A stretch of DNA of 64,000 nucleotides from positions 76,403-140,402 of the forward strand of contig JAHLWR010000009.1 in the NCBI GenBank assembly GCA_019057815.1. Reading direction: 5' to 3'. Position numbers and translations under genes: made by a program. Below the pieces are notes generated by a model that was not told where the DNA came from, did no database searches, and saw only the letters and a list, made by a program, of their open reading frames with translations. Origin of the DNA: Candidatus Heimdallarchaeota archaeon. GTDB lineage: Archaea; Asgardarchaeota; Heimdallarchaeia; Heimdallarchaeales; Heimdallarchaeaceae. Position 1 is the first letter of the stretch. Every line of letters starts with the position of its first letter. Below are positions 1 through 64,000 of this stretch, piece by piece.

Positions 1-387
1 GTCGTTTCTCGAATGCCATTTTCAATGCTTTATCCTACTGGTGATAAACAAGAAGAACATAAACCAACTAAAGTTAAATATTTTAAGAGAGCTAAATTTA
101 TTGCAGGGGATTTTCATTTTATTAAGAGAAATATGCCTTTAGATGGGATGGAAGGAAAAATTTTGGTCACAAATACAACAACACCTGAAGATATTGAACT
201 TCTAAAAAATATAGGTGTTAAGTATGTTGTGACTTCTACACCAAGAATCGAGGGAAGATCCTTTGGTACTAATGTTTTGGAAGCTTGTATTGTTGCTATA
301 AGTGGTGAAAATAGAGAACTTACCACTGAAGAATATGTTGAATTCCTTGATAAATTGTCAATAGAACCACTTATCCAAAAACTGTAA
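1..387 (+). CDS. Conserved protein of the family often auto-annotated 'quinate 5-dehydrogenase' (function unproven); 5' truncated
   Basis: Frame open from base 1 (VVSRMPF...). Motifs GDFHFIKR, TNTTT, TPRIEGRSFGTNVLEA recognised from memory of this family. Confidence 0.6.
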   Translation, partial: VVSRMPFSMLYPTGDKQEEHKPTKVKYFKRAKFIAGDFHFIKRNMPLDGMEGKILVTNTTTPEDIELLKNIGVKYVVTSTPRIEGRSFGTNVLEACIVAISGENRELTTEEYVEFLDKLSIEPLIQKL

Positions 388-389
388 GG

Positions 390-1211
390 ATGTCTTTAAT
401 GGAGAAGTACAATGCAATTATCTTTGCTGGACGTACGGAGAGAGACAATGTTTTATGCGAGATGGAAAATGTTTCTAATAAAGGCTTCATTAAACTAGGA
501 GACAAAATTTTTCTTGAAAGGATAGTTGAGGAATTTGTAAAATGTGAGGAAATAGGTGATATCTATATCAGTGGAATAGCAGAGGAAGATTGGGAAACTA
601 ATCTGCCTGTTACTTTTAGTGATGATCAAAGCTCCTTATTTAAAGAAGTACAAAATGTTAATAAAAAATATATCACAAAAAAAGAAAATTTCTCTGAAAT
701 AGTTGTTCTACACTCTTGTGATGGCCCCCTAGTTACTGCAGAAATAATTTCAAGACTTATAAAGAGATGCAAAGAAGCTTCAGGAGGAGAGCTTGATGGC
801 TTCTTTTATTATTCTTTTATTAAGAATGAAGTTATGGAAAGAAAATTCCCTAATTCAAAAAGAACATATGCTAAATTTAAGGAATTTGAAGTTTGTGGGG
901 GCGATGTAATAATAATTAATACAAGGAAAATGAGGGATTATCAGAATATTATTGATAACCTTAATGAAAAAAGAAAAAGCGTTCTTGCACAAATAATTAT
1001 TTTAAATCCATTTTTAATCATTCAATATCTACTAAAACGTCTTTCTATTTATAAATTTATGAAATCTGTTAATAGAAGAATTTTCAAAGTTGAAAAAGGA
1101 GTTTACGCTGTTCTGAGCGATGATGCTGAAATAGCAATGGACGTGGATAAACCACATCAATTAGAAGAAGTAAGAAGGTATTATAATGAGAATAAGGATA
1201 TATATGATTGA
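390..1211 (+). CDS. NTP-transferase (MobA-like/GT-A fold nucleotidyltransferase), paralog 1
   Basis: IIFAGR...NKGFIKLGDK, CDGPL and C-terminal AMDVDKP motifs; 2 bp after the upstream stop. Confidence 0.8.
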   Translation: MSLMEKYNAIIFAGRTERDNVLCEMENVSNKGFIKLGDKIFLERIVEEFVKCEEIGDIYISGIAEEDWETNLPVTFSDDQSSLFKEVQNVNKKYITKKENFSEIVVLHSCDGPLVTAEIISRLIKRCKEASGGELDGFFYYSFIKNEVMERKFPNSKRTYAKFKEFEVCGGDVIIINTRKMRDYQNIIDNLNEKRKSVLAQIIILNPFLIIQYLLKRLSIYKFMKSVNRRIFKVEKGVYAVLSDDAEIAMDVDKPHQLEEVRRYYNENKDIYD

Positions 1212-1361
1212 AGATCTCTTTTGAGTTCCTCCAAGATTCCCTTCATTCATTAGATGAAGACAGCAGAAGTCCTCTTCTTTTAAGCAAGGGTAATACATTA
1301 AACTACTAAAAACAATAATCATTTTCAAACAATCTTATATAGAACCTAATACTCAAAATTT

Positions 1362-2183
1362 ATGACGACTAAAATGATAAAATTAGATACAGTAGTTTTG
1401 TGTGGAAGAGCAAAAATAGATGATGAGCTCTTACTCTATATTAGAGAAAAAACAGGACAAAAAGAAGTTGACAATAAAGCATTGTTCGAAATAGCTGGCA
1501 AAAAAATTCTCCACTATATCGTTGATGTACTGAATGAAGCAGAAAATATAGGTAACATATTCATAGCAGGACTTTCTAAAGAGGATATCGAATTCAACTA
1601 CCCAGTGACTTATCTAGAATTATCTAAAGAAAGCTCTGTTATAGACAAAATATTCACATGGGTACAAGAGAACCTTCTAAAAAGAGACAAACCTGAAACT
1701 CCAGTATTGGTTGTAAATGGAGATATCCCTACAATTTCAAAGGAAGGTATTAATTGGATAGCAAAAAAAGTTTCTGAAAGTACTGCTACCTTTCAATATA
1801 CTGTTGTTGGACAAGAAGATATGGATAGGGTTTTTCCTGATTCTAGAAGATCATTTATTAAATTTAAAGATGGAGCTATATGCGGGGGAGATGTTGTAGG
1901 AATTGCACCAGTAGAAATAATAAAACATGCAGATACTATGCGAGAACTAGTTGGAAAGAGAAAATCATTCATTCGACAAGTGATTTTCGTTGCTCCCTTC
2001 AAAGTTTTGAAAATAATGTTAAGAAGAGCAACATTAGATGAAGCAGTTCATATAGCTGAAAAAGCTCTCAAAATGAGTGTCAACCTATTGAAAGTTCCTT
2101 ATCCTGAAATAGCAATGGACATTGACAAACCGCACCAGTTTGATATTGTTGAAAAACATCTGTCTCAAAAAAGAAGAACTTAA
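1362..2183 (+). CDS. NTP-transferase (MobA-like/GT-A fold nucleotidyltransferase), paralog 2
   Basis: VVLCGR...NKALFEIAGK, GDIP and AMDIDKP motifs; same 273-aa length as paralog 1. Confidence 0.8.
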   Translation: MTTKMIKLDTVVLCGRAKIDDELLLYIREKTGQKEVDNKALFEIAGKKILHYIVDVLNEAENIGNIFIAGLSKEDIEFNYPVTYLELSKESSVIDKIFTWVQENLLKRDKPETPVLVVNGDIPTISKEGINWIAKKVSESTATFQYTVVGQEDMDRVFPDSRRSFIKFKDGAICGGDVVGIAPVEIIKHADTMRELVGKRKSFIRQVIFVAPFKVLKIMLRRATLDEAVHIAEKALKMSVNLLKVPYPEIAMDIDKPHQFDIVEKHLSQKRRT

Positions 2184-2195
2184 AAACAGTTTCAG

Positions 2196-2774
2196 GTGAA
2201 GAATTTAATGCCAGAATTAATCAATAAGATAGCTAATTGGGACGAGAAAGTTTCAAAAAAGATAGTCCTATTTTCGGAGAAAAAACTGAAATTTGCTAGC
2301 TTTATTGCTTTATCAGGCAATGTACAACCTTGGTTAATAGTGTCTATTTTATTCCTTATTTTCAATCTATTTATTGATAGATCCTTCAATTTAGTTCAAA
2401 TAGCATTCACTTTCTGTACTGGAATATTAACTTCTATTTGTAAATATTCAGTAAAGAGGGATAGACCAAGTGTAACCATCGCTAAAAAATATGTAGGAAA
2501 AGGTGATTTCTTCAGTTTTCCAAGTGGACATGCGGGAAGAATGGGATGTTTAGCTCTTCTATTTGCAGTGAAGTACCCATTTATTGGTTGGGTTTTTGTA
2601 CTATGGGCTATAGGAGTAGCATTTTCGAGGGTTGCTCTACAATTACATTATTTCCTAGATGTACTTATTGGACTTTTAATAGGATGTTTTTCTGCAATTA
2701 TAGCTTTTATCTTTTATAGTCAGATTGTGAATCTTCTTTCACCAATAATTGAATGGATGAACAGTTTAATTTAG
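2196..2774 (+). CDS. PAP2-family membrane phosphatase
   Basis: KxxxxRxRP, SFPSGH and SRVxLxxHYxxDV motifs; hydrophobic helices; GTG start. Confidence 0.9.
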   Translation: MKNLMPELINKIANWDEKVSKKIVLFSEKKLKFASFIALSGNVQPWLIVSILFLIFNLFIDRSFNLVQIAFTFCTGILTSICKYSVKRDRPSVTIAKKYVGKGDFFSFPSGHAGRMGCLALLFAVKYPFIGWVFVLWAIGVAFSRVALQLHYFLDVLIGLLIGCFSAIIAFIFYSQIVNLLSPIIEWMNSLI

Positions 2775-2951
2775 ATATACAATCAACTAGCAAAAGTCAA
2801 CTTTTACAAATCGCAGTACGATTCTGAGGTTATAAGTTAATGTTCTATTATGTTTAGAATGTCTAAAAGAGCTGAACTTCTACCACTCAAAGGAAAAGGA
2901 GTTCTAGTTTGTTTCGTTAAATATATAATACATTTAGGCATAATTAAAAAC

Positions 2952-3860
2952 GTGAGTATAAAAAAAGAATTTACCCCTGAAGATCTTGAAGAGCTTTTAA
3001 TTTATGACCCATATGAATCGGAGAGACAGCTCGTTAAAATTAAAACAGATAAACACGAATATGAAATCAGTGTTGTAGACCTCAATAAAAAACCAAAATA
3101 CAATTGTACTCTAATATTGGTACACGGTTGGGGCTCAAATCTGCTTAATTATAGATTTTTGCTCAAAAATTTACAAGCATATTTTCGAATTATTACTTAT
3201 GATTTGAGAGGTCACGGTGAGTCAGATAAAAAAGAAAGTGATTATGGTTTACAATTGTATACTAATGAATTATCTTGTGTGATAGATCACTTCAAACCTA
3301 ATAATATTGTATTAATGGGTCATTCAATGGGTACAAGCATTGTCATGAATTATCTCTATTTACATCCTGAGATTAAAGCAGCAATATTAACTTCAGGTTC
3401 ATCGAATTTTAGAGAACCTTTCCCTCGTATTGTTCCCTTAGTTATGTCTAAGATTGATGAGAAACTCAAAGACCATTTAGTTGAAATCGCTGTTTCAATG
3501 TTGATGACTAGAGGTTGTCCAAAGGAACTCTTAAACATAGTTAGGGAACAAAATAAAAGAACGCCTTTTCATGTTTATAGAAAAGCTTTGCTTAACACTA
3601 TTTTCACTTGGGAAAAAGATGAAGATTTGAATAAAATAAGAAATCCTATTCTAATTTTGGTAGGAAATAAGGATTTATTAACGCCTGTAAAAGATTCTAA
3701 AAAACTTAATGAAATACTTCCAAAGTCAAGGTTAGTAATTATTCCTGGTTGTGGGCACGGTATTTTAATGGAAAAAGGCAAAGCAGTATCGAATCTTGTT
3801 AAAGAGTTTATAGAATACCAGATTGAACTTGAAGGAATAGACTCGAATTCGAAGGTTTAA
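2952..3860 (+). CDS. Alpha/beta hydrolase
   Basis: HGWG, DLRGHG, GHSMG nucleophile, GNKD and GCGH motifs. ORF is open from 2850; GTG 2952 preferred because TTAAATATA lies about 27 bp upstream. Confidence 0.88.
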   Translation: MSIKKEFTPEDLEELLIYDPYESERQLVKIKTDKHEYEISVVDLNKKPKYNCTLILVHGWGSNLLNYRFLLKNLQAYFRIITYDLRGHGESDKKESDYGLQLYTNELSCVIDHFKPNNIVLMGHSMGTSIVMNYLYLHPEIKAAILTSGSSNFREPFPRIVPLVMSKIDEKLKDHLVEIAVSMLMTRGCPKELLNIVREQNKRTPFHVYRKALLNTIFTWEKDEDLNKIRNPILILVGNKDLLTPVKDSKKLNEILPKSRLVIIPGCGHGILMEKGKAVSNLVKEFIEYQIELEGIDSNSKV

Positions 3861-3939
3861 AGACATAAAACATGCGTTAAGAAGGAAAATGATAAAATAT
3901 TCACATATATTTATATAGAAAAAAGATTGAACAAACAAT

Positions 3940-5385
3940 ATGGAGAGTTTTCCTTATGAACTTGTTGAAAAGACTATCGAGTATGGTCAAGACCTAGGAT
4001 TACCTTACATCGAAGCTAGACTTGTTGATTTGAGCATTAATTCAACCATTTTAAAAAACGGGGTTCCTGAACTTGGATCCCTTGATAGAAGTTTAGGAAT
4101 AGGAGTTAGGGTTTTACGCGAAGGTGGAATGGGTTTTTCAAGTTTCAATAATCTTACTCTCGATTCCATGAAAAAGGCTGTAGACTTTGCGGCTAAAATG
4201 GCTGGGGAAATAGGATGGAGAAGGAAAACAAAGATAAGTTTCAGCGACGAGAATGTTAATGTTGCTAAATACAGCTCAAAAGGTGACCAAAATAAAAGAC
4301 CCTTAGACGTTGAACCTGAAGAAAAATTAGACTTGCTTTTAAACTTTGATAAAATTATTACAGAAGTAAAAACTGCATCTATTCCTTTCAGATTTTTCAT
4401 GTCTTTAGACGAAACGGAAAAAAAATTCATCTTAACTAGTGAAGGTACAAAAATAGAGAGTGAGATAGATAGAGTACATCTTTATGGTTTAATAACAGCT
4501 GTTAATTCAACTACAGGTAACATGGAACAAGTTTTCTTGCAAAAAGGGAAATCGGGTGGTTATGAGTCTTACGACTACTGGAAAATGGAAGACTATATAG
4601 AAAATCAAGTAAAAATCTTAAGTAAAATTGTAACTGAAGCCAAACCTGCTCCTAAAGGAAAAATAGATTATGTTCTTGGACCTTCCATGATCGGAATTGT
4701 GTGTCATGAAAATCAAGGTCATCCTAGTGAAGCTGATAGAATATTAGGTCGAGAGGGTGCACAAGCTGGTGAAAGTTATTTAAAACATGAAATGCTAGGA
4801 CAAAGACTAGGTTCAGAAGCTGTTACTATAATTGATGATCCAACCCTTGAAGGTTCCTTTGGTTTCTATCTTTATGATGATGAAGGAGTAAAATCAAAAC
4901 CTCGCTTCCTTCTGAAAAATGGACTCTTTAAGGATATGTTTCATAACAGAGAATCAGCTGCTTTTATGAATACATCAAGTACATCTGCAGCAAGAGCAAT
5001 AGGCTATAATAGAGAGCCTATTGCACGGATGGCTAATACTTATCTTGAACCTGGCGATTATTCGAAGGAAGAGCTTATAGAAGATATCAAACTTGGAGCA
5101 CTTGTGATTAATTTTACTGAATGGAATATTGACGATCGAAGATATCATTCTAAATATGTTGGTTTGGAGGCTTATCTAATAGAAAATGGGGAAGTCAAAA
5201 ACCTAGTTCGACGACCAGTTATCGAAGTAACTACGCCTAAGCTCTGGGGTTCAGTAGATGCTGTTGCTAAAGAGAGTTATTTAGAGTTTGATGGAGTAAT
5301 GTGTGGCAAAGGTGAGCCTACCCAAGGAGCTCCTGTTTATTGTGGAGGTACTTATATGAGAATGCGCGATGTGGAGGTAAGGTGA
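3940..5385 (+). CDS. tldD: TldD metalloprotease subunit
   Basis: HENQGHPSEAD (HExxxH), DDEGV, RMANT and C-terminal CGKG motifs. Confidence 0.92.
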   Translation: MESFPYELVEKTIEYGQDLGLPYIEARLVDLSINSTILKNGVPELGSLDRSLGIGVRVLREGGMGFSSFNNLTLDSMKKAVDFAAKMAGEIGWRRKTKISFSDENVNVAKYSSKGDQNKRPLDVEPEEKLDLLLNFDKIITEVKTASIPFRFFMSLDETEKKFILTSEGTKIESEIDRVHLYGLITAVNSTTGNMEQVFLQKGKSGGYESYDYWKMEDYIENQVKILSKIVTEAKPAPKGKIDYVLGPSMIGIVCHENQGHPSEADRILGREGAQAGESYLKHEMLGQRLGSEAVTIIDDPTLEGSFGFYLYDDEGVKSKPRFLLKNGLFKDMFHNRESAAFMNTSSTSAARAIGYNREPIARMANTYLEPGDYSKEELIEDIKLGALVINFTEWNIDDRRYHSKYVGLEAYLIENGEVKNLVRRPVIEVTTPKLWGSVDAVAKESYLEFDGVMCGKGEPTQGAPVYCGGTYMRMRDVEVR

Positions 5386-5391
5386 GAACTG

Positions 5392-6744
5392 ATGGAAGGA
5401 TTTTTAGAACCGTTTCCGATTATAGAAAATGTTATTCAAAAGCTAGTTTCCTTAAAATTTGATGATTATATAGTTTCTTTTGTAAAAGACGACAGTTCAC
5501 AACTACGTTTCGCAGATAATCAGTTCACTATTGCAAAGAATTGGACTTCGGCTACTCTCAAAATTTTCGGTGTAAAACAACAGAAAACAGTAAGTACAGA
5601 AATCAATAATTTAACAACTGATGTTATTGATAATACTTTAGAAAACTTAGGAAAATTAGCAATTGCACTGCCTATAAATGATAACTATTTGGGAATTTCT
5701 GAAGGACCTTTCAGCTACCCAACTATTGAACAACTTATTGATCCTAAATATGATGATTTTCATAGCAAAGCCGTGGACAATGTAGAATTAGCAATTAATA
5801 CAGCGCTTGAAGAAGGAGCAAAAAGATCCGCAGGAGTGTTGTATTGGAGGAAGATAGAAGAAATTTTCCTATCCTCAAAAGGAGCAACAACCCAACATAG
5901 CAAGACTAGCTATGAGTTTACTATTAGATCTTTCTTAGATAGCCAAACATCAGGACAAGGAGTCTCAGTAGGTTGTATTTCTGACTCTATCAATTTTGAA
6001 AAAGCTGGAAGACAAGCAGGGGAAATAGCTAAATTATCTGAAGGTGGAGGAGAAGGAAAACCAGGTAAATATAATGTGATTTTAAGTCCAACTGTTGCAG
6101 CGGATATAATAGCAGCTACTCCCAGATCAGCAAACCCATTTAGCGTAGAAATAGGTTTTTCATGGTTGAAAGACAAAATAGGAGAAAAAATTGGTCCTGA
6201 AAATTTAACTGTTTATGATGACGCTCTATTACCTAATGGACTAGGTTCAAAACCTTTTGATGATGAAGGACATCCAACTGGTAGGAATGTTTTAATCGAG
6301 GAAGGAATACTCAAAGGATTCATCCACAATACCTCAACAGCTAAAAAAGCTAATACTATGAGCACAGGAAATGCAGGTTTAGTAAGTCCTGAAAATTCAA
6401 ACATCTTCTTTGAACCAGGAAATCATACTTTAGACGAACTTATGGAACTATCAAAAGGTAAACCTACTCTTTATATTACAAGTAATTGGTATACTAGGTT
6501 TACAAGTTATATAGACGGAATATTCTCTACTATACCTCGAGATGGGATATTCTTGATTGAAAACGGAGAAATAGCTAAACCTGTCAGGGAACTACGAATA
6601 AGTGATTCCATGCTAAATATTTTTAAGAATATCAAAATGTTAGGAAAAGATTTAACCCAAATTAAATGGTGGGAAGTCTATGTACCTACTTTCATCCCTA
6701 GCATACTTATAGAAGATGTTAACATAACTTCAGCAACCAACTGA
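5392..6744 (+). CDS. pmbA: TldE/PmbA subunit
   Basis: PFDDEG and STGNAG motifs, no HExxxH; 6 bp downstream of tldD with SD-like GGTGA. Confidence 0.88.
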   Translation: MEGFLEPFPIIENVIQKLVSLKFDDYIVSFVKDDSSQLRFADNQFTIAKNWTSATLKIFGVKQQKTVSTEINNLTTDVIDNTLENLGKLAIALPINDNYLGISEGPFSYPTIEQLIDPKYDDFHSKAVDNVELAINTALEEGAKRSAGVLYWRKIEEIFLSSKGATTQHSKTSYEFTIRSFLDSQTSGQGVSVGCISDSINFEKAGRQAGEIAKLSEGGGEGKPGKYNVILSPTVAADIIAATPRSANPFSVEIGFSWLKDKIGEKIGPENLTVYDDALLPNGLGSKPFDDEGHPTGRNVLIEEGILKGFIHNTSTAKKANTMSTGNAGLVSPENSNIFFEPGNHTLDELMELSKGKPTLYITSNWYTRFTSYIDGIFSTIPRDGIFLIENGEIAKPVRELRISDSMLNIFKNIKMLGKDLTQIKWWEVYVPTFIPSILIEDVNITSATN

Positions 6745-6818
6745 CAATAGTCTCTGAATATCCTTACCTTACTAGCAATGTTTTTAATTGGAATTCTATT
6801 AGAGATATCAGTGATTTT

Positions 6819-7787
6819 ATGTCGTTCACTCTTGAAAAGAAACATGTTGTTTTAATAACAAAGATAGGTATCGCAGTTTTCTATGGCTTATACTTATTAG
6901 CCATGATTCTAGGTTTGTTCTTAAACACCGCTTATACAGCTTTTACAAGTAGTTTTTACTCTTTACAAGCTAATGCATTCGGAGCAGCTTGGTCTTACTT
7001 CCATCTGTTCTCGCTAGTTGCAATGCTCGGATTATTAACAATCTACATAATTTATTTGATTACGGGTAATAAAACAGCACAACTGAAAACTATAGCGATA
7101 TATTTCTTTGGAGCTTATCTCACTTTTGCTGGTATGTCAATGTTTGCTCTAGGTATATTCGCTGGAATTCAATTCGACTTTTTAATTCTTGCTACAATGC
7201 TTTTCGGAATATCGTTATGGTTAACAACCTTACTTGAAAAAACTGATGTAATATCAAAAGAAAATAGTAAACTGTTTAAAGCTCTTGGATCGTTGTTGTA
7301 TTTTGTAGGAATCACAATTTCAAATCAGAGGATAATGTTCTCAGCTAATGCTGAACCAACATCAATACTATATGGAATTCAGAAGGGATTTATAAGTCAA
7401 AAATTCTTCTATCCTACATTACCTGATTGGATATTCGGAGGATTGATTTGGTTGTTTGTGTCTTTATACCTTGGAGCAGAATATCTTAACTCAAAAGGTA
7501 TAATAACGACTACTGAAAAAACCAAAACTATTTTGAAAAGCACAATATTTTCGGTTTTCACTTTAGAATTACTACTATTCAGCATATTCTTTATTTTCTT
7601 CGGAAGTATGCAGGGAGTATGTGTTATTCTAATGTTTGTTGGAAGTATGTTCGGTCTTCTTACATCTATAGGTTTAATATTCTTGCTTTTAGATAAATGG
7701 GGATTGATTCCAACTCCAGGAAAGCCTAAAGAAACTCCTCTACCTGAAGAACCAACAGAAGAACCGCTAACACTACAACAAGAATAA
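6819..7787 (+). CDS. Hypothetical multi-pass membrane protein with Pro/Glu-rich tail
   Basis: Eight or so hydrophobic segments; tail PTPGKPKETPLPEEPTEEP. Confidence 0.7.
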   Translation: MSFTLEKKHVVLITKIGIAVFYGLYLLAMILGLFLNTAYTAFTSSFYSLQANAFGAAWSYFHLFSLVAMLGLLTIYIIYLITGNKTAQLKTIAIYFFGAYLTFAGMSMFALGIFAGIQFDFLILATMLFGISLWLTTLLEKTDVISKENSKLFKALGSLLYFVGITISNQRIMFSANAEPTSILYGIQKGFISQKFFYPTLPDWIFGGLIWLFVSLYLGAEYLNSKGIITTTEKTKTILKSTIFSVFTLELLLFSIFFIFFGSMQGVCVILMFVGSMFGLLTSIGLIFLLLDKWGLIPTPGKPKETPLPEEPTEEPLTLQQE

Positions 7788-7797
7788 ACTCAATCTC

Positions 7798-7828
7798 TTT
7801 TTCTTTTTCTTTTTTTCTTTTATTTTTT
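7798..7828 (+). terminator. Oligo-T archaeal terminator
   Basis: Successive T runs start about 10 bp after the stop at 7787. Confidence 0.6.
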
Positions 7829-7956
7829 ACTTAAAACTTAATGCTTCATACTGGTCGAAATCTAGAAATTTGAGGAAAATTAACGTAGGACTAATTTATA
7901 CAAAAATATGGGAAGAGGACACTTCGATCGTATTCTGAAAGAACAACCCATATATT

Positions 7957-8904
7957 TCATTTTGTAACTTTGTTCAGTTTTAAGTTTTGCATCTTATTAT
8001 TACGATTAGAAGCACCTTTTTCTCCTAATATTGCAAGAATTACTGTACCAATTATAATAATGAATATTCCTAGTGAAATCAATATTTCAGATACTGTGTC
8101 TATAGTTTCCCACTCTCTTAAAACAATAACACCGTATAAAACAGGAAGTATTCTTAAAACTGAGTTATAGGTTGGAATAGCTATTACAGCTTTACATCTC
8201 TGATATGATAATTGATTAAAAATGGTTGATGCACCGCTTAAAAATATGAATATAATAATTAAGATCCACATGCTCCAATCTTTGAATATTGTATATTCTT
8301 GGGATCTGATGATTACACTTGCTCCATTCAAAATAATTACCGCTACACCTATAGTTGTACCAGCTACAACACTATAGGCAACACCCACATATTGTTTTAT
8401 CCATAAGATGAATGTTATCAATAAAATAACACTTAGAGCAATTGATACTAATAATATTATAACAGATGGTGTAGAAACAAATAAGTTCCAAAATTCGTTG
8501 AAATCACTTTGTGTACTTGTCTCAAGAGAAAAATAACCTGCTATTACTACACCTATAGCAATTGTAATTAAAGCTGCTCCTTCCTTAATGTTTATCTTCT
8601 CTTTCACAATGAATCTAGAGAATATAGCTATGAATATTATAGAAGTTCCTCCAAGACTAGATATTAGTGATATGCTCCCCCACGAATATGCTAGAGCAGT
8701 TATAGGAACTGCGAGAATAGTCAACATAACACCTAATATCCAAAGAGGTTTAGTTAAAAAATTCTTTAAATTTGGAATTATTGACGTTTTTTCAATAGAC
8801 GGAAGAGATTCACTTACTTTTTTCTGAAGGACATATCCTAGCGAAATGATAATATTACCTAATAGTGCAAGAGGAATAGCAAATATAGCAACATTGTCAG
8901 CCAC
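7957..8904 (-). CDS. DMT-superfamily transporter, NIPA-like
   Basis: About 9 TM segments; GYVLQKK...FLTKPLWILG...AYSWGS...KEKI pattern. Confidence 0.75.
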   Translation of the reverse strand: MADNVAIFAIPLALLGNIIISLGYVLQKKVSESLPSIEKTSIIPNLKNFLTKPLWILGVMLTILAVPITALAYSWGSISLISSLGGTSIIFIAIFSRFIVKEKINIKEGAALITIAIGVVIAGYFSLETSTQSDFNEFWNLFVSTPSVIILLVSIALSVILLITFILWIKQYVGVAYSVVAGTTIGVAVIILNGASVIIRSQEYTIFKDWSMWILIIIFIFLSGASTIFNQLSYQRCKAVIAIPTYNSVLRILPVLYGVIVLREWETIDTVSEILISLGIFIIIIGTVILAILGEKGASNRNNKMQNLKLNKVTK

Positions 8905-9008
8905 AGAAAAGTTAAAGATTTTCTGATTTATAATCCCTTTGGCAAATAGATTTTACAAACAAATCTGTTGTTTTGGTAGGACACTAATAAAATTCTTGAG
9001 TATTAAGT

Positions 9009-12000
9009 TCAAGTCTTTCTTTTTATTCTTCTTCTTTTTATCTGCTCTATATTAGCGTGAATTAATCTTTTCATATTTGGAGTAATTGCTGAGATATCTG
9101 AATCAAATACAATAAAAGGGGTTTTATTTTTCATGTAAATTGGTTTGAGTATAGCTTGTGAAATCTTATAAGGTAAACAATTAATTGGTCCTGTCAATAT
9201 TAAAGAATCGTAATTAGATTCTTCTAGAATTTCCATACCCTTTCCAATTGTTGGAATAGCTTCACCGAATATTAGAAGGCTGATTAAGGGTTTTGAATGT
9301 TTAATTATTAATTTTAAGCTATTACGGTCTTCAAGCAATAATCCAGTTTTTTTATACTTCTTTCTTTGTTTCTTTTCAGCTATATACATTATAACAGGTC
9401 CAATCTTACTAATAAAAAACAATTGAGCGTTTCTGGTCCAGAATGTAGATAAAGCTTTAAGAGCTGTTGAAAATTTATATGGATCTCTTTTCCAATTATG
9501 AGCAGCTACATGAGCAAGATGGAAACTACTGTATAAAGTAAGCTCAAACATATCTGACGATTTAACTATAATACCATGCTTGGTATAAATTTCTCTTAGT
9601 TCTCGCAGAAAGAAAGGACTAAAACGAACAAAGAAATCACCACTTATAAGCACTTTTGGATGCGTTTCTGGAGAACCTTTACGCGGTATTGTTGCTATGC
9701 GTTCGATGAGTTTTTCAACATTTTTGTCATAATCCTTCAGAACTTTTGTGGTAACTAAGAACTCAGACCAGTACTTATGTAAAAGGTTTAGACTCTCTTT
9801 CTCACCAACTACATGTAATGAGCTTTCTATCTCACTCATAATGTCAGCTAGTAAAACAATCTTGGGATTATAACGAGCTATCTTTAAGAGACCTACACCC
9901 AAGAAATTTGTCAATTGATCAAATCTAAAAATGAAGAGATTTTCTATTTTGTTATCTTCAATAAATTGCTCCAAATAATGAATATAGCTGAATACAGCAC
10001 ATGGGGAACCTCCTGACATCATGTAAAATCCGAGTACATCTTCTGGATTTTTTCTGTTTTCCACTATTGTAAGAATGTTTCCGAGAACTATGGGTAAAGG
10101 TAAGCATTCTTTTCCTGAACAGTATCTTAGACCTTTAATTGGATATTCCAATTTGATATCTGTAGCGTTTCCTACATTGAAACCGTATAGTTCGAATCCT
10201 TTGGTGAATGCAGCTGTATGATACTTAGAAAAACCTGGCATGAAGAGTTTAACTCGTGAATCTCGAATATCAAGCCTCGTACCATCAGAAGTGATAACTT
10301 CTATTTTTCCATTTGTTTTTTCAACTCTAGAGATTTGGAATGGTTTTGTTTCTTTTTTTTCAGTTAATTTTTGAAAATTATCGATTATTTCTAGAAAGGC
10401 TTCAAGACGTGTTTGAGTACCAGCATCAGCTGTATGAGAATCAAGCTCTAGAAGTAAGAAAGGTTTAGAACTCATCTCACTTTTGACGTAATTTTGGATG
10501 AAAGCGTCAATTGTACAACTAAAGCTGTTAATATATAATAAGAAGAGGTTATCATTATTTTTTGCTAGATCTATTGCAACTTTAGCATAATTAGCAAAAT
10601 ACCAAGGAATATCATCTACTTCATATTTATCAAGAAAATCAAAAGGTATTACTGTAACACCCATACTTGCCAGTTTTTTTGGAATCAATTGTGACGTTTC
10701 TGCTGGAAAAACATTGTAACTTCTACCAACCAATAGAATAGCTATTTCTTTAGATTCTTTTAATCTCTGTAATACCTCTTTTCCCAATTGTAGGAATTTA
10801 TCTTCAACTTCCTTCTGTACCACTACAGCTTTTTCATATGCTTCTTCAACTAAATTCTTTGACTGTTTCAATTCCTTAACAGCCATTTTCACTAATGCTT
10901 CATCGCTCTCATACCCCTTAGAATAATCAAGTACAGGATTTAAGAATCGCGTATCACTAAAAGCTCTAGAAATGATATATGGACTAGCTTGAGTTATTGG
11001 GCAGAAAGTTGAATCAAACCACTTTTCACCTTTCGTTAATTTATGAACGTGAGGTAAGAAAATTGTTGGTATTTCCTTCTTGATTAAATCAAATACAGCT
11101 CCGTGCAATATCTGTACGGGATAGCAAAATGAAGCGTTTGTTAAATTTTCTTTGTTCTCATCTATATCTGATAGAATGACCTCGTAACCTAATTCTTCAA
11201 AAAACGTAGAAAATAAAGGAAATAAACTATGAGTGAGTAAAGCTCTAGGAATACCTATTTTTCCTTTGATTTGTTTTGATCTTGTCTTTCTCTTATCTTT
11301 TCTAGCAAAAATTAGTTCATTTCTTTGGTCAACAAGATTTTCCTTTTCTTTTATTTTCTCGGATCCTTTCCATTGATGTTCATATCTAGAACATCGACCT
11401 CCAAATGGAAACTGACGACCACCTACTTCATATCTTTCAATTTTACAATAGTTTTTACATGATTTGCATATAAAACTCCCAAGATGCTTCAATTCTTCTT
11501 TAACTAGTGATTCAAGACACGTTTTTTTTGGCATTTCTTTTATTTCATACTGTGCGTTCTTTGCTTTCGCTATAAGAGCTATACCAAATGCACCAATTAA
11601 TTCTGGGTTAGGTGGTATGATTATTTGTTTTCCTGTCGTTTGGGCAAAAGCATAACCTACAGAGTTATTTTTAGCAACTCCTCCTTGAAAGAAAATTTTC
11701 TTACCTACTGATCTAGAACCTTTCACTTTATTCAAGTAGTTTTCAGCAATTGAGTAAACTAATCCTCCAATTATATTTTCATGACCATATCCTTCTTGCA
11801 ACGCCGTACGAACATCAGTATTGATAAAGGCTGCACAATCAGCTTTGAATCTAACAGGATCATTTGCTTCCATTGCAATTTGAGAGAGATCAGAAATATC
11901 AATGCCTAGATCACCTTTGGAGCTTTCTTCTAGAAAAGAACCTGTTCCTGCAGAGCATGAAGCATTCATCGCATAGTCTACTGGCACACCGTTTTGAAGA

Positions 12001-13208
12001 AACATATATTTTGAGTCTTGACCTCCAATTTCAAATATAGTATCAACATCGGGATCATAATATACAGCTCCTTCTGAATGAGCAGAAATTTCATTAAAAA
12101 CAGCTGAAGTCCCAAGATAAGCACCAACTAGTTGTCTTCCTGAACCTGTTACTCCAACTAAATTGACTTTACAATCACCTACTTGCGAGATAATTTCTTT
12201 AATACATTTTCTTGTTGCTTCAATAGGATTCCCGCTTGTTTTACCATAATAAGATGCAATCACAGCTGTATCAGCTGGGTCTACTAATACTGCTTTAGTA
12301 GTTGTTGAACCAACATCGACACCTAATAAAAATTCTGAATCTTGATTAAAATCTTTCTTGTATTCAGTTGATTCGATTATTGTCACTTGATTACTGAATT
12401 GATGCAAGGAAGGGAACGTGAAAAAACTTTGACTTGTCTTTATTTCTAATTGTTGATGAATGGGAGAATCTTTAACCATAAGAGCTGTTCCATATGCTTC
12501 AAAAACGGAACAAACATCTTTAACCACTACTTCAGCGTCATTAAGCTCTTCTCTAAGTAATTTAACAAAAGCATCATTAAGTGAAACTCCTCCAATCAGA
12601 AGTAAACTTTTAACATCTACCCGAGATTGAAAAATCAACCCCATAACTTTATTCACCATACTAGAAAGAACAGAGGTTAAAATATCTTCAATTGAAGCTT
12701 CGCCTTTATTCAATTTGTGCGTTATATCAGATTTACAATGAACAGAACAACGAGAAGCTAATTCTATTTTTTTACCTTTTTGAGCAAGAGAGATAGCTTC
12801 AGGTAAAGAAATATTTAGTCTTCCGATTTGCTGGATAAAAAACTCTCCACTTCCAGCAGCACATTTATCGTGAGATAAGACGTTAATAATATGTCCATTT
12901 TCATTTAATACATATAAGACAAAGCCTTCTCCGCCTAATGAGAGGACAACATCAAACTTCTCATTTAATGAACTAATACCTCGTTCAACAGCAACTATCT
13001 CAGATAAGTCTCCAAATGAACCACTAACACCAAAATAACACTCTTTTGAGCTTAAATTCTCCTCAATAATTTGATTTAAGACATCAATTGGTTTACCTAA
13101 ATGAGGTCGCTTGAATTTAGTAAAATTACCTTTGGCGTCTACGTAAACGAGATTAACTGAAATTGAACCGATGTTAACTCCTACATAGTAACTATAAATA
13201 TTAGACAC
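9009..13208 (-). CDS. CoA-substrate activase (2x BadF/BcrAD ATPase) fused to 2x DUF2229 reductase/dehydratase domains; PlsA/Ger-like architecture
   Basis: NIGSIS and DVGSTTTK ASKHA motifs; CAAGSG/CSVH and CSAGTG/CAAF cluster ligands; CxxCxNxC; CYP, CP, SFSCTID, ELDSHTADAG and KECLP motifs. Confidence 0.88.
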   Translation of the reverse strand: MSNIYSYYVGVNIGSISVNLVYVDAKGNFTKFKRPHLGKPIDVLNQIIEENLSSKECYFGVSGSFGDLSEIVAVERGISSLNEKFDVVLSLGGEGFVLYVLNENGHIINVLSHDKCAAGSGEFFIQQIGRLNISLPEAISLAQKGKKIELASRCSVHCKSDITHKLNKGEASIEDILTSVLSSMVNKVMGLIFQSRVDVKSLLLIGGVSLNDAFVKLLREELNDAEVVVKDVCSVFEAYGTALMVKDSPIHQQLEIKTSQSFFTFPSLHQFSNQVTIIESTEYKKDFNQDSEFLLGVDVGSTTTKAVLVDPADTAVIASYYGKTSGNPIEATRKCIKEIISQVGDCKVNLVGVTGSGRQLVGAYLGTSAVFNEISAHSEGAVYYDPDVDTIFEIGGQDSKYMFLQNGVPVDYAMNASCSAGTGSFLEESSKGDLGIDISDLSQIAMEANDPVRFKADCAAFINTDVRTALQEGYGHENIIGGLVYSIAENYLNKVKGSRSVGKKIFFQGGVAKNNSVGYAFAQTTGKQIIIPPNPELIGAFGIALIAKAKNAQYEIKEMPKKTCLESLVKEELKHLGSFICKSCKNYCKIERYEVGGRQFPFGGRCSRYEHQWKGSEKIKEKENLVDQRNELIFARKDKRKTRSKQIKGKIGIPRALLTHSLFPLFSTFFEELGYEVILSDIDENKENLTNASFCYPVQILHGAVFDLIKKEIPTIFLPHVHKLTKGEKWFDSTFCPITQASPYIISRAFSDTRFLNPVLDYSKGYESDEALVKMAVKELKQSKNLVEEAYEKAVVVQKEVEDKFLQLGKEVLQRLKESKEIAILLVGRSYNVFPAETSQLIPKKLASMGVTVIPFDFLDKYEVDDIPWYFANYAKVAIDLAKNNDNLFLLYINSFSCTIDAFIQNYVKSEMSSKPFLLLELDSHTADAGTQTRLEAFLEIIDNFQKLTEKKETKPFQISRVEKTNGKIEVITSDGTRLDIRDSRVKLFMPGFSKYHTAAFTKGFELYGFNVGNATDIKLEYPIKGLRYCSGKECLPLPIVLGNILTIVENRKNPEDVLGFYMMSGGSPCAVFSYIHYLEQFIEDNKIENLFIFRFDQLTNFLGVGLLKIARYNPKIVLLADIMSEIESSLHVVGEKESLNLLHKYWSEFLVTTKVLKDYDKNVEKLIERIATIPRKGSPETHPKVLISGDFFVRFSPFFLRELREIYTKHGIIVKSSDMFELTLYSSFHLAHVAAHNWKRDPYKFSTALKALSTFWTRNAQLFFISKIGPVIMYIAEKKQRKKYKKTGLLLEDRNSLKLIIKHSKPLISLLIFGEAIPTIGKGMEILEESNYDSLILTGPINCLPYKISQAILKPIYMKNKTPFIVFDSDISAITPNMKRLIHANIEQIKRRRIKRKT

Positions 13209-13353
13209 CTATAGATTGAATAGATTATTATACAGTTGTATAGTTATATAACAGTATAGGGTATATAAAAACTATTTCTTGTGGATTTAGGAATGAGAAT
13301 ATTCGTTATGTAAGTAAAAAATCATGAGAAATATTAGCTTTTAGTTTCAACAC

Positions 13354-14310
13354 TTAATGATTCTTTTTGATATATGTCCATACAGCTTTTGCAATTTGTA
13401 TATCTTGAACTGCTACACCTGTAAGATCAACAACAGTAATCTCTTCTTCGGAAGTCCTTTGAAAATTTTTATTGACTATTGCTTTTCCTATTTCAACCAA
13501 CTTTTCTTTCTCTATCATTCTATTCTGCATAGCTTTGAAGCTTTCTCCTCTTTCCATACACTGACTTAAACTATCAACAATCACTCTGTTAGCTTTCTTC
13601 AAAATTGCTGAATCTAGCTCTTGCTTTTCTGGAGTATCTGATCCTATAGCAGTTATGTGTGTTCCTTCATTTATCTGTTCTGCTTCTATTAAAGGTGTTT
13701 TAGAGGGTGTACAAGTTACAATTAAATTGCTTGTAGAAGTTATATCTTCTGCATTTAGACTTGTTTCTACCTTAAATCCAAGCTTCTTCATATCTCTCTT
13801 GTAAATATCTAATTCTTCTTGATTAGTTCCCCAAGTAATAATATTTTTACAATCAAGAACTTTCTGAAGATAAATCGGTTGCAATCTCCCATGAGTGCCA
13901 GCTCCAAAAATCCCTATTCTTTTGATTTTTTTAGGAGCAAAATATTTAGCTGCAATAGCTCCAGCTGAGGCAGTTCTAATATTTGTTAGATGTCCTTCAT
14001 CAAGTAGAACACTTAATAATTGACCTGTTTTTTGACTAAAAAGTAGCATTAGTCCATCAAATGCAGGTAATCCCAATTTTGGATTGTCATAGAAACCTGT
14101 AGCAACTTTAATCACGAAAAAATCATCTTTCTTAATGAAACCATATTTAATATGACATTCACCTGGAGGATCATCAAAGACCATTTCTCCCACGGGAGGT
14201 ACAGTAACATTTCCTTGCGAGTAAGCAATAAATCCTTCTTCAATTAATTTAATAGGATCTATCTTTTCTAAAATGCTTTTTATCTCTTCTAAATGAACTA
14301 TTTTCGTCAT
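13354..14310 (-). CDS. Ornithine cyclodeaminase/mu-crystallin family protein
   Basis: LTNIRTASAG, GAGTHG, AIGSD and DLTGVAVQD motifs. Confidence 0.9.
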   Translation of the reverse strand: MTKIVHLEEIKSILEKIDPIKLIEEGFIAYSQGNVTVPPVGEMVFDDPPGECHIKYGFIKKDDFFVIKVATGFYDNPKLGLPAFDGLMLLFSQKTGQLLSVLLDEGHLTNIRTASAGAIAAKYFAPKKIKRIGIFGAGTHGRLQPIYLQKVLDCKNIITWGTNQEELDIYKRDMKKLGFKVETSLNAEDITSTSNLIVTCTPSKTPLIEAEQINEGTHITAIGSDTPEKQELDSAILKKANRVIVDSLSQCMERGESFKAMQNRMIEKEKLVEIGKAIVNKNFQRTSEEEITVVDLTGVAVQDIQIAKAVWTYIKKNH

Positions 14311-14376
14311 TCTACTCCACTAGTCTTGTGATAGTATAGTTTAACTTTCTCTTGAAGTATTAATATCTTCTTCATT

Positions 14377-15204
14377 TTACCTAGGAAATTCTTTTTCTAT
14401 TTCTTTTAAACAAGATTTAAGGACTTTGTATCCTAATATCAATAATTCACGTAGAGTATTAGATACCTTAAAACCTTCAAAAAAGGCTTTCCATCCTGTT
14501 TTATAGTATGAAGTGTAAAGGTTACAGATATAGCTAAAATCCTTTTTTTCCAGTTCTTCACATATTTTTGTTCTATTAAATGTCCAAACGTCTAATGGAG
14601 AATCATTGAATTGTGTTAATAATCTTACTGGAGTTGGAGAAATTCTCCAGCTCATTCTGCGAACAAGCGTCCAAAGATCTAATCCACTTCTATCTATAGC
14701 ACTCATTGGAAGTGTCGATAGATGAGTCTTAAGTTCTAAAATATTATTATTATCTATTGTTCGTATTTCTGAATCAGATTGGATGGGATTCTGTTTAGGT
14801 TTACCAATTAATATTACAACATCCTTTATCCGTGGGTAAACGAAGAACTCTTCATTTTCTAGTTGGTTTAGATTCACAATCTGAGTTCTAGGAACATGCA
14901 AATATTCTCTGTTTTTGGAGCAAAACTGCTCTTCATACTTTCTTGAAATTTCCATTGATTCAAAGAAGGCATCTTCTTGATTAGTAAAAAACGATTCACC
15001 ATCATGTAATTTTACGTGAATATCTAGATCGCCAAGTATTGGAACATAATCAATAATACTATCCCATTCTTTTACTGCTGAACCTTTGCAATAAACATAA
15101 TCTACTTTTTCCTTATAACAATCATTAAAAATCCCCGCCCATATATCTAGACTTGATTTCACGTCTTGCTTCGCTTGGGAAAGAAATTCTGAATAATCCA
15201 CCAT
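14377..15204 (-). CDS. Hypothetical protein with Pol-beta-type nucleotidyltransferase motif
   Basis: YCKGS...GDLDIHV (hGS-x-DxD). ORF open from 15243; ATG 15204 preferred. Confidence 0.6.
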   Translation of the reverse strand: MVDYSEFLSQAKQDVKSSLDIWAGIFNDCYKEKVDYVYCKGSAVKEWDSIIDYVPILGDLDIHVKLHDGESFFTNQEDAFFESMEISRKYEEQFCSKNREYLHVPRTQIVNLNQLENEEFFVYPRIKDVVILIGKPKQNPIQSDSEIRTIDNNNILELKTHLSTLPMSAIDRSGLDLWTLVRRMSWRISPTPVRLLTQFNDSPLDVWTFNRTKICEELEKKDFSYICNLYTSYYKTGWKAFFEGFKVSNTLRELLILGYKVLKSCLKEIEKEFPR

Positions 15205-15297
15205 TATTTGTTCTATCGTAAAGGTCTTTAAAACATATTTCATTTAAGATAGAAGGTCAACAGATAGTTCTATGAGGGATTCCTTTAGTGGATTTCT

Positions 15298-15651
15298 CTA
15301 TTTTTTATATCGCCATATATTTCTTTCCAACATTGTTATTTTTTTTATTATATCAGATTCTTTAGTAGTTTTTAAAAAATTCAATAGGGATTCCCCAGAT
15401 ACTTGATCAGTTGCAGGATGTATATCAATGATTATTATTCCATGATTATCTTTAATTGCAGGCGTTAAGAACTCCTTATCATGAGTTATTAAAATCCATT
15501 TCTTTTCCTTACATAATACAATTAATGTGCCATTATCGATACCAAGAAGATTTTCTGTTCTCACAGACTTAACCAAAAAATCTGCGAGCTTTAACCTCCT
15601 AAATGTCTTCATAGAAACATTCTCGTCAAGAAGATACTCCAGTTTCGACAA
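15298..15651 (-). CDS. DUF5615 PIN-like toxin (VapC45/Mut7-C-like)
   Basis: LLDENV, GIDNG and LITHDKEF motifs; overlaps the DUF433 gene. Confidence 0.85.
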   Translation of the reverse strand: MSKLEYLLDENVSMKTFRRLKLADFLVKSVRTENLLGIDNGTLIVLCKEKKWILITHDKEFLTPAIKDNHGIIIIDIHPATDQVSGESLLNFLKTTKESDIIKKITMLERNIWRYKK

Positions 15652-15868
15652 TTGGTGTTATCTCCTCGTTATTAATTATTGTTCTTGCAAATCTTAAACA
15701 TGATTTTATATCATCAGTTGATAATTGTGGGTATTCATGTAGTATATCTTCAAAGGAGAGGTCATGCTCTAACATTTCAAGAATTAGATACACAAGAATT
15801 CTTGTACCTTTGATACAAGGTTTTCCATGACATATATCTGGATGGATAGAGATTCGTGGTTCACTCAT
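15626..15868 (-). CDS. DUF433 antitoxin
   Basis: PDICHGKPCIKGTRI...YPQLSTDDI signature. Confidence 0.92.
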   Translation of the reverse strand: MSEPRISIHPDICHGKPCIKGTRILVYLILEMLEHDLSFEDILHEYPQLSTDDIKSCLRFARTIINNEEITPIVETGVSS

Positions 15869-16002
15869 ATTTTGTCACTGGTTATATCATAAAATCTATT
15901 TACTACTTCTTAAACTTACCCTAATCTAACTAGCAATAGGCAAAAATCAAGTGATTAGAAAGCAAAGTTGATAATCTGTTTAGAGATATAATAAATAGAA
16001 AA

Positions 16003-16935
16003 ATGAAATATATTTTTGGTCCAGTTCCTTCACGAAGATTAGGACGATCTTTAGGTATTAGTCCCATCCCTCCTAAAACATGTAATTTTTCTTGTGTTTA
16101 TTGTCAATTAGGAAGAACTTCGAACTTTACAAATACAAGAGAAATGTTTTATCCTCCTGAAGAACTATTAGAAGAAGCAAAAGAAGCGTTAAAACAAGAT
16201 AAGGAAATAGACTTTATAACTATTGTAGGCGATGGAGAACCCACACTTTATGCAGGTTTAGGAGAGCTGATAATAGGTATTAAAAAAATAACCTCTATTC
16301 CAATTGCAGTTATTACAAATGGAGCTCTTCTATACAGAAAGGATGTCAGAACAGATCTACTAAAAGCTGATGTGGTTCTACCAACATTAGATGCTCCAAA
16401 TCAACAGTTATTTAAGATTATTAACAGACCTAGAAAGGAATTAGATTTAAACAAAATTATCGAAGGTATGAGGTCATTCAAGGAAGAATATACTAATCAA
16501 TTATGGTTAGAAGTAATGATAGTTAAAGATAAAAACGATAATCCTGAAATATTAACACAAATAAAGAAGATAATAGATAAAATCGGTTTTGACAAAGTAT
16601 TCATCAATGCTCCTATCCGTCCTCCTGCTGAAAAATGGGTAGAGATTCCTTCCTTGGAAAATCTTCAAAACGCAAAGGAGATCTTAGAAGCTGAAGATAT
16701 TTCACATTATGAAGAAGTATTAATTGAAAATGTAGACAAAAAGTCTGATTCGGAACAGAGAATAATAGAAATAACACAAAGGCATCCCTTACGTGAAGAA
16801 CAAGTTTATTCATTGTTTCCAGAACTAAATAAAAAAGAAATAGATAGGATTCTTAACAAAATGGAAGAAAAAGGAATAATCTACTCAGTTGTGTATAATG
16901 AAAAAATATTCTGGAAGATTTCAAAAAACCGATAA
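16003..16935 (+). CDS. Radical SAM protein (COG0731-like)
   Basis: FGPVPSRRLGRSLG, CNFSCVYC and GEPTL motifs. Confidence 0.9.
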   Translation: MKYIFGPVPSRRLGRSLGISPIPPKTCNFSCVYCQLGRTSNFTNTREMFYPPEELLEEAKEALKQDKEIDFITIVGDGEPTLYAGLGELIIGIKKITSIPIAVITNGALLYRKDVRTDLLKADVVLPTLDAPNQQLFKIINRPRKELDLNKIIEGMRSFKEEYTNQLWLEVMIVKDKNDNPEILTQIKKIIDKIGFDKVFINAPIRPPAEKWVEIPSLENLQNAKEILEAEDISHYEEVLIENVDKKSDSEQRIIEITQRHPLREEQVYSLFPELNKKEIDRILNKMEEKGIIYSVVYNEKIFWKISKNR

Positions 16936-16969
16936 AATATTTATAACTCTCATAAAGTGGTGAAACAGC

Positions 16970-17818
16970 TTGAAAAGTGATATAAGATGTATACAATGTA
17001 TAAATAGAGCTGCAAAAAGAGCTTTAACGTTTCAATCTTTACCTATTGAAAAAATAGAAGACACAATGAAGCTTATTCAACAATACCTTGAGAATGTTGA
17101 TAAGAATCTCACGCCAATGCATATTAGTTTCGGTGTATTTGAGATAATTCGTAAAGAAACAGGTATCCATGATGTACTAAAAGAAAAAAAGGATGAAGCG
17201 AATAAAAGTGCTTTACTTCTAAATGATTATGTTGCGAAAATTATCAAAGAAAGCAATGATTCATTGTATGTTTCAATCAAAGTTGCAATTGCTGGTAACA
17301 TCAGTGACTATGGAATAAGTGAAAATTATAATCTATCTAAAACTGTGAATGAGGTTTTACAAAAAGAACCTGTAATAAATGATTATCATTTTTTGAAACA
17401 AAAGCTCTCCAAATCAAAAAAAATAACTATATTAGCAGACAATGCAGGAGAGATAATTTTTGATCTGCTTATGATAAAGGAAATTAACAGATTGTACCAA
17501 ATCAACAGAATAGATCTAATTGTAAAAAAATATCCCTTCTCAAATGATATTTGTAAAGATGATATCAATAATATTAATTTTGAAGGAATAGATAATTTAA
17601 CAGTTTTAGCTATCGATAACAGATTAAATGTTGATTACATTCAAGAAGTAAAAAGTACAATCAAAGGCAGTAATATTATCATTTGCAAAGGACAAGGTAA
17701 TTTCGAGCTTCTTTATGATGAAAATTTGAAGCTCTTTTTCTTATTTATTGTTAAGTGTAAAACTGTTTCTAATATTCTTTCGGTTGAGAAAGGTGAAATT
17801 ATCTTATCATATAAATAG
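16970..17818 (+). CDS. DUF89/ARMT1-like damage-control phosphatase
   Basis: N-terminal CxxC, AGNISDYG, DNAGE, ND, KGQGNFE and VKC motifs. Confidence 0.88.
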   Translation: MKSDIRCIQCINRAAKRALTFQSLPIEKIEDTMKLIQQYLENVDKNLTPMHISFGVFEIIRKETGIHDVLKEKKDEANKSALLLNDYVAKIIKESNDSLYVSIKVAIAGNISDYGISENYNLSKTVNEVLQKEPVINDYHFLKQKLSKSKKITILADNAGEIIFDLLMIKEINRLYQINRIDLIVKKYPFSNDICKDDINNINFEGIDNLTVLAIDNRLNVDYIQEVKSTIKGSNIIICKGQGNFELLYDENLKLFFLFIVKCKTVSNILSVEKGEIILSYK

Positions 17819-17888
17819 GAATTTTCATTAATAAAAACAGCTTTTTAAATGTTTAAGAAAATAGAAGGATAGAAGATTTTGGAATGAG

Positions 17889-19205
17889 ATGGCCATGAGT
17901 TTCGAACGTGATAAAGGTGATGACTTTTTTACGAAATTCGATTTCAAAAGAGCTTTTCATTCCTACTTGAAAGCCAGAGTAAAATTTTACTCTCTAGGCA
18001 AAGATGATGAATTGAGAGCAATTAACATCAAAATATCTAGATGTTTAGCTCTACTTGGAAGGAAAGCTGAAGCACTAGACATACTCGAAGAGATTATTGA
18101 GCAGACCAAGGAGCGAGTATTGTTTGAAGAGCATTTTGAAACTCTTCTAGAACTAGCATCAACAAATTTCTCTTACGGTTGTTATGTTGAAGGTTCAAAA
18201 CATCTAAACCAAGTTGAAGAAGAAGTTGTATCAGAATCTAATCCCAAAATATTCTTCCGTTATTGGCAAGCTAAAGCTCAATTAATGGTTGTTTATCATG
18301 ATCTCCCAGAAGCTAGAAAGCTCGTTGATTTTTTGATGGAAAAAGCAAAAAAAATGGGTAATGATCCTTATTATTACGAACTTCAAGTTCTTCAAGCGCA
18401 AATTGATGCTGAAGAAGGTGATGTACTAACAGCTTACACAAATATTGAGGAGGCTTACAAATTTTTCCTATCCACTCCTTTTGAAAGAGCAGCATTTGAA
18501 AAAAAGATTATACTCTCACAATTTGTAGAAGAACCTGATGAAACCATTAGATTAATCGACGAGTATCTTGAAAGATATTCACCTGATGATATTCATCCTA
18601 TACTCTTTTCAGCTCAAAGGATTGAATTAGAATTACGTTCAGATAAGATTACACCAAAGATGGCTACAGAAAAAGCTGAAAGAGCTCTTTATTCTGCACT
18701 TAGTATAGAACATCTTGATCTTTCTGCTAAAATCCAGAGATTACTTGCAGGATTGTATCAAACAATCGGAAAAAACAAAGAAGCTTTCAACTCTTTTGAG
18801 AAAGCTCAGAATTACTTCATTTCTCAGAATATGGAGTACGAAGAAGCAGTAACTTTTTTTGTTTTTCTACCAGCTTTTCTCCATTATTTCTCTACAAGAG
18901 CCTTTGGAGGAAGTTTTCATTTTTATGGTGCTGTCAAATTACCTGAAGCCATAGAAGGTCTAGACATATTCAAAGAAATGCTGAGGATAGAAAAATTGTT
19001 TGAGAAATACAACGATCCAGTTAGAGCAAAGATGACTAAATTCTTTTCGATTTCTCACAAAATATCTCAACAAATAATAGAAAAAGATATAGAAAAATCA
19101 ATCAATGAAATGGAAGAGCTTTATCAATGGATGCTAGATAGAGGAGAGTTGCACTATTCTGAAATGATAGGAAAATACCTAGAACTAATCAGTCTACATA
19201 AATAG
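17889..19205 (+). CDS. Alpha-helical TPR-like repeat protein
   Basis: Repeated helical pairs such as LAGLYQTIGKNKEAFNSFEKA. Confidence 0.65.
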   Translation: MAMSFERDKGDDFFTKFDFKRAFHSYLKARVKFYSLGKDDELRAINIKISRCLALLGRKAEALDILEEIIEQTKERVLFEEHFETLLELASTNFSYGCYVEGSKHLNQVEEEVVSESNPKIFFRYWQAKAQLMVVYHDLPEARKLVDFLMEKAKKMGNDPYYYELQVLQAQIDAEEGDVLTAYTNIEEAYKFFLSTPFERAAFEKKIILSQFVEEPDETIRLIDEYLERYSPDDIHPILFSAQRIELELRSDKITPKMATEKAERALYSALSIEHLDLSAKIQRLLAGLYQTIGKNKEAFNSFEKAQNYFISQNMEYEEAVTFFVFLPAFLHYFSTRAFGGSFHFYGAVKLPEAIEGLDIFKEMLRIEKLFEKYNDPVRAKMTKFFSISHKISQQIIEKDIEKSINEMEELYQWMLDRGELHYSEMIGKYLELISLHK

Positions 19206-19213
19206 GTCTTGCT

Positions 19214-20017
19214 ATGAAATATCACAACCCTAATGATAGAATCCGAATTTACAAGCCTTTATACAAATTTCTCAGTATTTTAAATGATGACTTAGAGTAT
19301 GAAATTGAAGAAGGTAAGTACGATTTCATCATCTTGGATTCTCCAACTACTCATACAAAAAAATCCATCTTAGAAGCTATGCCTTGCCCTATTAAGAGAT
19401 TTATAACTATAGCACTGACAGCAAAGAAGATGGTAGAAGAAAATGAGGTTGACGAGAGAAACATTTTATTTTCACTATCAAAAGTTCCATACTATCTCTT
19501 TCCTGAGTTTAATGAAGAAAATGCAGAACTTTATTCTCAAGCAGAAGCAGAGGAGGCAGAAGAGTTTCTGAATAATTTCTTGAAAATTCTTCCTCAATAT
19601 ACTCCAAGGTTTGATAATAACGTTTCAATTATATTGAAACTGGAATATTATATCAACTCTTATCTATATTTTGCATACTCAATGAATGAGAGCAGATTTC
19701 CATACGGGAGTGATTTTTATGATTTTCTGAGTTTCATGATCCACGAATTTTATTCTATTTTGAAACCCCAAGTAGACATTCCTGAGAAGGAACTTCATTT
19801 GCTGTGTTCAACGTTGAAAACTTATATAGATTATAGAGTAATTCTCTACATATTTGATCATTATCCTGAGCAAGCTTCAGAGTTAACCTTCGTTTTGAAT
19901 AACATCAAAAATTTACAACTAAGTAAATCTGAAAAAGAGTTACTACATGAGTATCTCAGCGATACAATTTTAATAAATAAAAAAGATAAGCAAAAATTAT
20001 TATTTTCTCTTTCTTAA
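19214..20017 (+). CDS. Hypothetical protein
   Basis: 267-aa ORF 8 bp after the previous gene; no recognised motif. Confidence 0.65.
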   Translation: MKYHNPNDRIRIYKPLYKFLSILNDDLEYEIEEGKYDFIILDSPTTHTKKSILEAMPCPIKRFITIALTAKKMVEENEVDERNILFSLSKVPYYLFPEFNEENAELYSQAEAEEAEEFLNNFLKILPQYTPRFDNNVSIILKLEYYINSYLYFAYSMNESRFPYGSDFYDFLSFMIHEFYSILKPQVDIPEKELHLLCSTLKTYIDYRVILYIFDHYPEQASELTFVLNNIKNLQLSKSEKELLHEYLSDTILINKKDKQKLLFSLS

Positions 20018-20083
20018 TTTTATTTTCCATAATTTTTATGAAACCACCCCTACCTCAAATGAGCGGACTTCTGCTATGTTCAG

Positions 20084-21298
20084 CTAAATAATCAGCAGAA
20101 ATATCAAAACCAAAGATGTTGTTGTTATTAAATCTGCTGTTGAACTTAAGATTGGAATTACAAGGTTATCAGGGTCTAATCTAAAACGATAAGTTAGAAA
20201 TGCAGAAGTCATTGCAAGAATTCCTACAAGAGAGAAAGCAATAATATTTGTAATTATTAAGACTAATAAAAATTTAAAATAAAAGACAGCAGTAAAATCT
20301 GAAGATATCATTAAAAACCCTAAAATACTGATTATAGCACTAATAATTAACCCTGATGACATGATACCTGCAAAGGGGATATAGAATTCATCAGTTTTAA
20401 GGTATTTAACATTAGGTTTGAAATTTCCAAGATGCAATTTAGTAGTAGTTGTATTTGCTAAAACTGATCCCTATCCTCCCACTGTACTAAGTATGGCAGG
20501 ATAAACAACCAATAAGATAGGAGAAGTCCGAATAATTTCTCTAAATAAGGTTAAAACACTTCCTGTTCCAGCTGCAATTATATTCGTAAAGGTCAAAGTA
20601 GGTAAAGCTTGCTTTACGCTTTCTCTGATGAAATCATTCTTTCTATGCTTGATTATTAGGAAAGTTGTTACACTTAATATTAAAACAATTAATGGAAGCC
20701 CAAGATAATAATGTAAATTCGTTTTCCAAGGTCGATATAGAAAGCAGATTGAAAAGAAAACTAGTGTTATAATAATATCATTCACTGATGACATTATTGG
20801 ATAAACATACACATCTGGATCTCCATTTTTTCTGAATATCCAGAAAGTAATTGTAAAAGTTAATATTAATGAAATCATAGATCCTATAATGAACGTTGTC
20901 ATTGATATTGCCAAAATAGTAAAGAAATTGCATTGTATTCCCATTAAAGTTGATACGAGTGTAGCAACAATTCCTACAAGGATAGAATCATAGACGGAAA
21001 TGATAACTATCAAAATGATAAGATGTTGAAATCTATCTGTATTTCTCCTAAAAGAAGGTTTTAAACTTCCTAGGTGTAACCCAGAACCTAGTTTACCTGT
21101 TAATATACCATTTATATCTCCTCTAACTGTAAGCATCAACGGGTATATAATGAAAACCCATCCTATATATTCATAAATATCATTTAATAAAACAGCTGCT
21201 CTTCCAGCAAACAATCCTCCAACATTGAAGATCATTCCCATTAGCACGGATAAAGTAAATGTACTATAGCGTGAAAACTTGGAAATGTTGGAAGCCAT
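20084..21298 (-). pseudogene. mgtE: MgtE/SLC41-type divalent-cation transporter interrupted by one in-frame TAG (20471-20473)
   Basis: Two MgtE membrane repeats (YP...RGDINGIL...LHLG with GDPD; YP...VGG*GSVL...KLHLG with LDPDN). The two ORF-track pieces are in the same frame. Confidence 0.8.
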
Positions 21299-21371
21299 AT
21301 ACACAAAGAGAAAAATATTTCTTAATAAATCTAATCGTCACAAATAAAGTAAGAAAAGAAAGATTGGGAGA

Positions 21372-21734
21372 TTAATCTTGACGTAAACCCAGTTTTTCAA
21401 TAATTTCAATTCTTCTTTTTGCCAAATGGAAGAACATTTCAGATATTTCTTTGGTTTTGCTTAAATCAGGATCAAAAATTAACAAATCCTTATAGTATTT
21501 AGAAATGGGAAGATCAGTTGATGCAAATTCTTCTGCTAGATATTTTGCTTCCTTATAATCTTGATTCATAAGATGATAAGAGAATAGTAAGTTTTTATGC
21601 GCTTTAAGATCTTCAATAGGTATCAAGTCCAAATTTATCAGAAGTATCCAGGAGAGAATATCAAATAATTTAGGTTCACATTTATCGCAAATCTTCTTTA
21701 AATCGACATATCTATCTTCAGTTACAGTACTCAT
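21372..21734 (-). CDS. Hypothetical protein
   Basis: 120-aa ORF with SD-like GTGA; contains one CxxC. Confidence 0.65.
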   Translation of the reverse strand: MSTVTEDRYVDLKKICDKCEPKLFDILSWILLINLDLIPIEDLKAHKNLLFSYHLMNQDYKEAKYLAEEFASTDLPISKYYKDLLIFDPDLSKTKEISEMFFHLAKRRIEIIEKLGLRQD

Positions 21735-21774
21735 GGTATCACAACCAAATATAAATTACAGAAAATTTACCTAC

Positions 21775-22986
21775 TTAAATATTTTCGCCTTTACAAGTGG
21801 CTTTTTCTCCCTTCTCTTCTTTTTCATCATAGTCATTCTTATCTTTTTTTGTTTTGAATATTCGTAAACTTACAAAATATACTGGTAATACATACGCTAC
21901 TGCCCATACAATATCTATCAGGTAGTGATGATTCAACCATAAAGCTGAAAACCACATTCCTATAGGCCATAAGAGTACAATGTAACCTACTCTTCTCCAT
22001 TTTCTTATTGCAAAAAAAGCTACTATCAATGCATAAGCGCTATGGATACTTGGAACAGCTGCATATTGATTTGAGCTAAGAGCTCCATAAAGAGTCTGAA
22101 ATATAGCTAAACCTGATAATTTATCTAGATCGAGTAATCCAGCAGCACTTCCTTCTTCTCCTGGTAAGGGTGCTACGAAATTAAAACCGTTTCCTTCGTT
22201 CCAAACATACCAAGGGGCTGCTGTTGGAAAAAGTATGAAGGTTATATAAGCGATATGTGATGTGAAAAACATAGTATAGACAAACCGCTTGAACTCAGTT
22301 TTATCTTCTACTTTCCTATACAAAAACACACCAATAACTAGTGGTCCAGTAAAATGATTAGCATAAAATATCCCTGCAAGTATATTCAAGAATTTAACTA
22401 AATTTGTTTGTGTTTCCACAAAAACTATAGGTCCTGTTCGATTGATTAAATTAAGGACATTTACATATTCTAGAAAACCTTCTTCTGGTCTAATCTGTTT
22501 GAATTCCATGAAAGTAAAAGGGATGATGTCTTCTCCCATAAACCAGCCAGTTAACCATACTTCCATATCAAATACTTCTTTAACATATACTCGATGAGCT
22601 AAAGAGTCAGTTATTACTCTTAACATATCGTAACTTATCCATATTAAGATAAAAGGTCCCCAGTAAAGGATGAATTTTCTAGCATCTCCAAAAAACACTG
22701 CAAGAATTAAGCAAGAAACAAGAGCATGATCAATACGAAAACCCATAAGGAAAACAGCTAATAATAGATAAACAATGACTATAATAATACCAAAAAAACG
22801 CATGTACATCTTTTGTTTCTTTATATCTAGATTACTCCACCATATTTCAGTTCTCTCGTAAGGATATTTGATTTTCTGAAAGAAAGTTAGGGCAACACCA
22901 TCTTGTTTTATATCAGTGTCTAAACCATTAGAATTAGAATCTTCACGAAGTTGAGTAGATGGTTCTTCTATTAAAGTGTCTTCCAT
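21775..22986 (-). CDS. Aur1/Ipt1-like PAP2 phosphotransferase (inositol-phosphorylceramide-synthase-like)
   Basis: FPTAAPWY, GSAAGL, YAAVPSIHSAY and WFSALWLNHHYLID match Aur1-type domains. ORF open from 23037. Confidence 0.8.
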   Translation of the reverse strand: MEDTLIEEPSTQLREDSNSNGLDTDIKQDGVALTFFQKIKYPYERTEIWWSNLDIKKQKMYMRFFGIIIVIVYLLLAVFLMGFRIDHALVSCLILAVFFGDARKFILYWGPFILIWISYDMLRVITDSLAHRVYVKEVFDMEVWLTGWFMGEDIIPFTFMEFKQIRPEEGFLEYVNVLNLINRTGPIVFVETQTNLVKFLNILAGIFYANHFTGPLVIGVFLYRKVEDKTEFKRFVYTMFFTSHIAYITFILFPTAAPWYVWNEGNGFNFVAPLPGEEGSAAGLLDLDKLSGLAIFQTLYGALSSNQYAAVPSIHSAYALIVAFFAIRKWRRVGYIVLLWPIGMWFSALWLNHHYLIDIVWAVAYVLPVYFVSLRIFKTKKDKNDYDEKEEKGEKATCKGENI

Positions 22987-23149
22987 GCTGTTCAGAGTTA
23001 CTGTAATGCTCCCATACTTAAGATAATCGAAAGACATTCAATATTTTCTTCTATTACACTTTTTATGTACTATCGAATAGAAGTATATCATCTTAAAATC
23101 AGAGTATTGATACAGAATCTTTTTTACTATTGTCAACCACTACCATTTC

Positions 23150-24724
23150 ATGAGGATTGTCGTAATCTCTGACACTCACATTGGAGGAAGATTCGACGAA
23201 ATGGTCTTTTACGATGGAGTAAAAATCGTTAATTCGTTAAAATGTGATTATTTAATACATTGTGGTGATCTAACAAACGATGGCACCTTAGCACAATACG
23301 AAGTCGCTAAATTATATCTAGAAACAATTACCAAAAAACCTTTTTTAATTGTTCCTGGTAATCACGATACTAAGAACGTTGGAGATTTACTTTGGGAGGA
23401 AATGATAGGACCTAGATATTTTGTACATGTGGATAATAAGAACAAAGTTAAAATTCTTGGTTTGGATTCTACTGAACCTGATAGTAACACTGGACGCATG
23501 GGTCCAAAAGGAATTAAACGAATCTATGAAGAATTCGGAGAATTGCCCGAGTATTGGTTGAAGGTTCTTGTTTTTCATCACCAAACATTACCTATTCCAT
23601 ATACTGGAAGAGAAAGAAGTGCTATTAATGATGCTGGTGATGCAGTTAAAGCTATTCTAGATTGCAATATTCATATTGTTATTAATGGTCATAGGCATAT
23701 CAGTAATGTTTACAAGATGTCAGATGGAGCTTTACAAGCGTGGATTGTCAATTGTGGAACGCTTTCCTGCAAAAAGACAAGATACCGTGAAGGGTATTCA
23801 ATGTCAGTTATTGATGTAAATAGAGCGAAGAACAATTTGATTATTCGATCAATCATTCTCAAACATGATTCAACTAAAGAAAAGATATCCTTTAACGGTA
23901 AATTTCAAGAAGTTATACCACCTATGACGAAGGAACCTTGGGTTTCTTTAATCCAAATCGGAAATACTGACGTTTCAGCTGGAATGTTCAATACTAGAAT
24001 CTTTGATAAAGCAGTTAATATAATAAACAGTCAGGAAACAGATCTGCTTATACATTGTGGAGAAGTTACAGCTTCTTCCCATCTTTATGAATTTGAACTA
24101 GCTAAGGAGTTACTAGACCAAATTGATCATAAAAAGCTAATTGTTCCAGGAGTAAAAGATGCTTATCCTTTAGGATATGAGCTCTTTCCTGAATTTATAG
24201 GTGAAATGAATCCTTCATTTGTTGATGACAAACTACATATTTTGGGTTACAATAGTTGCATAATTGACGAGAAAGAAGGCAGATTAGGTAGAGGAAACGC
24301 TCGTGAAATTGTCGAAAAACTAGCAACAAACTCGAAAATAGGTGTAGTTGTTTTTAATCATACTATTATTCCTCTACCAAGGACTAAACATGACTCGGAG
24401 TTAATGGATGCAGGAGACGTTCTTGCATCATTAGTTAACAATAGAATAAATTTAGTGTTAACTGGAGCAAAAAACAGAGCGGGTTGTTGGCAGGTAGGTG
24501 ATACCGTTTTTGCAAATGTAGGAACTTTGAGTAGCTATAACCTAACGACTAGAGCAGGAAATAGTTTTAATATGATCAACATTTTCAAGACAGACATTGG
24601 TCATTATTATGAAATTGATGAGTATCTGCTTGAGGTGAATAAAAAGCGTAATATAGGTAATTTTCATGTTTCTGACACTGTTGAACCCATGCAAGCACTA
24701 AGGAAACTGAAATATGAAGTTTAA
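23150..24724 (+). CDS. Tandem calcineurin-like metallophosphoesterase, second domain degenerate
   Basis: Domain 1: DTH, GD, GNHD, HH, GHRH. Domain 2: NTD, GE, GVKD, NH, GAKN. Confidence 0.88.
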   Translation: MRIVVISDTHIGGRFDEMVFYDGVKIVNSLKCDYLIHCGDLTNDGTLAQYEVAKLYLETITKKPFLIVPGNHDTKNVGDLLWEEMIGPRYFVHVDNKNKVKILGLDSTEPDSNTGRMGPKGIKRIYEEFGELPEYWLKVLVFHHQTLPIPYTGRERSAINDAGDAVKAILDCNIHIVINGHRHISNVYKMSDGALQAWIVNCGTLSCKKTRYREGYSMSVIDVNRAKNNLIIRSIILKHDSTKEKISFNGKFQEVIPPMTKEPWVSLIQIGNTDVSAGMFNTRIFDKAVNIINSQETDLLIHCGEVTASSHLYEFELAKELLDQIDHKKLIVPGVKDAYPLGYELFPEFIGEMNPSFVDDKLHILGYNSCIIDEKEGRLGRGNAREIVEKLATNSKIGVVVFNHTIIPLPRTKHDSELMDAGDVLASLVNNRINLVLTGAKNRAGCWQVGDTVFANVGTLSSYNLTTRAGNSFNMINIFKTDIGHYYEIDEYLLEVNKKRNIGNFHVSDTVEPMQALRKLKYEV

Positions 24725-24787
24725 AATAAAATTTGTTTGTATTTTACAAAAATCTTTATTTATAATAAATGGGTAAACAGTAATTTA

Positions 24788-26071
24788 ATGGAAACAAAAA
24801 TAAGCAATCACGAAAATAAAAATCCCTTTCCAGTAAAATTCAATAATATATCAGAGGAGTTTAAACCTTGGAAAGATGAAGCAGAGAAAAGAATCTTCTC
24901 TTTAGCAGCAGGGAAAAGAATTTCAAATATAGCTTTAGCAGTCATGAAAATAGGTTTTGGAAAGATTCTCTATGCAGCTAATGAACTAGGAGCTGATTTT
25001 GAAAAAGATAAACCTTACGTTATTTTTGCACCTGATGGGACTATATCTTTAAACAAAGAGAGAACTAAAAGAGGTTTCTCTTATGGATGTAATGTTCGAG
25101 CAGATTTTGGTGGAATGATTGCGACATGTAATAGTATGCCAAACGCTTGTGGTTATACTTTCAGCGAGTTGATAGATAAACAAGATGATACTACTCTAAA
25201 AACTTGGTTGAAACAGAAACAGCTAGAACTAGGTAAAGAGTATATGCCACAATTGGGAAAAGGAAATCATTTTACAGCTGTTTATAGAGTAAGAGATATT
25301 TTGACTGGAGAAGATACTGGAAGAAGATTCGTAATGGTTCATAGCAGTGGGGGGTTAGGATCAGAATATCTATACAACTTGACATGGTTAAAAGAAGAGG
25401 AAGGATATCATGAAGTTGAAACTCCTCATGGCTCTATCTCTTTTCTAGAAGGAGAAGCTAAGAAAAGATATCTTAAGATTTATCAAGAAGGGGATAAGAA
25501 AAACGAAGAATACAGGAAAATAGTAATGAATAAACATTTTGGCAAGAAAACTTACAAAATTCTGGAAACAATTACACATCAAGGATTATCGAAAGACGGG
25601 CGCTATCATATGTTAGGTATACAAATCCATCAAGGGTTACTTCCTATTGCTTTCAACCCAGAAGAGGGAATACTAGTTGCAAAACCGAGACCGAATTTAA
25701 CTAGAGAATTTATTGATACTTGGGAGTACAAAGAAGAAGTGGAAGCTCTAGATTTGTATAGCGAATTAACTAAAATTGATTTCTGCCCTCATGGTGGAGG
25801 TTATGAATTTAAAGTTCCTATTGAAGGATTTGAGATGTTCTTAAGTCCTGAAGGAATAGAGAGTCTAAAAGTTCATACTTTAACACCAAAAGGTAAAAAG
25901 AAAGAACTCAGTGCGAATTATTTCCGCGAAATAAGAGAATTCTTAGCATTTAGACGAAAACTTCCTCTGATGAGAGAAGTATACAGAGCAGGCTTAGCTG
26001 AACCTATCTTTGATTTAACTCCTCTTATGCAAGTTTACCCCTTAGTTAGTATTGTTGGAGGAACTCTATAG
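24788..26071 (+). CDS. Highly divergent RtcB-like ligase
   Basis: RtcB motifs in order: APD, GFSYG, NACG, QLGKGNHF, MVHSSG, THQG, CPHGGG. ORF open from 24737. Confidence 0.72.
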   Translation: METKISNHENKNPFPVKFNNISEEFKPWKDEAEKRIFSLAAGKRISNIALAVMKIGFGKILYAANELGADFEKDKPYVIFAPDGTISLNKERTKRGFSYGCNVRADFGGMIATCNSMPNACGYTFSELIDKQDDTTLKTWLKQKQLELGKEYMPQLGKGNHFTAVYRVRDILTGEDTGRRFVMVHSSGGLGSEYLYNLTWLKEEEGYHEVETPHGSISFLEGEAKKRYLKIYQEGDKKNEEYRKIVMNKHFGKKTYKILETITHQGLSKDGRYHMLGIQIHQGLLPIAFNPEEGILVAKPRPNLTREFIDTWEYKEEVEALDLYSELTKIDFCPHGGGYEFKVPIEGFEMFLSPEGIESLKVHTLTPKGKKKELSANYFREIREFLAFRRKLPLMREVYRAGLAEPIFDLTPLMQVYPLVSIVGGTL

Positions 26072-26121
26072 AAAATTTGTGAATTAATAAAATCACAACA
26101 ATAATTAAAATGGGTTAAAAG

Positions 26122-26874
26122 ATGACTAACTATAAAAGACCTTGGAATATTGCTCATCGAGGTTCTTCAGGAGAATATCCTGAAAATACTCTCTCGGCTT
26201 TTTGGAGTGCTGTAAACTCGAATGCAGATATCATTGAAATGGATTTACAACTAACAGCTGATAATCAAGTAGTTGTTTTTCATGATAGAACAGTAGATAG
26301 AATCTTTAAATTGAAATCTGGAAAAAGTATTAGAGATTTTAATCTCAAGAAACTTAAGGGGTTAGATGTAGGTTCATGGTTCGTTCCTTCATTTGAAGGC
26401 TTAAAAATTCCTACTCTTAATGAAGTTTTAGAAGAATTACCTGAAGACATTTCATTAATATTAGAAATAAAGGGAAAAGAGGATGCTCTTTTTGAAAGAA
26501 TTCTCAACATGCTTGATGACTATGAAAGAAAGCTCGGTTTGGGTTATATATCTGTTAGAGATGAGTTAACGTTGACAAATGTAAGAAATTGGAATAACAC
26601 CCACAAAATTGGTTTAATGCAGAAAAAGAGATCACCAGCTGAATTATTCAACGTTGTAGATGAGTTTATTGTTGAAATCATACAAATTAGATGGAAAAAA
26701 TGGCAAGAAAACGATTGGAATGAATTAGAAAAAAGGAAACTTGTAGTTACAGCCTTTTATGCAGATAAAAATGCAGATTACGAATTCTTATGTTCAAGAA
26801 AAGTTAACGGGATTTTTACCAATTTTCCATCGAGACTTACTGAATTTCTTAATAATCATAGAGCTAAAATGTAA
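26122..26874 (+). CDS. Glycerophosphodiester phosphodiesterase (GDPD)
   Basis: AHRG, PENT, EMD, HD, EIK and GIFTNFP motifs. Confidence 0.92.
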   Translation: MTNYKRPWNIAHRGSSGEYPENTLSAFWSAVNSNADIIEMDLQLTADNQVVVFHDRTVDRIFKLKSGKSIRDFNLKKLKGLDVGSWFVPSFEGLKIPTLNEVLEELPEDISLILEIKGKEDALFERILNMLDDYERKLGLGYISVRDELTLTNVRNWNNTHKIGLMQKKRSPAELFNVVDEFIVEIIQIRWKKWQENDWNELEKRKLVVTAFYADKNADYEFLCSRKVNGIFTNFPSRLTEFLNNHRAKM

Positions 26875-26936
26875 ATTTATGTTCTACTTTTTAAGGTAAT
26901 TATTAGGATTTTTGATTTTGAATTAGAAAGCTAATT

Positions 26937-29480
26937 TTAAGCTTTTTTAAGTTCTATCTCGAAAATTGTCCCTTTTGGTAGATTATTCTTAACTTTAATT
27001 GAACCTCCATATTGATCTATTGTCTTTTTGACAATATAAAGACCAAGTCCTGTTCCTGCAGTAGATCCAAATCTGAAACCATGTTCAAATAATTTCTTCT
27101 TGAAATCGTCAGGTATCCCTTTACCACTATCAGCAATCTCTATAACACAGCTATCTTTTGATGAATTTATTGTTATTGAAATTGTATCCGTTTCAGAGTG
27201 TTTTAAAGCATTCCCAACAATATTATCAATTACGGATCCTAGTGCAACATCTGCCTGAGCAATTCCTTTTCCTTTAAGATCGAATTGAATACCTATGCCT
27301 GCATAATTTGAGATAACCTCTTCAGTAATATTCCTTACGTCAACTTTCACCAATTCCCTATCTCCTTTGGTGATAATTTCTTCCACTTCTTTCATTTTAT
27401 CGATTAGATTTTCACTTTTAGTAGTAGTTTTTTTTGCCATGTGTAAAAACGATTCTTTATTACTATCTAGAAAAGCATCAATAGATCCATTGGTGACAAC
27501 TAGGTTATTTCTAATATCATGTCGCAATATTGTATTAATAACTTTCAATTGCTCATTTAATTCGTTTATTTTTTTGTAAGCTTCTTCTTTTTCTCTTTCA
27601 TTTTTCTCTCTATCAGTAATATCTTCTATCAATCTAATAAGGTTTGATGGTTTATCGACTGCAGTGTAAAGTTGCCATATGGTTACTTTGACAGGAATAA
27701 GCGATCCATCTTTTTTGATATATATTTTTTCAATTTCTCCAACAGATATCTCTTTATTGAAAAATTTTTGAGTGAGTTCTCTAGTCTTTACTTTATGTTC
27801 TTCTGGAGTGATATCTTCTAATTTTGTGTCTAACAATTCTTTTGTAGAGTAACCTAGCATCTTAATTAAGGCTGGATTAACTCTTAATATTTTTCCTTCA
27901 TTATCTTCAAGCGAGTACCCAAATGGTGAGTTGTTAATTACTGATAGTAGAAGTTCTTCACTTTCCTCAAGGGCTATTTCTGCTTTTTTTCTTTCTGCTA
28001 TGTCTTTAAATGTAGTAATAAGCCTTCTCTCTCCAGTTACACTTTGTCCAACAACAGAGCTGAGAGAACACCAAAAAACACTTCCATCTTTCCTCTGTTT
28101 TTGACAAACCAACTCTTGTACTTTTCCTTCTATTTCAAGCTGTTCAACAAATGCTTTTCTGTCCTTCTGATCATAATAGAACTCCTTAGCATTAGTCTGT
28201 AGGAATGCTTCTTTCGACTCTAATCCAAGCATCTTCCATAGAACTGAATTTGCATCAATAATATTCCCCTCAAAATCAGAAAGTGCAATTCCAATTGGCA
28301 CACCTTCCATAATATGGCTGATTCTTTGTTCGGATTCTTTCAATCTTTTTTCGGTTTTTTTTCCTTCAGTTATGTCGATAAATGAGGACATCATGTTGAT
28401 AGGAACACCTTCCTCATCAAAAACCATACTTGTTGAGAGTTGTATATCGAAGAGTGTTTCATCCTTTTTTTTAGCAACCAACTCTCCTATCCATTTACCT
28501 TGTGTCTGTAATAATCTTATGATCTTATCAGCTTCACCATTGGTATCATACCAGAATTCTAAAAGATGTCTTCCTAGTACTTCTGTCTTATCACTAAATC
28601 CCCACATTTCTAAAAATGTAAGATTGATATAAGTCAGCCTACCCTCAAGATCTGTAATAACTATCGCATTAATTGAAGTAGCAATGGCTTGATTTTTTAG
28701 TCTTAATTCCTTTTCAGTTTTCTTTCTTGTTGTAATATCTTCAAAAATAACTGCAAAATGATCTTTTTCTGGGGAATAAGCAGATATTGAATACCATTTT
28801 TTTGTCGTTTTAAAGAACATATCAGACTGCAGTTTTTTTCCAAATTTAGCTACTTCACCAAACTTTTGAATTAAGTTATTTTCACCACTTGCAATCATAG
28901 GGAATATTTTAGTAACTTTTTTTCCGATTATTTCTTTACTTGTCAGATTCAAGATTTTCTCATAACTATGATTGACTCTTAAGAATTCAAAATCGATAGG
29001 TTTTCCGTCCTCATCATAAATCATTTTATGATAAGCAAAAGCGCTGGACATCTCAGAGAATAATAGTCTATATTTTTCATCACTTAATTTTTGCTCTTCC
29101 TCTACTTGTTTTCTTTTACTTATATCTCTTCCAACGGTTAAAATAAACCTCTCTTTATCAATCTCAATCAATTTACTTCGAAATTCTATTTCTAGAATAG
29201 AACCATCTTTACATATTAACTCTAATTCTTCTTGGAGTTGGCCTTTTTTGAGAATATTCTTCCTCAACTTCTCTAGTCTACTTCTATGTTTAGAGGATGC
29301 TATTTCAAATATCTTTTTCTTTCCTAACTCCTCTTCAGAATAACCAAGACTATCAATAGCTTTTTTGTTTGAGAAAATTATAGAAGATTCTTCATTTATA
29401 AAAAAAATTACATCGTTTGAGTTATTAAAACATTCATTGATCATGTATTGAAATTCATTGGAAAAAGATTCAGAACTCAT
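26937..29480 (-). CDS. Soluble multi-PAS histidine kinase
   Basis: About five PAS/PAC repeats; RHDIRN H-box, NALKH, DSGKG and GTGLGL; no TM segment. Confidence 0.92.
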   Translation of the reverse strand: MSSESFSNEFQYMINECFNNSNDVIFFINEESSIIFSNKKAIDSLGYSEEELGKKKIFEIASSKHRSRLEKLRKNILKKGQLQEELELICKDGSILEIEFRSKLIEIDKERFILTVGRDISKRKQVEEEQKLSDEKYRLLFSEMSSAFAYHKMIYDEDGKPIDFEFLRVNHSYEKILNLTSKEIIGKKVTKIFPMIASGENNLIQKFGEVAKFGKKLQSDMFFKTTKKWYSISAYSPEKDHFAVIFEDITTRKKTEKELRLKNQAIATSINAIVITDLEGRLTYINLTFLEMWGFSDKTEVLGRHLLEFWYDTNGEADKIIRLLQTQGKWIGELVAKKKDETLFDIQLSTSMVFDEEGVPINMMSSFIDITEGKKTEKRLKESEQRISHIMEGVPIGIALSDFEGNIIDANSVLWKMLGLESKEAFLQTNAKEFYYDQKDRKAFVEQLEIEGKVQELVCQKQRKDGSVFWCSLSSVVGQSVTGERRLITTFKDIAERKKAEIALEESEELLLSVINNSPFGYSLEDNEGKILRVNPALIKMLGYSTKELLDTKLEDITPEEHKVKTRELTQKFFNKEISVGEIEKIYIKKDGSLIPVKVTIWQLYTAVDKPSNLIRLIEDITDREKNEREKEEAYKKINELNEQLKVINTILRHDIRNNLVVTNGSIDAFLDSNKESFLHMAKKTTTKSENLIDKMKEVEEIITKGDRELVKVDVRNITEEVISNYAGIGIQFDLKGKGIAQADVALGSVIDNIVGNALKHSETDTISITINSSKDSCVIEIADSGKGIPDDFKKKLFEHGFRFGSTAGTGLGLYIVKKTIDQYGGSIKVKNNLPKGTIFEIELKKA

Positions 29481-29611
29481 TTTACTTACTCCTCTGATAT
29501 AATTATCTACAAATTAATTCTCCACTCTATTATATATATATTATTTTACAATAGTATAGAAAAAAGCTCAACTGAACATAGTAGAAGTTCACTTACTTAA
29601 GGTAGGTTAGT

Positions 29612-31144
29612 TCATTTAAAATAGTCTGTTTCTTCATATCCTGGAATGTTGTAAATATATATCTTCGTTTGTTTGAATTCTGTATTTTCTGATAGTTCCT
29701 GAATATATTCATTTAACCTTGTTTCTCCTGTGCCCAAATCGCCTTCAGTATCTGCTACGCCATAAAAATGTAAAGAATTTATAGGTTCTTTTACTTTCAA
29801 AACTTCTGTTTCACCTTCAGGCATATTTGAACTTACTATCTCAGCCGATTCAATAAACATCACACCATCGACATCTCCAGAACTTGTCTTTGTAACTAAA
29901 GCAATTATACCCTTGTTCAAATATTCAGGCAAGTGGGTTTTCCTCTCCTCTATATCAAAAAAACCATTAGCAGGTAAATCTAGTTTTTCAGTGATTTTTC
30001 TGAAAGTGTCTTTAGTTATTTCCATTGTTCTTGTTCGAGTTTTTAGAGGATAAAATACAAACTCTAAATTCTGTTTCGTTATATCTTTATCATTTAATTC
30101 AACCTTAATAGCTGGAGGAAAAAGGTCAAACATAATTTCTCCTTCGGTAAATCCTAGAGATGTCAAGCTATTTAACTCGATTAGAGATGCGACTAATTCT
30201 TCTTCTTCAGAAGTTACGGTTAACACTTTTTGAAGAATCTGATCAGCATATACCTTCGCTTTTTCTATTTTAGTCACATTATAGAAACTACTAAAAGCGC
30301 TATTTATTGTTAAGAAAAGCAAGTTTTTCTCTGTTCTAGACTGATTTTCAATTTTAGCTATTAATTGATTGATTTTATTGAAGAGAGTATCTAGATCTTC
30401 TTTATATTTGAATGCAAGTGTTTCTAAAGTATATAATAGAGGATTTTGATCCTTATACTGTAAAAGTGCCAGTAATGGTCTTTCCATAATTAGAGAATCA
30501 AATAATTCTTCTACTAGATTTAATAACTGTGGATAAGCTGTAAAAAGTTCGTTTTTTGTTTTACTGTCCCATATTGGCATAACACTAAGTAAAGCAGCTA
30601 TATTATCATAATCTGTAAGCTCAAAAAGTTTAGCACTAACATTTAATATTGTAAGTCTAACCAATTCTTCACTCATTCGATAACCTTGTTGAATAGAGAA
30701 TATTTCTCCTCTTTTTCCTGCAGAATAGAAATATTGTACAACCTTTAGTAACTCCTTTGATCTTTTCTCTTCCCAGAGCATTTTTATTACTTCAAGTCTC
30801 TTTTGAAGAGCTTGCACAAGAATCTGTAATTTTCTCCCCTCTTCTGATTCAGTAGCATATTGATTTAACAAATCTTGAACATCACTCATCAATTCAGCAA
30901 TTTTACGATCTTTTTCTTGTTCTTCTCTTCTTCTAGCTTCAGCTAAGCGTTCTTGTTCTTCAAATTCAGCAAGTTCAGCTTGTTTAGCTTTTTCTTTGTT
31001 AGCTTCAATTGTATTCATGTCTTCCAAGCCATCAATAGAGCTGATTTCAACTGATTCTATCGAAAAATCATCTAATTTATCTAATTCTTCATATTTTTCT
31101 TCATCAACATCCTCTAACTTGTCAGATTCACGTTCTTCACTCAT
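29612..31144 (-). CDS. Hypothetical protein with acidic N-terminus and coiled coil
   Basis: About 510-aa ORF with D/E-rich head and E/R/K-rich helix; no recognised family. Confidence 0.7.
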   Translation of the reverse strand: MSEERESDKLEDVDEEKYEELDKLDDFSIESVEISSIDGLEDMNTIEANKEKAKQAELAEFEEQERLAEARRREEQEKDRKIAELMSDVQDLLNQYATESEEGRKLQILVQALQKRLEVIKMLWEEKRSKELLKVVQYFYSAGKRGEIFSIQQGYRMSEELVRLTILNVSAKLFELTDYDNIAALLSVMPIWDSKTKNELFTAYPQLLNLVEELFDSLIMERPLLALLQYKDQNPLLYTLETLAFKYKEDLDTLFNKINQLIAKIENQSRTEKNLLFLTINSAFSSFYNVTKIEKAKVYADQILQKVLTVTSEEEELVASLIELNSLTSLGFTEGEIMFDLFPPAIKVELNDKDITKQNLEFVFYPLKTRTRTMEITKDTFRKITEKLDLPANGFFDIEERKTHLPEYLNKGIIALVTKTSSGDVDGVMFIESAEIVSSNMPEGETEVLKVKEPINSLHFYGVADTEGDLGTGETRLNEYIQELSENTEFKQTKIYIYNIPGYEETDYFK

Positions 31145-31404
31145 AACAACCAATCCAATTGAAACTTGTATTCATTAAGCAATAAATATACAAATATCAT
31201 GTAGGAGCTCTTGATATATATCTGTTATTGCACAAAGTGGACAATTGTCAACTTAACACTTTCAATATCATTAGGTTTGTTAATAAAAGCCATATCATTT
31301 AGATTCATTACAATTCTGTGAGTTAGGATTTTTCTGTAATTTAAATTCTACACTATTAAGTGTACAACTGATTTACAATTCTAAAATCAAAATAGTGACA
31401 AGCT

Positions 31405-32685
31405 TCATTGATATTCTTTCATTATCTGTAATGTTGTTATATCAGAAATCCAGGGGATTTTTTCGATCAACTTTTCAACCAAGCCATAAGCTTTTCCTAT
31501 ACTTCTAATTTTTAAACTAATTAGTAGATCATGCTTTCCTGTAATAAAAGAAACGTTTTCTACTCCTTTGATTTTCATTAATTCTTCAAGTTTTATAGGT
31601 ATTCCTTGTTGTATTTTTGCTAGAATTATTGCTCTAATTTCTGACATTGAAAGAGCTATAATCCCTGTTAGTACTAATATTGAACCAGAAATTTTCAGTA
31701 TAACAGAAATAGCGTCTGTAAACTCACCTTGAAATGCATCACGAAACCATATTCCTGCAATTGCTACTAAAGGTAATGTTGATACAACACTGACACTGCT
31801 TAAGGATCTAACAATAGACATTTTACCCATTGTAAGAGCTCTAGCGAAAAAGACAACAGCTAAATAAACTAGAAGCATAGAAGCAATTACAGGCAAAAGT
31901 GCAGATTTCCAATTTTGAGTTATTTCTCCTAAACCTTGTTTAACCAGTGTAGGTATTGTAGCTATACATTGACCTATTGTCATTATTATCATTGTCCATA
32001 ATCTCAAATTAACAGAATCAAATAGTCTTCCTTTAGAATCTTTTGTTGTTAATGCTTTCTTCTGAAAGTAGATATATAATGCTGAAAATATTGAAAAAGG
32101 ACCAAATACGAGAAATAGTCCCAAAGGATCAAGAGAAACACCACTTGATGAACCTTGTAACGAGGTTACAATAACACCTATAGCTATCATAACAATTGAT
32201 TGAATTTCGATTGTTACTGGCTTTTCTTTATCACTTATAGAATCTGAAATAAGCAAATAGACAACTATAAATTGGCTAAAAGGCATAATAACAGAAGCTT
32301 CAAAACGTGAAATCAAAACAAAATATATGATTGTATTTCCAGTTGCGAATATTCCAGCTAAAAGAGTATAAAGTCCTATACGCCCTTTTGGTAGTTTTAA
32401 TCCCCTGAAATTTGGGTCTAAATAGTAACCCAATAAGAAACGTCGATTACTTTTTGATTTAGATTTCTTCACGATAGGGATACAAAGAGTTAAGATTAAA
32501 ATAATAGAAACAATTAATCCTATAACCATCTCAAAGGATCCAAAAAGAAATGGATTCTGAATCTTAGTGTTTGCGATTACATCAAGAACTACATATAAGC
32601 TGGTAACAATACCACTACCCAATGCAAGAATATAGAAAGTACTCTTTCTTTTTATCTTACTAATTGGTCTAGTAGCTGGAGACAA
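31405..32685 (-). CDS. EamA/DMT transporter fused to a C-terminal Lrp/AsnC ligand-binding (RAM) domain
   Basis: About 10 TM segments in two repeats; last ~75 aa contain IKGVENVSFITGKHDLL...IPWISDITT. Confidence 0.8.
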   Translation of the reverse strand: MSPATRPISKIKRKSTFYILALGSGIVTSLYVVLDVIANTKIQNPFLFGSFEMVIGLIVSIILILTLCIPIVKKSKSKSNRRFLLGYYLDPNFRGLKLPKGRIGLYTLLAGIFATGNTIIYFVLISRFEASVIMPFSQFIVVYLLISDSISDKEKPVTIEIQSIVMIAIGVIVTSLQGSSSGVSLDPLGLFLVFGPFSIFSALYIYFQKKALTTKDSKGRLFDSVNLRLWTMIIMTIGQCIATIPTLVKQGLGEITQNWKSALLPVIASMLLVYLAVVFFARALTMGKMSIVRSLSSVSVVSTLPLVAIAGIWFRDAFQGEFTDAISVILKISGSILVLTGIIALSMSEIRAIILAKIQQGIPIKLEELMKIKGVENVSFITGKHDLLISLKIRSIGKAYGLVEKLIEKIPWISDITTLQIMKEYQ

Positions 32686-32689
32686 GATG

Positions 32690-32938
32690 TCACTCTCTGA
32701 TTATTTCTTTTTCAATAATAGCTGTTTGAGTATCAATTATACCTTCGATAAGATGAATTTGTTCACTTGTAATAAGATATAACTCCTCAAGATTATCAAT
32801 TGTAATTCTAGCCACAATATCCCACTCTCCAGTAACAACTGCTACATTAGTAATATTAGGGATAGATCGAAGCTGATTCAGAACCTCTTGTGTCTTTCCT
32901 AGTTTGACATCAAAGAAAATATACGCAGATACAGTCAT
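32690..32938 (-). CDS. Stand-alone Lrp/AsnC ligand-binding (RAM) protein without HTH
   Basis: AYIFF...VTGEWDIV...IEGIIDTQT; 82 aa. Confidence 0.9.
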   Translation of the reverse strand: MTVSAYIFFDVKLGKTQEVLNQLRSIPNITNVAVVTGEWDIVARITIDNLEELYLITSEQIHLIEGIIDTQTAIIEKEIIRE

Positions 32939-33056
32939 ATTCGAAATAAGAAATAACTGTAATTAAAAATTCTGTTATAGAGTTAGTGTCATTATCGTTT
33001 AGATTATCTTCCGTTCTATTTATTAAAAAAAAGGGAGGATAATAGGTTTCATTCTG

Positions 33057-34034
33057 TTATTGCTTCTTTTTTTTCAGAAAAGTTATAAGCATAGGAAGAA
33101 CCATTAATGTTAATATGATAGTGTAAAACTCGAAGTCAACCCCAATACCAGCTAAACCACCCTTTTGTATAAAATAATCACTTTCAGATGTATATGTTAT
33201 GTTCTCCTTGGATCTATAGGTTTCTATGTGTTCCATGTAACTTTCTAAGATTCCACCTTTACTGTATTCAAATTCACAACTGATTAGATATTTATCATAA
33301 GGGTAATAATCAACTTTATTATTCACATTATCGTAGATCCCATGGTGTATATTACCAGCGAGATCAAATTCAAATGACCATTTAGTAGTATCATTTGTAA
33401 AAGCATTTTGAGCATTAGTTATAGTATCTTCACCCATTATCTTGTAACTAGAGGTAGAATCTAAGAAATCACTTAATTCAATGTAATGATACGTATAATT
33501 ATGAATTACAGCAAAAATAATCCTTGAAGTGTTAAGTATTTCAACAAATTCTCCATTAAAAGTTCCCCAGTCTGGTTCTAAAAATAGTGATGGGAAACCA
33601 TATTTCCAAAATGGGTCAAAATCAAAATATAAACCAGTTAGAATCGTTTCATTTAAAGAACTATCCCATCTATAATTGAATTCTAACAGAACCTGTGCAA
33701 GAATTAGACCATTTTCTTTAGCACCATAGATTCGCGTATATTCAGATGTGTAACCAGAAGGGGATTTACGCTTTGTTGTGCATGTTTTATTATTTTCATC
33801 CATGGAAGAAATGGAGATTTTATATTCGAATTCATTTAAATATTCAAATGAATTTACAATAGACTCATTTATCCACTCACCAGATGATTTATGAACATTT
33901 CTTATTCCATAAATAATAGAGTCGCCAACATTCCAATCTCTAACATTTATTGCATTAATCAAAGGTAAACTACTCAATAATGTAAAGATGAGTATCAAGT
34001 TAATGGTTAATATAACTTTAGCTTTTTTTTGCAT
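33057..34034 (-). CDS. Secreted, C-terminally anchored surface protein
   Basis: Signal peptide; many N-x-S/T sequons; C-terminal TM followed by KKKKQ. Confidence 0.75.
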   Translation of the reverse strand: MQKKAKVILTINLILIFTLLSSLPLINAINVRDWNVGDSIIYGIRNVHKSSGEWINESIVNSFEYLNEFEYKISISSMDENNKTCTTKRKSPSGYTSEYTRIYGAKENGLILAQVLLEFNYRWDSSLNETILTGLYFDFDPFWKYGFPSLFLEPDWGTFNGEFVEILNTSRIIFAVIHNYTYHYIELSDFLDSTSSYKIMGEDTITNAQNAFTNDTTKWSFEFDLAGNIHHGIYDNVNNKVDYYPYDKYLISCEFEYSKGGILESYMEHIETYRSKENITYTSESDYFIQKGGLAGIGVDFEFYTIILTLMVLPMLITFLKKKKQ

Positions 34035-34275
34035 TTAAAAACCTCTCTTACTAGTTAATTGGTTTCTAGATGTTTTTTATCTTATTAAAGCTTTGCTTGA
34101 TTTAAGCAAATAATGAAGAGAGACTGTATTTAACAAGTAGAAAATCTACCTTTTAAAATCAACAGTTTGATAGAAAAATAATCATAATTCACTTTTTTGA
34201 GGAATTAACATTTCCTAATTTATACCAATATGATTACTCGTCATATTTTTAAGCTCTCAAGTTTTAAAATAACCC

Positions 34276-35388
34276 ATGAAAGCAAGAGGTTTAGGGATAC
34301 AATTTGATGGTCAACCAGGAAAAAATAATACAATAACTGATGTTGAAGGTGTATTAGTTGGTCATTCTACAATTATAGAGGGGGAAGGAGAGCTTGTAAG
34401 AGGTAAAGGTCCCATAAGAACAGGAGTGACAGCTATATTTCCTTGTGGGAAGAGCTCAGACGAAGTATTTGCTGGTCTATTTTCTTACAATGGTAACGGA
34501 GAGATGACAGGATCACACTGGATTGAAGAAGTTGGACAACTGAAGGGACCTATATGTCTAACTAATACTCATAGTGTTGGTTTAGTTAGAGATTCTATAA
34601 TCGAGTGGTTCATAAATAATGGTTTTTATAAAAAATCTGTTTTTTGGTCATTACCCGTTGTTGCTGAAACTTATGATGGATTACTCAATGATATAAATGG
34701 TTTTCATGTTAAAAAAGAGCATGTCTTTGAAGCCTTAGATTCTTCAAAATCTGGTAATGTAGAAGAAGGAAACGTTGGTGGAGGAACAGGAATGGTGTGC
34801 CACCAATTTAAAGGAGGGATTGGCACAAGTTCACGTATTCTAGATGAGCGTTTTGGAGATTTCACCGTCGGAGTTCTTGTACAAGCCAATTATGGATTAC
34901 GTGAGCATCTCACTATTTCAGGAGTTCCTGTAGGTAAAGAGTTGAAAGGTGAATCTATGCCTAAATTCCATTTTGACTCTAAGAGTCTTGAGGGAGGAAA
35001 TGAAATAGGATCAATTATAGTTGTAGTAGCAACAGATGCTCCACTACTCCCTAATCAATTGAAAAGACTAGCAAAAAGAGTAACAGCAGGACTTGCAAGA
35101 ACAGGTGGATACGGTGGTCATACATCAGGAGATATATTTCTAGCATTTTCAACTGCAAACAGACTCAAAAAAGAAACGGATGTAAAAGAAAAAATCAGCT
35201 CTGTTAAGACATTGGATGATCTTTATATCTCACATTTGTTCAAAGCTACTGCAGAAGCAACAGAAGAAGCAATTATTAATGCTCTTGTAAGCGCAGAAAC
35301 TATGGAAGGAATAAACAAAAACATTGTTTATGCATTATCACACGACAAATTGCACAACATATTAGGTAAATATAATAGGTTAAATTAA
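34276..35388 (+). CDS. dmpA: DmpA/BapA-like peptidase (family P1/S58)
   Basis: ITDVEGV, NGNGE, EGNVGGGTG, the G|SII autocleavage site and SGD motif. Confidence 0.9.
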   Translation: MKARGLGIQFDGQPGKNNTITDVEGVLVGHSTIIEGEGELVRGKGPIRTGVTAIFPCGKSSDEVFAGLFSYNGNGEMTGSHWIEEVGQLKGPICLTNTHSVGLVRDSIIEWFINNGFYKKSVFWSLPVVAETYDGLLNDINGFHVKKEHVFEALDSSKSGNVEEGNVGGGTGMVCHQFKGGIGTSSRILDERFGDFTVGVLVQANYGLREHLTISGVPVGKELKGESMPKFHFDSKSLEGGNEIGSIIVVVATDAPLLPNQLKRLAKRVTAGLARTGGYGGHTSGDIFLAFSTANRLKKETDVKEKISSVKTLDDLYISHLFKATAEATEEAIINALVSAETMEGINKNIVYALSHDKLHNILGKYNRLN

Positions 35389-35558
35389 TTTGTTAGAAAC
35401 GAGTAACAAAATCATAAGTTAGGTTTATGTAATAATCCAATGTTTCCGATTAGTTTTCTAATAACCCCAAATCTTCTTCAAAATCTTTTATAGATTCTAG
35501 TTAATAGTATTTTCCTCTAGTTCATAGTGTTTCATTGTAGCTAATATGTTTTTAAGAA

Positions 35559-37019
35559 CTACGATTTAAGATAGCGAAATGCAATGAGTAAGTAAAGCTT
35601 AGTGATATCATTCAAAGTGCTTATTTCAGCATATTCGTTAGCATTGTGAGCATTTCTCCCACCTGGTCCTATTACAAAAATATCTTTTATTCCAGCTTCT
35701 CGCATATTTCCAGCATCTGAAAATCCTGTGTTAAATGTGAATATTGGTTTCACTTGATATATTGTTTCAAATGAATTCTTTAAGACCTTCCCAAATTCCG
35801 AATGAGGATTTATTGAAGAGCCTACTCCTATAGTTATAATAGTAAGAGTGATGTCTACTGGTTCTTGTTTAAACTTTTGATTTGAATGTTGTAGATTTAT
35901 ATATCCTTCAGGTAATTCAATCCGATATTTCAATTTTGAACAATACTTTACAATCGAATCAAATAATTCTTGAGTCGTTAATCCAGGCATTGTTCTGAAA
36001 TCTACATTTAACTCACATCTATCTGGAATAACATTTGTTTTTATTCCAGCTTTTATCTCATTAAAGCTAAAAGTTGTCTTATGTAAATTACCTAAATTTC
36101 TTTTATCTTTATCTAAAGGAACTTTTTCTCCAGTAAATGAACGTATTTTTCTATAATCTGAAAAACTTACTCTTGACAATAACATCTTTACATATTGTAT
36201 TTTTGAAATAGGTGCTTTACATTTTTTAATTTTCAATTTCTTTTCAGCTTTTGCGATGAATCTGACTGCTTTATTTATAGCATTACTTTTTTCTTTTGGC
36301 CAACTACCATGACCTGCAACTCCATGAAAGGCTAATTTTACCCAATGTGGTCCCTTCTCCCCGATTCCTATAGATGGACTAGATAAAGGTTTTATAATGC
36401 TAGGTTCTGAAATAATCGTTGCATCTGTATTTACAACATCAAAATGATTTTTTGTCATAAATGCTGAACCATATGCTCCGTGAGTCTCTTCATCAGGTGT
36501 AAACCACATTTGTATTTTTCCGCTGAATTTCACTCCTGAATTCTTTAACAATTTCATTGCAATCATTTGACACGCGACACCTGCTTTCATGTCAAAGGCT
36601 CCTCGACCGTAGAGTTTTTCATCTTTAATTACACCTCCTAAAGGAGGGGTGTCTGGGTTCCATTTATCAGGACTATAAGGTACGATATCCAGATGACCAT
36701 TAAATTGAAGCGTTTTTCCGAGAGAATTACCTTTATGAGATACTATCAAATTATAATAGAATTCATCTTCTTTCTTACTTAAAAAAGGAACTTTATAGAG
36801 TTTAGCTGTGAATCCTTCTTTTTCCATATATTTTTTTGTGAATTCGAATATCTTGCTAATATCATAAAATTGAAACTCTGACATGTTAAGAGAGTCAATC
36901 TTAACTAAGTTTTGTAGAAGATCTATAATTTCTTCTTCATAATCATCCACTAAAGATATTAATTTGCGCTCTTCTTCCGTTATTGGGAATTTTGCTTTTA
37001 TTTTCTTTTCTACCACCAT
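35559..37019 (-). CDS. M20 metallopeptidase/deacylase (ArgE/DapE-like)
   Basis: NGHLD, GRGAFDMK, DEE, SEP and AHNANE motifs. Confidence 0.9.
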   Translation of the reverse strand: MVVEKKIKAKFPITEEERKLISLVDDYEEEIIDLLQNLVKIDSLNMSEFQFYDISKIFEFTKKYMEKEGFTAKLYKVPFLSKKEDEFYYNLIVSHKGNSLGKTLQFNGHLDIVPYSPDKWNPDTPPLGGVIKDEKLYGRGAFDMKAGVACQMIAMKLLKNSGVKFSGKIQMWFTPDEETHGAYGSAFMTKNHFDVVNTDATIISEPSIIKPLSSPSIGIGEKGPHWVKLAFHGVAGHGSWPKEKSNAINKAVRFIAKAEKKLKIKKCKAPISKIQYVKMLLSRVSFSDYRKIRSFTGEKVPLDKDKRNLGNLHKTTFSFNEIKAGIKTNVIPDRCELNVDFRTMPGLTTQELFDSIVKYCSKLKYRIELPEGYINLQHSNQKFKQEPVDITLTIITIGVGSSINPHSEFGKVLKNSFETIYQVKPIFTFNTGFSDAGNMREAGIKDIFVIGPGGRNAHNANEYAEISTLNDITKLYLLIAFRYLKS

Positions 37020-37095
37020 ATTGAAACAACCTTAACTAGTTTTTTTCTACTTTTTTGATTTTTCTTTTCATTTCTGTTTACTTTTTTATATTTCT

Positions 37096-38712
37096 TCAAG
37101 CACTATGTTTGTAAATAATTTTCCCTTCAATAATTGTCATTTCGATAGAGATATCCTTGATTTTTTCTTCTTTAATTGTCAAGATATCCTCACCTAAAAC
37201 AACCATATCAGCTAGTTTTCCAGGTTCAATCGAACCAAGTACGTTTTCATCAAATGAATGATATGCAGCGTATGTTGTGTATAATTTCAGTGCCTCAATG
37301 ACTGATATTTTCTGATTTTCACCTATTGGTCTTCCAGCTTTTGTTTTTCTATTTACCAAAGCATGAATAGCCATAAGGGGAGGAAATGGAGCACAAGGAT
37401 GATCGGAATGAGCAGAAATCTTTACACCTGCGTCCAGAAAAGATCTAGCTGCAAACATAGACTCCAACCGTTTTTCTCCAAATGCAGGTATCAACTTATC
37501 ACCATGATAATAGGCATATGGACCAAATATGGTAGGAAATATTCCAAGTTTCTTTATCTTTTCAACTAGTCTATCATTTATAACTGTGCAGTGTATACCC
37601 CTGTTTCTTGGATCTTTTCGTGGATAGTTTGTTTGAAGCTCTTCCATAATGTCCAAATACATTTCTATAGCTCGATCACCATTTGCATGTGCTGATATTC
37701 TATAACCTTCTTTGTATGCTTTAGAAAGAACTTCAGTTGCAATCTCCTTAGTTGTTGCCATCACTCCATAGAAGTCTGGTTTGTCCAAGTAAGGTTCAGA
37801 AACAGCTGCAGTTCTAGCAGAAATTGCACCATCAAAGAAGAATTTAATCCCACATAATCTAAGCCAGTCATCACCAAGTCCTCTATATATACCAAGTTTG
37901 TCAAGCTCCTCGAGAAGATCTATTGTTACGTCCATCCTTACTCTAATTGGAAGATTATTGGAGTTTTTGAGATCAATAGCTGCTCGAATCTCAGATTTAC
38001 CAACTAAATCGTAAACACAAGTTAAGCCTGTTGATGCACATTCATTTAGAATTTGTTTAGCTCCTTCATAAGCTTGTTCTCTTGTCGGTTCTGGATTACC
38101 TTCCGGTCTTAAAATATTGTGAGCTTCCTCATGGAGGCCTCCAGTTAGCTCACCTGTTTCAGGATCTCGATCAAACTTACCTCCAATAGGATCTGGTGTA
38201 TCTTTTGTAACTCCTACTAACTTAAAAGCTATTGAATTAGCTATCCAGAAGTGCCCTCCAACAGTTGTAACTAGAATAGGATGATTAGTAGATACTTCAT
38301 CAAGATCCCATCGGGTTGGATGTCTTTTCTCCTTAAGCTTTGAGTCATCTTCTTGATACCCAAAAATCCATTTACCAACAGGAGTTTTACTTACTGTTTC
38401 TTTAAGACATGTCTGTATGTCAGCTATTGATGTAATTCCAGCTTCTTCGCTAAGATCAATATATATCTTCCTTGCGGCACCTACATACAAGAAATGACCA
38501 TGAGAATCAATTATTCCAGGAATTACAGTTTTTCTCTGAAGGTCTATGACATTAGTCTCTTCTCCAGCATATTCAGATATAATATCAAAGCTACTTCCAA
38601 CTGCGATTATTCTGCCAAATTTAACAGCCACTGCTTGAACAATGGATTCTTCAGTGTCCATTGTTATAATTTTTCCATTATCTAGAATAAGATCTGCATA
38701 TATCATTTTCAT
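37096..38712 (-). CDS. YtcJ-like amidohydrolase (Amidohydro_3)
   Basis: PGIIDSHGH, KFFFDG, HANGD, HC, SD and GSIEPGKLAD motifs. Confidence 0.9.
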   Translation of the reverse strand: MKMIYADLILDNGKIITMDTEESIVQAVAVKFGRIIAVGSSFDIISEYAGEETNVIDLQRKTVIPGIIDSHGHFLYVGAARKIYIDLSEEAGITSIADIQTCLKETVSKTPVGKWIFGYQEDDSKLKEKRHPTRWDLDEVSTNHPILVTTVGGHFWIANSIAFKLVGVTKDTPDPIGGKFDRDPETGELTGGLHEEAHNILRPEGNPEPTREQAYEGAKQILNECASTGLTCVYDLVGKSEIRAAIDLKNSNNLPIRVRMDVTIDLLEELDKLGIYRGLGDDWLRLCGIKFFFDGAISARTAAVSEPYLDKPDFYGVMATTKEIATEVLSKAYKEGYRISAHANGDRAIEMYLDIMEELQTNYPRKDPRNRGIHCTVINDRLVEKIKKLGIFPTIFGPYAYYHGDKLIPAFGEKRLESMFAARSFLDAGVKISAHSDHPCAPFPPLMAIHALVNRKTKAGRPIGENQKISVIEALKLYTTYAAYHSFDENVLGSIEPGKLADMVVLGEDILTIKEEKIKDISIEMTIIEGKIIYKHSA

Positions 38713-38743
38713 GAAATCCTTGTTTTTTCAAATTTGATTATTA

Positions 38744-39952
38744 TTAACTTTTTTTCCTTCTTCTGTACATCAAAAATGCTGTTGCACTTCCAGTTATAAC
38801 AATTACACTACTTATAGGTATAACATAATACATCCAAGTATTTGATGACCCATAATCATCAGATGCTGCAGGGATGATATATTGTTCTAACAAAAATCTT
38901 CTTACGTCACTTAAAGTATCAAAACTTGTGAAAATAACAACAAGGTTCTTTGAAGGAACAACGAATATTCTTTGACCAGCCCAACCCCAAGCAGAAAAAT
39001 GTTTAATTGAACAGGTTCTACAAATCCACCATTGATATCCATAAGCATAATTCAGACTAGATGATGTAACAAGTCTATTTGTTGCTTCTTGTATCCACTC
39101 TTTAGGAACAACTTGTTGATCTTCCCAAGTTCCATTGTGCAAATATAAAAAACCTATCTTAGCCATATCGCGCGCTGTCAAGGAAAGAGCTTCACCCCCT
39201 CTTGTAATCCCCTGAGAATCGGTGTTCCAGGTATAATTTGTTATATTAAGATAGTTGAACAAATGATTCAACGCAAAAGCTTCCATTGAAATACCTGTCG
39301 CTTTTTGTATTATAGCAGACAAAAGGTGTGAACATCCCGTGTTATAGTTGAATTCAGTTCCAGGACTACTAACCATTGGTTTATCCAGAATATACTGAAT
39401 CCAATCTGACTCGGTTTTAACAGCAGTTAAATCATTAGCAGGACTAAAATAGCTAATATATTCATCCCATTCTAAACCAGATGTCATTGTAAGTAAATGC
39501 CAAATTGTTATGTTTTGTTTGTCTTCGTCCATATTCTCAAATGTTCTATTTGGAAAGAAATCTAGTATCTTTTGTTGAATTCCTTCTAAATATCCTTCAT
39601 AAATAGCAATACCAATCAATGTTGAAGTGATGCTTTTTGTACAAGAATATATTGGGTTTATTATATTGATTCGATCAGAACCATAATACGTTTCATCTAC
39701 TAAATAGCCATTACGAACTATCAGCATACTAGTTAGACCAATATTGTGGTTTTCTACGTAATCTTTTAGATCACTTATTAATTCGGGATTCATTCCTTGT
39801 TTTTTTAAGCTAGATGTTTGCCAACTGTCAGTTGGCCAATAATTGGGTCCTTCCAGATAAGACACAGGCAAACCTAATATTGAAATCGAGAAAAATAGAA
39901 CAATTAGAAATATACTCATAGTCACATATCTGCAATCTTTCGACTTTTTCAT
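38744..39952 (-). CDS. Membrane-anchored extracellular serine hydrolase (beta-lactamase/AmpC-like)
   Basis: SCTK, YNT and LLTMTSGL motifs; signal peptide; C-terminal TM followed by RRRKKS. Confidence 0.88.
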   Translation of the reverse strand: MKKSKDCRYVTMSIFLIVLFFSISILGLPVSYLEGPNYWPTDSWQTSSLKKQGMNPELISDLKDYVENHNIGLTSMLIVRNGYLVDETYYGSDRINIINPIYSCTKSITSTLIGIAIYEGYLEGIQQKILDFFPNRTFENMDEDKQNITIWHLLTMTSGLEWDEYISYFSPANDLTAVKTESDWIQYILDKPMVSSPGTEFNYNTGCSHLLSAIIQKATGISMEAFALNHLFNYLNITNYTWNTDSQGITRGGEALSLTARDMAKIGFLYLHNGTWEDQQVVPKEWIQEATNRLVTSSSLNYAYGYQWWICRTCSIKHFSAWGWAGQRIFVVPSKNLVVIFTSFDTLSDVRRFLLEQYIIPAASDDYGSSNTWMYYVIPISSVIVITGSATAFLMYRRRKKS

Positions 39953-40012
39953 AGTATCACCAAGTAAACACATTTTTGCTGAAACTAAAACAAATATTAC
40001 TGTTTAACATAT

Positions 40013-41305
40013 TTAAGATATATTGAGTCCTTGTTCGATTTTTTCAAGTACTGTAGTAGCTTGATCTTCTGTTATACATAATGGAGGTTGTAAACGGAGA
40101 ACATTTCCATAAATACCTCCCAAACCTATTATTACTCCTTCATTTTTCAGGTATTCAACCATCTTTTTCGCTTCATTTGAAGCAGGTGTTTTCGTTTGAG
40201 AATCTTTAACTAGTTCGATTCCAATCATTAATCCTTTTCCACGAATATCTCCAATAATTGGATTCTTTTGTTGCATATCTTTTAATCCATCTTTGAAATG
40301 CTTCCCAATCTTTACTGAGTTATCGACTAAGCTTTCTTCCTGAATTATAGCAATATTTTCTAATGCTACAGCACTACAGACAGGATTTCCACCATATGTA
40401 GAGAAAAAGTCTCCAAATGCAACACAATTAGCAATCTCACTAGTAACAATAGCTGCACCTATAGGCATACCACCACCAAGCCCTTTCGCTAATGCCATTA
40501 AATCAGGAGTAAGATTCCAATGTTCGCTAGCAAACATTTTACCTGTCCGACCAAAACCTGTCTGTACTTCATCTAGAATGAATAGTATTTCACGCTCTCT
40601 GAGTATCTTTGTGAGCGTTTTAAAATAAGAATCAGGTGGAATAATTATACCTCCTTCACCCAAAATAGGTTCCATAATAAAAGCTGCAACATCTCCAGCA
40701 GTGTGTCTATCAACTACTTTTTCTATAGCTAATGCTGCTTCAACACCACACTCTTCTGGAGATAGCTTTGATCTATAACAATAAGGAACAGGAGCATGAA
40801 CAACTCCAGGAGCATTAGCATATGTACTAAATCCTTTCTTATATTTAGCTTGACCTGTTAAACTTAATGAATAACCCAATCTACCATGGAAAGAGCACTC
40901 TAATGCAATTAGAGCTGAACCTGCTTTTCCTCTGGAGAAAGCATATTTCTTAACCAGCTTTACAGCATTTTCCACAGCTTCTGTACCACTATTACAAAGA
41001 TATGTAAATTTGAGATCACCCGGAGTTATCTCTGCAAGCTTCTCAACTAAAAGCGTCTGAGGTATGTTAAAGAATCGTCCTGAAGTATGAATTATTTTTG
41101 ACATCTGTTCTGATGCAGCTTCCACTAATCGACCATGGGCATGACCGACATTTGAAACGGAGATTCCAGCAAAACAATCAATATACTCGTTTCCTTCTAA
41201 GTCTTTGAGTAATGTCCCTTTTCCTTCTGTTAGTACAATAGGAACACGTTCATATCCTTGAACAAAGTACTTTTTATCGCTTTTCATTATCTCTTTAGAG
41301 TCCAT
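40013..41305 (-). CDS. Class-III PLP aminotransferase (omega-amino acid type)
   Basis: SGTEA, FHGR, EPILGEGG, DEVQTGFGRTG and AKG motifs. Confidence 0.92.
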   Translation of the reverse strand: MDSKEIMKSDKKYFVQGYERVPIVLTEGKGTLLKDLEGNEYIDCFAGISVSNVGHAHGRLVEAASEQMSKIIHTSGRFFNIPQTLLVEKLAEITPGDLKFTYLCNSGTEAVENAVKLVKKYAFSRGKAGSALIALECSFHGRLGYSLSLTGQAKYKKGFSTYANAPGVVHAPVPYCYRSKLSPEECGVEAALAIEKVVDRHTAGDVAAFIMEPILGEGGIIIPPDSYFKTLTKILREREILFILDEVQTGFGRTGKMFASEHWNLTPDLMALAKGLGGGMPIGAAIVTSEIANCVAFGDFFSTYGGNPVCSAVALENIAIIQEESLVDNSVKIGKHFKDGLKDMQQKNPIIGDIRGKGLMIGIELVKDSQTKTPASNEAKKMVEYLKNEGVIIGLGGIYGNVLRLQPPLCITEDQATTVLEKIEQGLNIS

Positions 41306-41347
41306 TTCTAACCACCTTAAATTGTTTATTTGGTTTTTATATTTTTC

Positions 41348-41376
41348 TGTTTAGATAAACATTAGTTTTCTAAACA
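41348..41376. promoter_or_regulatory. Palindromic operator, copy 1: TGTTTAG-N15-CTAAACA
   Basis: Perfect 7-bp inverted repeat between the divergent aminotransferase and mmsA genes; recurs at 51130 and 53107. Confidence 0.75.
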
Positions 41377-41451
41377 TTTATATTATCACTAGATATTTAA
41401 ATATTACTTGAAAGATAAAAGCAAAACTAATAAAGCTGGTAGAGTGAAATT

Positions 41452-42909
41452 ATGACTGTTGAGATACTAAAAAATTACATTAATGGTAAATGGGTGGAAT
41501 CAGAAACTGAAAAAACAAGAGATGTTATTAATCCAGCTAATGGAGAGTTACTAGCTCAAACACCTTTATGTACAAAAGAAGAAGCTCTATTTGCTATAAA
41601 AGCCGCAAAAGCTTCCTTTTGGAGATGGAGAACAACTCCTGCTCAATCACGAATAAGGTATCTTTACGATTTTCGTGATGCTTTGGAAGAAAATTTCGAT
41701 GAATTAGCTGAAATGGTCACGCTTGAACATGGCAAAACATTAGATGAGTCAAGAGGAGAATACCGTCGAACAATAGAGAATATTGAAGCTGCAACGCATA
41801 TCCCTTCTCTTCAAATGGGATATAATTTTGAAGATATAGCTTCCGGTATAGATGAAATGGTAATAAAACAGCCTTTAGGTGTATTTTTCTGTGTTGCACC
41901 TTTTAACTTTCCTGTAATGGTTCCAGCATGGTTTTGGCCATATGCAATAGCTACTGGAAACACTTATATTGTCAAACCTTCTGATCAATGCCCAATAAGC
42001 ATGGTAAGGCAATTTGAACTTCTGGATGAGATAGGTTTTCCAGATGGTGTTATAAATTTGTTGCATGGTGGCTCAGAGGTAGTCAGTACTTTAATTGAGA
42101 GTCCAGATACAGTAGGATTATCTTTTGTTGGTTCAACGAGGATTGGTAAGCTTCTCTATAAAAAATGTGGTGAGATGGGTAAACGAGTCCAGGTTCAAGG
42201 AGGGGCCAAGAACTTCATCACTATAATGCCTGACGCAGATATTGAACGAACTATTCCTAACATAATTACCTCCTTTTATGGTAATACGGGGCAACGTTGT
42301 CTTGCAGGCGGTGTATTGCTAACAGTTGGAGATATTCACGAACCTATAAAAAAATCACTTGTTGAAGCAGCTGTTCAAATAAAAATAGGGAAGGGAATAG
42401 ATGAAGACATACATATGGGTCCTCTTGCTTCAAAATCAGGAATGGACAAAGTCTTGAGTTATATTGAGAAAGGAATTGAGGAAGGGGCAGAACTAATACT
42501 TGATGGTAGGAATATCAAAGTAGACGGTACTCTCTCTGAAGGATTCTTTATCGGTCCTACAATTTTTGATAAAGTTACTTCTGATATGGTTATTGCTCAA
42601 GAAGAGATTTTTGGTCCAGTGATTCCTATAATCAATGTGAAAAATCTTGACGAAGCCATAGATATAATCAATGCAAATCGCTATGGTAATGCTTCATCTC
42701 TCTTCACTTCAAGTGGTAAAGCTGCTAGAGAATATCAATATCGTGTTCTAGCAGGCAATATAGGAATTAACATAGGTGTTGCTGCTCCAATAGCTACATT
42801 TCCATTTTCAGGAATGAAAGATAGCTTTAAGGGAGATTTACATGGGCAAGGGAGGAGTGGTATTGATTTCTTTACAGAAGACAAAGTAGTAATATCCCGA
42901 TGGCTTTGA
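41452..42909 (+). CDS. mmsA: CoA-acylating (methyl)malonate-semialdehyde dehydrogenase
   Basis: PFNFP, FVGS, GGAKN (no catalytic ELGG), GQRCLA, EEIFGP and FPFSG..DSF.GDLH motifs. Confidence 0.88.
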   Translation: MTVEILKNYINGKWVESETEKTRDVINPANGELLAQTPLCTKEEALFAIKAAKASFWRWRTTPAQSRIRYLYDFRDALEENFDELAEMVTLEHGKTLDESRGEYRRTIENIEAATHIPSLQMGYNFEDIASGIDEMVIKQPLGVFFCVAPFNFPVMVPAWFWPYAIATGNTYIVKPSDQCPISMVRQFELLDEIGFPDGVINLLHGGSEVVSTLIESPDTVGLSFVGSTRIGKLLYKKCGEMGKRVQVQGGAKNFITIMPDADIERTIPNIITSFYGNTGQRCLAGGVLLTVGDIHEPIKKSLVEAAVQIKIGKGIDEDIHMGPLASKSGMDKVLSYIEKGIEEGAELILDGRNIKVDGTLSEGFFIGPTIFDKVTSDMVIAQEEIFGPVIPIINVKNLDEAIDIINANRYGNASSLFTSSGKAAREYQYRVLAGNIGINIGVAAPIATFPFSGMKDSFKGDLHGQGRSGIDFFTEDKVVISRWL

Positions 42910-42953
42910 TAGATGGTTGCGAGAGAATGATATAGCTTGAAAAAGGTGATTAT

Positions 42954-43373
42954 GTGAGTTTAGGAACTTTAGGGGCAATACTGAAATATGCTATAAGTCT
43001 TGAGAACACAGCAATAATATTCTACGAAAAAGCTAGAACTGGTACAAGTGATCAAGAATTAATCGATGTATTTGAAAGCTTAATAATACAAAATCAAAAA
43101 AGTATCAAAAAATTGAAACGAACTCGTCGTGAACATACTATAGAGATGATTCTTGAGCCAATCAAAGGTTTAGAAAGAGCACAATTCATTATCAAAACTC
43201 AATCTTCAGAAGGAAGTGATGATAAATTATTACTTGTTTTAGCTAGAACGATGGAAACGAAAATTGAAGAATACTATATTGCTGTAGCTGAAAAAATAGG
43301 TTTTTTAGCTGAAGTTTCTTATACATTTCAACAGCTAGCTGAAAAACACGCAGAGAATCTTTCAATTTTATAA
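42954..43373 (+). CDS. Ferritin/rubrerythrin-like four-helix protein, metal site partly degenerate
   Basis: AISLE...FY and E...YY...EKH pattern; SD AGGTGA before the GTG start. Confidence 0.65.
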   Translation: MSLGTLGAILKYAISLENTAIIFYEKARTGTSDQELIDVFESLIIQNQKSIKKLKRTRREHTIEMILEPIKGLERAQFIIKTQSSEGSDDKLLLVLARTMETKIEEYYIAVAEKIGFLAEVSYTFQQLAEKHAENLSIL

Positions 43374-43473
43374 TTAGCATCTACCATTACCTTTTTCTTG
43401 TTTATATTTTAATATTTTTCAATTGTAATAAGATAACAAAAGTATTTATTAAAACAATCTAGATTCTTAACAA

Positions 43474-44544
43474 ATGAGTTTCTTGAAAACTATGCGCAAA
43501 CTCTCCATTCATTTTTTGGTTTACATTCTAATTGTAGGTTTAATTATGGCCTTCAGTGTTCTTATTTTTAAATTTGGTCCGCCAAAGATTGAATTCTATG
43601 ATTATAGTTGGTCTCATCTTGAACCTTATATTCCGGAAACTAATACAACGTACAGTGTTTTATTTGATCAACATTCACATACAAAATATAGTGATGGTAG
43701 GTTAACTGTTAAGCAAAATATTGAATGGCATATTACTATGGGTTTTACAGCTGTTGCAATAACAGATCATAATACTTTATCAAATTCTGATGAAATCAAA
43801 CTGTTAGCTGAAGAATACAAAAAGGAAATAATCGTTATTCAAGGAATGGAGTGGACAACAAGGAGAATTCATTTGAATTTTATTGGTATATCAGAATGGC
43901 ACCTTAAAATACCTATAAATCCTACTGACATTGAAATACAAGAAGCAATAATAGAGGTTCACAATCAAAACGGCATTGTTACAGCTAATCACCTTCCGTT
44001 TACAGAAAGAACAATAGGAAACAAAATGCCTACAAAAGAGGATCTTCTTTTATGGGGTGTTGATTTTATAGAAATTGTCAATGGAATGGATTTTGATGAG
44101 AAATCTTACTCTTTTTATCTTGAAAATAACGAAACTATAGGTCTAATTACAGGAACAGATATGCATAGTCCTGATAGTTCTGAAGGAGGAAGAGTCTATG
44201 CATGGACGACACTAAATACAGACAATTTCTCTAAAACAGCAATTATGGCTGAATTAAGAGATCATAATACTTCGTTCATTGTAAATCAGATGGGAGTTGA
44301 AATTCAAGGAATACATAAGATAAGTGCGACTTATATTGCTTTGCAACCTTTTTATGAACTTGGTGAGGGATTAGTATTTTATTATTTTAGATATGATAAT
44401 GTCAAAGATAATTTCAACAGAGTTATTGTATCAGTTTTCATTGTTTATTCCTTTGGAATATTCATTCTGATAGAATTTTTATTATATTTGAGAAATGTAC
44501 TTAAGTATAAACATAAGAAAAAACTTAAATCGAGTTTAAAGTGA
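43474..44544 (+). CDS. Membrane-anchored PHP-domain phosphoesterase
   Basis: HSHTKYSDG, TDHN, GMEW, NH and GTDMH motifs; TM helices at both ends. Confidence 0.85.
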   Translation: MSFLKTMRKLSIHFLVYILIVGLIMAFSVLIFKFGPPKIEFYDYSWSHLEPYIPETNTTYSVLFDQHSHTKYSDGRLTVKQNIEWHITMGFTAVAITDHNTLSNSDEIKLLAEEYKKEIIVIQGMEWTTRRIHLNFIGISEWHLKIPINPTDIEIQEAIIEVHNQNGIVTANHLPFTERTIGNKMPTKEDLLLWGVDFIEIVNGMDFDEKSYSFYLENNETIGLITGTDMHSPDSSEGGRVYAWTTLNTDNFSKTAIMAELRDHNTSFIVNQMGVEIQGIHKISATYIALQPFYELGEGLVFYYFRYDNVKDNFNRVIVSVFIVYSFGIFILIEFLLYLRNVLKYKHKKKLKSSLK

Positions 44545-44579
44545 TACTCATCAATCTTAAGAAGAGTTTTAGTTATTAT

Positions 44580-46751
44580 TCACGGTTTTTCTCTGTTCTC
44601 TTTTCTCTTCATTTCAAGATAGATTTCTAACTCTAAGAGTTCCTTAATAGGTAATGTTATCTGAGCAACATAATTAGATTTTTCATCAGTTTGAATGGTT
44701 GATGTAACAGCTTCTTCGATAAGAACTTCGTTTTTTACTTTTTCTGTAAATTCTTTCCATAATTTCATATATTTTTCATACTGATTATCAGATAAAAATA
44801 GATGATTCAAAGTGATTTCATCAGTGAAATTAAAGAGTTTTTTCACTTTTTCTAACTCTTTTTTACTAGCTGGTTCATCCTTCTTCGGATCTGGTTTCAA
44901 GAGAACCTGTTCTTCCAAAAAGTTTTGATATTTATCTATTAATAATGTAGTATCCCTAATTATTTTTATCATCAAACGAGGAATCATGAATGAATCAATA
45001 AAAGATCTAAATTGTCCTTCTTTTTGTTCTAAAGTATCTATGATGTTCGTATTTAGTGGTTGAATTAGATCGCTTCCTTTGGAGCTTAAAACATAATATT
45101 TTTTGAGCATTTGTGCTGAGCGTACTTGCTCTTCCCTGGACACTTTAATAAGATCCAGATTTGCTAATAGTTTTAAGTGCCCTGTCAAAGCTCCTTTAGT
45201 AATTTTAAGTTGATTACTAAGATTATTTAAGCTTCTTTCTTTCATAAAAAGAAGAAACATTATTCTAAAGGGTGTAGGACCCTTATTATACAAGTTAAGA
45301 AAGTCGCATAAATATTGTGTTCTTCTTAAAAGTTCCCGCGCTTTTGTAATATCAATTTCTGCTAATGCAGACTTACTAAGACTTAGGAACTGTTCTGCTG
45401 CAATAGAATAAGATTGCTGGAATTGTACAGAAGAGAGAGTGTCAGAAAGTTCAGTTAATTCACTAACTAAAATACCGTCACCAAAGTATTTTTTTATCTC
45501 CACAGCAAGGATTTCACTATAATTAACCATGGCAATTTTTGTGAAAAGGTAGTTAACTATTTCTTCTTCTGTTATTAGTTGAAGAATTACTTGAGCTTTC
45601 TTACGGTTTTTTATACTTTTACCAGACTTTAAGATCAAAGCTTCAGCTAAACGATAAGTCTGATTGAATATCTTGTTTTTATATTGATTATTTATTTCTT
45701 GTAATCTTCTTAAATAAGTATCAATATCAGCAGAACTAAGTTTTCTTTTTGTAATGAAGTGTATTAAATCAAAAAGAACATAGACTTCTGGATCAACATT
45801 TTCGACTTTTTGGGCATAATTTAGAGCTTTTTCCAAAGTGTCTAGCACTAATTGAGGATCTTCTAAATTCTCAAAAATTAAACTTAAACCCATCAATGAA
45901 AAAACTATTCCAAATTTGTAGTTTATGCTTTGATTAATGAGTAAAGATTCCTCATAATGAGTTTGAGCTTGTTTTAAATCATCTTTTTCTCTATGGATGT
46001 CACCTAAATTGAGCAATGTCCAAGAAATATCCTGTTGATTACCTATTTTCTCTCTGATTTTTAAACTTCTACTTAAGCACTTTTGAGCTTTATCAATTTC
46101 TCCTTTGTTTAGCCATGAATGTCCCAAACTAAATAATGAATGCGCTAAACTCCATTGATTCACCATTTTTTCTCTCATATCTAGACTTTTTTGGAAATTA
46201 TCTATTGCATTATCTATATCTCCTCTTTCACTATAAACCCAGCCTAAAAGATAATATGCTCGAGCCAAATGTGATGAATCTGCAATTTCTTCACACAAAT
46301 AGAAATTCTCTTGAGCAAAAATATAAGCTTGATCTATATCTCCCTTAGCAGTATCTACATATGTTCTATTGACAAGTAATTTAGACTTTCTTATGTTTAT
46401 TCCTTCAAGATTGCAGCTATTAATAAGGTCTTTAGTAGTTTGTACTAAACCTGAAGCATATTCATATTTATTCAAACGATAATTTGCATAGGTTTCAAAC
46501 GATAAAGCATCAATTTCTAGTAATATATCTTCTTGCTTCTTTGATTCTTTGCGAAGTTCTATTGATAATGTAATTGTTTTACTATACTCTCCTAAACTAG
46601 TAAAAACTTCACACTTCTGGTTTAGCAATGTTAAATTCTCTCTACCTGTCAATATGTCCTCTTTCTGAAATTTGTTTATTACATCAAGTGCTTCTTTATA
46701 TGAGCCTTCTGCAATGAGATTTTTAATTTTTATTGATTGATTCTCATTCAT
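44580..46751 (-). CDS. TPR-repeat protein with C-terminal winged HTH (putative regulator)
   Basis: About 40-aa TPR repeats (LGWVYSERGD, LGHSWLNKGE, LGDIHREKDD); ArsR-like SLNNLSNQLKITKGALTGHLKLL...KKYYVLS. Confidence 0.8.
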   Translation of the reverse strand: MNENQSIKIKNLIAEGSYKEALDVINKFQKEDILTGRENLTLLNQKCEVFTSLGEYSKTITLSIELRKESKKQEDILLEIDALSFETYANYRLNKYEYASGLVQTTKDLINSCNLEGINIRKSKLLVNRTYVDTAKGDIDQAYIFAQENFYLCEEIADSSHLARAYYLLGWVYSERGDIDNAIDNFQKSLDMREKMVNQWSLAHSLFSLGHSWLNKGEIDKAQKCLSRSLKIREKIGNQQDISWTLLNLGDIHREKDDLKQAQTHYEESLLINQSINYKFGIVFSLMGLSLIFENLEDPQLVLDTLEKALNYAQKVENVDPEVYVLFDLIHFITKRKLSSADIDTYLRRLQEINNQYKNKIFNQTYRLAEALILKSGKSIKNRKKAQVILQLITEEEIVNYLFTKIAMVNYSEILAVEIKKYFGDGILVSELTELSDTLSSVQFQQSYSIAAEQFLSLSKSALAEIDITKARELLRRTQYLCDFLNLYNKGPTPFRIMFLLFMKERSLNNLSNQLKITKGALTGHLKLLANLDLIKVSREEQVRSAQMLKKYYVLSSKGSDLIQPLNTNIIDTLEQKEGQFRSFIDSFMIPRLMIKIIRDTTLLIDKYQNFLEEQVLLKPDPKKDEPASKKELEKVKKLFNFTDEITLNHLFLSDNQYEKYMKLWKEFTEKVKNEVLIEEAVTSTIQTDEKSNYVAQITLPIKELLELEIYLEMKRKENREKP

Positions 46752-46787
46752 TGTGATAACCTCAAACGAGAAACTAATGATTTATAT

Positions 46788-48053
46788 TTATTCCATATTA
46801 TTAATATTCTTGTATCTAATACATGCTACAAAGTAATCTTCCTCAACCTTTTCAAGTTGTGGGTCTATTTTGAAGCAATCACCTTCTGCATATAGACATC
46901 GATCTTGAAATCTACATCCTTCTGGTATGTAAATACCACTAGGAACTTCTCCTTTAATTGGTAACTCCTCTGTTCTTCTAGCATCTGGGTCAGGTTTAGG
47001 AACTGCAGCAATAAGGGCTTGAGTATATGGATGTAATGGATTCTTAATAAGTTGCTCAGTTTCACCTTGTTCTACAATTCGCCCTAGATACATAACAGCT
47101 ATACGATCGCACATGTTACGTGCTAGAGCAAGATCATGAGTAATAAAGAGAAAAGCTGTTCCATGTAATTTAGTTAGTTCTTGCATTATTTTAAGCACTC
47201 CAACACGTATAGATACATCTAACATGGATACAGGTTCATCAGCAACTATAAATTCAGGATTTAATATGAATGCTCTAGCTACTCCTACTCTTTGCCTTTG
47301 ACCCCCACTCAGTTCATGAGCGTATCTATCGAGAAAATCCCTAGCTGGAACAAGCCCAACAGCTTCCATTTCAGCAATAACTTTTTCTTCGATAACAGCT
47401 TCATCTCTATCAATTTTTAAAAGTCTTAATGGTTCTGCTACAATATCTAGAACCCTAAATCGAGGACTTAAAGAATCATAAGGATTCTGGAAAACTATCT
47501 GAATATCTTTTCGTAATTTTTTAATTTCTCTTTTAGAAAGACTAGCTGTGTTAATTCCTTTAAAATAAATTTCCCCACTTGTTTTATCAAGAAGATGAAG
47601 TAGTAGAAAACCAGTCGTGGATTTCCCACACCCACTTTCACCTACTAATCCAAAGGTTTCACCACGCATTATCTTAAAAGAAACACCATCTACTGCATGA
47701 ACATAAAGTTGTTCTCCCCCTGATAATATTCGTTTCAAGAAAGCTATGTTTGATTTCCATCTATCTTTCGTAAATAGTGCTCTATATGTTTTTGATATTA
47801 TAGTAGCTATAGAGTGATTAAAGCACTTGAATCCACTAGTCAATTTGTTTTGGATAATTATTATAAATGGTTCATCATTTCTTTTTAGATTTATCCAAGT
47901 TTCCTTTAAAAATGGTTTTCGAAGAAAGTTCTTTATAGATTGAGTGATTGCTGATATTTTTTCTGTTGGAATTAAACTAGCAAGAAAACCTTTCATTACT
48001 GGAAACAATTTTTTCAAATTAACTGCTTCTATTACTATATTATCATCAGTCAT
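46788..48053 (-). CDS. oppF: Oligopeptide ABC ATPase (OppF/DppF) with N-terminal insertion
   Basis: GESGCGKST, LSGGQRQR, DEP, HPYT and C-terminal Cys motif; start overlaps the oppD stop. Confidence 0.9.
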   Translation of the reverse strand: MTDDNIVIEAVNLKKLFPVMKGFLASLIPTEKISAITQSIKNFLRKPFLKETWINLKRNDEPFIIIIQNKLTSGFKCFNHSIATIISKTYRALFTKDRWKSNIAFLKRILSGGEQLYVHAVDGVSFKIMRGETFGLVGESGCGKSTTGFLLLHLLDKTSGEIYFKGINTASLSKREIKKLRKDIQIVFQNPYDSLSPRFRVLDIVAEPLRLLKIDRDEAVIEEKVIAEMEAVGLVPARDFLDRYAHELSGGQRQRVGVARAFILNPEFIVADEPVSMLDVSIRVGVLKIMQELTKLHGTAFLFITHDLALARNMCDRIAVMYLGRIVEQGETEQLIKNPLHPYTQALIAAVPKPDPDARRTEELPIKGEVPSGIYIPEGCRFQDRCLYAEGDCFKIDPQLEKVEEDYFVACIRYKNINNME

Positions 48054-49107
48054 TATCTTCCTCATTCTCCTTGTTCTGATACAGATGGCATGCTACATAT
48101 CCATCTTTAGTCTGTGTATTAATTGGTTCATCTATTCTGCATATTTCCATAACTTGCGGACAACGAGGATGGAATCGGCACCCAGATGGTGGATTAATTA
48201 AATCCGGGGGAGAACCCTTAATCTCTATCAACGCTTTCTTAGGTCCAGTAACACTTGGAAAAGCTTCAATCAAAGCTTTTGTATATGGGTGCAAAGGTTC
48301 CTTAAAAAGCGTCCGTAGTTTGCCATATTCAACCACTTTTCCAGCATACATAATAGCAAGAGTTTCGCAAACTTCAGCTATAACAGATAGATCATGAGTA
48401 ATCATAATCATAGAAAGGTTGAACTTTTTTTGTAATTCTTTTGTTGCTTTAAGAACTTGTGATTGTACAATAACATCTAAAGCAGTCACAGGTTCATCAG
48501 CTATGACTATATCAGGATTGCTTATCAAAGCCATTGCTATGAGTGCTCTCTGTTTCATACCTCCGCTAAGTTGGTGTGGATAGTCCATAGCTCGTGATGA
48601 ATCGATCCCTACGGTTTCAAGAATATTGATTACTCGCTCCCAAGCTTCATCTTCATCAGTTTCAGGTTCATGGATTTTTATTACTTCCAAAATTTGATTA
48701 CCTACTCTATGAACGGGATTCATCGCATTCATTGCCCCTTGAAAGATCATAGTAATATGATGGCCTCTAATTTTTTGCATTTCTTCTTCTGTTAAATCTA
48801 ATATGTTTTTGGAAATTTCTCGTTCACTCTTCCGCCTAAATAACCTTTGTAAGCGAGATCTAGGACCTTCTAAATCCATAAAAGCTTGAGCTCTATCGTA
48901 CAATATCTCTCCTTCAACTATTCTACCTGGTGTTTGTATCATCCTCATGATGGAAAGACATGTAGTTGTTTTTCCACACCCACTTTCTCCTGCAAGTCCT
49001 AGTACTTCTCCTTTTTGCAGACTCAAGCTAACATCATCAACAGCTTTGACTGTCCCTGCGCGGATTTCATAATATGTTTTTAAATTCTTAATCTCAAGTA
49101 AAGCCAT
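48046..49107 (-). CDS. oppD: Oligopeptide ABC ATPase (OppD/DppD)
   Basis: GESGCGKT, LSGGMKQR, HPYT and CRFHPRC motifs. Confidence 0.92.
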   Translation of the reverse strand: MALLEIKNLKTYYEIRAGTVKAVDDVSLSLQKGEVLGLAGESGCGKTTTCLSIMRMIQTPGRIVEGEILYDRAQAFMDLEGPRSRLQRLFRRKSEREISKNILDLTEEEMQKIRGHHITMIFQGAMNAMNPVHRVGNQILEVIKIHEPETDEDEAWERVINILETVGIDSSRAMDYPHQLSGGMKQRALIAMALISNPDIVIADEPVTALDVIVQSQVLKATKELQKKFNLSMIMITHDLSVIAEVCETLAIMYAGKVVEYGKLRTLFKEPLHPYTKALIEAFPSVTGPKKALIEIKGSPPDLINPPSGCRFHPRCPQVMEICRIDEPINTQTKDGYVACHLYQNKENEEDND

Positions 49108-49111
49108 AGTA

Positions 49112-50059
49112 TTACCTCTGTCTAAGCCTTGGGTTCACAATTTCGTCGAAAGCCATACCAACGAAAGCAAAACTCAATGTGATCAATCCAATAGCTATAC
49201 CTGGGGGCCAGAAAAGCCACCAATTTCCTGAAGCGAAAGCTGCATGAACTTGTGCATTATGTAGCATTTGACCTAGAGTCCAAGTTAGAGGGTCACCTAA
49301 GCCTAAATAGGATAAGAATGCCTCATAAAGTATTGCTTGCCTCATCGAAGTTATAATCATTGTCAACATTAAGGGGAAAACATTTGGTAAAATGTGTTTA
49401 AAGATGATATAAGTTCTACTTGCACCTGAAGCTTTTGCACCTGTGATAAAAGCTCTTTGTTTAAGCGATAAAGCTTGACTACGTATTAATCTTGCTGAAA
49501 CGGGCCAGAAAACGATAATATAGATAGATGCTATAATGAACCATTGAGGAACAATGTCAATCCACGGAATTTTATCAACTAATAATGGAGCGATAGAAGC
49601 AAGAACGAGCATTAATGGTAATGCAGGAAGAACTAGAATAACGTCAGTAATACGCATGATTAAAGTATCAACCCAACCACCGATATATGCACTTGCTACC
49701 CCAATTGTAGTACCAAAGAGAACTGTTAAACTACCAGCAACTACACCAACAAGCAACGAAACACGTAGACTTTCTAGAAGAATAGTAAAAACATCTTGTC
49801 CATAACCATTAGTACCTAAAAGATGATCCCAATTAGGTCTAACATTTCTATCAATAGTAAAAAAACCGTAAGGGTCATAATCTGTTATATCTGGTCCTAT
49901 AATAGCTAATATAATAATAGTAACCATCATGACTAAACCAATAACACCCATCCAGTTTCTGCTGAAAATTTTTGTTGTGGAACCCCATTTTCTCAGACGA
50001 CGTTTCAGATTATTTGGATTTACAACCATTCTAAACAGATTTGTAGCTTTAATTGCCAT
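49112..50059 (-). CDS. oppC: Oligopeptide ABC permease (OppC/DppC)
   Basis: HLLGT..GQD, EAA-like loop, HILPN and NPRLR motifs. Confidence 0.92.
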   Translation of the reverse strand: MAIKATNLFRMVVNPNNLKRRLRKWGSTTKIFSRNWMGVIGLVMMVTIIILAIIGPDITDYDPYGFFTIDRNVRPNWDHLLGTNGYGQDVFTILLESLRVSLLVGVVAGSLTVLFGTTIGVASAYIGGWVDTLIMRITDVILVLPALPLMLVLASIAPLLVDKIPWIDIVPQWFIIASIYIIVFWPVSARLIRSQALSLKQRAFITGAKASGASRTYIIFKHILPNVFPLMLTMIITSMRQAILYEAFLSYLGLGDPLTWTLGQMLHNAQVHAAFASGNWWLFWPPGIAIGLITLSFAFVGMAFDEIVNPRLRQR

Positions 50060-50070
50060 TTTTATATCTC

Positions 50071-51063
50071 CTATTCACTCCTTATCCTAGGGTCAACAAA
50101 ACCATAGAGAAGTTCAGCAAAAAGTAAACCCAGCAATGTTAAACCTGCTATAATTATAAATGAACCCTGAAGAAGAGGATAGTCCTTATATAGAATCGCT
50201 TCATATAGCAATCTTCCAGTTCCAGGATAGGTAAACACTGTTTCTACAAGAACTGAACCCCCAATTAAACCACCTATGCTCATACCTATAGATGTTATAA
50301 CTGGGAGAATAGCATTTCTAAAACCATGTCTGAAAAGTATTTGTTTGTCATTTAAACCTTTAGCTTTTGCAGTTTGAATGAAATCTTCTGTTTTAACATT
50401 AATAAGATTACCACGCATGAACCACGACCAACCTAGAATCCCTGCAATAACTAAAACTGTCAATGGAAGAACTAAATGCCATAATACGTCTAATATCACT
50501 CGAAAAGTACCTAAACTTTCTATGCCTGGAGTTTTAGCACCAATGAAAGGAAAATAAAAGGGCCAATTGTGTATTCGAGCTTGGTATCCAAAGATAGAAA
50601 TGAAAATCATTCCAACAAAAAACAAGGGAATAGCGTTGTATACATTATATGTTAAGACAAATGCAGTATCTGTCTTTGACCCTCTTCTCCATGCAATCAA
50701 AGATCCTAAAAGGATACCTATAACTGCATTAATAATGAATGCTGAACCGAGTAAGAGAAGAGTCCACGGAAGTCTTTCTCCAATTATTTCACTAACAGGT
50801 CTTTTATGAAGAAAAGAATACCCTAAATCACCCTGAAATAGATTCTTCAAGAAGATTAAATATTGTTTCCATAAAGATTCATCCAGTCCCCACCTATCTA
50901 ATAAAGCATCTCTTACTTCAGGTGGAACGCGAGGATCTGTAGCAAAAATATTTGCAGGATTACCTGGCATAACATGATAGATAAAAAATACAACTGTTAT
51001 AGCTGCAAAATACGCAACTACTGCAAAAAGAACTTTTTTTGCAATATAACTTTTTAATCCCAT
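50071..51063 (-). CDS. oppB: Oligopeptide ABC permease (OppB/DppB)
   Basis: MPGNP, GDLGYS, TAKAKGL, DYPLLQG and DPRI motifs; ATG at 51063. Confidence 0.92.
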   Translation of the reverse strand: MGLKSYIAKKVLFAVVAYFAAITVVFFIYHVMPGNPANIFATDPRVPPEVRDALLDRWGLDESLWKQYLIFLKNLFQGDLGYSFLHKRPVSEIIGERLPWTLLLLGSAFIINAVIGILLGSLIAWRRGSKTDTAFVLTYNVYNAIPLFFVGMIFISIFGYQARIHNWPFYFPFIGAKTPGIESLGTFRVILDVLWHLVLPLTVLVIAGILGWSWFMRGNLINVKTEDFIQTAKAKGLNDKQILFRHGFRNAILPVITSIGMSIGGLIGGSVLVETVFTYPGTGRLLYEAILYKDYPLLQGSFIIIAGLTLLGLLFAELLYGFVDPRIRSE

Positions 51064-51102
51064 TAATATAACACCATCTCTATACTTCAACTACTTGAAA
51101 TA

Positions 51103-51119
51103 CTTTTAAATTTTTCGGG
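51103..51119 (-). promoter_or_regulatory. BRE + TATA promoter of oppB
   Basis: Minus strand reads CCCGAAAAA-TTTAAAAG, about 40 bp upstream of the ATG. Confidence 0.6.
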
Positions 51120-51129
51120 AAAAGATATA

Positions 51130-51158
51130 TGTTTAGTAAAAAAGTGACAATCTAAACA
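51130..51158. promoter_or_regulatory. Palindromic operator, copy 2: TGTTTAG-N15-CTAAACA
   Basis: Perfect inverted repeat (extends to TATGTTTAG/CTAAACATA), 10 bp upstream of the oppB BRE. Confidence 0.75.
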
Positions 51159-51177
51159 TAATTGTACAATTAAAATT

Positions 51178-51226
51178 AAAAAAAGAATGGACCTAGGATT
51201 TGGATTATTCAAACCCTAGATTCATT
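51178..51226 (-). terminator. Stem-loop plus U7 terminator after oppA
   Basis: AAUGAAUCUAGGGUUUG pairs with CAAAUCCUAGGUCCAUU (G-U pairs, one mismatch), followed by CUUUUUUU. Confidence 0.7.
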
Positions 51227-51256
51227 TAGTATATTTTTATGGCAACAATTTTGTTT

Positions 51257-52999
51257 TTACTTTCGTCTTTTTCTGAAGTATGTTATTCCAAGAATAAAGC
51301 CTACAGCTAAAACTGCAGTCATTATTTCGAATCCTGGAGCACCTTCATCTGGTTCAATTAGGTGAACTGCCATCCATGATTGCCAGTTGTCTGGACCTGT
51401 AGTATTACCCATAATCCAGCCAGTGAATTTATCTGTTCTGTAAAGGGTTACACCACCAGTAATTCTTATTGGTAAGTATGGTAAATCCTCTGCTATAAGT
51501 ACTTGAGCTTCATCTAGTTTTTGTCTAACGATTGCTTCATCAGTTTCATAAAGGACTTCATCAACTAATGTTGTAACTTCCCAACGAACAGAACTGTTCC
51601 AACCTGGAATGTTTACATTATCTGATCCCCACCATCTATTTGCGCTGAACATCCAATATGCCCAACTTGGGTGGAAATCTGACCAAAAGCCTGTCCAGCC
51701 AAGGAAAGCCCAATCATAGTCATATTTACTTGCATATGAACCACCAGGTCCACCTACTGTTGACCATAGTATATCCCAAATGACTGGTTGAACAGTTATT
51801 GAGATATTCAGAGCCAACATATAGTTTTGAATCATACGAGCAGTATCAACTGACTCCTGATATTCAGCGCTAACTCCTAGATTAAATTTTAGGGGGTCAC
51901 CTAGACCATCTTCACGGACTTTGTCATTATCGGTATCTAAGAATCCTAGATCATCAAGCAGTTGATTAGCCAGAGCTACATCATAGGCGTACTGTTCGAT
52001 GTCTGGGTTATAATATGCACCATATGGTAAGCTCATTGAAGCAGGAGCTACAAGTCCTCTTCCATAACCTGCAATTTCCATAATTTCAGAACGATTGATT
52101 CCATGTAGAACTGCTTTTCTAAAATTCACTTCATCATTTGGATAACGTCGTTGGTTCAAACCTAAGTACATAATATAGTCATTAAGATATTCATGAATTT
52201 CAATGTTGGGATCACTTTTAGCAACATTTTCTAATTCAGGTGGAACTGCACCTAGTAATTCTATATCTCCTACACTTAGAGCGTAGTAACCAGCTTCAAT
52301 TTCTCTGATGATTTGTACGATTTTTGTCTCAACCCATGGTCCATCAAGGTAATATTGATCATTTCTTGAGAATCTGAAAAAGGAGCCGTGAGACCATTCC
52401 TCTAATACGAAAGGACCACAACCTACAGGTTCCTCATTAGCAAATGTGTAAATATCAGTTATATCTTCCCAAATATGTTGAGGTACTATCCAAGTTGTAG
52501 CAAAATCATATAAAACATCTGCAGGTTTTGGTCCCCACCAGAATTCTACTTGAATTTGTGTTTCACTTAGGACAGTTATGTCAAAAATCTCATCAAAAAG
52601 CCAGCTGCGTCGTGGAATTGCAGGATCAGTCCATAGCAAATACCATGTATAATTTACATCATAGATATCCATAAGTTCACCGTCTGACCAGTAAACATCT
52701 TCTCTAATTGTAAATATCCACTTTTCGAGAGTTTCATTATGTGTCCAACCTGTGCATAACACAGGAGTTGGTTGATTGTTTATGTCATTCTGTACTAGAG
52801 CATCATATATGTGCCCAATTATATAACTTTCATAGACTGATCCCCAAGTAAAGGGATTCAGAGTCAGTGCGTCAGAGCCCATTGGAACGGTAAGAGTACC
52901 GCCAACAAAGGGATCTTGTGCAAGAACGGTAGAATAGGGTGAAAATGTCATAATGAATGCCATAAAAATTGTTGAGGTAATTAACAATTTTTTATTCAA
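51257..52999 (-). CDS. oppA: Peptide ABC substrate-binding protein (family 5) with PGF-CTERM-like anchor
   Basis: Signal peptide; WSDG and PVGCGPF motifs; C-terminal APGFE + TM + RKRRK. Confidence 0.92.
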   Translation of the reverse strand: MNKKLLITSTIFMAFIMTFSPYSTVLAQDPFVGGTLTVPMGSDALTLNPFTWGSVYESYIIGHIYDALVQNDINNQPTPVLCTGWTHNETLEKWIFTIREDVYWSDGELMDIYDVNYTWYLLWTDPAIPRRSWLFDEIFDITVLSETQIQVEFWWGPKPADVLYDFATTWIVPQHIWEDITDIYTFANEEPVGCGPFVLEEWSHGSFFRFSRNDQYYLDGPWVETKIVQIIREIEAGYYALSVGDIELLGAVPPELENVAKSDPNIEIHEYLNDYIMYLGLNQRRYPNDEVNFRKAVLHGINRSEIMEIAGYGRGLVAPASMSLPYGAYYNPDIEQYAYDVALANQLLDDLGFLDTDNDKVREDGLGDPLKFNLGVSAEYQESVDTARMIQNYMLALNISITVQPVIWDILWSTVGGPGGSYASKYDYDWAFLGWTGFWSDFHPSWAYWMFSANRWWGSDNVNIPGWNSSVRWEVTTLVDEVLYETDEAIVRQKLDEAQVLIAEDLPYLPIRITGGVTLYRTDKFTGWIMGNTTGPDNWQSWMAVHLIEPDEGAPGFEIMTAVLAVGFILGITYFRKRRK

Positions 53000-53077
53000 T
53001 TTTTTTCAATCCTTTGTTTTTTTTCTTTTGTGTTCTTTGAGACAATTTCAAAGACACTTTTTTTATTTGTTTAAATA

Positions 53078-53094
53078 TATATAAGATTTTCGGG
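53078..53094 (-). promoter_or_regulatory. BRE + TATA promoter of oppA
   Basis: Minus strand reads CCCGAAAAT-CTTATATA; same layout as the oppB promoter. Confidence 0.6.
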
Positions 53095-53106
53095 TAAAAA
53101 AGTTAA

Positions 53107-53135
53107 TGTTTAGCAAAAATGTTATAAATTAAACA
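53107..53135. promoter_or_regulatory. Palindromic operator, copy 3: TGTTTAG-N15-TTAAACA
   Basis: One mismatch; lies between divergent oppA and the serine hydrolase, 12 bp upstream of the oppA BRE. Confidence 0.72.
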
Positions 53136-53170
53136 TAATGTATATAACATATAAGAAAAGATGACTAATT

Positions 53171-54607
53171 GTGGTAACTATGGATATGAAGAAATTTAGA
53201 AAAAAGTTTGAACAAGAAGCAGTTAAAGTTATGCGTGATTTTAAAGTCCCAGGAATGTCTATTTTTGTCACGAAAGATGGTAAAACTACGTATCATAGAG
53301 CTTTTGGTATAAGAGAAAAAGGAGATGTAAAACCTGCTACAACTGATTCATTATATGGGGTTTCATCAATCACCAAATCAGTTACATGTTTGGCTATTTT
53401 ACAACTTCATGAAGCTCAAAAGTTGAATATTCACGATCCTATCTCAAAATATGTACCTGTAGATTTAATGTTTAAAGATACTCCAATAACAGTTCATCAT
53501 CTAATGTCACACGCTTCTGGAATACCTTCTTTGATGACTTTCTACTTTTCGCAAATGAATCAAGAATTATATGAACCTGTTCTTCCTAAACTCCCATTAG
53601 GTAATTGGGACGATTTTTATTTCCATCTTAATGATGCAAAGACTGAAGTTCTTAGCCCTCCAAGCAAAAAATACTATTACTGGAATGCAGGATTTACTTT
53701 ACTTGGTCAAATAGTAGAAAAAACAAGCGGACAACTATTTGAAGAATATGTTAAGGAGAACATTTTGAAGCCTTTAGAAATGAAAAGAAGCACTTTTTCT
53801 AAAGACGATGTAGAACGAGATGATGATGTTTCAAAAGGATTTAACTTTGAGCTTAAGGATAAAAAGGTGATTAGAAAACCTAAAAACCTTCTAACCGATT
53901 TGTTTATAGCTGGAGCAGGAGGATTAATTTCGAGCGTAAAAGAGATAACTAACTATTTACTTTGTCACTTGAATAAAGGAGATTTCAATGGAAAGCAGCT
54001 GTTGAGTGAAGAATTGATTAAAGAAATGTGGAAACCCCATAATAAAAATCTTACATCTCAGTATCATGAGTATTGTCCAGGTTCTATTTCATCCTATGGT
54101 TATGGATTTAGGGTTTATGATAATTACTACGGATACACATTAGTTACTCATGGAGGAGTCTCTGGAGTTACAGGTGGTCAAGTTGCATTTATCCCTGAAT
54201 TGAATTTGACTTTTGCTCAATTATACAACGTATCATGGTTGCCTACTCATTTAATGCATACAGCTTTAGCCTTGCTGTTAGGTAAAGATCCAGAAAAAGT
54301 TATGCCTTATCATATCCGAAAGAAGCATTACAAAAAACTCTGCGGAAGATATGATGCATATAAGAAAACTATAACAATGGAAATTAAGGAAAAAGAGAGT
54401 ATCCTTTACTTAGAAGGTAGTTGGCAAGAAAAATTTAAACTCCCTTTAATTCCTAAAAATGATGACCCTGAAGTTATGGATTTCTATGTGATTTTACCTC
54501 AAGGTAATATGGATGTTCCTTTCACCAAACAAGATGATGGTCACATCACTTTTGATTATGAAAGACACCTCATGCATAAAAAAACAATAGAATTAGAGGA
54601 AGATTAA
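53171..54607 (+). CDS. Cytoplasmic serine hydrolase, beta-lactamase family (Pab87-like peptidase)
   Basis: SITK, YWN and HGG motifs; extra C-terminal beta domain; no signal peptide. Confidence 0.88.
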   Translation: MVTMDMKKFRKKFEQEAVKVMRDFKVPGMSIFVTKDGKTTYHRAFGIREKGDVKPATTDSLYGVSSITKSVTCLAILQLHEAQKLNIHDPISKYVPVDLMFKDTPITVHHLMSHASGIPSLMTFYFSQMNQELYEPVLPKLPLGNWDDFYFHLNDAKTEVLSPPSKKYYYWNAGFTLLGQIVEKTSGQLFEEYVKENILKPLEMKRSTFSKDDVERDDDVSKGFNFELKDKKVIRKPKNLLTDLFIAGAGGLISSVKEITNYLLCHLNKGDFNGKQLLSEELIKEMWKPHNKNLTSQYHEYCPGSISSYGYGFRVYDNYYGYTLVTHGGVSGVTGGQVAFIPELNLTFAQLYNVSWLPTHLMHTALALLLGKDPEKVMPYHIRKKHYKKLCGRYDAYKKTITMEIKEKESILYLEGSWQEKFKLPLIPKNDDPEVMDFYVILPQGNMDVPFTKQDDGHITFDYERHLMHKKTIELEED

Positions 54608-54867
54608 GAATAAAATATTGTTAATCCTAATTTTCTCTTTTTTCCTCTAACTCTTTTTTCATTGATATTTGAATATAATAGCAACGACATCCATGAAATT
54701 ACTTCTGTCCCAAATTATATCTTGTTAGCATTAAGTAGTCTGATTCCTTACTGTTCATTAGACGAAGGTTTCTTTATTTCGTACGAGATGAAATACTCCT
54801 TCAAGTGACTTTTTGTTGTGTAGTCAAAGCTTTTTTATTCGTACTTTACTATATTATTCTGGAAATA

Positions 54868-55923
54868 ATGATTTCTAACTCCACAATATGTGAAATGGTA
54901 GAACAAGGATATTCATCAGGTTCATGCCTAGTAGAAAAAATAGACGGTTCTAAAGGAAGAGCATGCGATTTAACTTTAAGGAAGAAGAACGGCAATCTAG
55001 AACGAGTAATCACATCTTATCATCTTTCGCGACCGGAAGACTATCTTTCTATTTATCAGAGTGGTTGCAACCATACTTGTTTGAAATGTCATTCTCATGA
55101 TTTTAGTAAAGTAGTTAATGGTAAATGGATGAGTACAGATCAAATAGCAAAAGCAGCTATAGATTACAGTAAGCATATTACAGTTTATGAACCAAGAGAA
55201 GCAGCAACAAGTTGGCATGCTCATCGATTATGTCGACACTGTGGGTCTTGTGTTTTAATTGGAGAACAATCAGAAGAGTGCCCTAAGAAGTTGAAACCTG
55301 AACAGGTAGTTCTAGGTCCACAAGGTTTTGGTCCTGTAAGGAACATAGCAGCTTTTACAGGAGGAGATATTATGTGCAAACCTGAATTTTATTTAGAAGT
55401 AACAAAAAAAATAAAGAAAGAACTGGATGATTTTTGGATTCTTCTGGAATCAAATGGTTATGGTTTAACTCCTCAAAATTTGGAATCTTATGCCGCTGGA
55501 GGTATAGATGCATTCTGGTTAGACATTAAAGCTTATTCAGAAGAAAAGTACAAAAAGCTATGTGGAACAACAAATGCACACATTCTAGAAAGTGTTGAAA
55601 GAATTATAGATCATGGTTTTACATTAGAAGTTTTAACTCTGTACATTCCATTTTTCGTAGAAACTGATGAGCATGAAAAAATAGCACAATTAATAGCAAG
55701 CGTTGATTCAAGGATTCCAACAACCTTGTTAGCATTCTTCCCATGCTATAAACTAATAGAACCAATTTACAGAGCTCCAAAGAAGGAAGAGATTGTTGAA
55801 AGCTATAAATCAATGAAAAAACAAGGATTGAGAAATTTGAGAATAGGTAATCTTGGAACTTTTATAAAAGATAGTAATGATATGAAGTATCTAGAAGAAA
55901 ACTTGGGATCTGATTTTTACTGA
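54868..55923 (+). CDS. Radical SAM protein, PflA/COG1180-like
   Basis: GCNHTCLKCH, extra CRHCGSC...C, FTGGD, ESNG and LDIKA motifs; start uncertain (54805-54895). Confidence 0.85.
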   Translation: MISNSTICEMVEQGYSSGSCLVEKIDGSKGRACDLTLRKKNGNLERVITSYHLSRPEDYLSIYQSGCNHTCLKCHSHDFSKVVNGKWMSTDQIAKAAIDYSKHITVYEPREAATSWHAHRLCRHCGSCVLIGEQSEECPKKLKPEQVVLGPQGFGPVRNIAAFTGGDIMCKPEFYLEVTKKIKKELDDFWILLESNGYGLTPQNLESYAAGGIDAFWLDIKAYSEEKYKKLCGTTNAHILESVERIIDHGFTLEVLTLYIPFFVETDEHEKIAQLIASVDSRIPTTLLAFFPCYKLIEPIYRAPKKEEIVESYKSMKKQGLRNLRIGNLGTFIKDSNDMKYLEENLGSDFY

Positions 55924-57107
55924 GGTTTAACTGGAAAATAAAGATGAGTTTTTGTTCCTTTCCCTTTTTCAGATTCGATATAAATGTAACCTCTATATAG
56001 TCTTACTATACCATATACCTGTGATAATCCTAAACCAGTTCCTCTACCAACTGGTTTTGTTGTGTAAAAAGGTTCAAATACTTTACTTAAAACTTCTTTA
56101 CTCATTCCAGTCCCATTATCAGCTACTTGAATATGGACATAGTCCCCACTCCTAATTTTGTTCAATTCAAAATCTTTGATATCGTTAGATTTCACAATTG
56201 AAGCACTGATTTTCACTTTACCGTTTTCAGGGATCGCATCTCTTGAATTAAGAAGAAGATTCAACATAATTTGTTGAAGCTGATTAAAATCGATTTTAAG
56301 TTTACAAGGATTTATTTTGTAATCAATTATAATATTCTCATGAAAAAGAACATAAAAGACTTCTTGAGTTTCTCTGAAAAAAGCTTCTAATTCTACAATT
56401 TTAGGTTCAATTTTGCCTATCCTACTGAAATCTAGCATTTGACCTATGAATATAGATGCTTTTTCAGATTGCTTTAAGATAATATTGAGCATTTGCTTGG
56501 ACATATCGTTTTTTACATTTTCAAGAGCAATTTCAGTTGCACCAGCTATTGCTGAAAGTATGTTATTAAATTCATGAGCAATCCCGCCCATCAACTGTCC
56601 AAAAATTCCTAATCTTTCTTGTCTAGTGAGCTTCTCTTGAGTTTCTAGAAGTTCTTTAGTTCTTTTTTCCACTTGTATTTCTAGATTTTCAGATAGTTTT
56701 CTGTATTTTCCTTCAGAGTTCTTAAGAGCTTCTTTCAAACGTTTCTTTTCAAGAAGATCTTCAACTAGAGTGATTAGATCTTCTAAGGGTAAAGGCTTAA
56801 CAAAAAATCCTTCAGCTTCATCTTTAAAAGCAATTAATGTGTGCTCCAAACTAGCAAAACCTGTAATGTAAATACTAATAAGCTCTGGATTATCTTTTTT
56901 CAGTTCATGAAAAAGTTGAGTTCCCTCTATGTCTGGGAGCTTTATGTCAATTAATACAATAGTAGGAGAATACTTTTTTGATTTTTCAAAAGCCTCTTCA
57001 CCTGTATATGCTGTAATTACATTGATACCTTTCTGTGAGAAAATATCTGAAAGAGTTTCACATATTTGTTTATCATCATCAACAATCAAAATCGTTTCTT
57101 CAGCCAT
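55917..57107 (-). CDS. Hybrid receiver-histidine kinase
   Basis: ILIVDDD/DIKLPD receiver; AHEFNN, NSRDA and FEPFYTTK..GRGTGLGL; ATG 57107 with SD AAGGTG. Confidence 0.9.
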   Translation of the reverse strand: MAEETILIVDDDKQICETLSDIFSQKGINVITAYTGEEAFEKSKKYSPTIVLIDIKLPDIEGTQLFHELKKDNPELISIYITGFASLEHTLIAFKDEAEGFFVKPLPLEDLITLVEDLLEKKRLKEALKNSEGKYRKLSENLEIQVEKRTKELLETQEKLTRQERLGIFGQLMGGIAHEFNNILSAIAGATEIALENVKNDMSKQMLNIILKQSEKASIFIGQMLDFSRIGKIEPKIVELEAFFRETQEVFYVLFHENIIIDYKINPCKLKIDFNQLQQIMLNLLLNSRDAIPENGKVKISASIVKSNDIKDFELNKIRSGDYVHIQVADNGTGMSKEVLSKVFEPFYTTKPVGRGTGLGLSQVYGIVRLYRGYIYIESEKGKGTKTHLYFPVKPQ

Positions 57108-57117
57108 TTCAAGCACC

Positions 57118-57885
57118 TTATTCATTAATGGGTTTGTGAGTTTCTTTCCCAATTATTTTTGTTTTTGATATTTCTTGGATTAAAGAAAAGATTTCTACTT
57201 GATTAAGAGGTTTATAGAGACAAGTATAAACAGATTCATCCATAGCTTCTTGTATAATTGATGTTACTTCTTGTTTGTAACCTGTAATCATGATTGCTGT
57301 TATTTTGGGGTTGATTTCCTTTATCTTTTTATAGGTTTCCAACCCATTTAGGACAGGCATCATTACATCTATGATCACAATATCAAAGCTATTTTCTTTA
57401 GAAAGATCTATTGCTTGATTTCCACTATTTGCTGTTATTACTCTATATTTTTTCTCTTCTAGAATGTCCTTGAGAGTTATACAAGTATTCAAATCATCAT
57501 CAACAACAAGTATCAATATCCCTTCAATTGCTTTTTCAATTATTTCAAGAAATTTCCTTATATTCAAAGGTTTGTAAAGTACAGTATAAGCTCCTTCATC
57601 TAATGCTTCTCTCACAAGTTCCTCAAATGAATAAGCTGTCATCATCACAACTTTTGTTAAAGGATTAATTTCATTAATCTTTTTGAGAGTATCAACACCA
57701 TTGATTCCAGGCATTTTAATGTCCATAAAAACAAGTAGATAATTGGTTTTTTTCACCATTTCAATAGCTTTGAATCCATCATATGCAACATCAACAGTAA
57801 TTCCCTTTGCTTCTAAGATATCTTTCAGCGTTTCTGTCATATTAAGATCATCATCAACAATTAGAATAGAAATTGGGTTAAACAT
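57118..57885 (-). CDS. Double receiver-domain response regulator with no output domain
   Basis: Two REC repeats (VDDD...DIKMP...KP and VDDD...DVMMP...KP). Confidence 0.92.
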   Translation of the reverse strand: MFNPISILIVDDDLNMTETLKDILEAKGITVDVAYDGFKAIEMVKKTNYLLVFMDIKMPGINGVDTLKKINEINPLTKVVMMTAYSFEELVREALDEGAYTVLYKPLNIRKFLEIIEKAIEGILILVVDDDLNTCITLKDILEEKKYRVITANSGNQAIDLSKENSFDIVIIDVMMPVLNGLETYKKIKEINPKITAIMITGYKQEVTSIIQEAMDESVYTCLYKPLNQVEIFSLIQEISKTKIIGKETHKPINE

Positions 57886-58779
57886 TTATGACTCCTCCAA
57901 AGAAGCTTTTAAAGGGAGTTTAATCGTGAAAGTTGTCCCTTCACCAACCTTACTTTCTACCTCAATTGAACCCTTATGTTCATCAATAATTTCCTTCACT
58001 ATCGCTAATCCAAGGCCTGTACCTTTTGCCTTAGTAGTGTAAAGAGGTTCGAAAATTTTTTCTAGATTTTCCTCAGGTATTCCATCACCATTATCCATGA
58101 TTTGTATCACAACAAAATTATCTATTCTACTAGTTCTTAACACTATTTTACCTTCATCTCCTAGTGCTTGTAAAGCATTGGTAATTATATTCAGAATAGC
58201 ACGAAATACGTGCTCTTCATCTAATTTAAAGTGGGGAAGATTTGTATTCAACTGCTTTTCAATGGAAATATTTTCAGGAATCTCTACATATTTCAAAACA
58301 TCCTCAAGAATTTTGTTTAAATTACTGTTAGTAAACTTTAATTTTTTTACTTTAGCAAATGTCAATAAGTCTGTAATAATTTGATTACTTCTAACTACTT
58401 CTTTCTGAAGAATGTCCAAGTGTTTCTTTATTTTCTCGTCAGCATCTTCAAGTACCATCTTCAAGTAGTAAGTAGAATTATTAATAACACCAAGAGGATT
58501 ACGCAGTTCATGACTTATACATGATGCTAGTTGACCAATGATAGCAAGCTTCTCTTTACGAATCAATTGTTCTTGAGCATCTTGAAGTTCCCTCGTCTGT
58601 TTGTCCAACTTTGAATAAGCTATTGTAATGTTTTCATTTGTAGCTACCCAAAAAGCTTCATCTCTTTCTAGTTTTTTTAAAAGACCTTTGTATTTGAAGA
58701 ATAATCTGGCTATATCTTCGTCTGTTAGATCATCTTTTTTAGGAGATGTTTCCAAGTTTAATAACTCTTCCAAATTCAA
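57886..58779 (-). CDS. Histidine kinase with only a short coiled-coil N-terminus
   Basis: SHELRNPL, NALQA, DNGDG and GTGLGL motifs; no TM or PAS domain. Confidence 0.9.
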   Translation of the reverse strand: MNLEELLNLETSPKKDDLTDEDIARLFFKYKGLLKKLERDEAFWVATNENITIAYSKLDKQTRELQDAQEQLIRKEKLAIIGQLASCISHELRNPLGVINNSTYYLKMVLEDADEKIKKHLDILQKEVVRSNQIITDLLTFAKVKKLKFTNSNLNKILEDVLKYVEIPENISIEKQLNTNLPHFKLDEEHVFRAILNIITNALQALGDEGKIVLRTSRIDNFVVIQIMDNGDGIPEENLEKIFEPLYTTKAKGTGLGLAIVKEIIDEHKGSIEVESKVGEGTTFTIKLPLKASLEES

Positions 58780-58811
58780 TCTATTTCTCCACCAAAATAA
58801 TTTAAATGTAA

Positions 58812-59351
58812 TTAATGGAATTCTATATTGAAATAGTGTTCGTCTTCATCATTATTCACATCGATATAATCAAGGTCACCTGGAGCAGACATACCCCCAA
58901 TAATAACACCTCGCTCTATGTTCTTATTAAATGGAGTTGTACTATGAATTAAAGCTTTTCCTAGCTTTTCTTCAAGTTTTACCAATTTGAAGCTTCCTAC
59001 GAGTTCTTCAGGACCTTTAACTACACTTGCATATCCTTGTGAGCCACTCTGAAAATGTAAAAAATCTACACCTCTACTAATGAATTGTTTACCTGGCCCA
59101 AAATTAAACCAAGCTAGCATCATTTCTGTACCTACTCTTTCTAGAATTGACTCAGAGTTTTTATAATTTTTTTTCACAATTCCCTCAAGATCTCTTAAAA
59201 TCTTTAAGGGATACCATTTATTAATTTCTACATTCTTGATTAGACTCTTTGTTTCAGAACTTGTCACAATATTCAAATTGATACATGCTTGAGAAAATCC
59301 CTCAATCGTTGCACCAAAAACTTCCAGTTTATTCTCTTCCCCATTACTCAT
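58812..59351 (-). CDS. Soluble V4R/H-NOX-like putative sensor protein
   Basis: KWYP...LERVG...GSFKL...STTPF...ERGVIIG pattern; first gene of the kinase operon. Confidence 0.55.
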   Translation of the reverse strand: MSNGEENKLEVFGATIEGFSQACINLNIVTSSETKSLIKNVEINKWYPLKILRDLEGIVKKNYKNSESILERVGTEMMLAWFNFGPGKQFISRGVDFLHFQSGSQGYASVVKGPEELVGSFKLVKLEEKLGKALIHSTTPFNKNIERGVIIGGMSAPGDLDYIDVNNDEDEHYFNIEFH

Positions 59352-59893
59352 TTTATTCCCTTGTGATATTGATACTCACTATTTATTCTTTTATTTTGTT
59401 ATAAACTATTTGATTATTACGCATTTTATTAAGTCTATTAATTGAAAAGAATATTCATTTCAGCTATATGGCATGCAAAAGGATTTACAACATATCCAAC
59501 TAAGCTATAAATTACCACTGTTAAAATTCCATTAGCATTACTTAAGCATCCTTGTCTTTGGTTTGTGTTTTTCTACTGAAATGTGAAACACATTGTAGCT
59601 GATAACTGAAATATTTAAAATTCAGCAATTTGCATTTTAATAATCCATCGTAAATATCTATACATACTGATTCTTAACCTTGTTTGTTATTATAGAAGGT
59701 CACTCAACCATAGTATGATTTCCATAGTAAATAAGATAAAAAGATTTAGAGATGTCATACAGTGGTTATATTAGGAAAATTATTTAAAAAGGTTATAATG
59801 TAAAACATTCTACAGAGACATTAACAATGTTTGAGCTAATATCTCATACAGATAGGTTAAATCATTACTGCTTTCATTAGCTCAATTAATTTC

Positions 59894-60721
59894 TCAAAAG
59901 AGTCCTTCTAAAACTGTGTTTATATTGTCCCCAAGGATTTTTTCCTTTTCCGTTGCTGATAGATTTAATTTTTGAATAAGATCAATTTGGTTCTTTGTCT
60001 CAGACCAACCTTCTCCGGCCCAATCGGATCCAAAAACAACATTGTCAACACCAATTTTGCGAATAAATCGAGTTGTGAAATCTAATCCAAACAACTCAGC
60101 GAGCATAGTTAACCCCCAGGAAGTTTCAACATAAACACCAGGTAAAGGTGCTATAGTTAGTAAATCAAACCATCTTGGAAAACCCATATGCCCGATAAGT
60201 ATGGTGGCTTCAGGAACTCGTTTCCAAAGGACAGCTATATGCTCTACAAGACAATTATGGAAATCTCCAGGAGTGGGGTATGCGGCCATATGAATGAAAA
60301 TTAGAGTATTTAGATCAGCAGCTTTCTTTATTAGTGGAACTATCTCTTGATCTGCAGGAGAAAAGTTTTGTATACCAGGATGGAGTTTCAACCCTCTTAA
60401 TCCTAACTCATTTACAGCATATTCAAATTCTATTACTGATTGCTTGTGTTTAGGATTGTTCACCCAAGCAAATCCAACAAGCTGCTTCGTGTGGGATTTT
60501 ACTACTTCTGAAAGGTTTTCATTTGATATTATACCAGAACATGCTACCACAAGAGCCTTATCAATGTGGTTTTTATTCATGTCAGAAATAAGACTATCTA
60601 CAGAGAAATTAGCATCCTCTGGAAGGGGAATAATATGCTCAGTTCCATCAGTACCTTTTATAAACCATTTATTTCGCTTATATGGAGGTTCCGCTAAATG
60701 AACATGACTATCGATAATCAT
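59894..60721 (-). CDS. Amidohydrolase_2 family metal-dependent hydrolase
   Basis: IIDSHVH, GLKLHP, IH, GHMG and FGSDW motifs. Confidence 0.9.
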   Translation of the reverse strand: MIIDSHVHLAEPPYKRNKWFIKGTDGTEHIIPLPEDANFSVDSLISDMNKNHIDKALVVACSGIISNENLSEVVKSHTKQLVGFAWVNNPKHKQSVIEFEYAVNELGLRGLKLHPGIQNFSPADQEIVPLIKKAADLNTLIFIHMAAYPTPGDFHNCLVEHIAVLWKRVPEATILIGHMGFPRWFDLLTIAPLPGVYVETSWGLTMLAELFGLDFTTRFIRKIGVDNVVFGSDWAGEGWSETKNQIDLIQKLNLSATEKEKILGDNINTVLEGLF

Positions 60722-61143
60722 CTATTTGGACTCCTTAATATTAAATAATATCAGGAAGAGTTTAGTATAAATAACTTTCCATCAAAAAAGATACAAAATC
60801 AGCATAGCATATAACTATTGAATACTACAAGTGAAGCACGTATTGTGAATATAATATAACTACTTTTCAATCAAATATTCCATCATTATGTCATAATTCA
60901 AATTCAAGAATTATACAAATAAATAAATCCTTAAATCTAATTTACCTTATTTCCAACCAAAACTTTTCATCTGGATGTTCTACTTGATCTACCAATCGTG
61001 TATCATGATCATTCCTTACTCCAAAAACTCTTTTCTCACAAATAAACATCGGAAATTTTTTCTTTCTATATTCGTATTCGTTGATTCTTCATTAATTTGT
61101 CAATTAATTTTTATTAATCGCGCTCAGTTTCTAGGAATAGACT

Positions 61144-61899
61144 TCATTTATTTTTGTTTTTTTCATATACAAATATCCCGATAACATATATTACAATACT
61201 TATAGCGAAAAGTATTCCCAGTCTAATCCATATTCTTGAGTCAGTTAAAGGGGTTCCAGCAAAAATTAGGCCTAAACCGTCAGTAGCATAGAAGCTCGGA
61301 AAAATCCATTTAAATGTACCTGCCCCCATAAATTCTGGTGGAATAAAGGTAGCAAATATCTGTTGTGGCACGATAAAAATAAAAGCTAATCCACTTGCTG
61401 CATTAGCACTTTTTGCAAAGTTCGCCGTGATCAGGCCAAGTCCTACACAGCAAAAGGTGAGAATTACCAAAAATACAATCACTAATAAATATCCTACAGC
61501 TGTGTTTGCTGGACGATATCCAACGATAAGGGCCATGCCTAATCCCAGCAATAGTTGGAGAAGTGGTTTAATCGTATAGGATATAATTTGGCTAAATATG
61601 TGTTCTGCAGAGGTTAATGGAGTTGTATTGATTCTTCTTTGTAAGCCCAATTCACGACCACCTGCAACAGAGGAGGCAACATCTAATATTGTTAACAAAC
61701 AGCCATATGCAAGTAATCCTGGAACCATTATTTCGAATACAGTGTAATCTTCATGCCATCCATAGTTAGAGCCCATAGTTAACCCAAAAATTAGAATAAG
61801 CACCGGAACTAACAAAAGGGTGAACACTAATGTAAGTGGTTCTGCAAATATTCTTGTTGTTTCCATCTTAACAACAGCAAGAATTCTTTTTACTTTCAT
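61144..61899 (-). CDS. ABC-2 type exporter permease
   Basis: Six TM segments; RELG...TTPL motif; follows the ATPase gene. Confidence 0.88.
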   Translation of the reverse strand: MKVKRILAVVKMETTRIFAEPLTLVFTLLLVPVLILIFGLTMGSNYGWHEDYTVFEIMVPGLLAYGCLLTILDVASSVAGGRELGLQRRINTTPLTSAEHIFSQIISYTIKPLLQLLLGLGMALIVGYRPANTAVGYLLVIVFLVILTFCCVGLGLITANFAKSANAASGLAFIFIVPQQIFATFIPPEFMGAGTFKWIFPSFYATDGLGLIFAGTPLTDSRIWIRLGILFAISIVIYVIGIFVYEKNKNK

Positions 61900-61901
61900 T
61901 A

Positions 61902-62729
61902 TTACATCCCCTCCAAAATTCTTCTACCGGTAATTTTCATAAAAACTTCCTCCAAATTTTTAACTTCATGCTCCTCAATTAACTTTTTTGGAGGTCCTAT
62001 CGCGATTAACTTCCCATAATCAATTATTGCCACTCTATCGCAAAGCTCTTCCGCTTCTTCGATATAATGGGTGGTTAAAATGATGGTTCTTTTTTGCTGT
62101 TTTATAGAACCAAGAAACTCCCAGACCTTTCGTCGATTTCGGGGATCCATACCCACAGTCGGCTCATCTAAGAAAAGAATGTCAGGTTCACTTATTAATG
62201 AAATGATTAAACTTAGTTGTCTTAACATTCCACCACTATAACTTTTTGCTAACCGCTTCCGAGCATCATATAATCCTAATAACTTTAACAGTTTTTCTGA
62301 GCGTTCTGTTATTTGTTCTTTCGACATCAGATATAATTTCCCGAAAAACTTGATGTTCCCAAGACCGGAAAGAAATTTAATTACAGCTGGTTCTTGTGGG
62401 CACACACTAATAATTTCTTTAATCCTTTTAAGATTCGTTTTTACATTATATCCTCCAACAACCGCTGTCCCTTCAGTTGGTGAATGCATACCTGTTAAAA
62501 TGTTAATAGTAGTTGTTTTTCCCGCACCATTGGGTCCTAAAAGTCCGAAGATTTCTCCATTTTTTACGTGAAACGATATTCCATCAACCGCCTTTACATC
62601 GTCCATCTTCTTTTTCTCGGCAAAGTATTTCTTTAAATCCTTCACTTCAATGGCATTGGAATTAACAAGATTATGAATCATTCCAGAATTTGAAATATCC
62701 TTTTTTTTGATTCTGTCATTGTTTTTCAC
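61902..62729 (-). CDS. ABC exporter ATPase (DrrA-like)
   Basis: GPNGAGKTT, YSGGM, LDEPT and TTH motifs. Confidence 0.92.
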   Translation of the reverse strand: MKNNDRIKKKDISNSGMIHNLVNSNAIEVKDLKKYFAEKKKMDDVKAVDGISFHVKNGEIFGLLGPNGAGKTTTINILTGMHSPTEGTAVVGGYNVKTNLKRIKEIISVCPQEPAVIKFLSGLGNIKFFGKLYLMSKEQITERSEKLLKLLGLYDARKRLAKSYSGGMLRQLSLIISLISEPDILFLDEPTVGMDPRNRRKVWEFLGSIKQQKRTIILTTHYIEEAEELCDRVAIIDYGKLIAIGPPKKLIEEHEVKNLEEVFMKITGRRILEGM

Positions 62730-62836
62730 ATTTTGTGAATATTTTTTACTTATTTAAATTTTGAGAGGAATTTTATTATAATTAGAAGTGAACAGTGGTG
62801 TGTAATTGAAATCAAATAAACATTGGAGGAGTACTT

Positions 62837-63856
62837 ATGAAAGCAATTGTATACGAAAAATATGGACCACCGGAAGTTCTTGAAGTAAAAGAGGTAGAAA
62901 AACCAACTCCGAAGGACAATGAAATACTGATAAAAGTACATGCGGTACATGTAAATTTCGGGGATATTATAGCTAGAAATATGGGAAATATCTCCCCTCG
63001 CCAGTTTTATATGCCTTTCTTGTTCTGGATTATTGCGAAATTAGCTTTGGGTATCAGAAAACCAAGAAAGAAAATACTAGGAAGTGAGTTTGCTGGGGAA
63101 ATTGAAGCAATAGGCAAAGATGTAACATTATTCAGAGAAGGTGACCAAGTTTTTGGATATAGAGGTATGAACATGGGAGCTTATGCTGAGTATCTATGTA
63201 TGCCTGAAAAAGGGACAGTGGCACTAAAACCTGCTAACATGACTATTGAGGAATCTGCAACCGTTTCTGGTAATTCAACGACTGCGTTGTGTATCCTTAG
63301 TAAAGTAAACATACAGAGTGGACAAAAAGTCCTAGTCAATGGAGCTTCTGGAGGGATAGGAAGTATTGCATTACAGCTTGCTAAACACTACGGGGCAGAA
63401 GTTACTGGGACATGCGGTACACCAAGATTAGAAATGGTAAAAGCTCTTGGTGCGGACAAAGTCATTGATTACACTAAAAAGGATTTTACACAAAGCGGTG
63501 AAACCTATGATCTTATTTTTGATGTATTAGGTAAGAGTTCGTTTTCACGTAGTAAAAGAGTGCTAAATAAAAACGGAATCTATCTTTTAGCCAACTTTAA
63601 ATCGAGACAGCTGCTTCAAATGCTAAGGACTTCAATTATAGGTAGCAAAAAAGTAAAGTGTGCGTTGTCATTGGAAGAAGATATAGATGCCATCAAAGAG
63701 CTTGTAGAGGCGGGGAAGATTAAATCATTCATAGATAGAAGCTTTCCGATGGAACAAGCTGCAGAGGCTCATGACTATGTAGAAAAAGGGCTTAAGAAAG
63801 GGTATGTTGTAATAACTTTTAACAATAATGACAAAACTAACAAAATAGAGGATTAA
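62837..63856 (+). CDS. Zn-independent MDR NAD(P)-dependent oxidoreductase
   Basis: YGPPEVL, GAYAEY and NGASGGIG motifs; SD GGAGG. Confidence 0.9.
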
Positions 63857-63858
63857 TT

Positions 63859-64000
63859 ATGAAAGCAGTTGTATATGAAAAATACGGTCCACCGGATGTT
63901 CTTCAGCTCAAAGAGGTAGCCAAACCTATACCTAAAGATAATGAAGTACTAATAAGAGTATATGCTTCAACAGTACATGCAGGGGATGTTAGAATGAGAA
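63859..64000 (+). CDS. Second MDR oxidoreductase paralog, 3' truncated
   Basis: [34 protein letters not shown]..., closely similar to the preceding N-terminus; absent from the ORF track. Confidence 0.88.

Follow-up and report, generated by a model that had tools for sequence, protein, structure and literature searches.

Three copies of a 29-bp palindromic element lie at the opp locus of a Candidatus Heimdallarchaeota (Asgard) MAG, and we judge it probable that they are the operators of one locus-specific factor, most probably a protein of the same locus that joins a TPR superhelix to a winged helix. The upstream position of the element suggests that the factor activates. The assembly is 3.74 Mb in size, and the window, meaning the whole stretch of DNA analyzed, covers 64,000 nucleotides of it.

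A sequence-only reading of the window had proposed the pattern TGTTTAG-N15-YTAAACA at three promoter regions, and an exact pattern search of the window finds it at all three. Copy 1 (41348-41376), with perfect half-sites, lies between the putative aminotransferase and mmsA operons. Copy 2 (51130-51158, reverse strand; proximal half-site 51130-51136) is also perfect and precedes the oppB promoter. Copy 3 (53107-53135, reverse strand) occupies the divergon of oppA and a Pab87-like gene, with its proximal half on the oppA side at 53107-53113 and a distal half that reads TTAAACA. As had been claimed, 41 of 42 half-site bases match, the sole deviation being a T for C at 53129 in copy 3; all copies are intergenic in the ORF map, and the half-sites are spaced 22 bp from center to center. 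The spacer is A/T-rich, with runs of T about 10 bp apart.

The pattern was matched 0 times in 100 dinucleotide-preserving shuffles of the window. With a spacer of 15 and at most one mismatch, the whole assembly contains five sites, three of which are the operator copies. The two others are both on contig C12, one inside a gene and one at a gene start, which counts as intergenic under a crude 100-aa ORF mask. This latter site (C12:145630) was rejected as an operator and is treated as chance: it overlaps the 5' end of a 114-aa ORF, BRE/TATA elements are lacking around it, and the weight matrix described next gives it less than 12 bits. Sites with two mismatches (n = 20) are taken as background because every one is coding, and no exact match for these half-sites was found in the whole assembly at any other spacer from 8 to 23. 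A weight matrix trained on 28 sites of relatives alone, and applied to the 3.74-Mb genome, gives the three copies 27-43 bits and every other position 12 or less. Read towards mmsA, copy 1 scores 27.0 bits, and in the direction of the aminotransferase gene 22.8 bits; copy 2 scores 38.3 bits and copy 3 scores 42.8 bits.

The gene identities given by the earlier reading (Aminotran_3, MMSDH-type ALDH, oppA/B/C/D/F and a Pab87-type hydrolase) agree with our own. The oppB-oppC-oppD-oppF genes occupy 46788-51063 on the reverse strand, where the oppB start is taken to be a conserved ATG at 51063, and the ORF list reaches a TTG at 51090. A gap of only 36 nt separates oppF from the candidate regulator gene (44580-46751, reverse strand), which suggests that they are co-transcribed. 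The oppA gene, for an SBP_bac_5 solute-binding protein with a conserved TTG start, is at 51257-52999 on the reverse strand, and divergent from it is the Pab87-type serine hydrolase (Beta-lactamase + Pab87_oct; 53171-54607, forward strand; likely start ATG 53180). At 41452-44544 on the forward strand lie an mmsA-like CoA-acylating methylmalonate-semialdehyde dehydrogenase of the MMSDH subfamily of aldehyde dehydrogenases (TIGR01722, 507.7 bits against a cut-off of 448.5), a 139-aa ORF and a PHP/CehA-McbA-type metallohydrolase. A class-III aminotransferase (Aminotran_3), a beta-lactamase-fold protein, an Amidohydro_3 protein and an M20 peptidase are encoded at 35559-41305 on the reverse strand, and their close spacing makes a single operon possible.

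The same locus, with Pab87-like hydrolase, divergent oppA, oppBCDF and the TPR-winged-helix gene, is found in 15 genomes of the sister genus. Footprinting in relatives, which the sequence-only reading had named as a check, bears out two of the three copies: all 16 orthologous spacers between oppA and oppB contain the oppB copy, and 14 orthologous oppA/Pab87-like divergons contain the oppA copy, while copy 1 is missing from 11 of 11 orthologous regions. The promoter-proximal CTAAACA is practically invariant (59/60 half-sites). Footprint identity reaches 99-100% in the proximal half and 88-93% in the distal half; outside the boxes it is 64% in the oppB spacer and 57-66% in the flanks, and the encoded proteins share only about 50-80% identity between relatives. 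A closer relative also exists (protein P0001, 94% identical). An oriented degenerate pattern, searched in 31 genomes, matches at opp loci only, with two sites in each sister-genus genome and three here, and has no match in 23 genomes without detected oppA orthologs; the reversed-pattern control gives 8 scattered matches. Two further exact matches in relatives (G058:C17 and G030:C126) lie away from opp loci, have no locus genes nearby and were rejected as operators; they agree with our estimate that about 16 strand matches would arise by chance in 200 Mb.

Inverted repeats may also be RNA or DNA hairpins, relics of mobile elements, recombination sites flanking oppA, or products of chance in AT-rich DNA. 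It speaks for such an origin that copies 2 and 3 bracket oppA, 1977 bp apart, within about 55 bp of similar sequence. Chance is excluded, however, by the shuffles, the genome scan, the weight matrix and the degenerate pattern with its reversed control. A hairpin would have a stem of merely 7 A/T-rich pairs around a 15-nt loop; in the aligned relatives, changes in the distal half are never matched in the proximal one, with no compensated change between half-sites, and Rfam finds no known RNA family within 40000-55000. The gene calls of the locus include no recombinase or transposase genes, and the position and orientation of the site relative to BRE/TATA are fixed over two genera. We therefore give these non-regulatory origins almost no credence. 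Two other structures on the reverse strand are a terminator-like hairpin with a T-tract (51191-51221), 3' of oppA and 5' of copy 2, and a conserved stem-loop (TCTTTGA ... TCAAAGA; 53030-53058) close to where the oppA mRNA is predicted to begin, which is kept in 14/14 leaders with G.U-compatible changes plus one double change. The evidence supports the three palindromes as genuine cis-regulatory elements of a small regulon confined to the locus.

The arrangement of the sites relative to the promoters is precise. The oppB promoter core (51103-51119, reverse strand) consists of a BRE-like CCCGAAAA at 51112-51119 and a TATA-like ATTTAAAAG at 51103-51111, and that of oppA (53076-53094, reverse strand) of CCCGAAAA at 53087-53094 and TCTTATATATA at 53076-53086. 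The mmsA operon has a probable TATA-like TTTAAATA (41396-41403, forward strand), 19 nt past copy 1, without a CGAAA-type BRE. From site to TATA the gap is 18 nt for oppB, 20 nt for oppA and 19 nt for mmsA, close to the 19-21 nt first given. The other sides of the divergons are tighter. Copy 1 directly abuts GAAAAATATAAAAA on the aminotransferase side, as had been described, where the putative BRE/TATA of that operon reads GAAAAATATAAAAACC (41332-41347, reverse strand), and a TATA-like TATATAAC (53141-53148, forward strand) of the Pab87-like gene lies 5 nt past the distal half of copy 3. By eye, this flank is AT-rich with TATA-like stretches in relatives.

These putative promoter elements are themselves conserved. 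In archaeal promoters a purine-rich BRE immediately precedes an A/T-rich TATA box, some 25 nt from the TSS. CCCGAAA followed by TTTAAAA or TTATATA, a BRE-like element with a TATA-like box, is kept in 30 promoters, and the oppB core has a mean column identity of 96% over 16 loci. CCGAAA starts 11 nt past the oppB site in 16/16 loci and 12-13 nt past the oppA site in 14/14. In the upstream regions of this genome, TATA-like hexamers peak 20-40 nt ahead of start codons and CGAAA peaks 30-50 nt ahead of them. The combination of CCGAAA with a TATA-like box behind it is found in only 2 of 1544 such regions and is thus not the generic promoter form here.

The site upstream of BRE is the position of activators in characterized archaeal systems (Ptr2, TrmBL1, SurR, TFB-RF1). 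The same factor on the same operator could instead keep strong promoters repressed until a ligand releases it, through occlusion of TFB/TBP, bending, or a loop around oppA that joins the copies 1977 bp apart. The BRE/TATA elements are near consensus and very strongly conserved, which fits a strong repressed promoter as well as an activated one, and an activator-dependent promoter need not have them so. For the divergent genes (Pab87-like, aminotransferase) a TATA-like box lies right against the site; the closest structural matches of the winged helix (Phr, CzrA, SmtB) are repressors; and ligand-released repressors such as TrmB are usually encoded within the operon that they control. Against this, at oppA, oppB and mmsA the site ends at least 11-13 nt before BRE, clear of BRE, TATA and the expected TSS. 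Repression is, on this evidence, rather unlikely.

Copy 1 requires separate treatment. No motif with fewer than four mismatches lies upstream of 11 orthologous ALDH genes, and copy 1 is therefore lineage-specific. The co-regulation of peptide import and catabolism through this operator, as the sequence-only reading proposed it, is thus, as far as the sequences indicate, a feature of the lineage of this genome. In G014, G016 and G029, mmsA is the next gene after that of the regulator and has the same orientation, an arrangement by which they appear to reach the same coupling.

The product of 44580-46751, a protein of 723 aa, had been singled out before, and it is the only plausible DNA-binding protein of the conserved locus. 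It comprises a TPR superhelix (about 1-423), a linker, an ArsR-type winged helix (493-562) and a helical C-terminal region. Pfam assigns TPR families and HTH_5, the latter at 22.3 bits against a cut-off of 22, which is above but marginal. In the AF2 model, pLDDT exceeds 90 across the TPR part and is about 80-89 in the winged helix, where three helices (493-503, 508-515, 519-531) and a beta-hairpin wing (535-542, 549-555) form the expected fold; sequence and model thus both back the winged helix. Foldseek matches this module to PH1932, Phr, CzrA and SmtB, with TMt 0.6-0.7 for CzrA, SmtB, NolR and HlyU. The C-terminal 160 residues have a low-confidence AF2 fold and might hold a dimer together.

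Residues 440-723 have 30 homologs, all from Heimdall/Asgard MAGs, most of them with precomputed PF01022, and a scan of genome contigs finds those 15 Heimdall MAGs again, together with three stand-alone homologs, and no new lineages. The gene is single copy in the genome and follows oppF in every relative with both genes on one stretch. Regulator and opp locus co-occur in 14 genomes, and each is found once without the other, in both cases in a fragmented MAG; being physically linked, regulator and operator do not provide independent evidence by their co-occurrence. About 8 TPR paralogs in this genome (22-28% identity) carry no winged-helix module according to Pfam and to a profile of the module, and hence do not form a group of comparable regulators. 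The 139-aa ORF was rejected as an alternative regulator, having only weak ferritin/rubrerythrin-like matches and no HTH.

The operator could also be bound by the product of a gene outside the locus, such as an Lrp/AsnC or a different ArsR-type protein, while the TPR-winged-helix protein does something else. The link of protein to site is indirect, and the genome encodes stand-alone winged-helix relatives (C31, C1, C16) and other regulators. The stand-alone homologs of the C-terminal module are clear ArsR-type proteins (HTH_5 36.7 and 30.6 bits) with a transporter gene adjacent; their promoters carry compact TTAACGTTAA palindromes without long-spacer sites, and because these are compact they neither support nor contradict the proposed geometry. 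A factor with a wider role predicts further sites, yet there are none in the 3.74 Mb and none outside opp loci in 31 genomes. Among the genomes searched, the operator is found only alongside the TPR-winged-helix locus, with one exception in the fragmented G015. No other HTH or DNA-binding gene exists in the locus, where intergenic gaps are too small for another gene. An outside factor is thus very improbable, and the 723-aa protein is the likely regulator of the operator.

As the mechanism, a homodimer of this protein would contact each 7-bp half-site with one ArsR-type winged helix; at 22 bp from center to center, both half-sites lie on the same face of the DNA. From the proximal half-site, 11-13 nt before BRE, it would control oppA and the oppBCDF-regulator operon, and therefore its own synthesis, and in this genome the mmsA operon as well. 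The divergent Pab87-like and aminotransferase genes, with TATA-like boxes abutting the other half-site, are probably controlled too. Activation, as the position suggests, would proceed by recruitment or stabilization of TFB/TBP, and the TPR domain would receive a signal, possibly imported peptides.

Known systems share parts of this design. In TrmB-type systems of Thermococcales the regulator is encoded inside the ABC-transporter operon that it controls, with a palindromic operator at the operon promoters, and the Heimdall candidate is likewise encoded in a transporter operon with palindromes at its promoters. The TrmB operator (TGM), however, is a compact palindrome that overlaps or follows BRE/TATA when repressing, whereas the Heimdall site is upstream with widely spaced half-sites, and the sensor domains are unrelated. 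With the archaeal upstream activators (Ptr2, TFB-RF1, and SurR and TrmBL1 when activating) it shares a site immediately before BRE at a fixed distance, but no homology is shown, and Heimdall activation is suggested by position. Phr and PH1932, ArsR-like winged helices with a C-terminal helical extension, are among the best Foldseek matches (E 4e-5 to 1e-4), with low TM-scores (0.35) beyond the winged helix. Phr, which recognizes a palindromic site (PMC10746257), is a heat-shock repressor, and its type has no TPR.

The closest analogues are of the RRNPP/AimR type. AimR binds as a TPR-HTH dimer to two 6-bp inverted boxes with a 25-bp AT-rich spacer (PMC6458997). The Heimdall operator resembles this in its 7-bp boxes, 15-bp spacer and a conservation of 93-99% in the boxes against 64% in the spacer of the oppB site. 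It differs in the shorter spacer and in an archaeal host with BRE/TATA promoters. In the AimR-type operator a single TPR-HTH dimer has its recognition helices about 75-90 Angstrom apart; the Heimdall protein is known as a monomer model alone. Like the RRNPP(A) members AimR, PlcR, NprR, Rgg and PrgX, it carries a TPR superhelix and an HTH on one polypeptide, and its gene is tied to an Opp system as the last of the oppBCDF cluster in all loci, an adjacency that by analogy may link it to peptide import. Its TPR part matches Rap with pheromone (Foldseek TMt 0.70-0.73) and NprR (profile E about 5e-9), a TPR similarity that is generic. Its domain order, however, is reversed (TPR N-terminal, DNA-binding domain C-terminal), its sole HTH is the ArsR-type winged helix in place of an N-terminal XRE-type HTH, and no propeptide gene is adjacent, as the 36-nt gap on each side of the regulator gene fits no small ORF. 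The protein is thus not a member of the RRNPP(A) family. In the literature we found no archaeal RRNPP-like system and no description of the Heimdall opp regulator. It is a doubtful idea that Asgard archaea independently evolved an RRNPP/AimR-like circuit, in which the TPR-winged-helix receptor would sense Opp-imported peptides, shift the reach of its DNA-binding domains on the long-spacer operator, and switch uptake, its own synthesis and, here, catabolism on or off.

To our knowledge, very few pairs of transcription factor and operator have been defined for Asgard archaea. The present locus offers a complete, small and testable circuit: a 29-bp operator with exact BRE/TATA geometry, one candidate regulator, whose family is restricted to Heimdall-group MAGs, and a target set of three operators here and two in relatives. 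It gives direct access, by ordinary bench work, to how a large repeat-domain factor controls archaeal promoters. It also illustrates how a regulon grows: one lineage has tied the mmsA catabolic genes to the transporter with a new operator copy, another by fusing the operons. Should the TPR domain sense imported peptides, the circuit would be a convergent archaeal counterpart of the bacterial peptide-sensing regulators.

An exact pattern search of the window places the dyad TGTTTAG-N15-YTAAACA at three positions, 41348-41376 (copy 1), 51130-51158 (copy 2) and 53107-53135 (copy 3), all of them intergenic. Both half-sites are perfect in copies 1 and 2, copy 3 carries a T instead of C at 53129, and 41 of the 42 half-site bases match across the three copies. 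The gene neighbours named in the sequence-only reading are borne out. Copy 1 is flanked by a class-III aminotransferase and a divergent aldehyde dehydrogenase (mmsA), which belongs to the CoA-acylating methylmalonate-semialdehyde dehydrogenase subfamily (TIGR01722, 507.7 bits vs a cut-off of 448.5). Copies 2 and 3 lie in front of oppB and oppA. The minus strand carries oppA and then oppB-C-D-F, and the gene facing away from oppA encodes a Pab87-type serine hydrolase.

The possibility that such a motif is equally frequent in coding or shuffled DNA is contradicted by the genome-wide, shuffle and matrix results. No match occurs in 100 dinucleotide-preserving shuffles of the window. Across the 3.74-Mb assembly (32.8% G+C), a spacer of 15 with at most one mismatch gives five sites, namely the three copies and two on contig C12, of which one falls across a small ORF's start and the other within a gene. 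The two-mismatch sites genome-wide (20 in number, every one in coding DNA) we take as background, and no exact match exists genome-wide with any other spacer from 8 to 23. A weight matrix trained on 28 sites from other genomes, and none from the present one, singles out the three copies, scoring copy 3 at 42.8, copy 2 at 38.3 and copy 1 at 27.0 bits, and nothing else among the 7.5 million positions of the genome exceeds 12 bits.

Homologs of the locus proteins carry, among others, the names Candidatus Heimdallarchaeota and Heimdallarchaeaceae archaeon. A search of 60 relatives recovered oppA orthologs (50-59% identity) in 15 of the 25 genomes of a sister genus in the same family, and none in the only other congeneric genome, whose completeness is 89%. 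The gene order in the sister genus is the Pab87-like gene, divergent oppA, oppB, oppC, oppD, oppF and a TPR-HTH gene, with a PHP hydrolase, a 139-aa ORF, an aldehyde dehydrogenase and an aminotransferase nearby. An extra ORF of ~0.4-0.75 kb lies between the oppB-type promoter and oppB in five loci (L013, L014, L015, L024 and L088, from genomes G012, G018, G011, G027 and G022), and a further gap of ~1.1-1.6 kb separates oppB from oppC in G011, G012, G018 and G027.

Fourteen orthologous loci carry the operator ahead of oppA, and 16 carry it in the oppA-oppB spacer. Among these 30 sites 28 different sequences are represented, and since their source genomes are mutually related the counts are not independent events. 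When the sites are read along opp transcription, all but one of the 30 have CTAAACA as the half-site proximal to the promoter (mean column identity 99-100%), and the distal half varies as YGT(T/A)TA(G/A) (88-93%). Mean identity is 64% in the spacer of the oppB sites, 87% in that of the oppA sites and 57-66% in the 40 nt of upstream flank. The A/T-rich spacer contains T-runs at positions 8-10 and 18-21. Among the 30 sites no change in the distal half is compensated in the proximal half, which argues against a hairpin and for sequence-specific recognition. An oriented degenerate pattern, run over 31 genomes, matched opp loci only, with two sites per sister-genus genome and three in the present genome; it gave no match in the 23 genomes in which no opp locus was found, and a reversed control pattern gave eight scattered matches. 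The operator is absent at two other oppA-like genes of relatives, which have no regulator gene directly downstream. The weakest copy among the relatives is the oppA operator of G022 (L088:3581-3748), which has drifted in both halves (CATATAG ... TTAAACA, four mismatches) and retains the BRE, the TATA box and the leader hairpin.

The distance to the promoter is conserved as well. CCGAAA begins 11 nt past the operator in 16/16 oppB promoters and 12-13 nt past it in 14/14 oppA promoters, followed by a TATA-like box, TTTAAAA or TTATATA. In the window, where the BRE and TATA elements are predictions read from sequence, the operator of oppB ends at 51130, ahead of a BRE-like CCCGAAAA (51119-51112), a TATA-like ATTTAAAAG (51111-51103) and a conserved ATG at 51063. 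That of oppA ends at 53107, ahead of a BRE-like CCCGAAAA (53094-53087), a TATA-like TCTTATATATA (53086-53076) and a TTG start at 52999. Towards mmsA, copy 1 ends at 41376 and a TATA-like TTTAAATA (41396-41403) follows after 19 nt, with no CGAAA-type BRE. On the divergent sides, the Pab87-like gene has a TATA-like TATATAAC (53141-53148) 5 nt from the operator end at 53135, with no BRE assigned, and the aminotransferase has a combined BRE/TATA-like GAAAAATATAAAAACC (41347-41332) abutting the operator end at 41348. Genome-wide, TATA-like hexamers peak 20-40 nt and CGAAA 30-50 nt before start codons, which supports the BRE/TATA reading; of 1544 upstream regions in the present genome, just 2 contain the full CCGAAA-plus-TATA form. 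The oppA leader also holds a stem-loop, TCTTTGA-loop-TCAAAGA (53030-53058, minus strand), near the predicted mRNA 5' end. It is kept in 14/14 orthologous leaders and has no Rfam match. Its variants remain compatible with G.U pairing on the sense strand, and G014/G016 show one double change from G-C to A-U. This pattern points to an RNA hairpin that could control stability or translation, and not to a second DNA operator.

The expectation of conservation upstream of orthologs thus holds for oppA (14 loci) and oppB (16) and fails for copy 1, which is absent at 11 dehydrogenase orthologs. Copy 1 is not counted as conserved because the best matches upstream of these genes have 4-6 mismatches, and by sequence comparison it is regarded as lineage-specific, though its score with the relatives' matrix is far above the whole background. 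Read towards the aminotransferase, copy 1 shares 12/15 spacer bases with the oppB operator of G018 (C20:28844-28872), and the common part contains an inner third half-site, TGTTTAT, which forms with the proximal half a tight palindrome, TGTTTA-N2-TAAACA. Common origin or an alternative binding mode could account for this likeness.

A candidate regulator lies within the locus. The 36 nt between oppF and the gene at 44580-46751 (minus strand), which encodes a 723-aa product, leave little space for a separate promoter; a Shine-Dalgarno-like GAGGT precedes the gene. Pfam detects TPR repeats in the stretch of residues 70-330 and, marginally, HTH_5 at 495-536. In an AF2 model (28 family members), residues 1-423 form a confident TPR superhelix (pLDDT mostly >90). 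A disordered linker and a pair of helices lead to a winged helix (helices 493-503, 508-515 and 519-531, strands 535-542 and 549-555; pLDDT about 80), and the helical C-terminal end is poorly defined. Folded alone, the C-terminal module matches Kfla_6221 (4g6q, function unknown), the archaeal ArsR-like PH1932 and Phr, and also CzrA, SmtB and NolR. For the TPR part, the structural matches are LGN/Pins and Rap proteins, and NprR is a match by sequence profile. Among 5.8 billion clustered proteins, just 30 are homologous to residues 440-723. Their usual length is about 700-760 aa (two shorter, one a partial), and those that carry a name derive from Heimdall, Asgard-group or Promethearchaeota MAGs. 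The present genome has one copy of the fusion, and its TPR paralogs of the regulator do not have the winged-helix module. In another family of the class, proteins of about 255 aa correspond to the C-terminal module alone. Their ArsR type is clear (HTH_5, 36.7 bits), and their genes precede a P-type cation ATPase gene (L082:1000-1270; L083, upstream of 8852, minus strand; L106; L108), in what looks like a local-regulator arrangement. In their promoters, 42-43 bp separate two TTAACGTTAA-like palindromes, of which the proximal abuts the TATA-like box; these are probably the proteins' own operator.

The 29-bp operator is rare, conserved and oriented, keeps a fixed distance to the core promoter and is confined to one locus. 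From this pattern a dedicated local factor is the more likely binder, because a global factor should have more sites. The conserved locus holds no other DNA-binding gene, and its intergenic gaps have no space for one, leaving the TPR-winged-helix protein as the only candidate; we infer that it would be the binder. The regulator and the opp locus occur together in 14 relatives, with one exception each way, both in fragmented MAGs, and this co-occurrence is linkage and not independent evidence. Since the 7-bp half-site is not itself symmetric, one winged helix would probably sit on each. With the half-sites 22 bp apart centre to centre, both winged helices would lie on one DNA face, about 75 Angstrom apart, and an extended dimer would be needed.

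Among the systems most alike in working are the TrmB-like local regulators of archaeal ABC-transporter operons and the RRNPP/AimR regulators. The TPR-HTH dimer AimR binds a pair of inverted 6-bp boxes with 25 A/T-rich bp between them, and its peptide compacts the dimer so that the operator is no longer spanned (PMC6458997). The Heimdall regulator is not an RRNPP member, because RRNPP proteins have an N-terminal XRE-type HTH, whereas here a C-terminal ArsR-type winged helix is found, and no propeptide gene is adjacent. Our literature searches found neither an archaeal RRNPP-like system nor a description of the Heimdall opp regulator.

Characterised archaeal activators, including Ptr2, TFB-RF1, TrmBL1 and SurR, bind upstream of the BRE. 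The operator has this same position, and by this analogy we lean towards activation, with positive autoregulation. Repression through the operator is a serious alternative, which the near-consensus core promoters and the divergent-side TATA-like boxes abutting the operator would suit, but which the activator-like position upstream of the BRE speaks against.

In G014, G016 and G029 (L085:10508-15936, L086 and L087), the regulator gene is followed, ~55 bp away and in the same orientation, by an mmsA-like dehydrogenase and further downstream by an aminotransferase, in what looks like an operon fusion replacing a separate operator copy. Together with copy 1 here, the coupling of transporter and catabolism recurs by two routes; in the remaining relatives neither an operator copy nor an operon fusion is seen to link the catabolic genes to the transporter. 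Near the transporter (35559-41305 and 53171-54607) are genes for a Pab87-type D-peptidase-like hydrolase, a second beta-lactamase-fold protein and an Amidohydro_3 enzyme, and further for an M20 deacylase, the class-III aminotransferase and mmsA. Judged from family names, this set would fit the use of unusual peptides containing D- or beta-amino acids, and from the gene context it is an attractive guess that imported peptides are the regulator's ligand.
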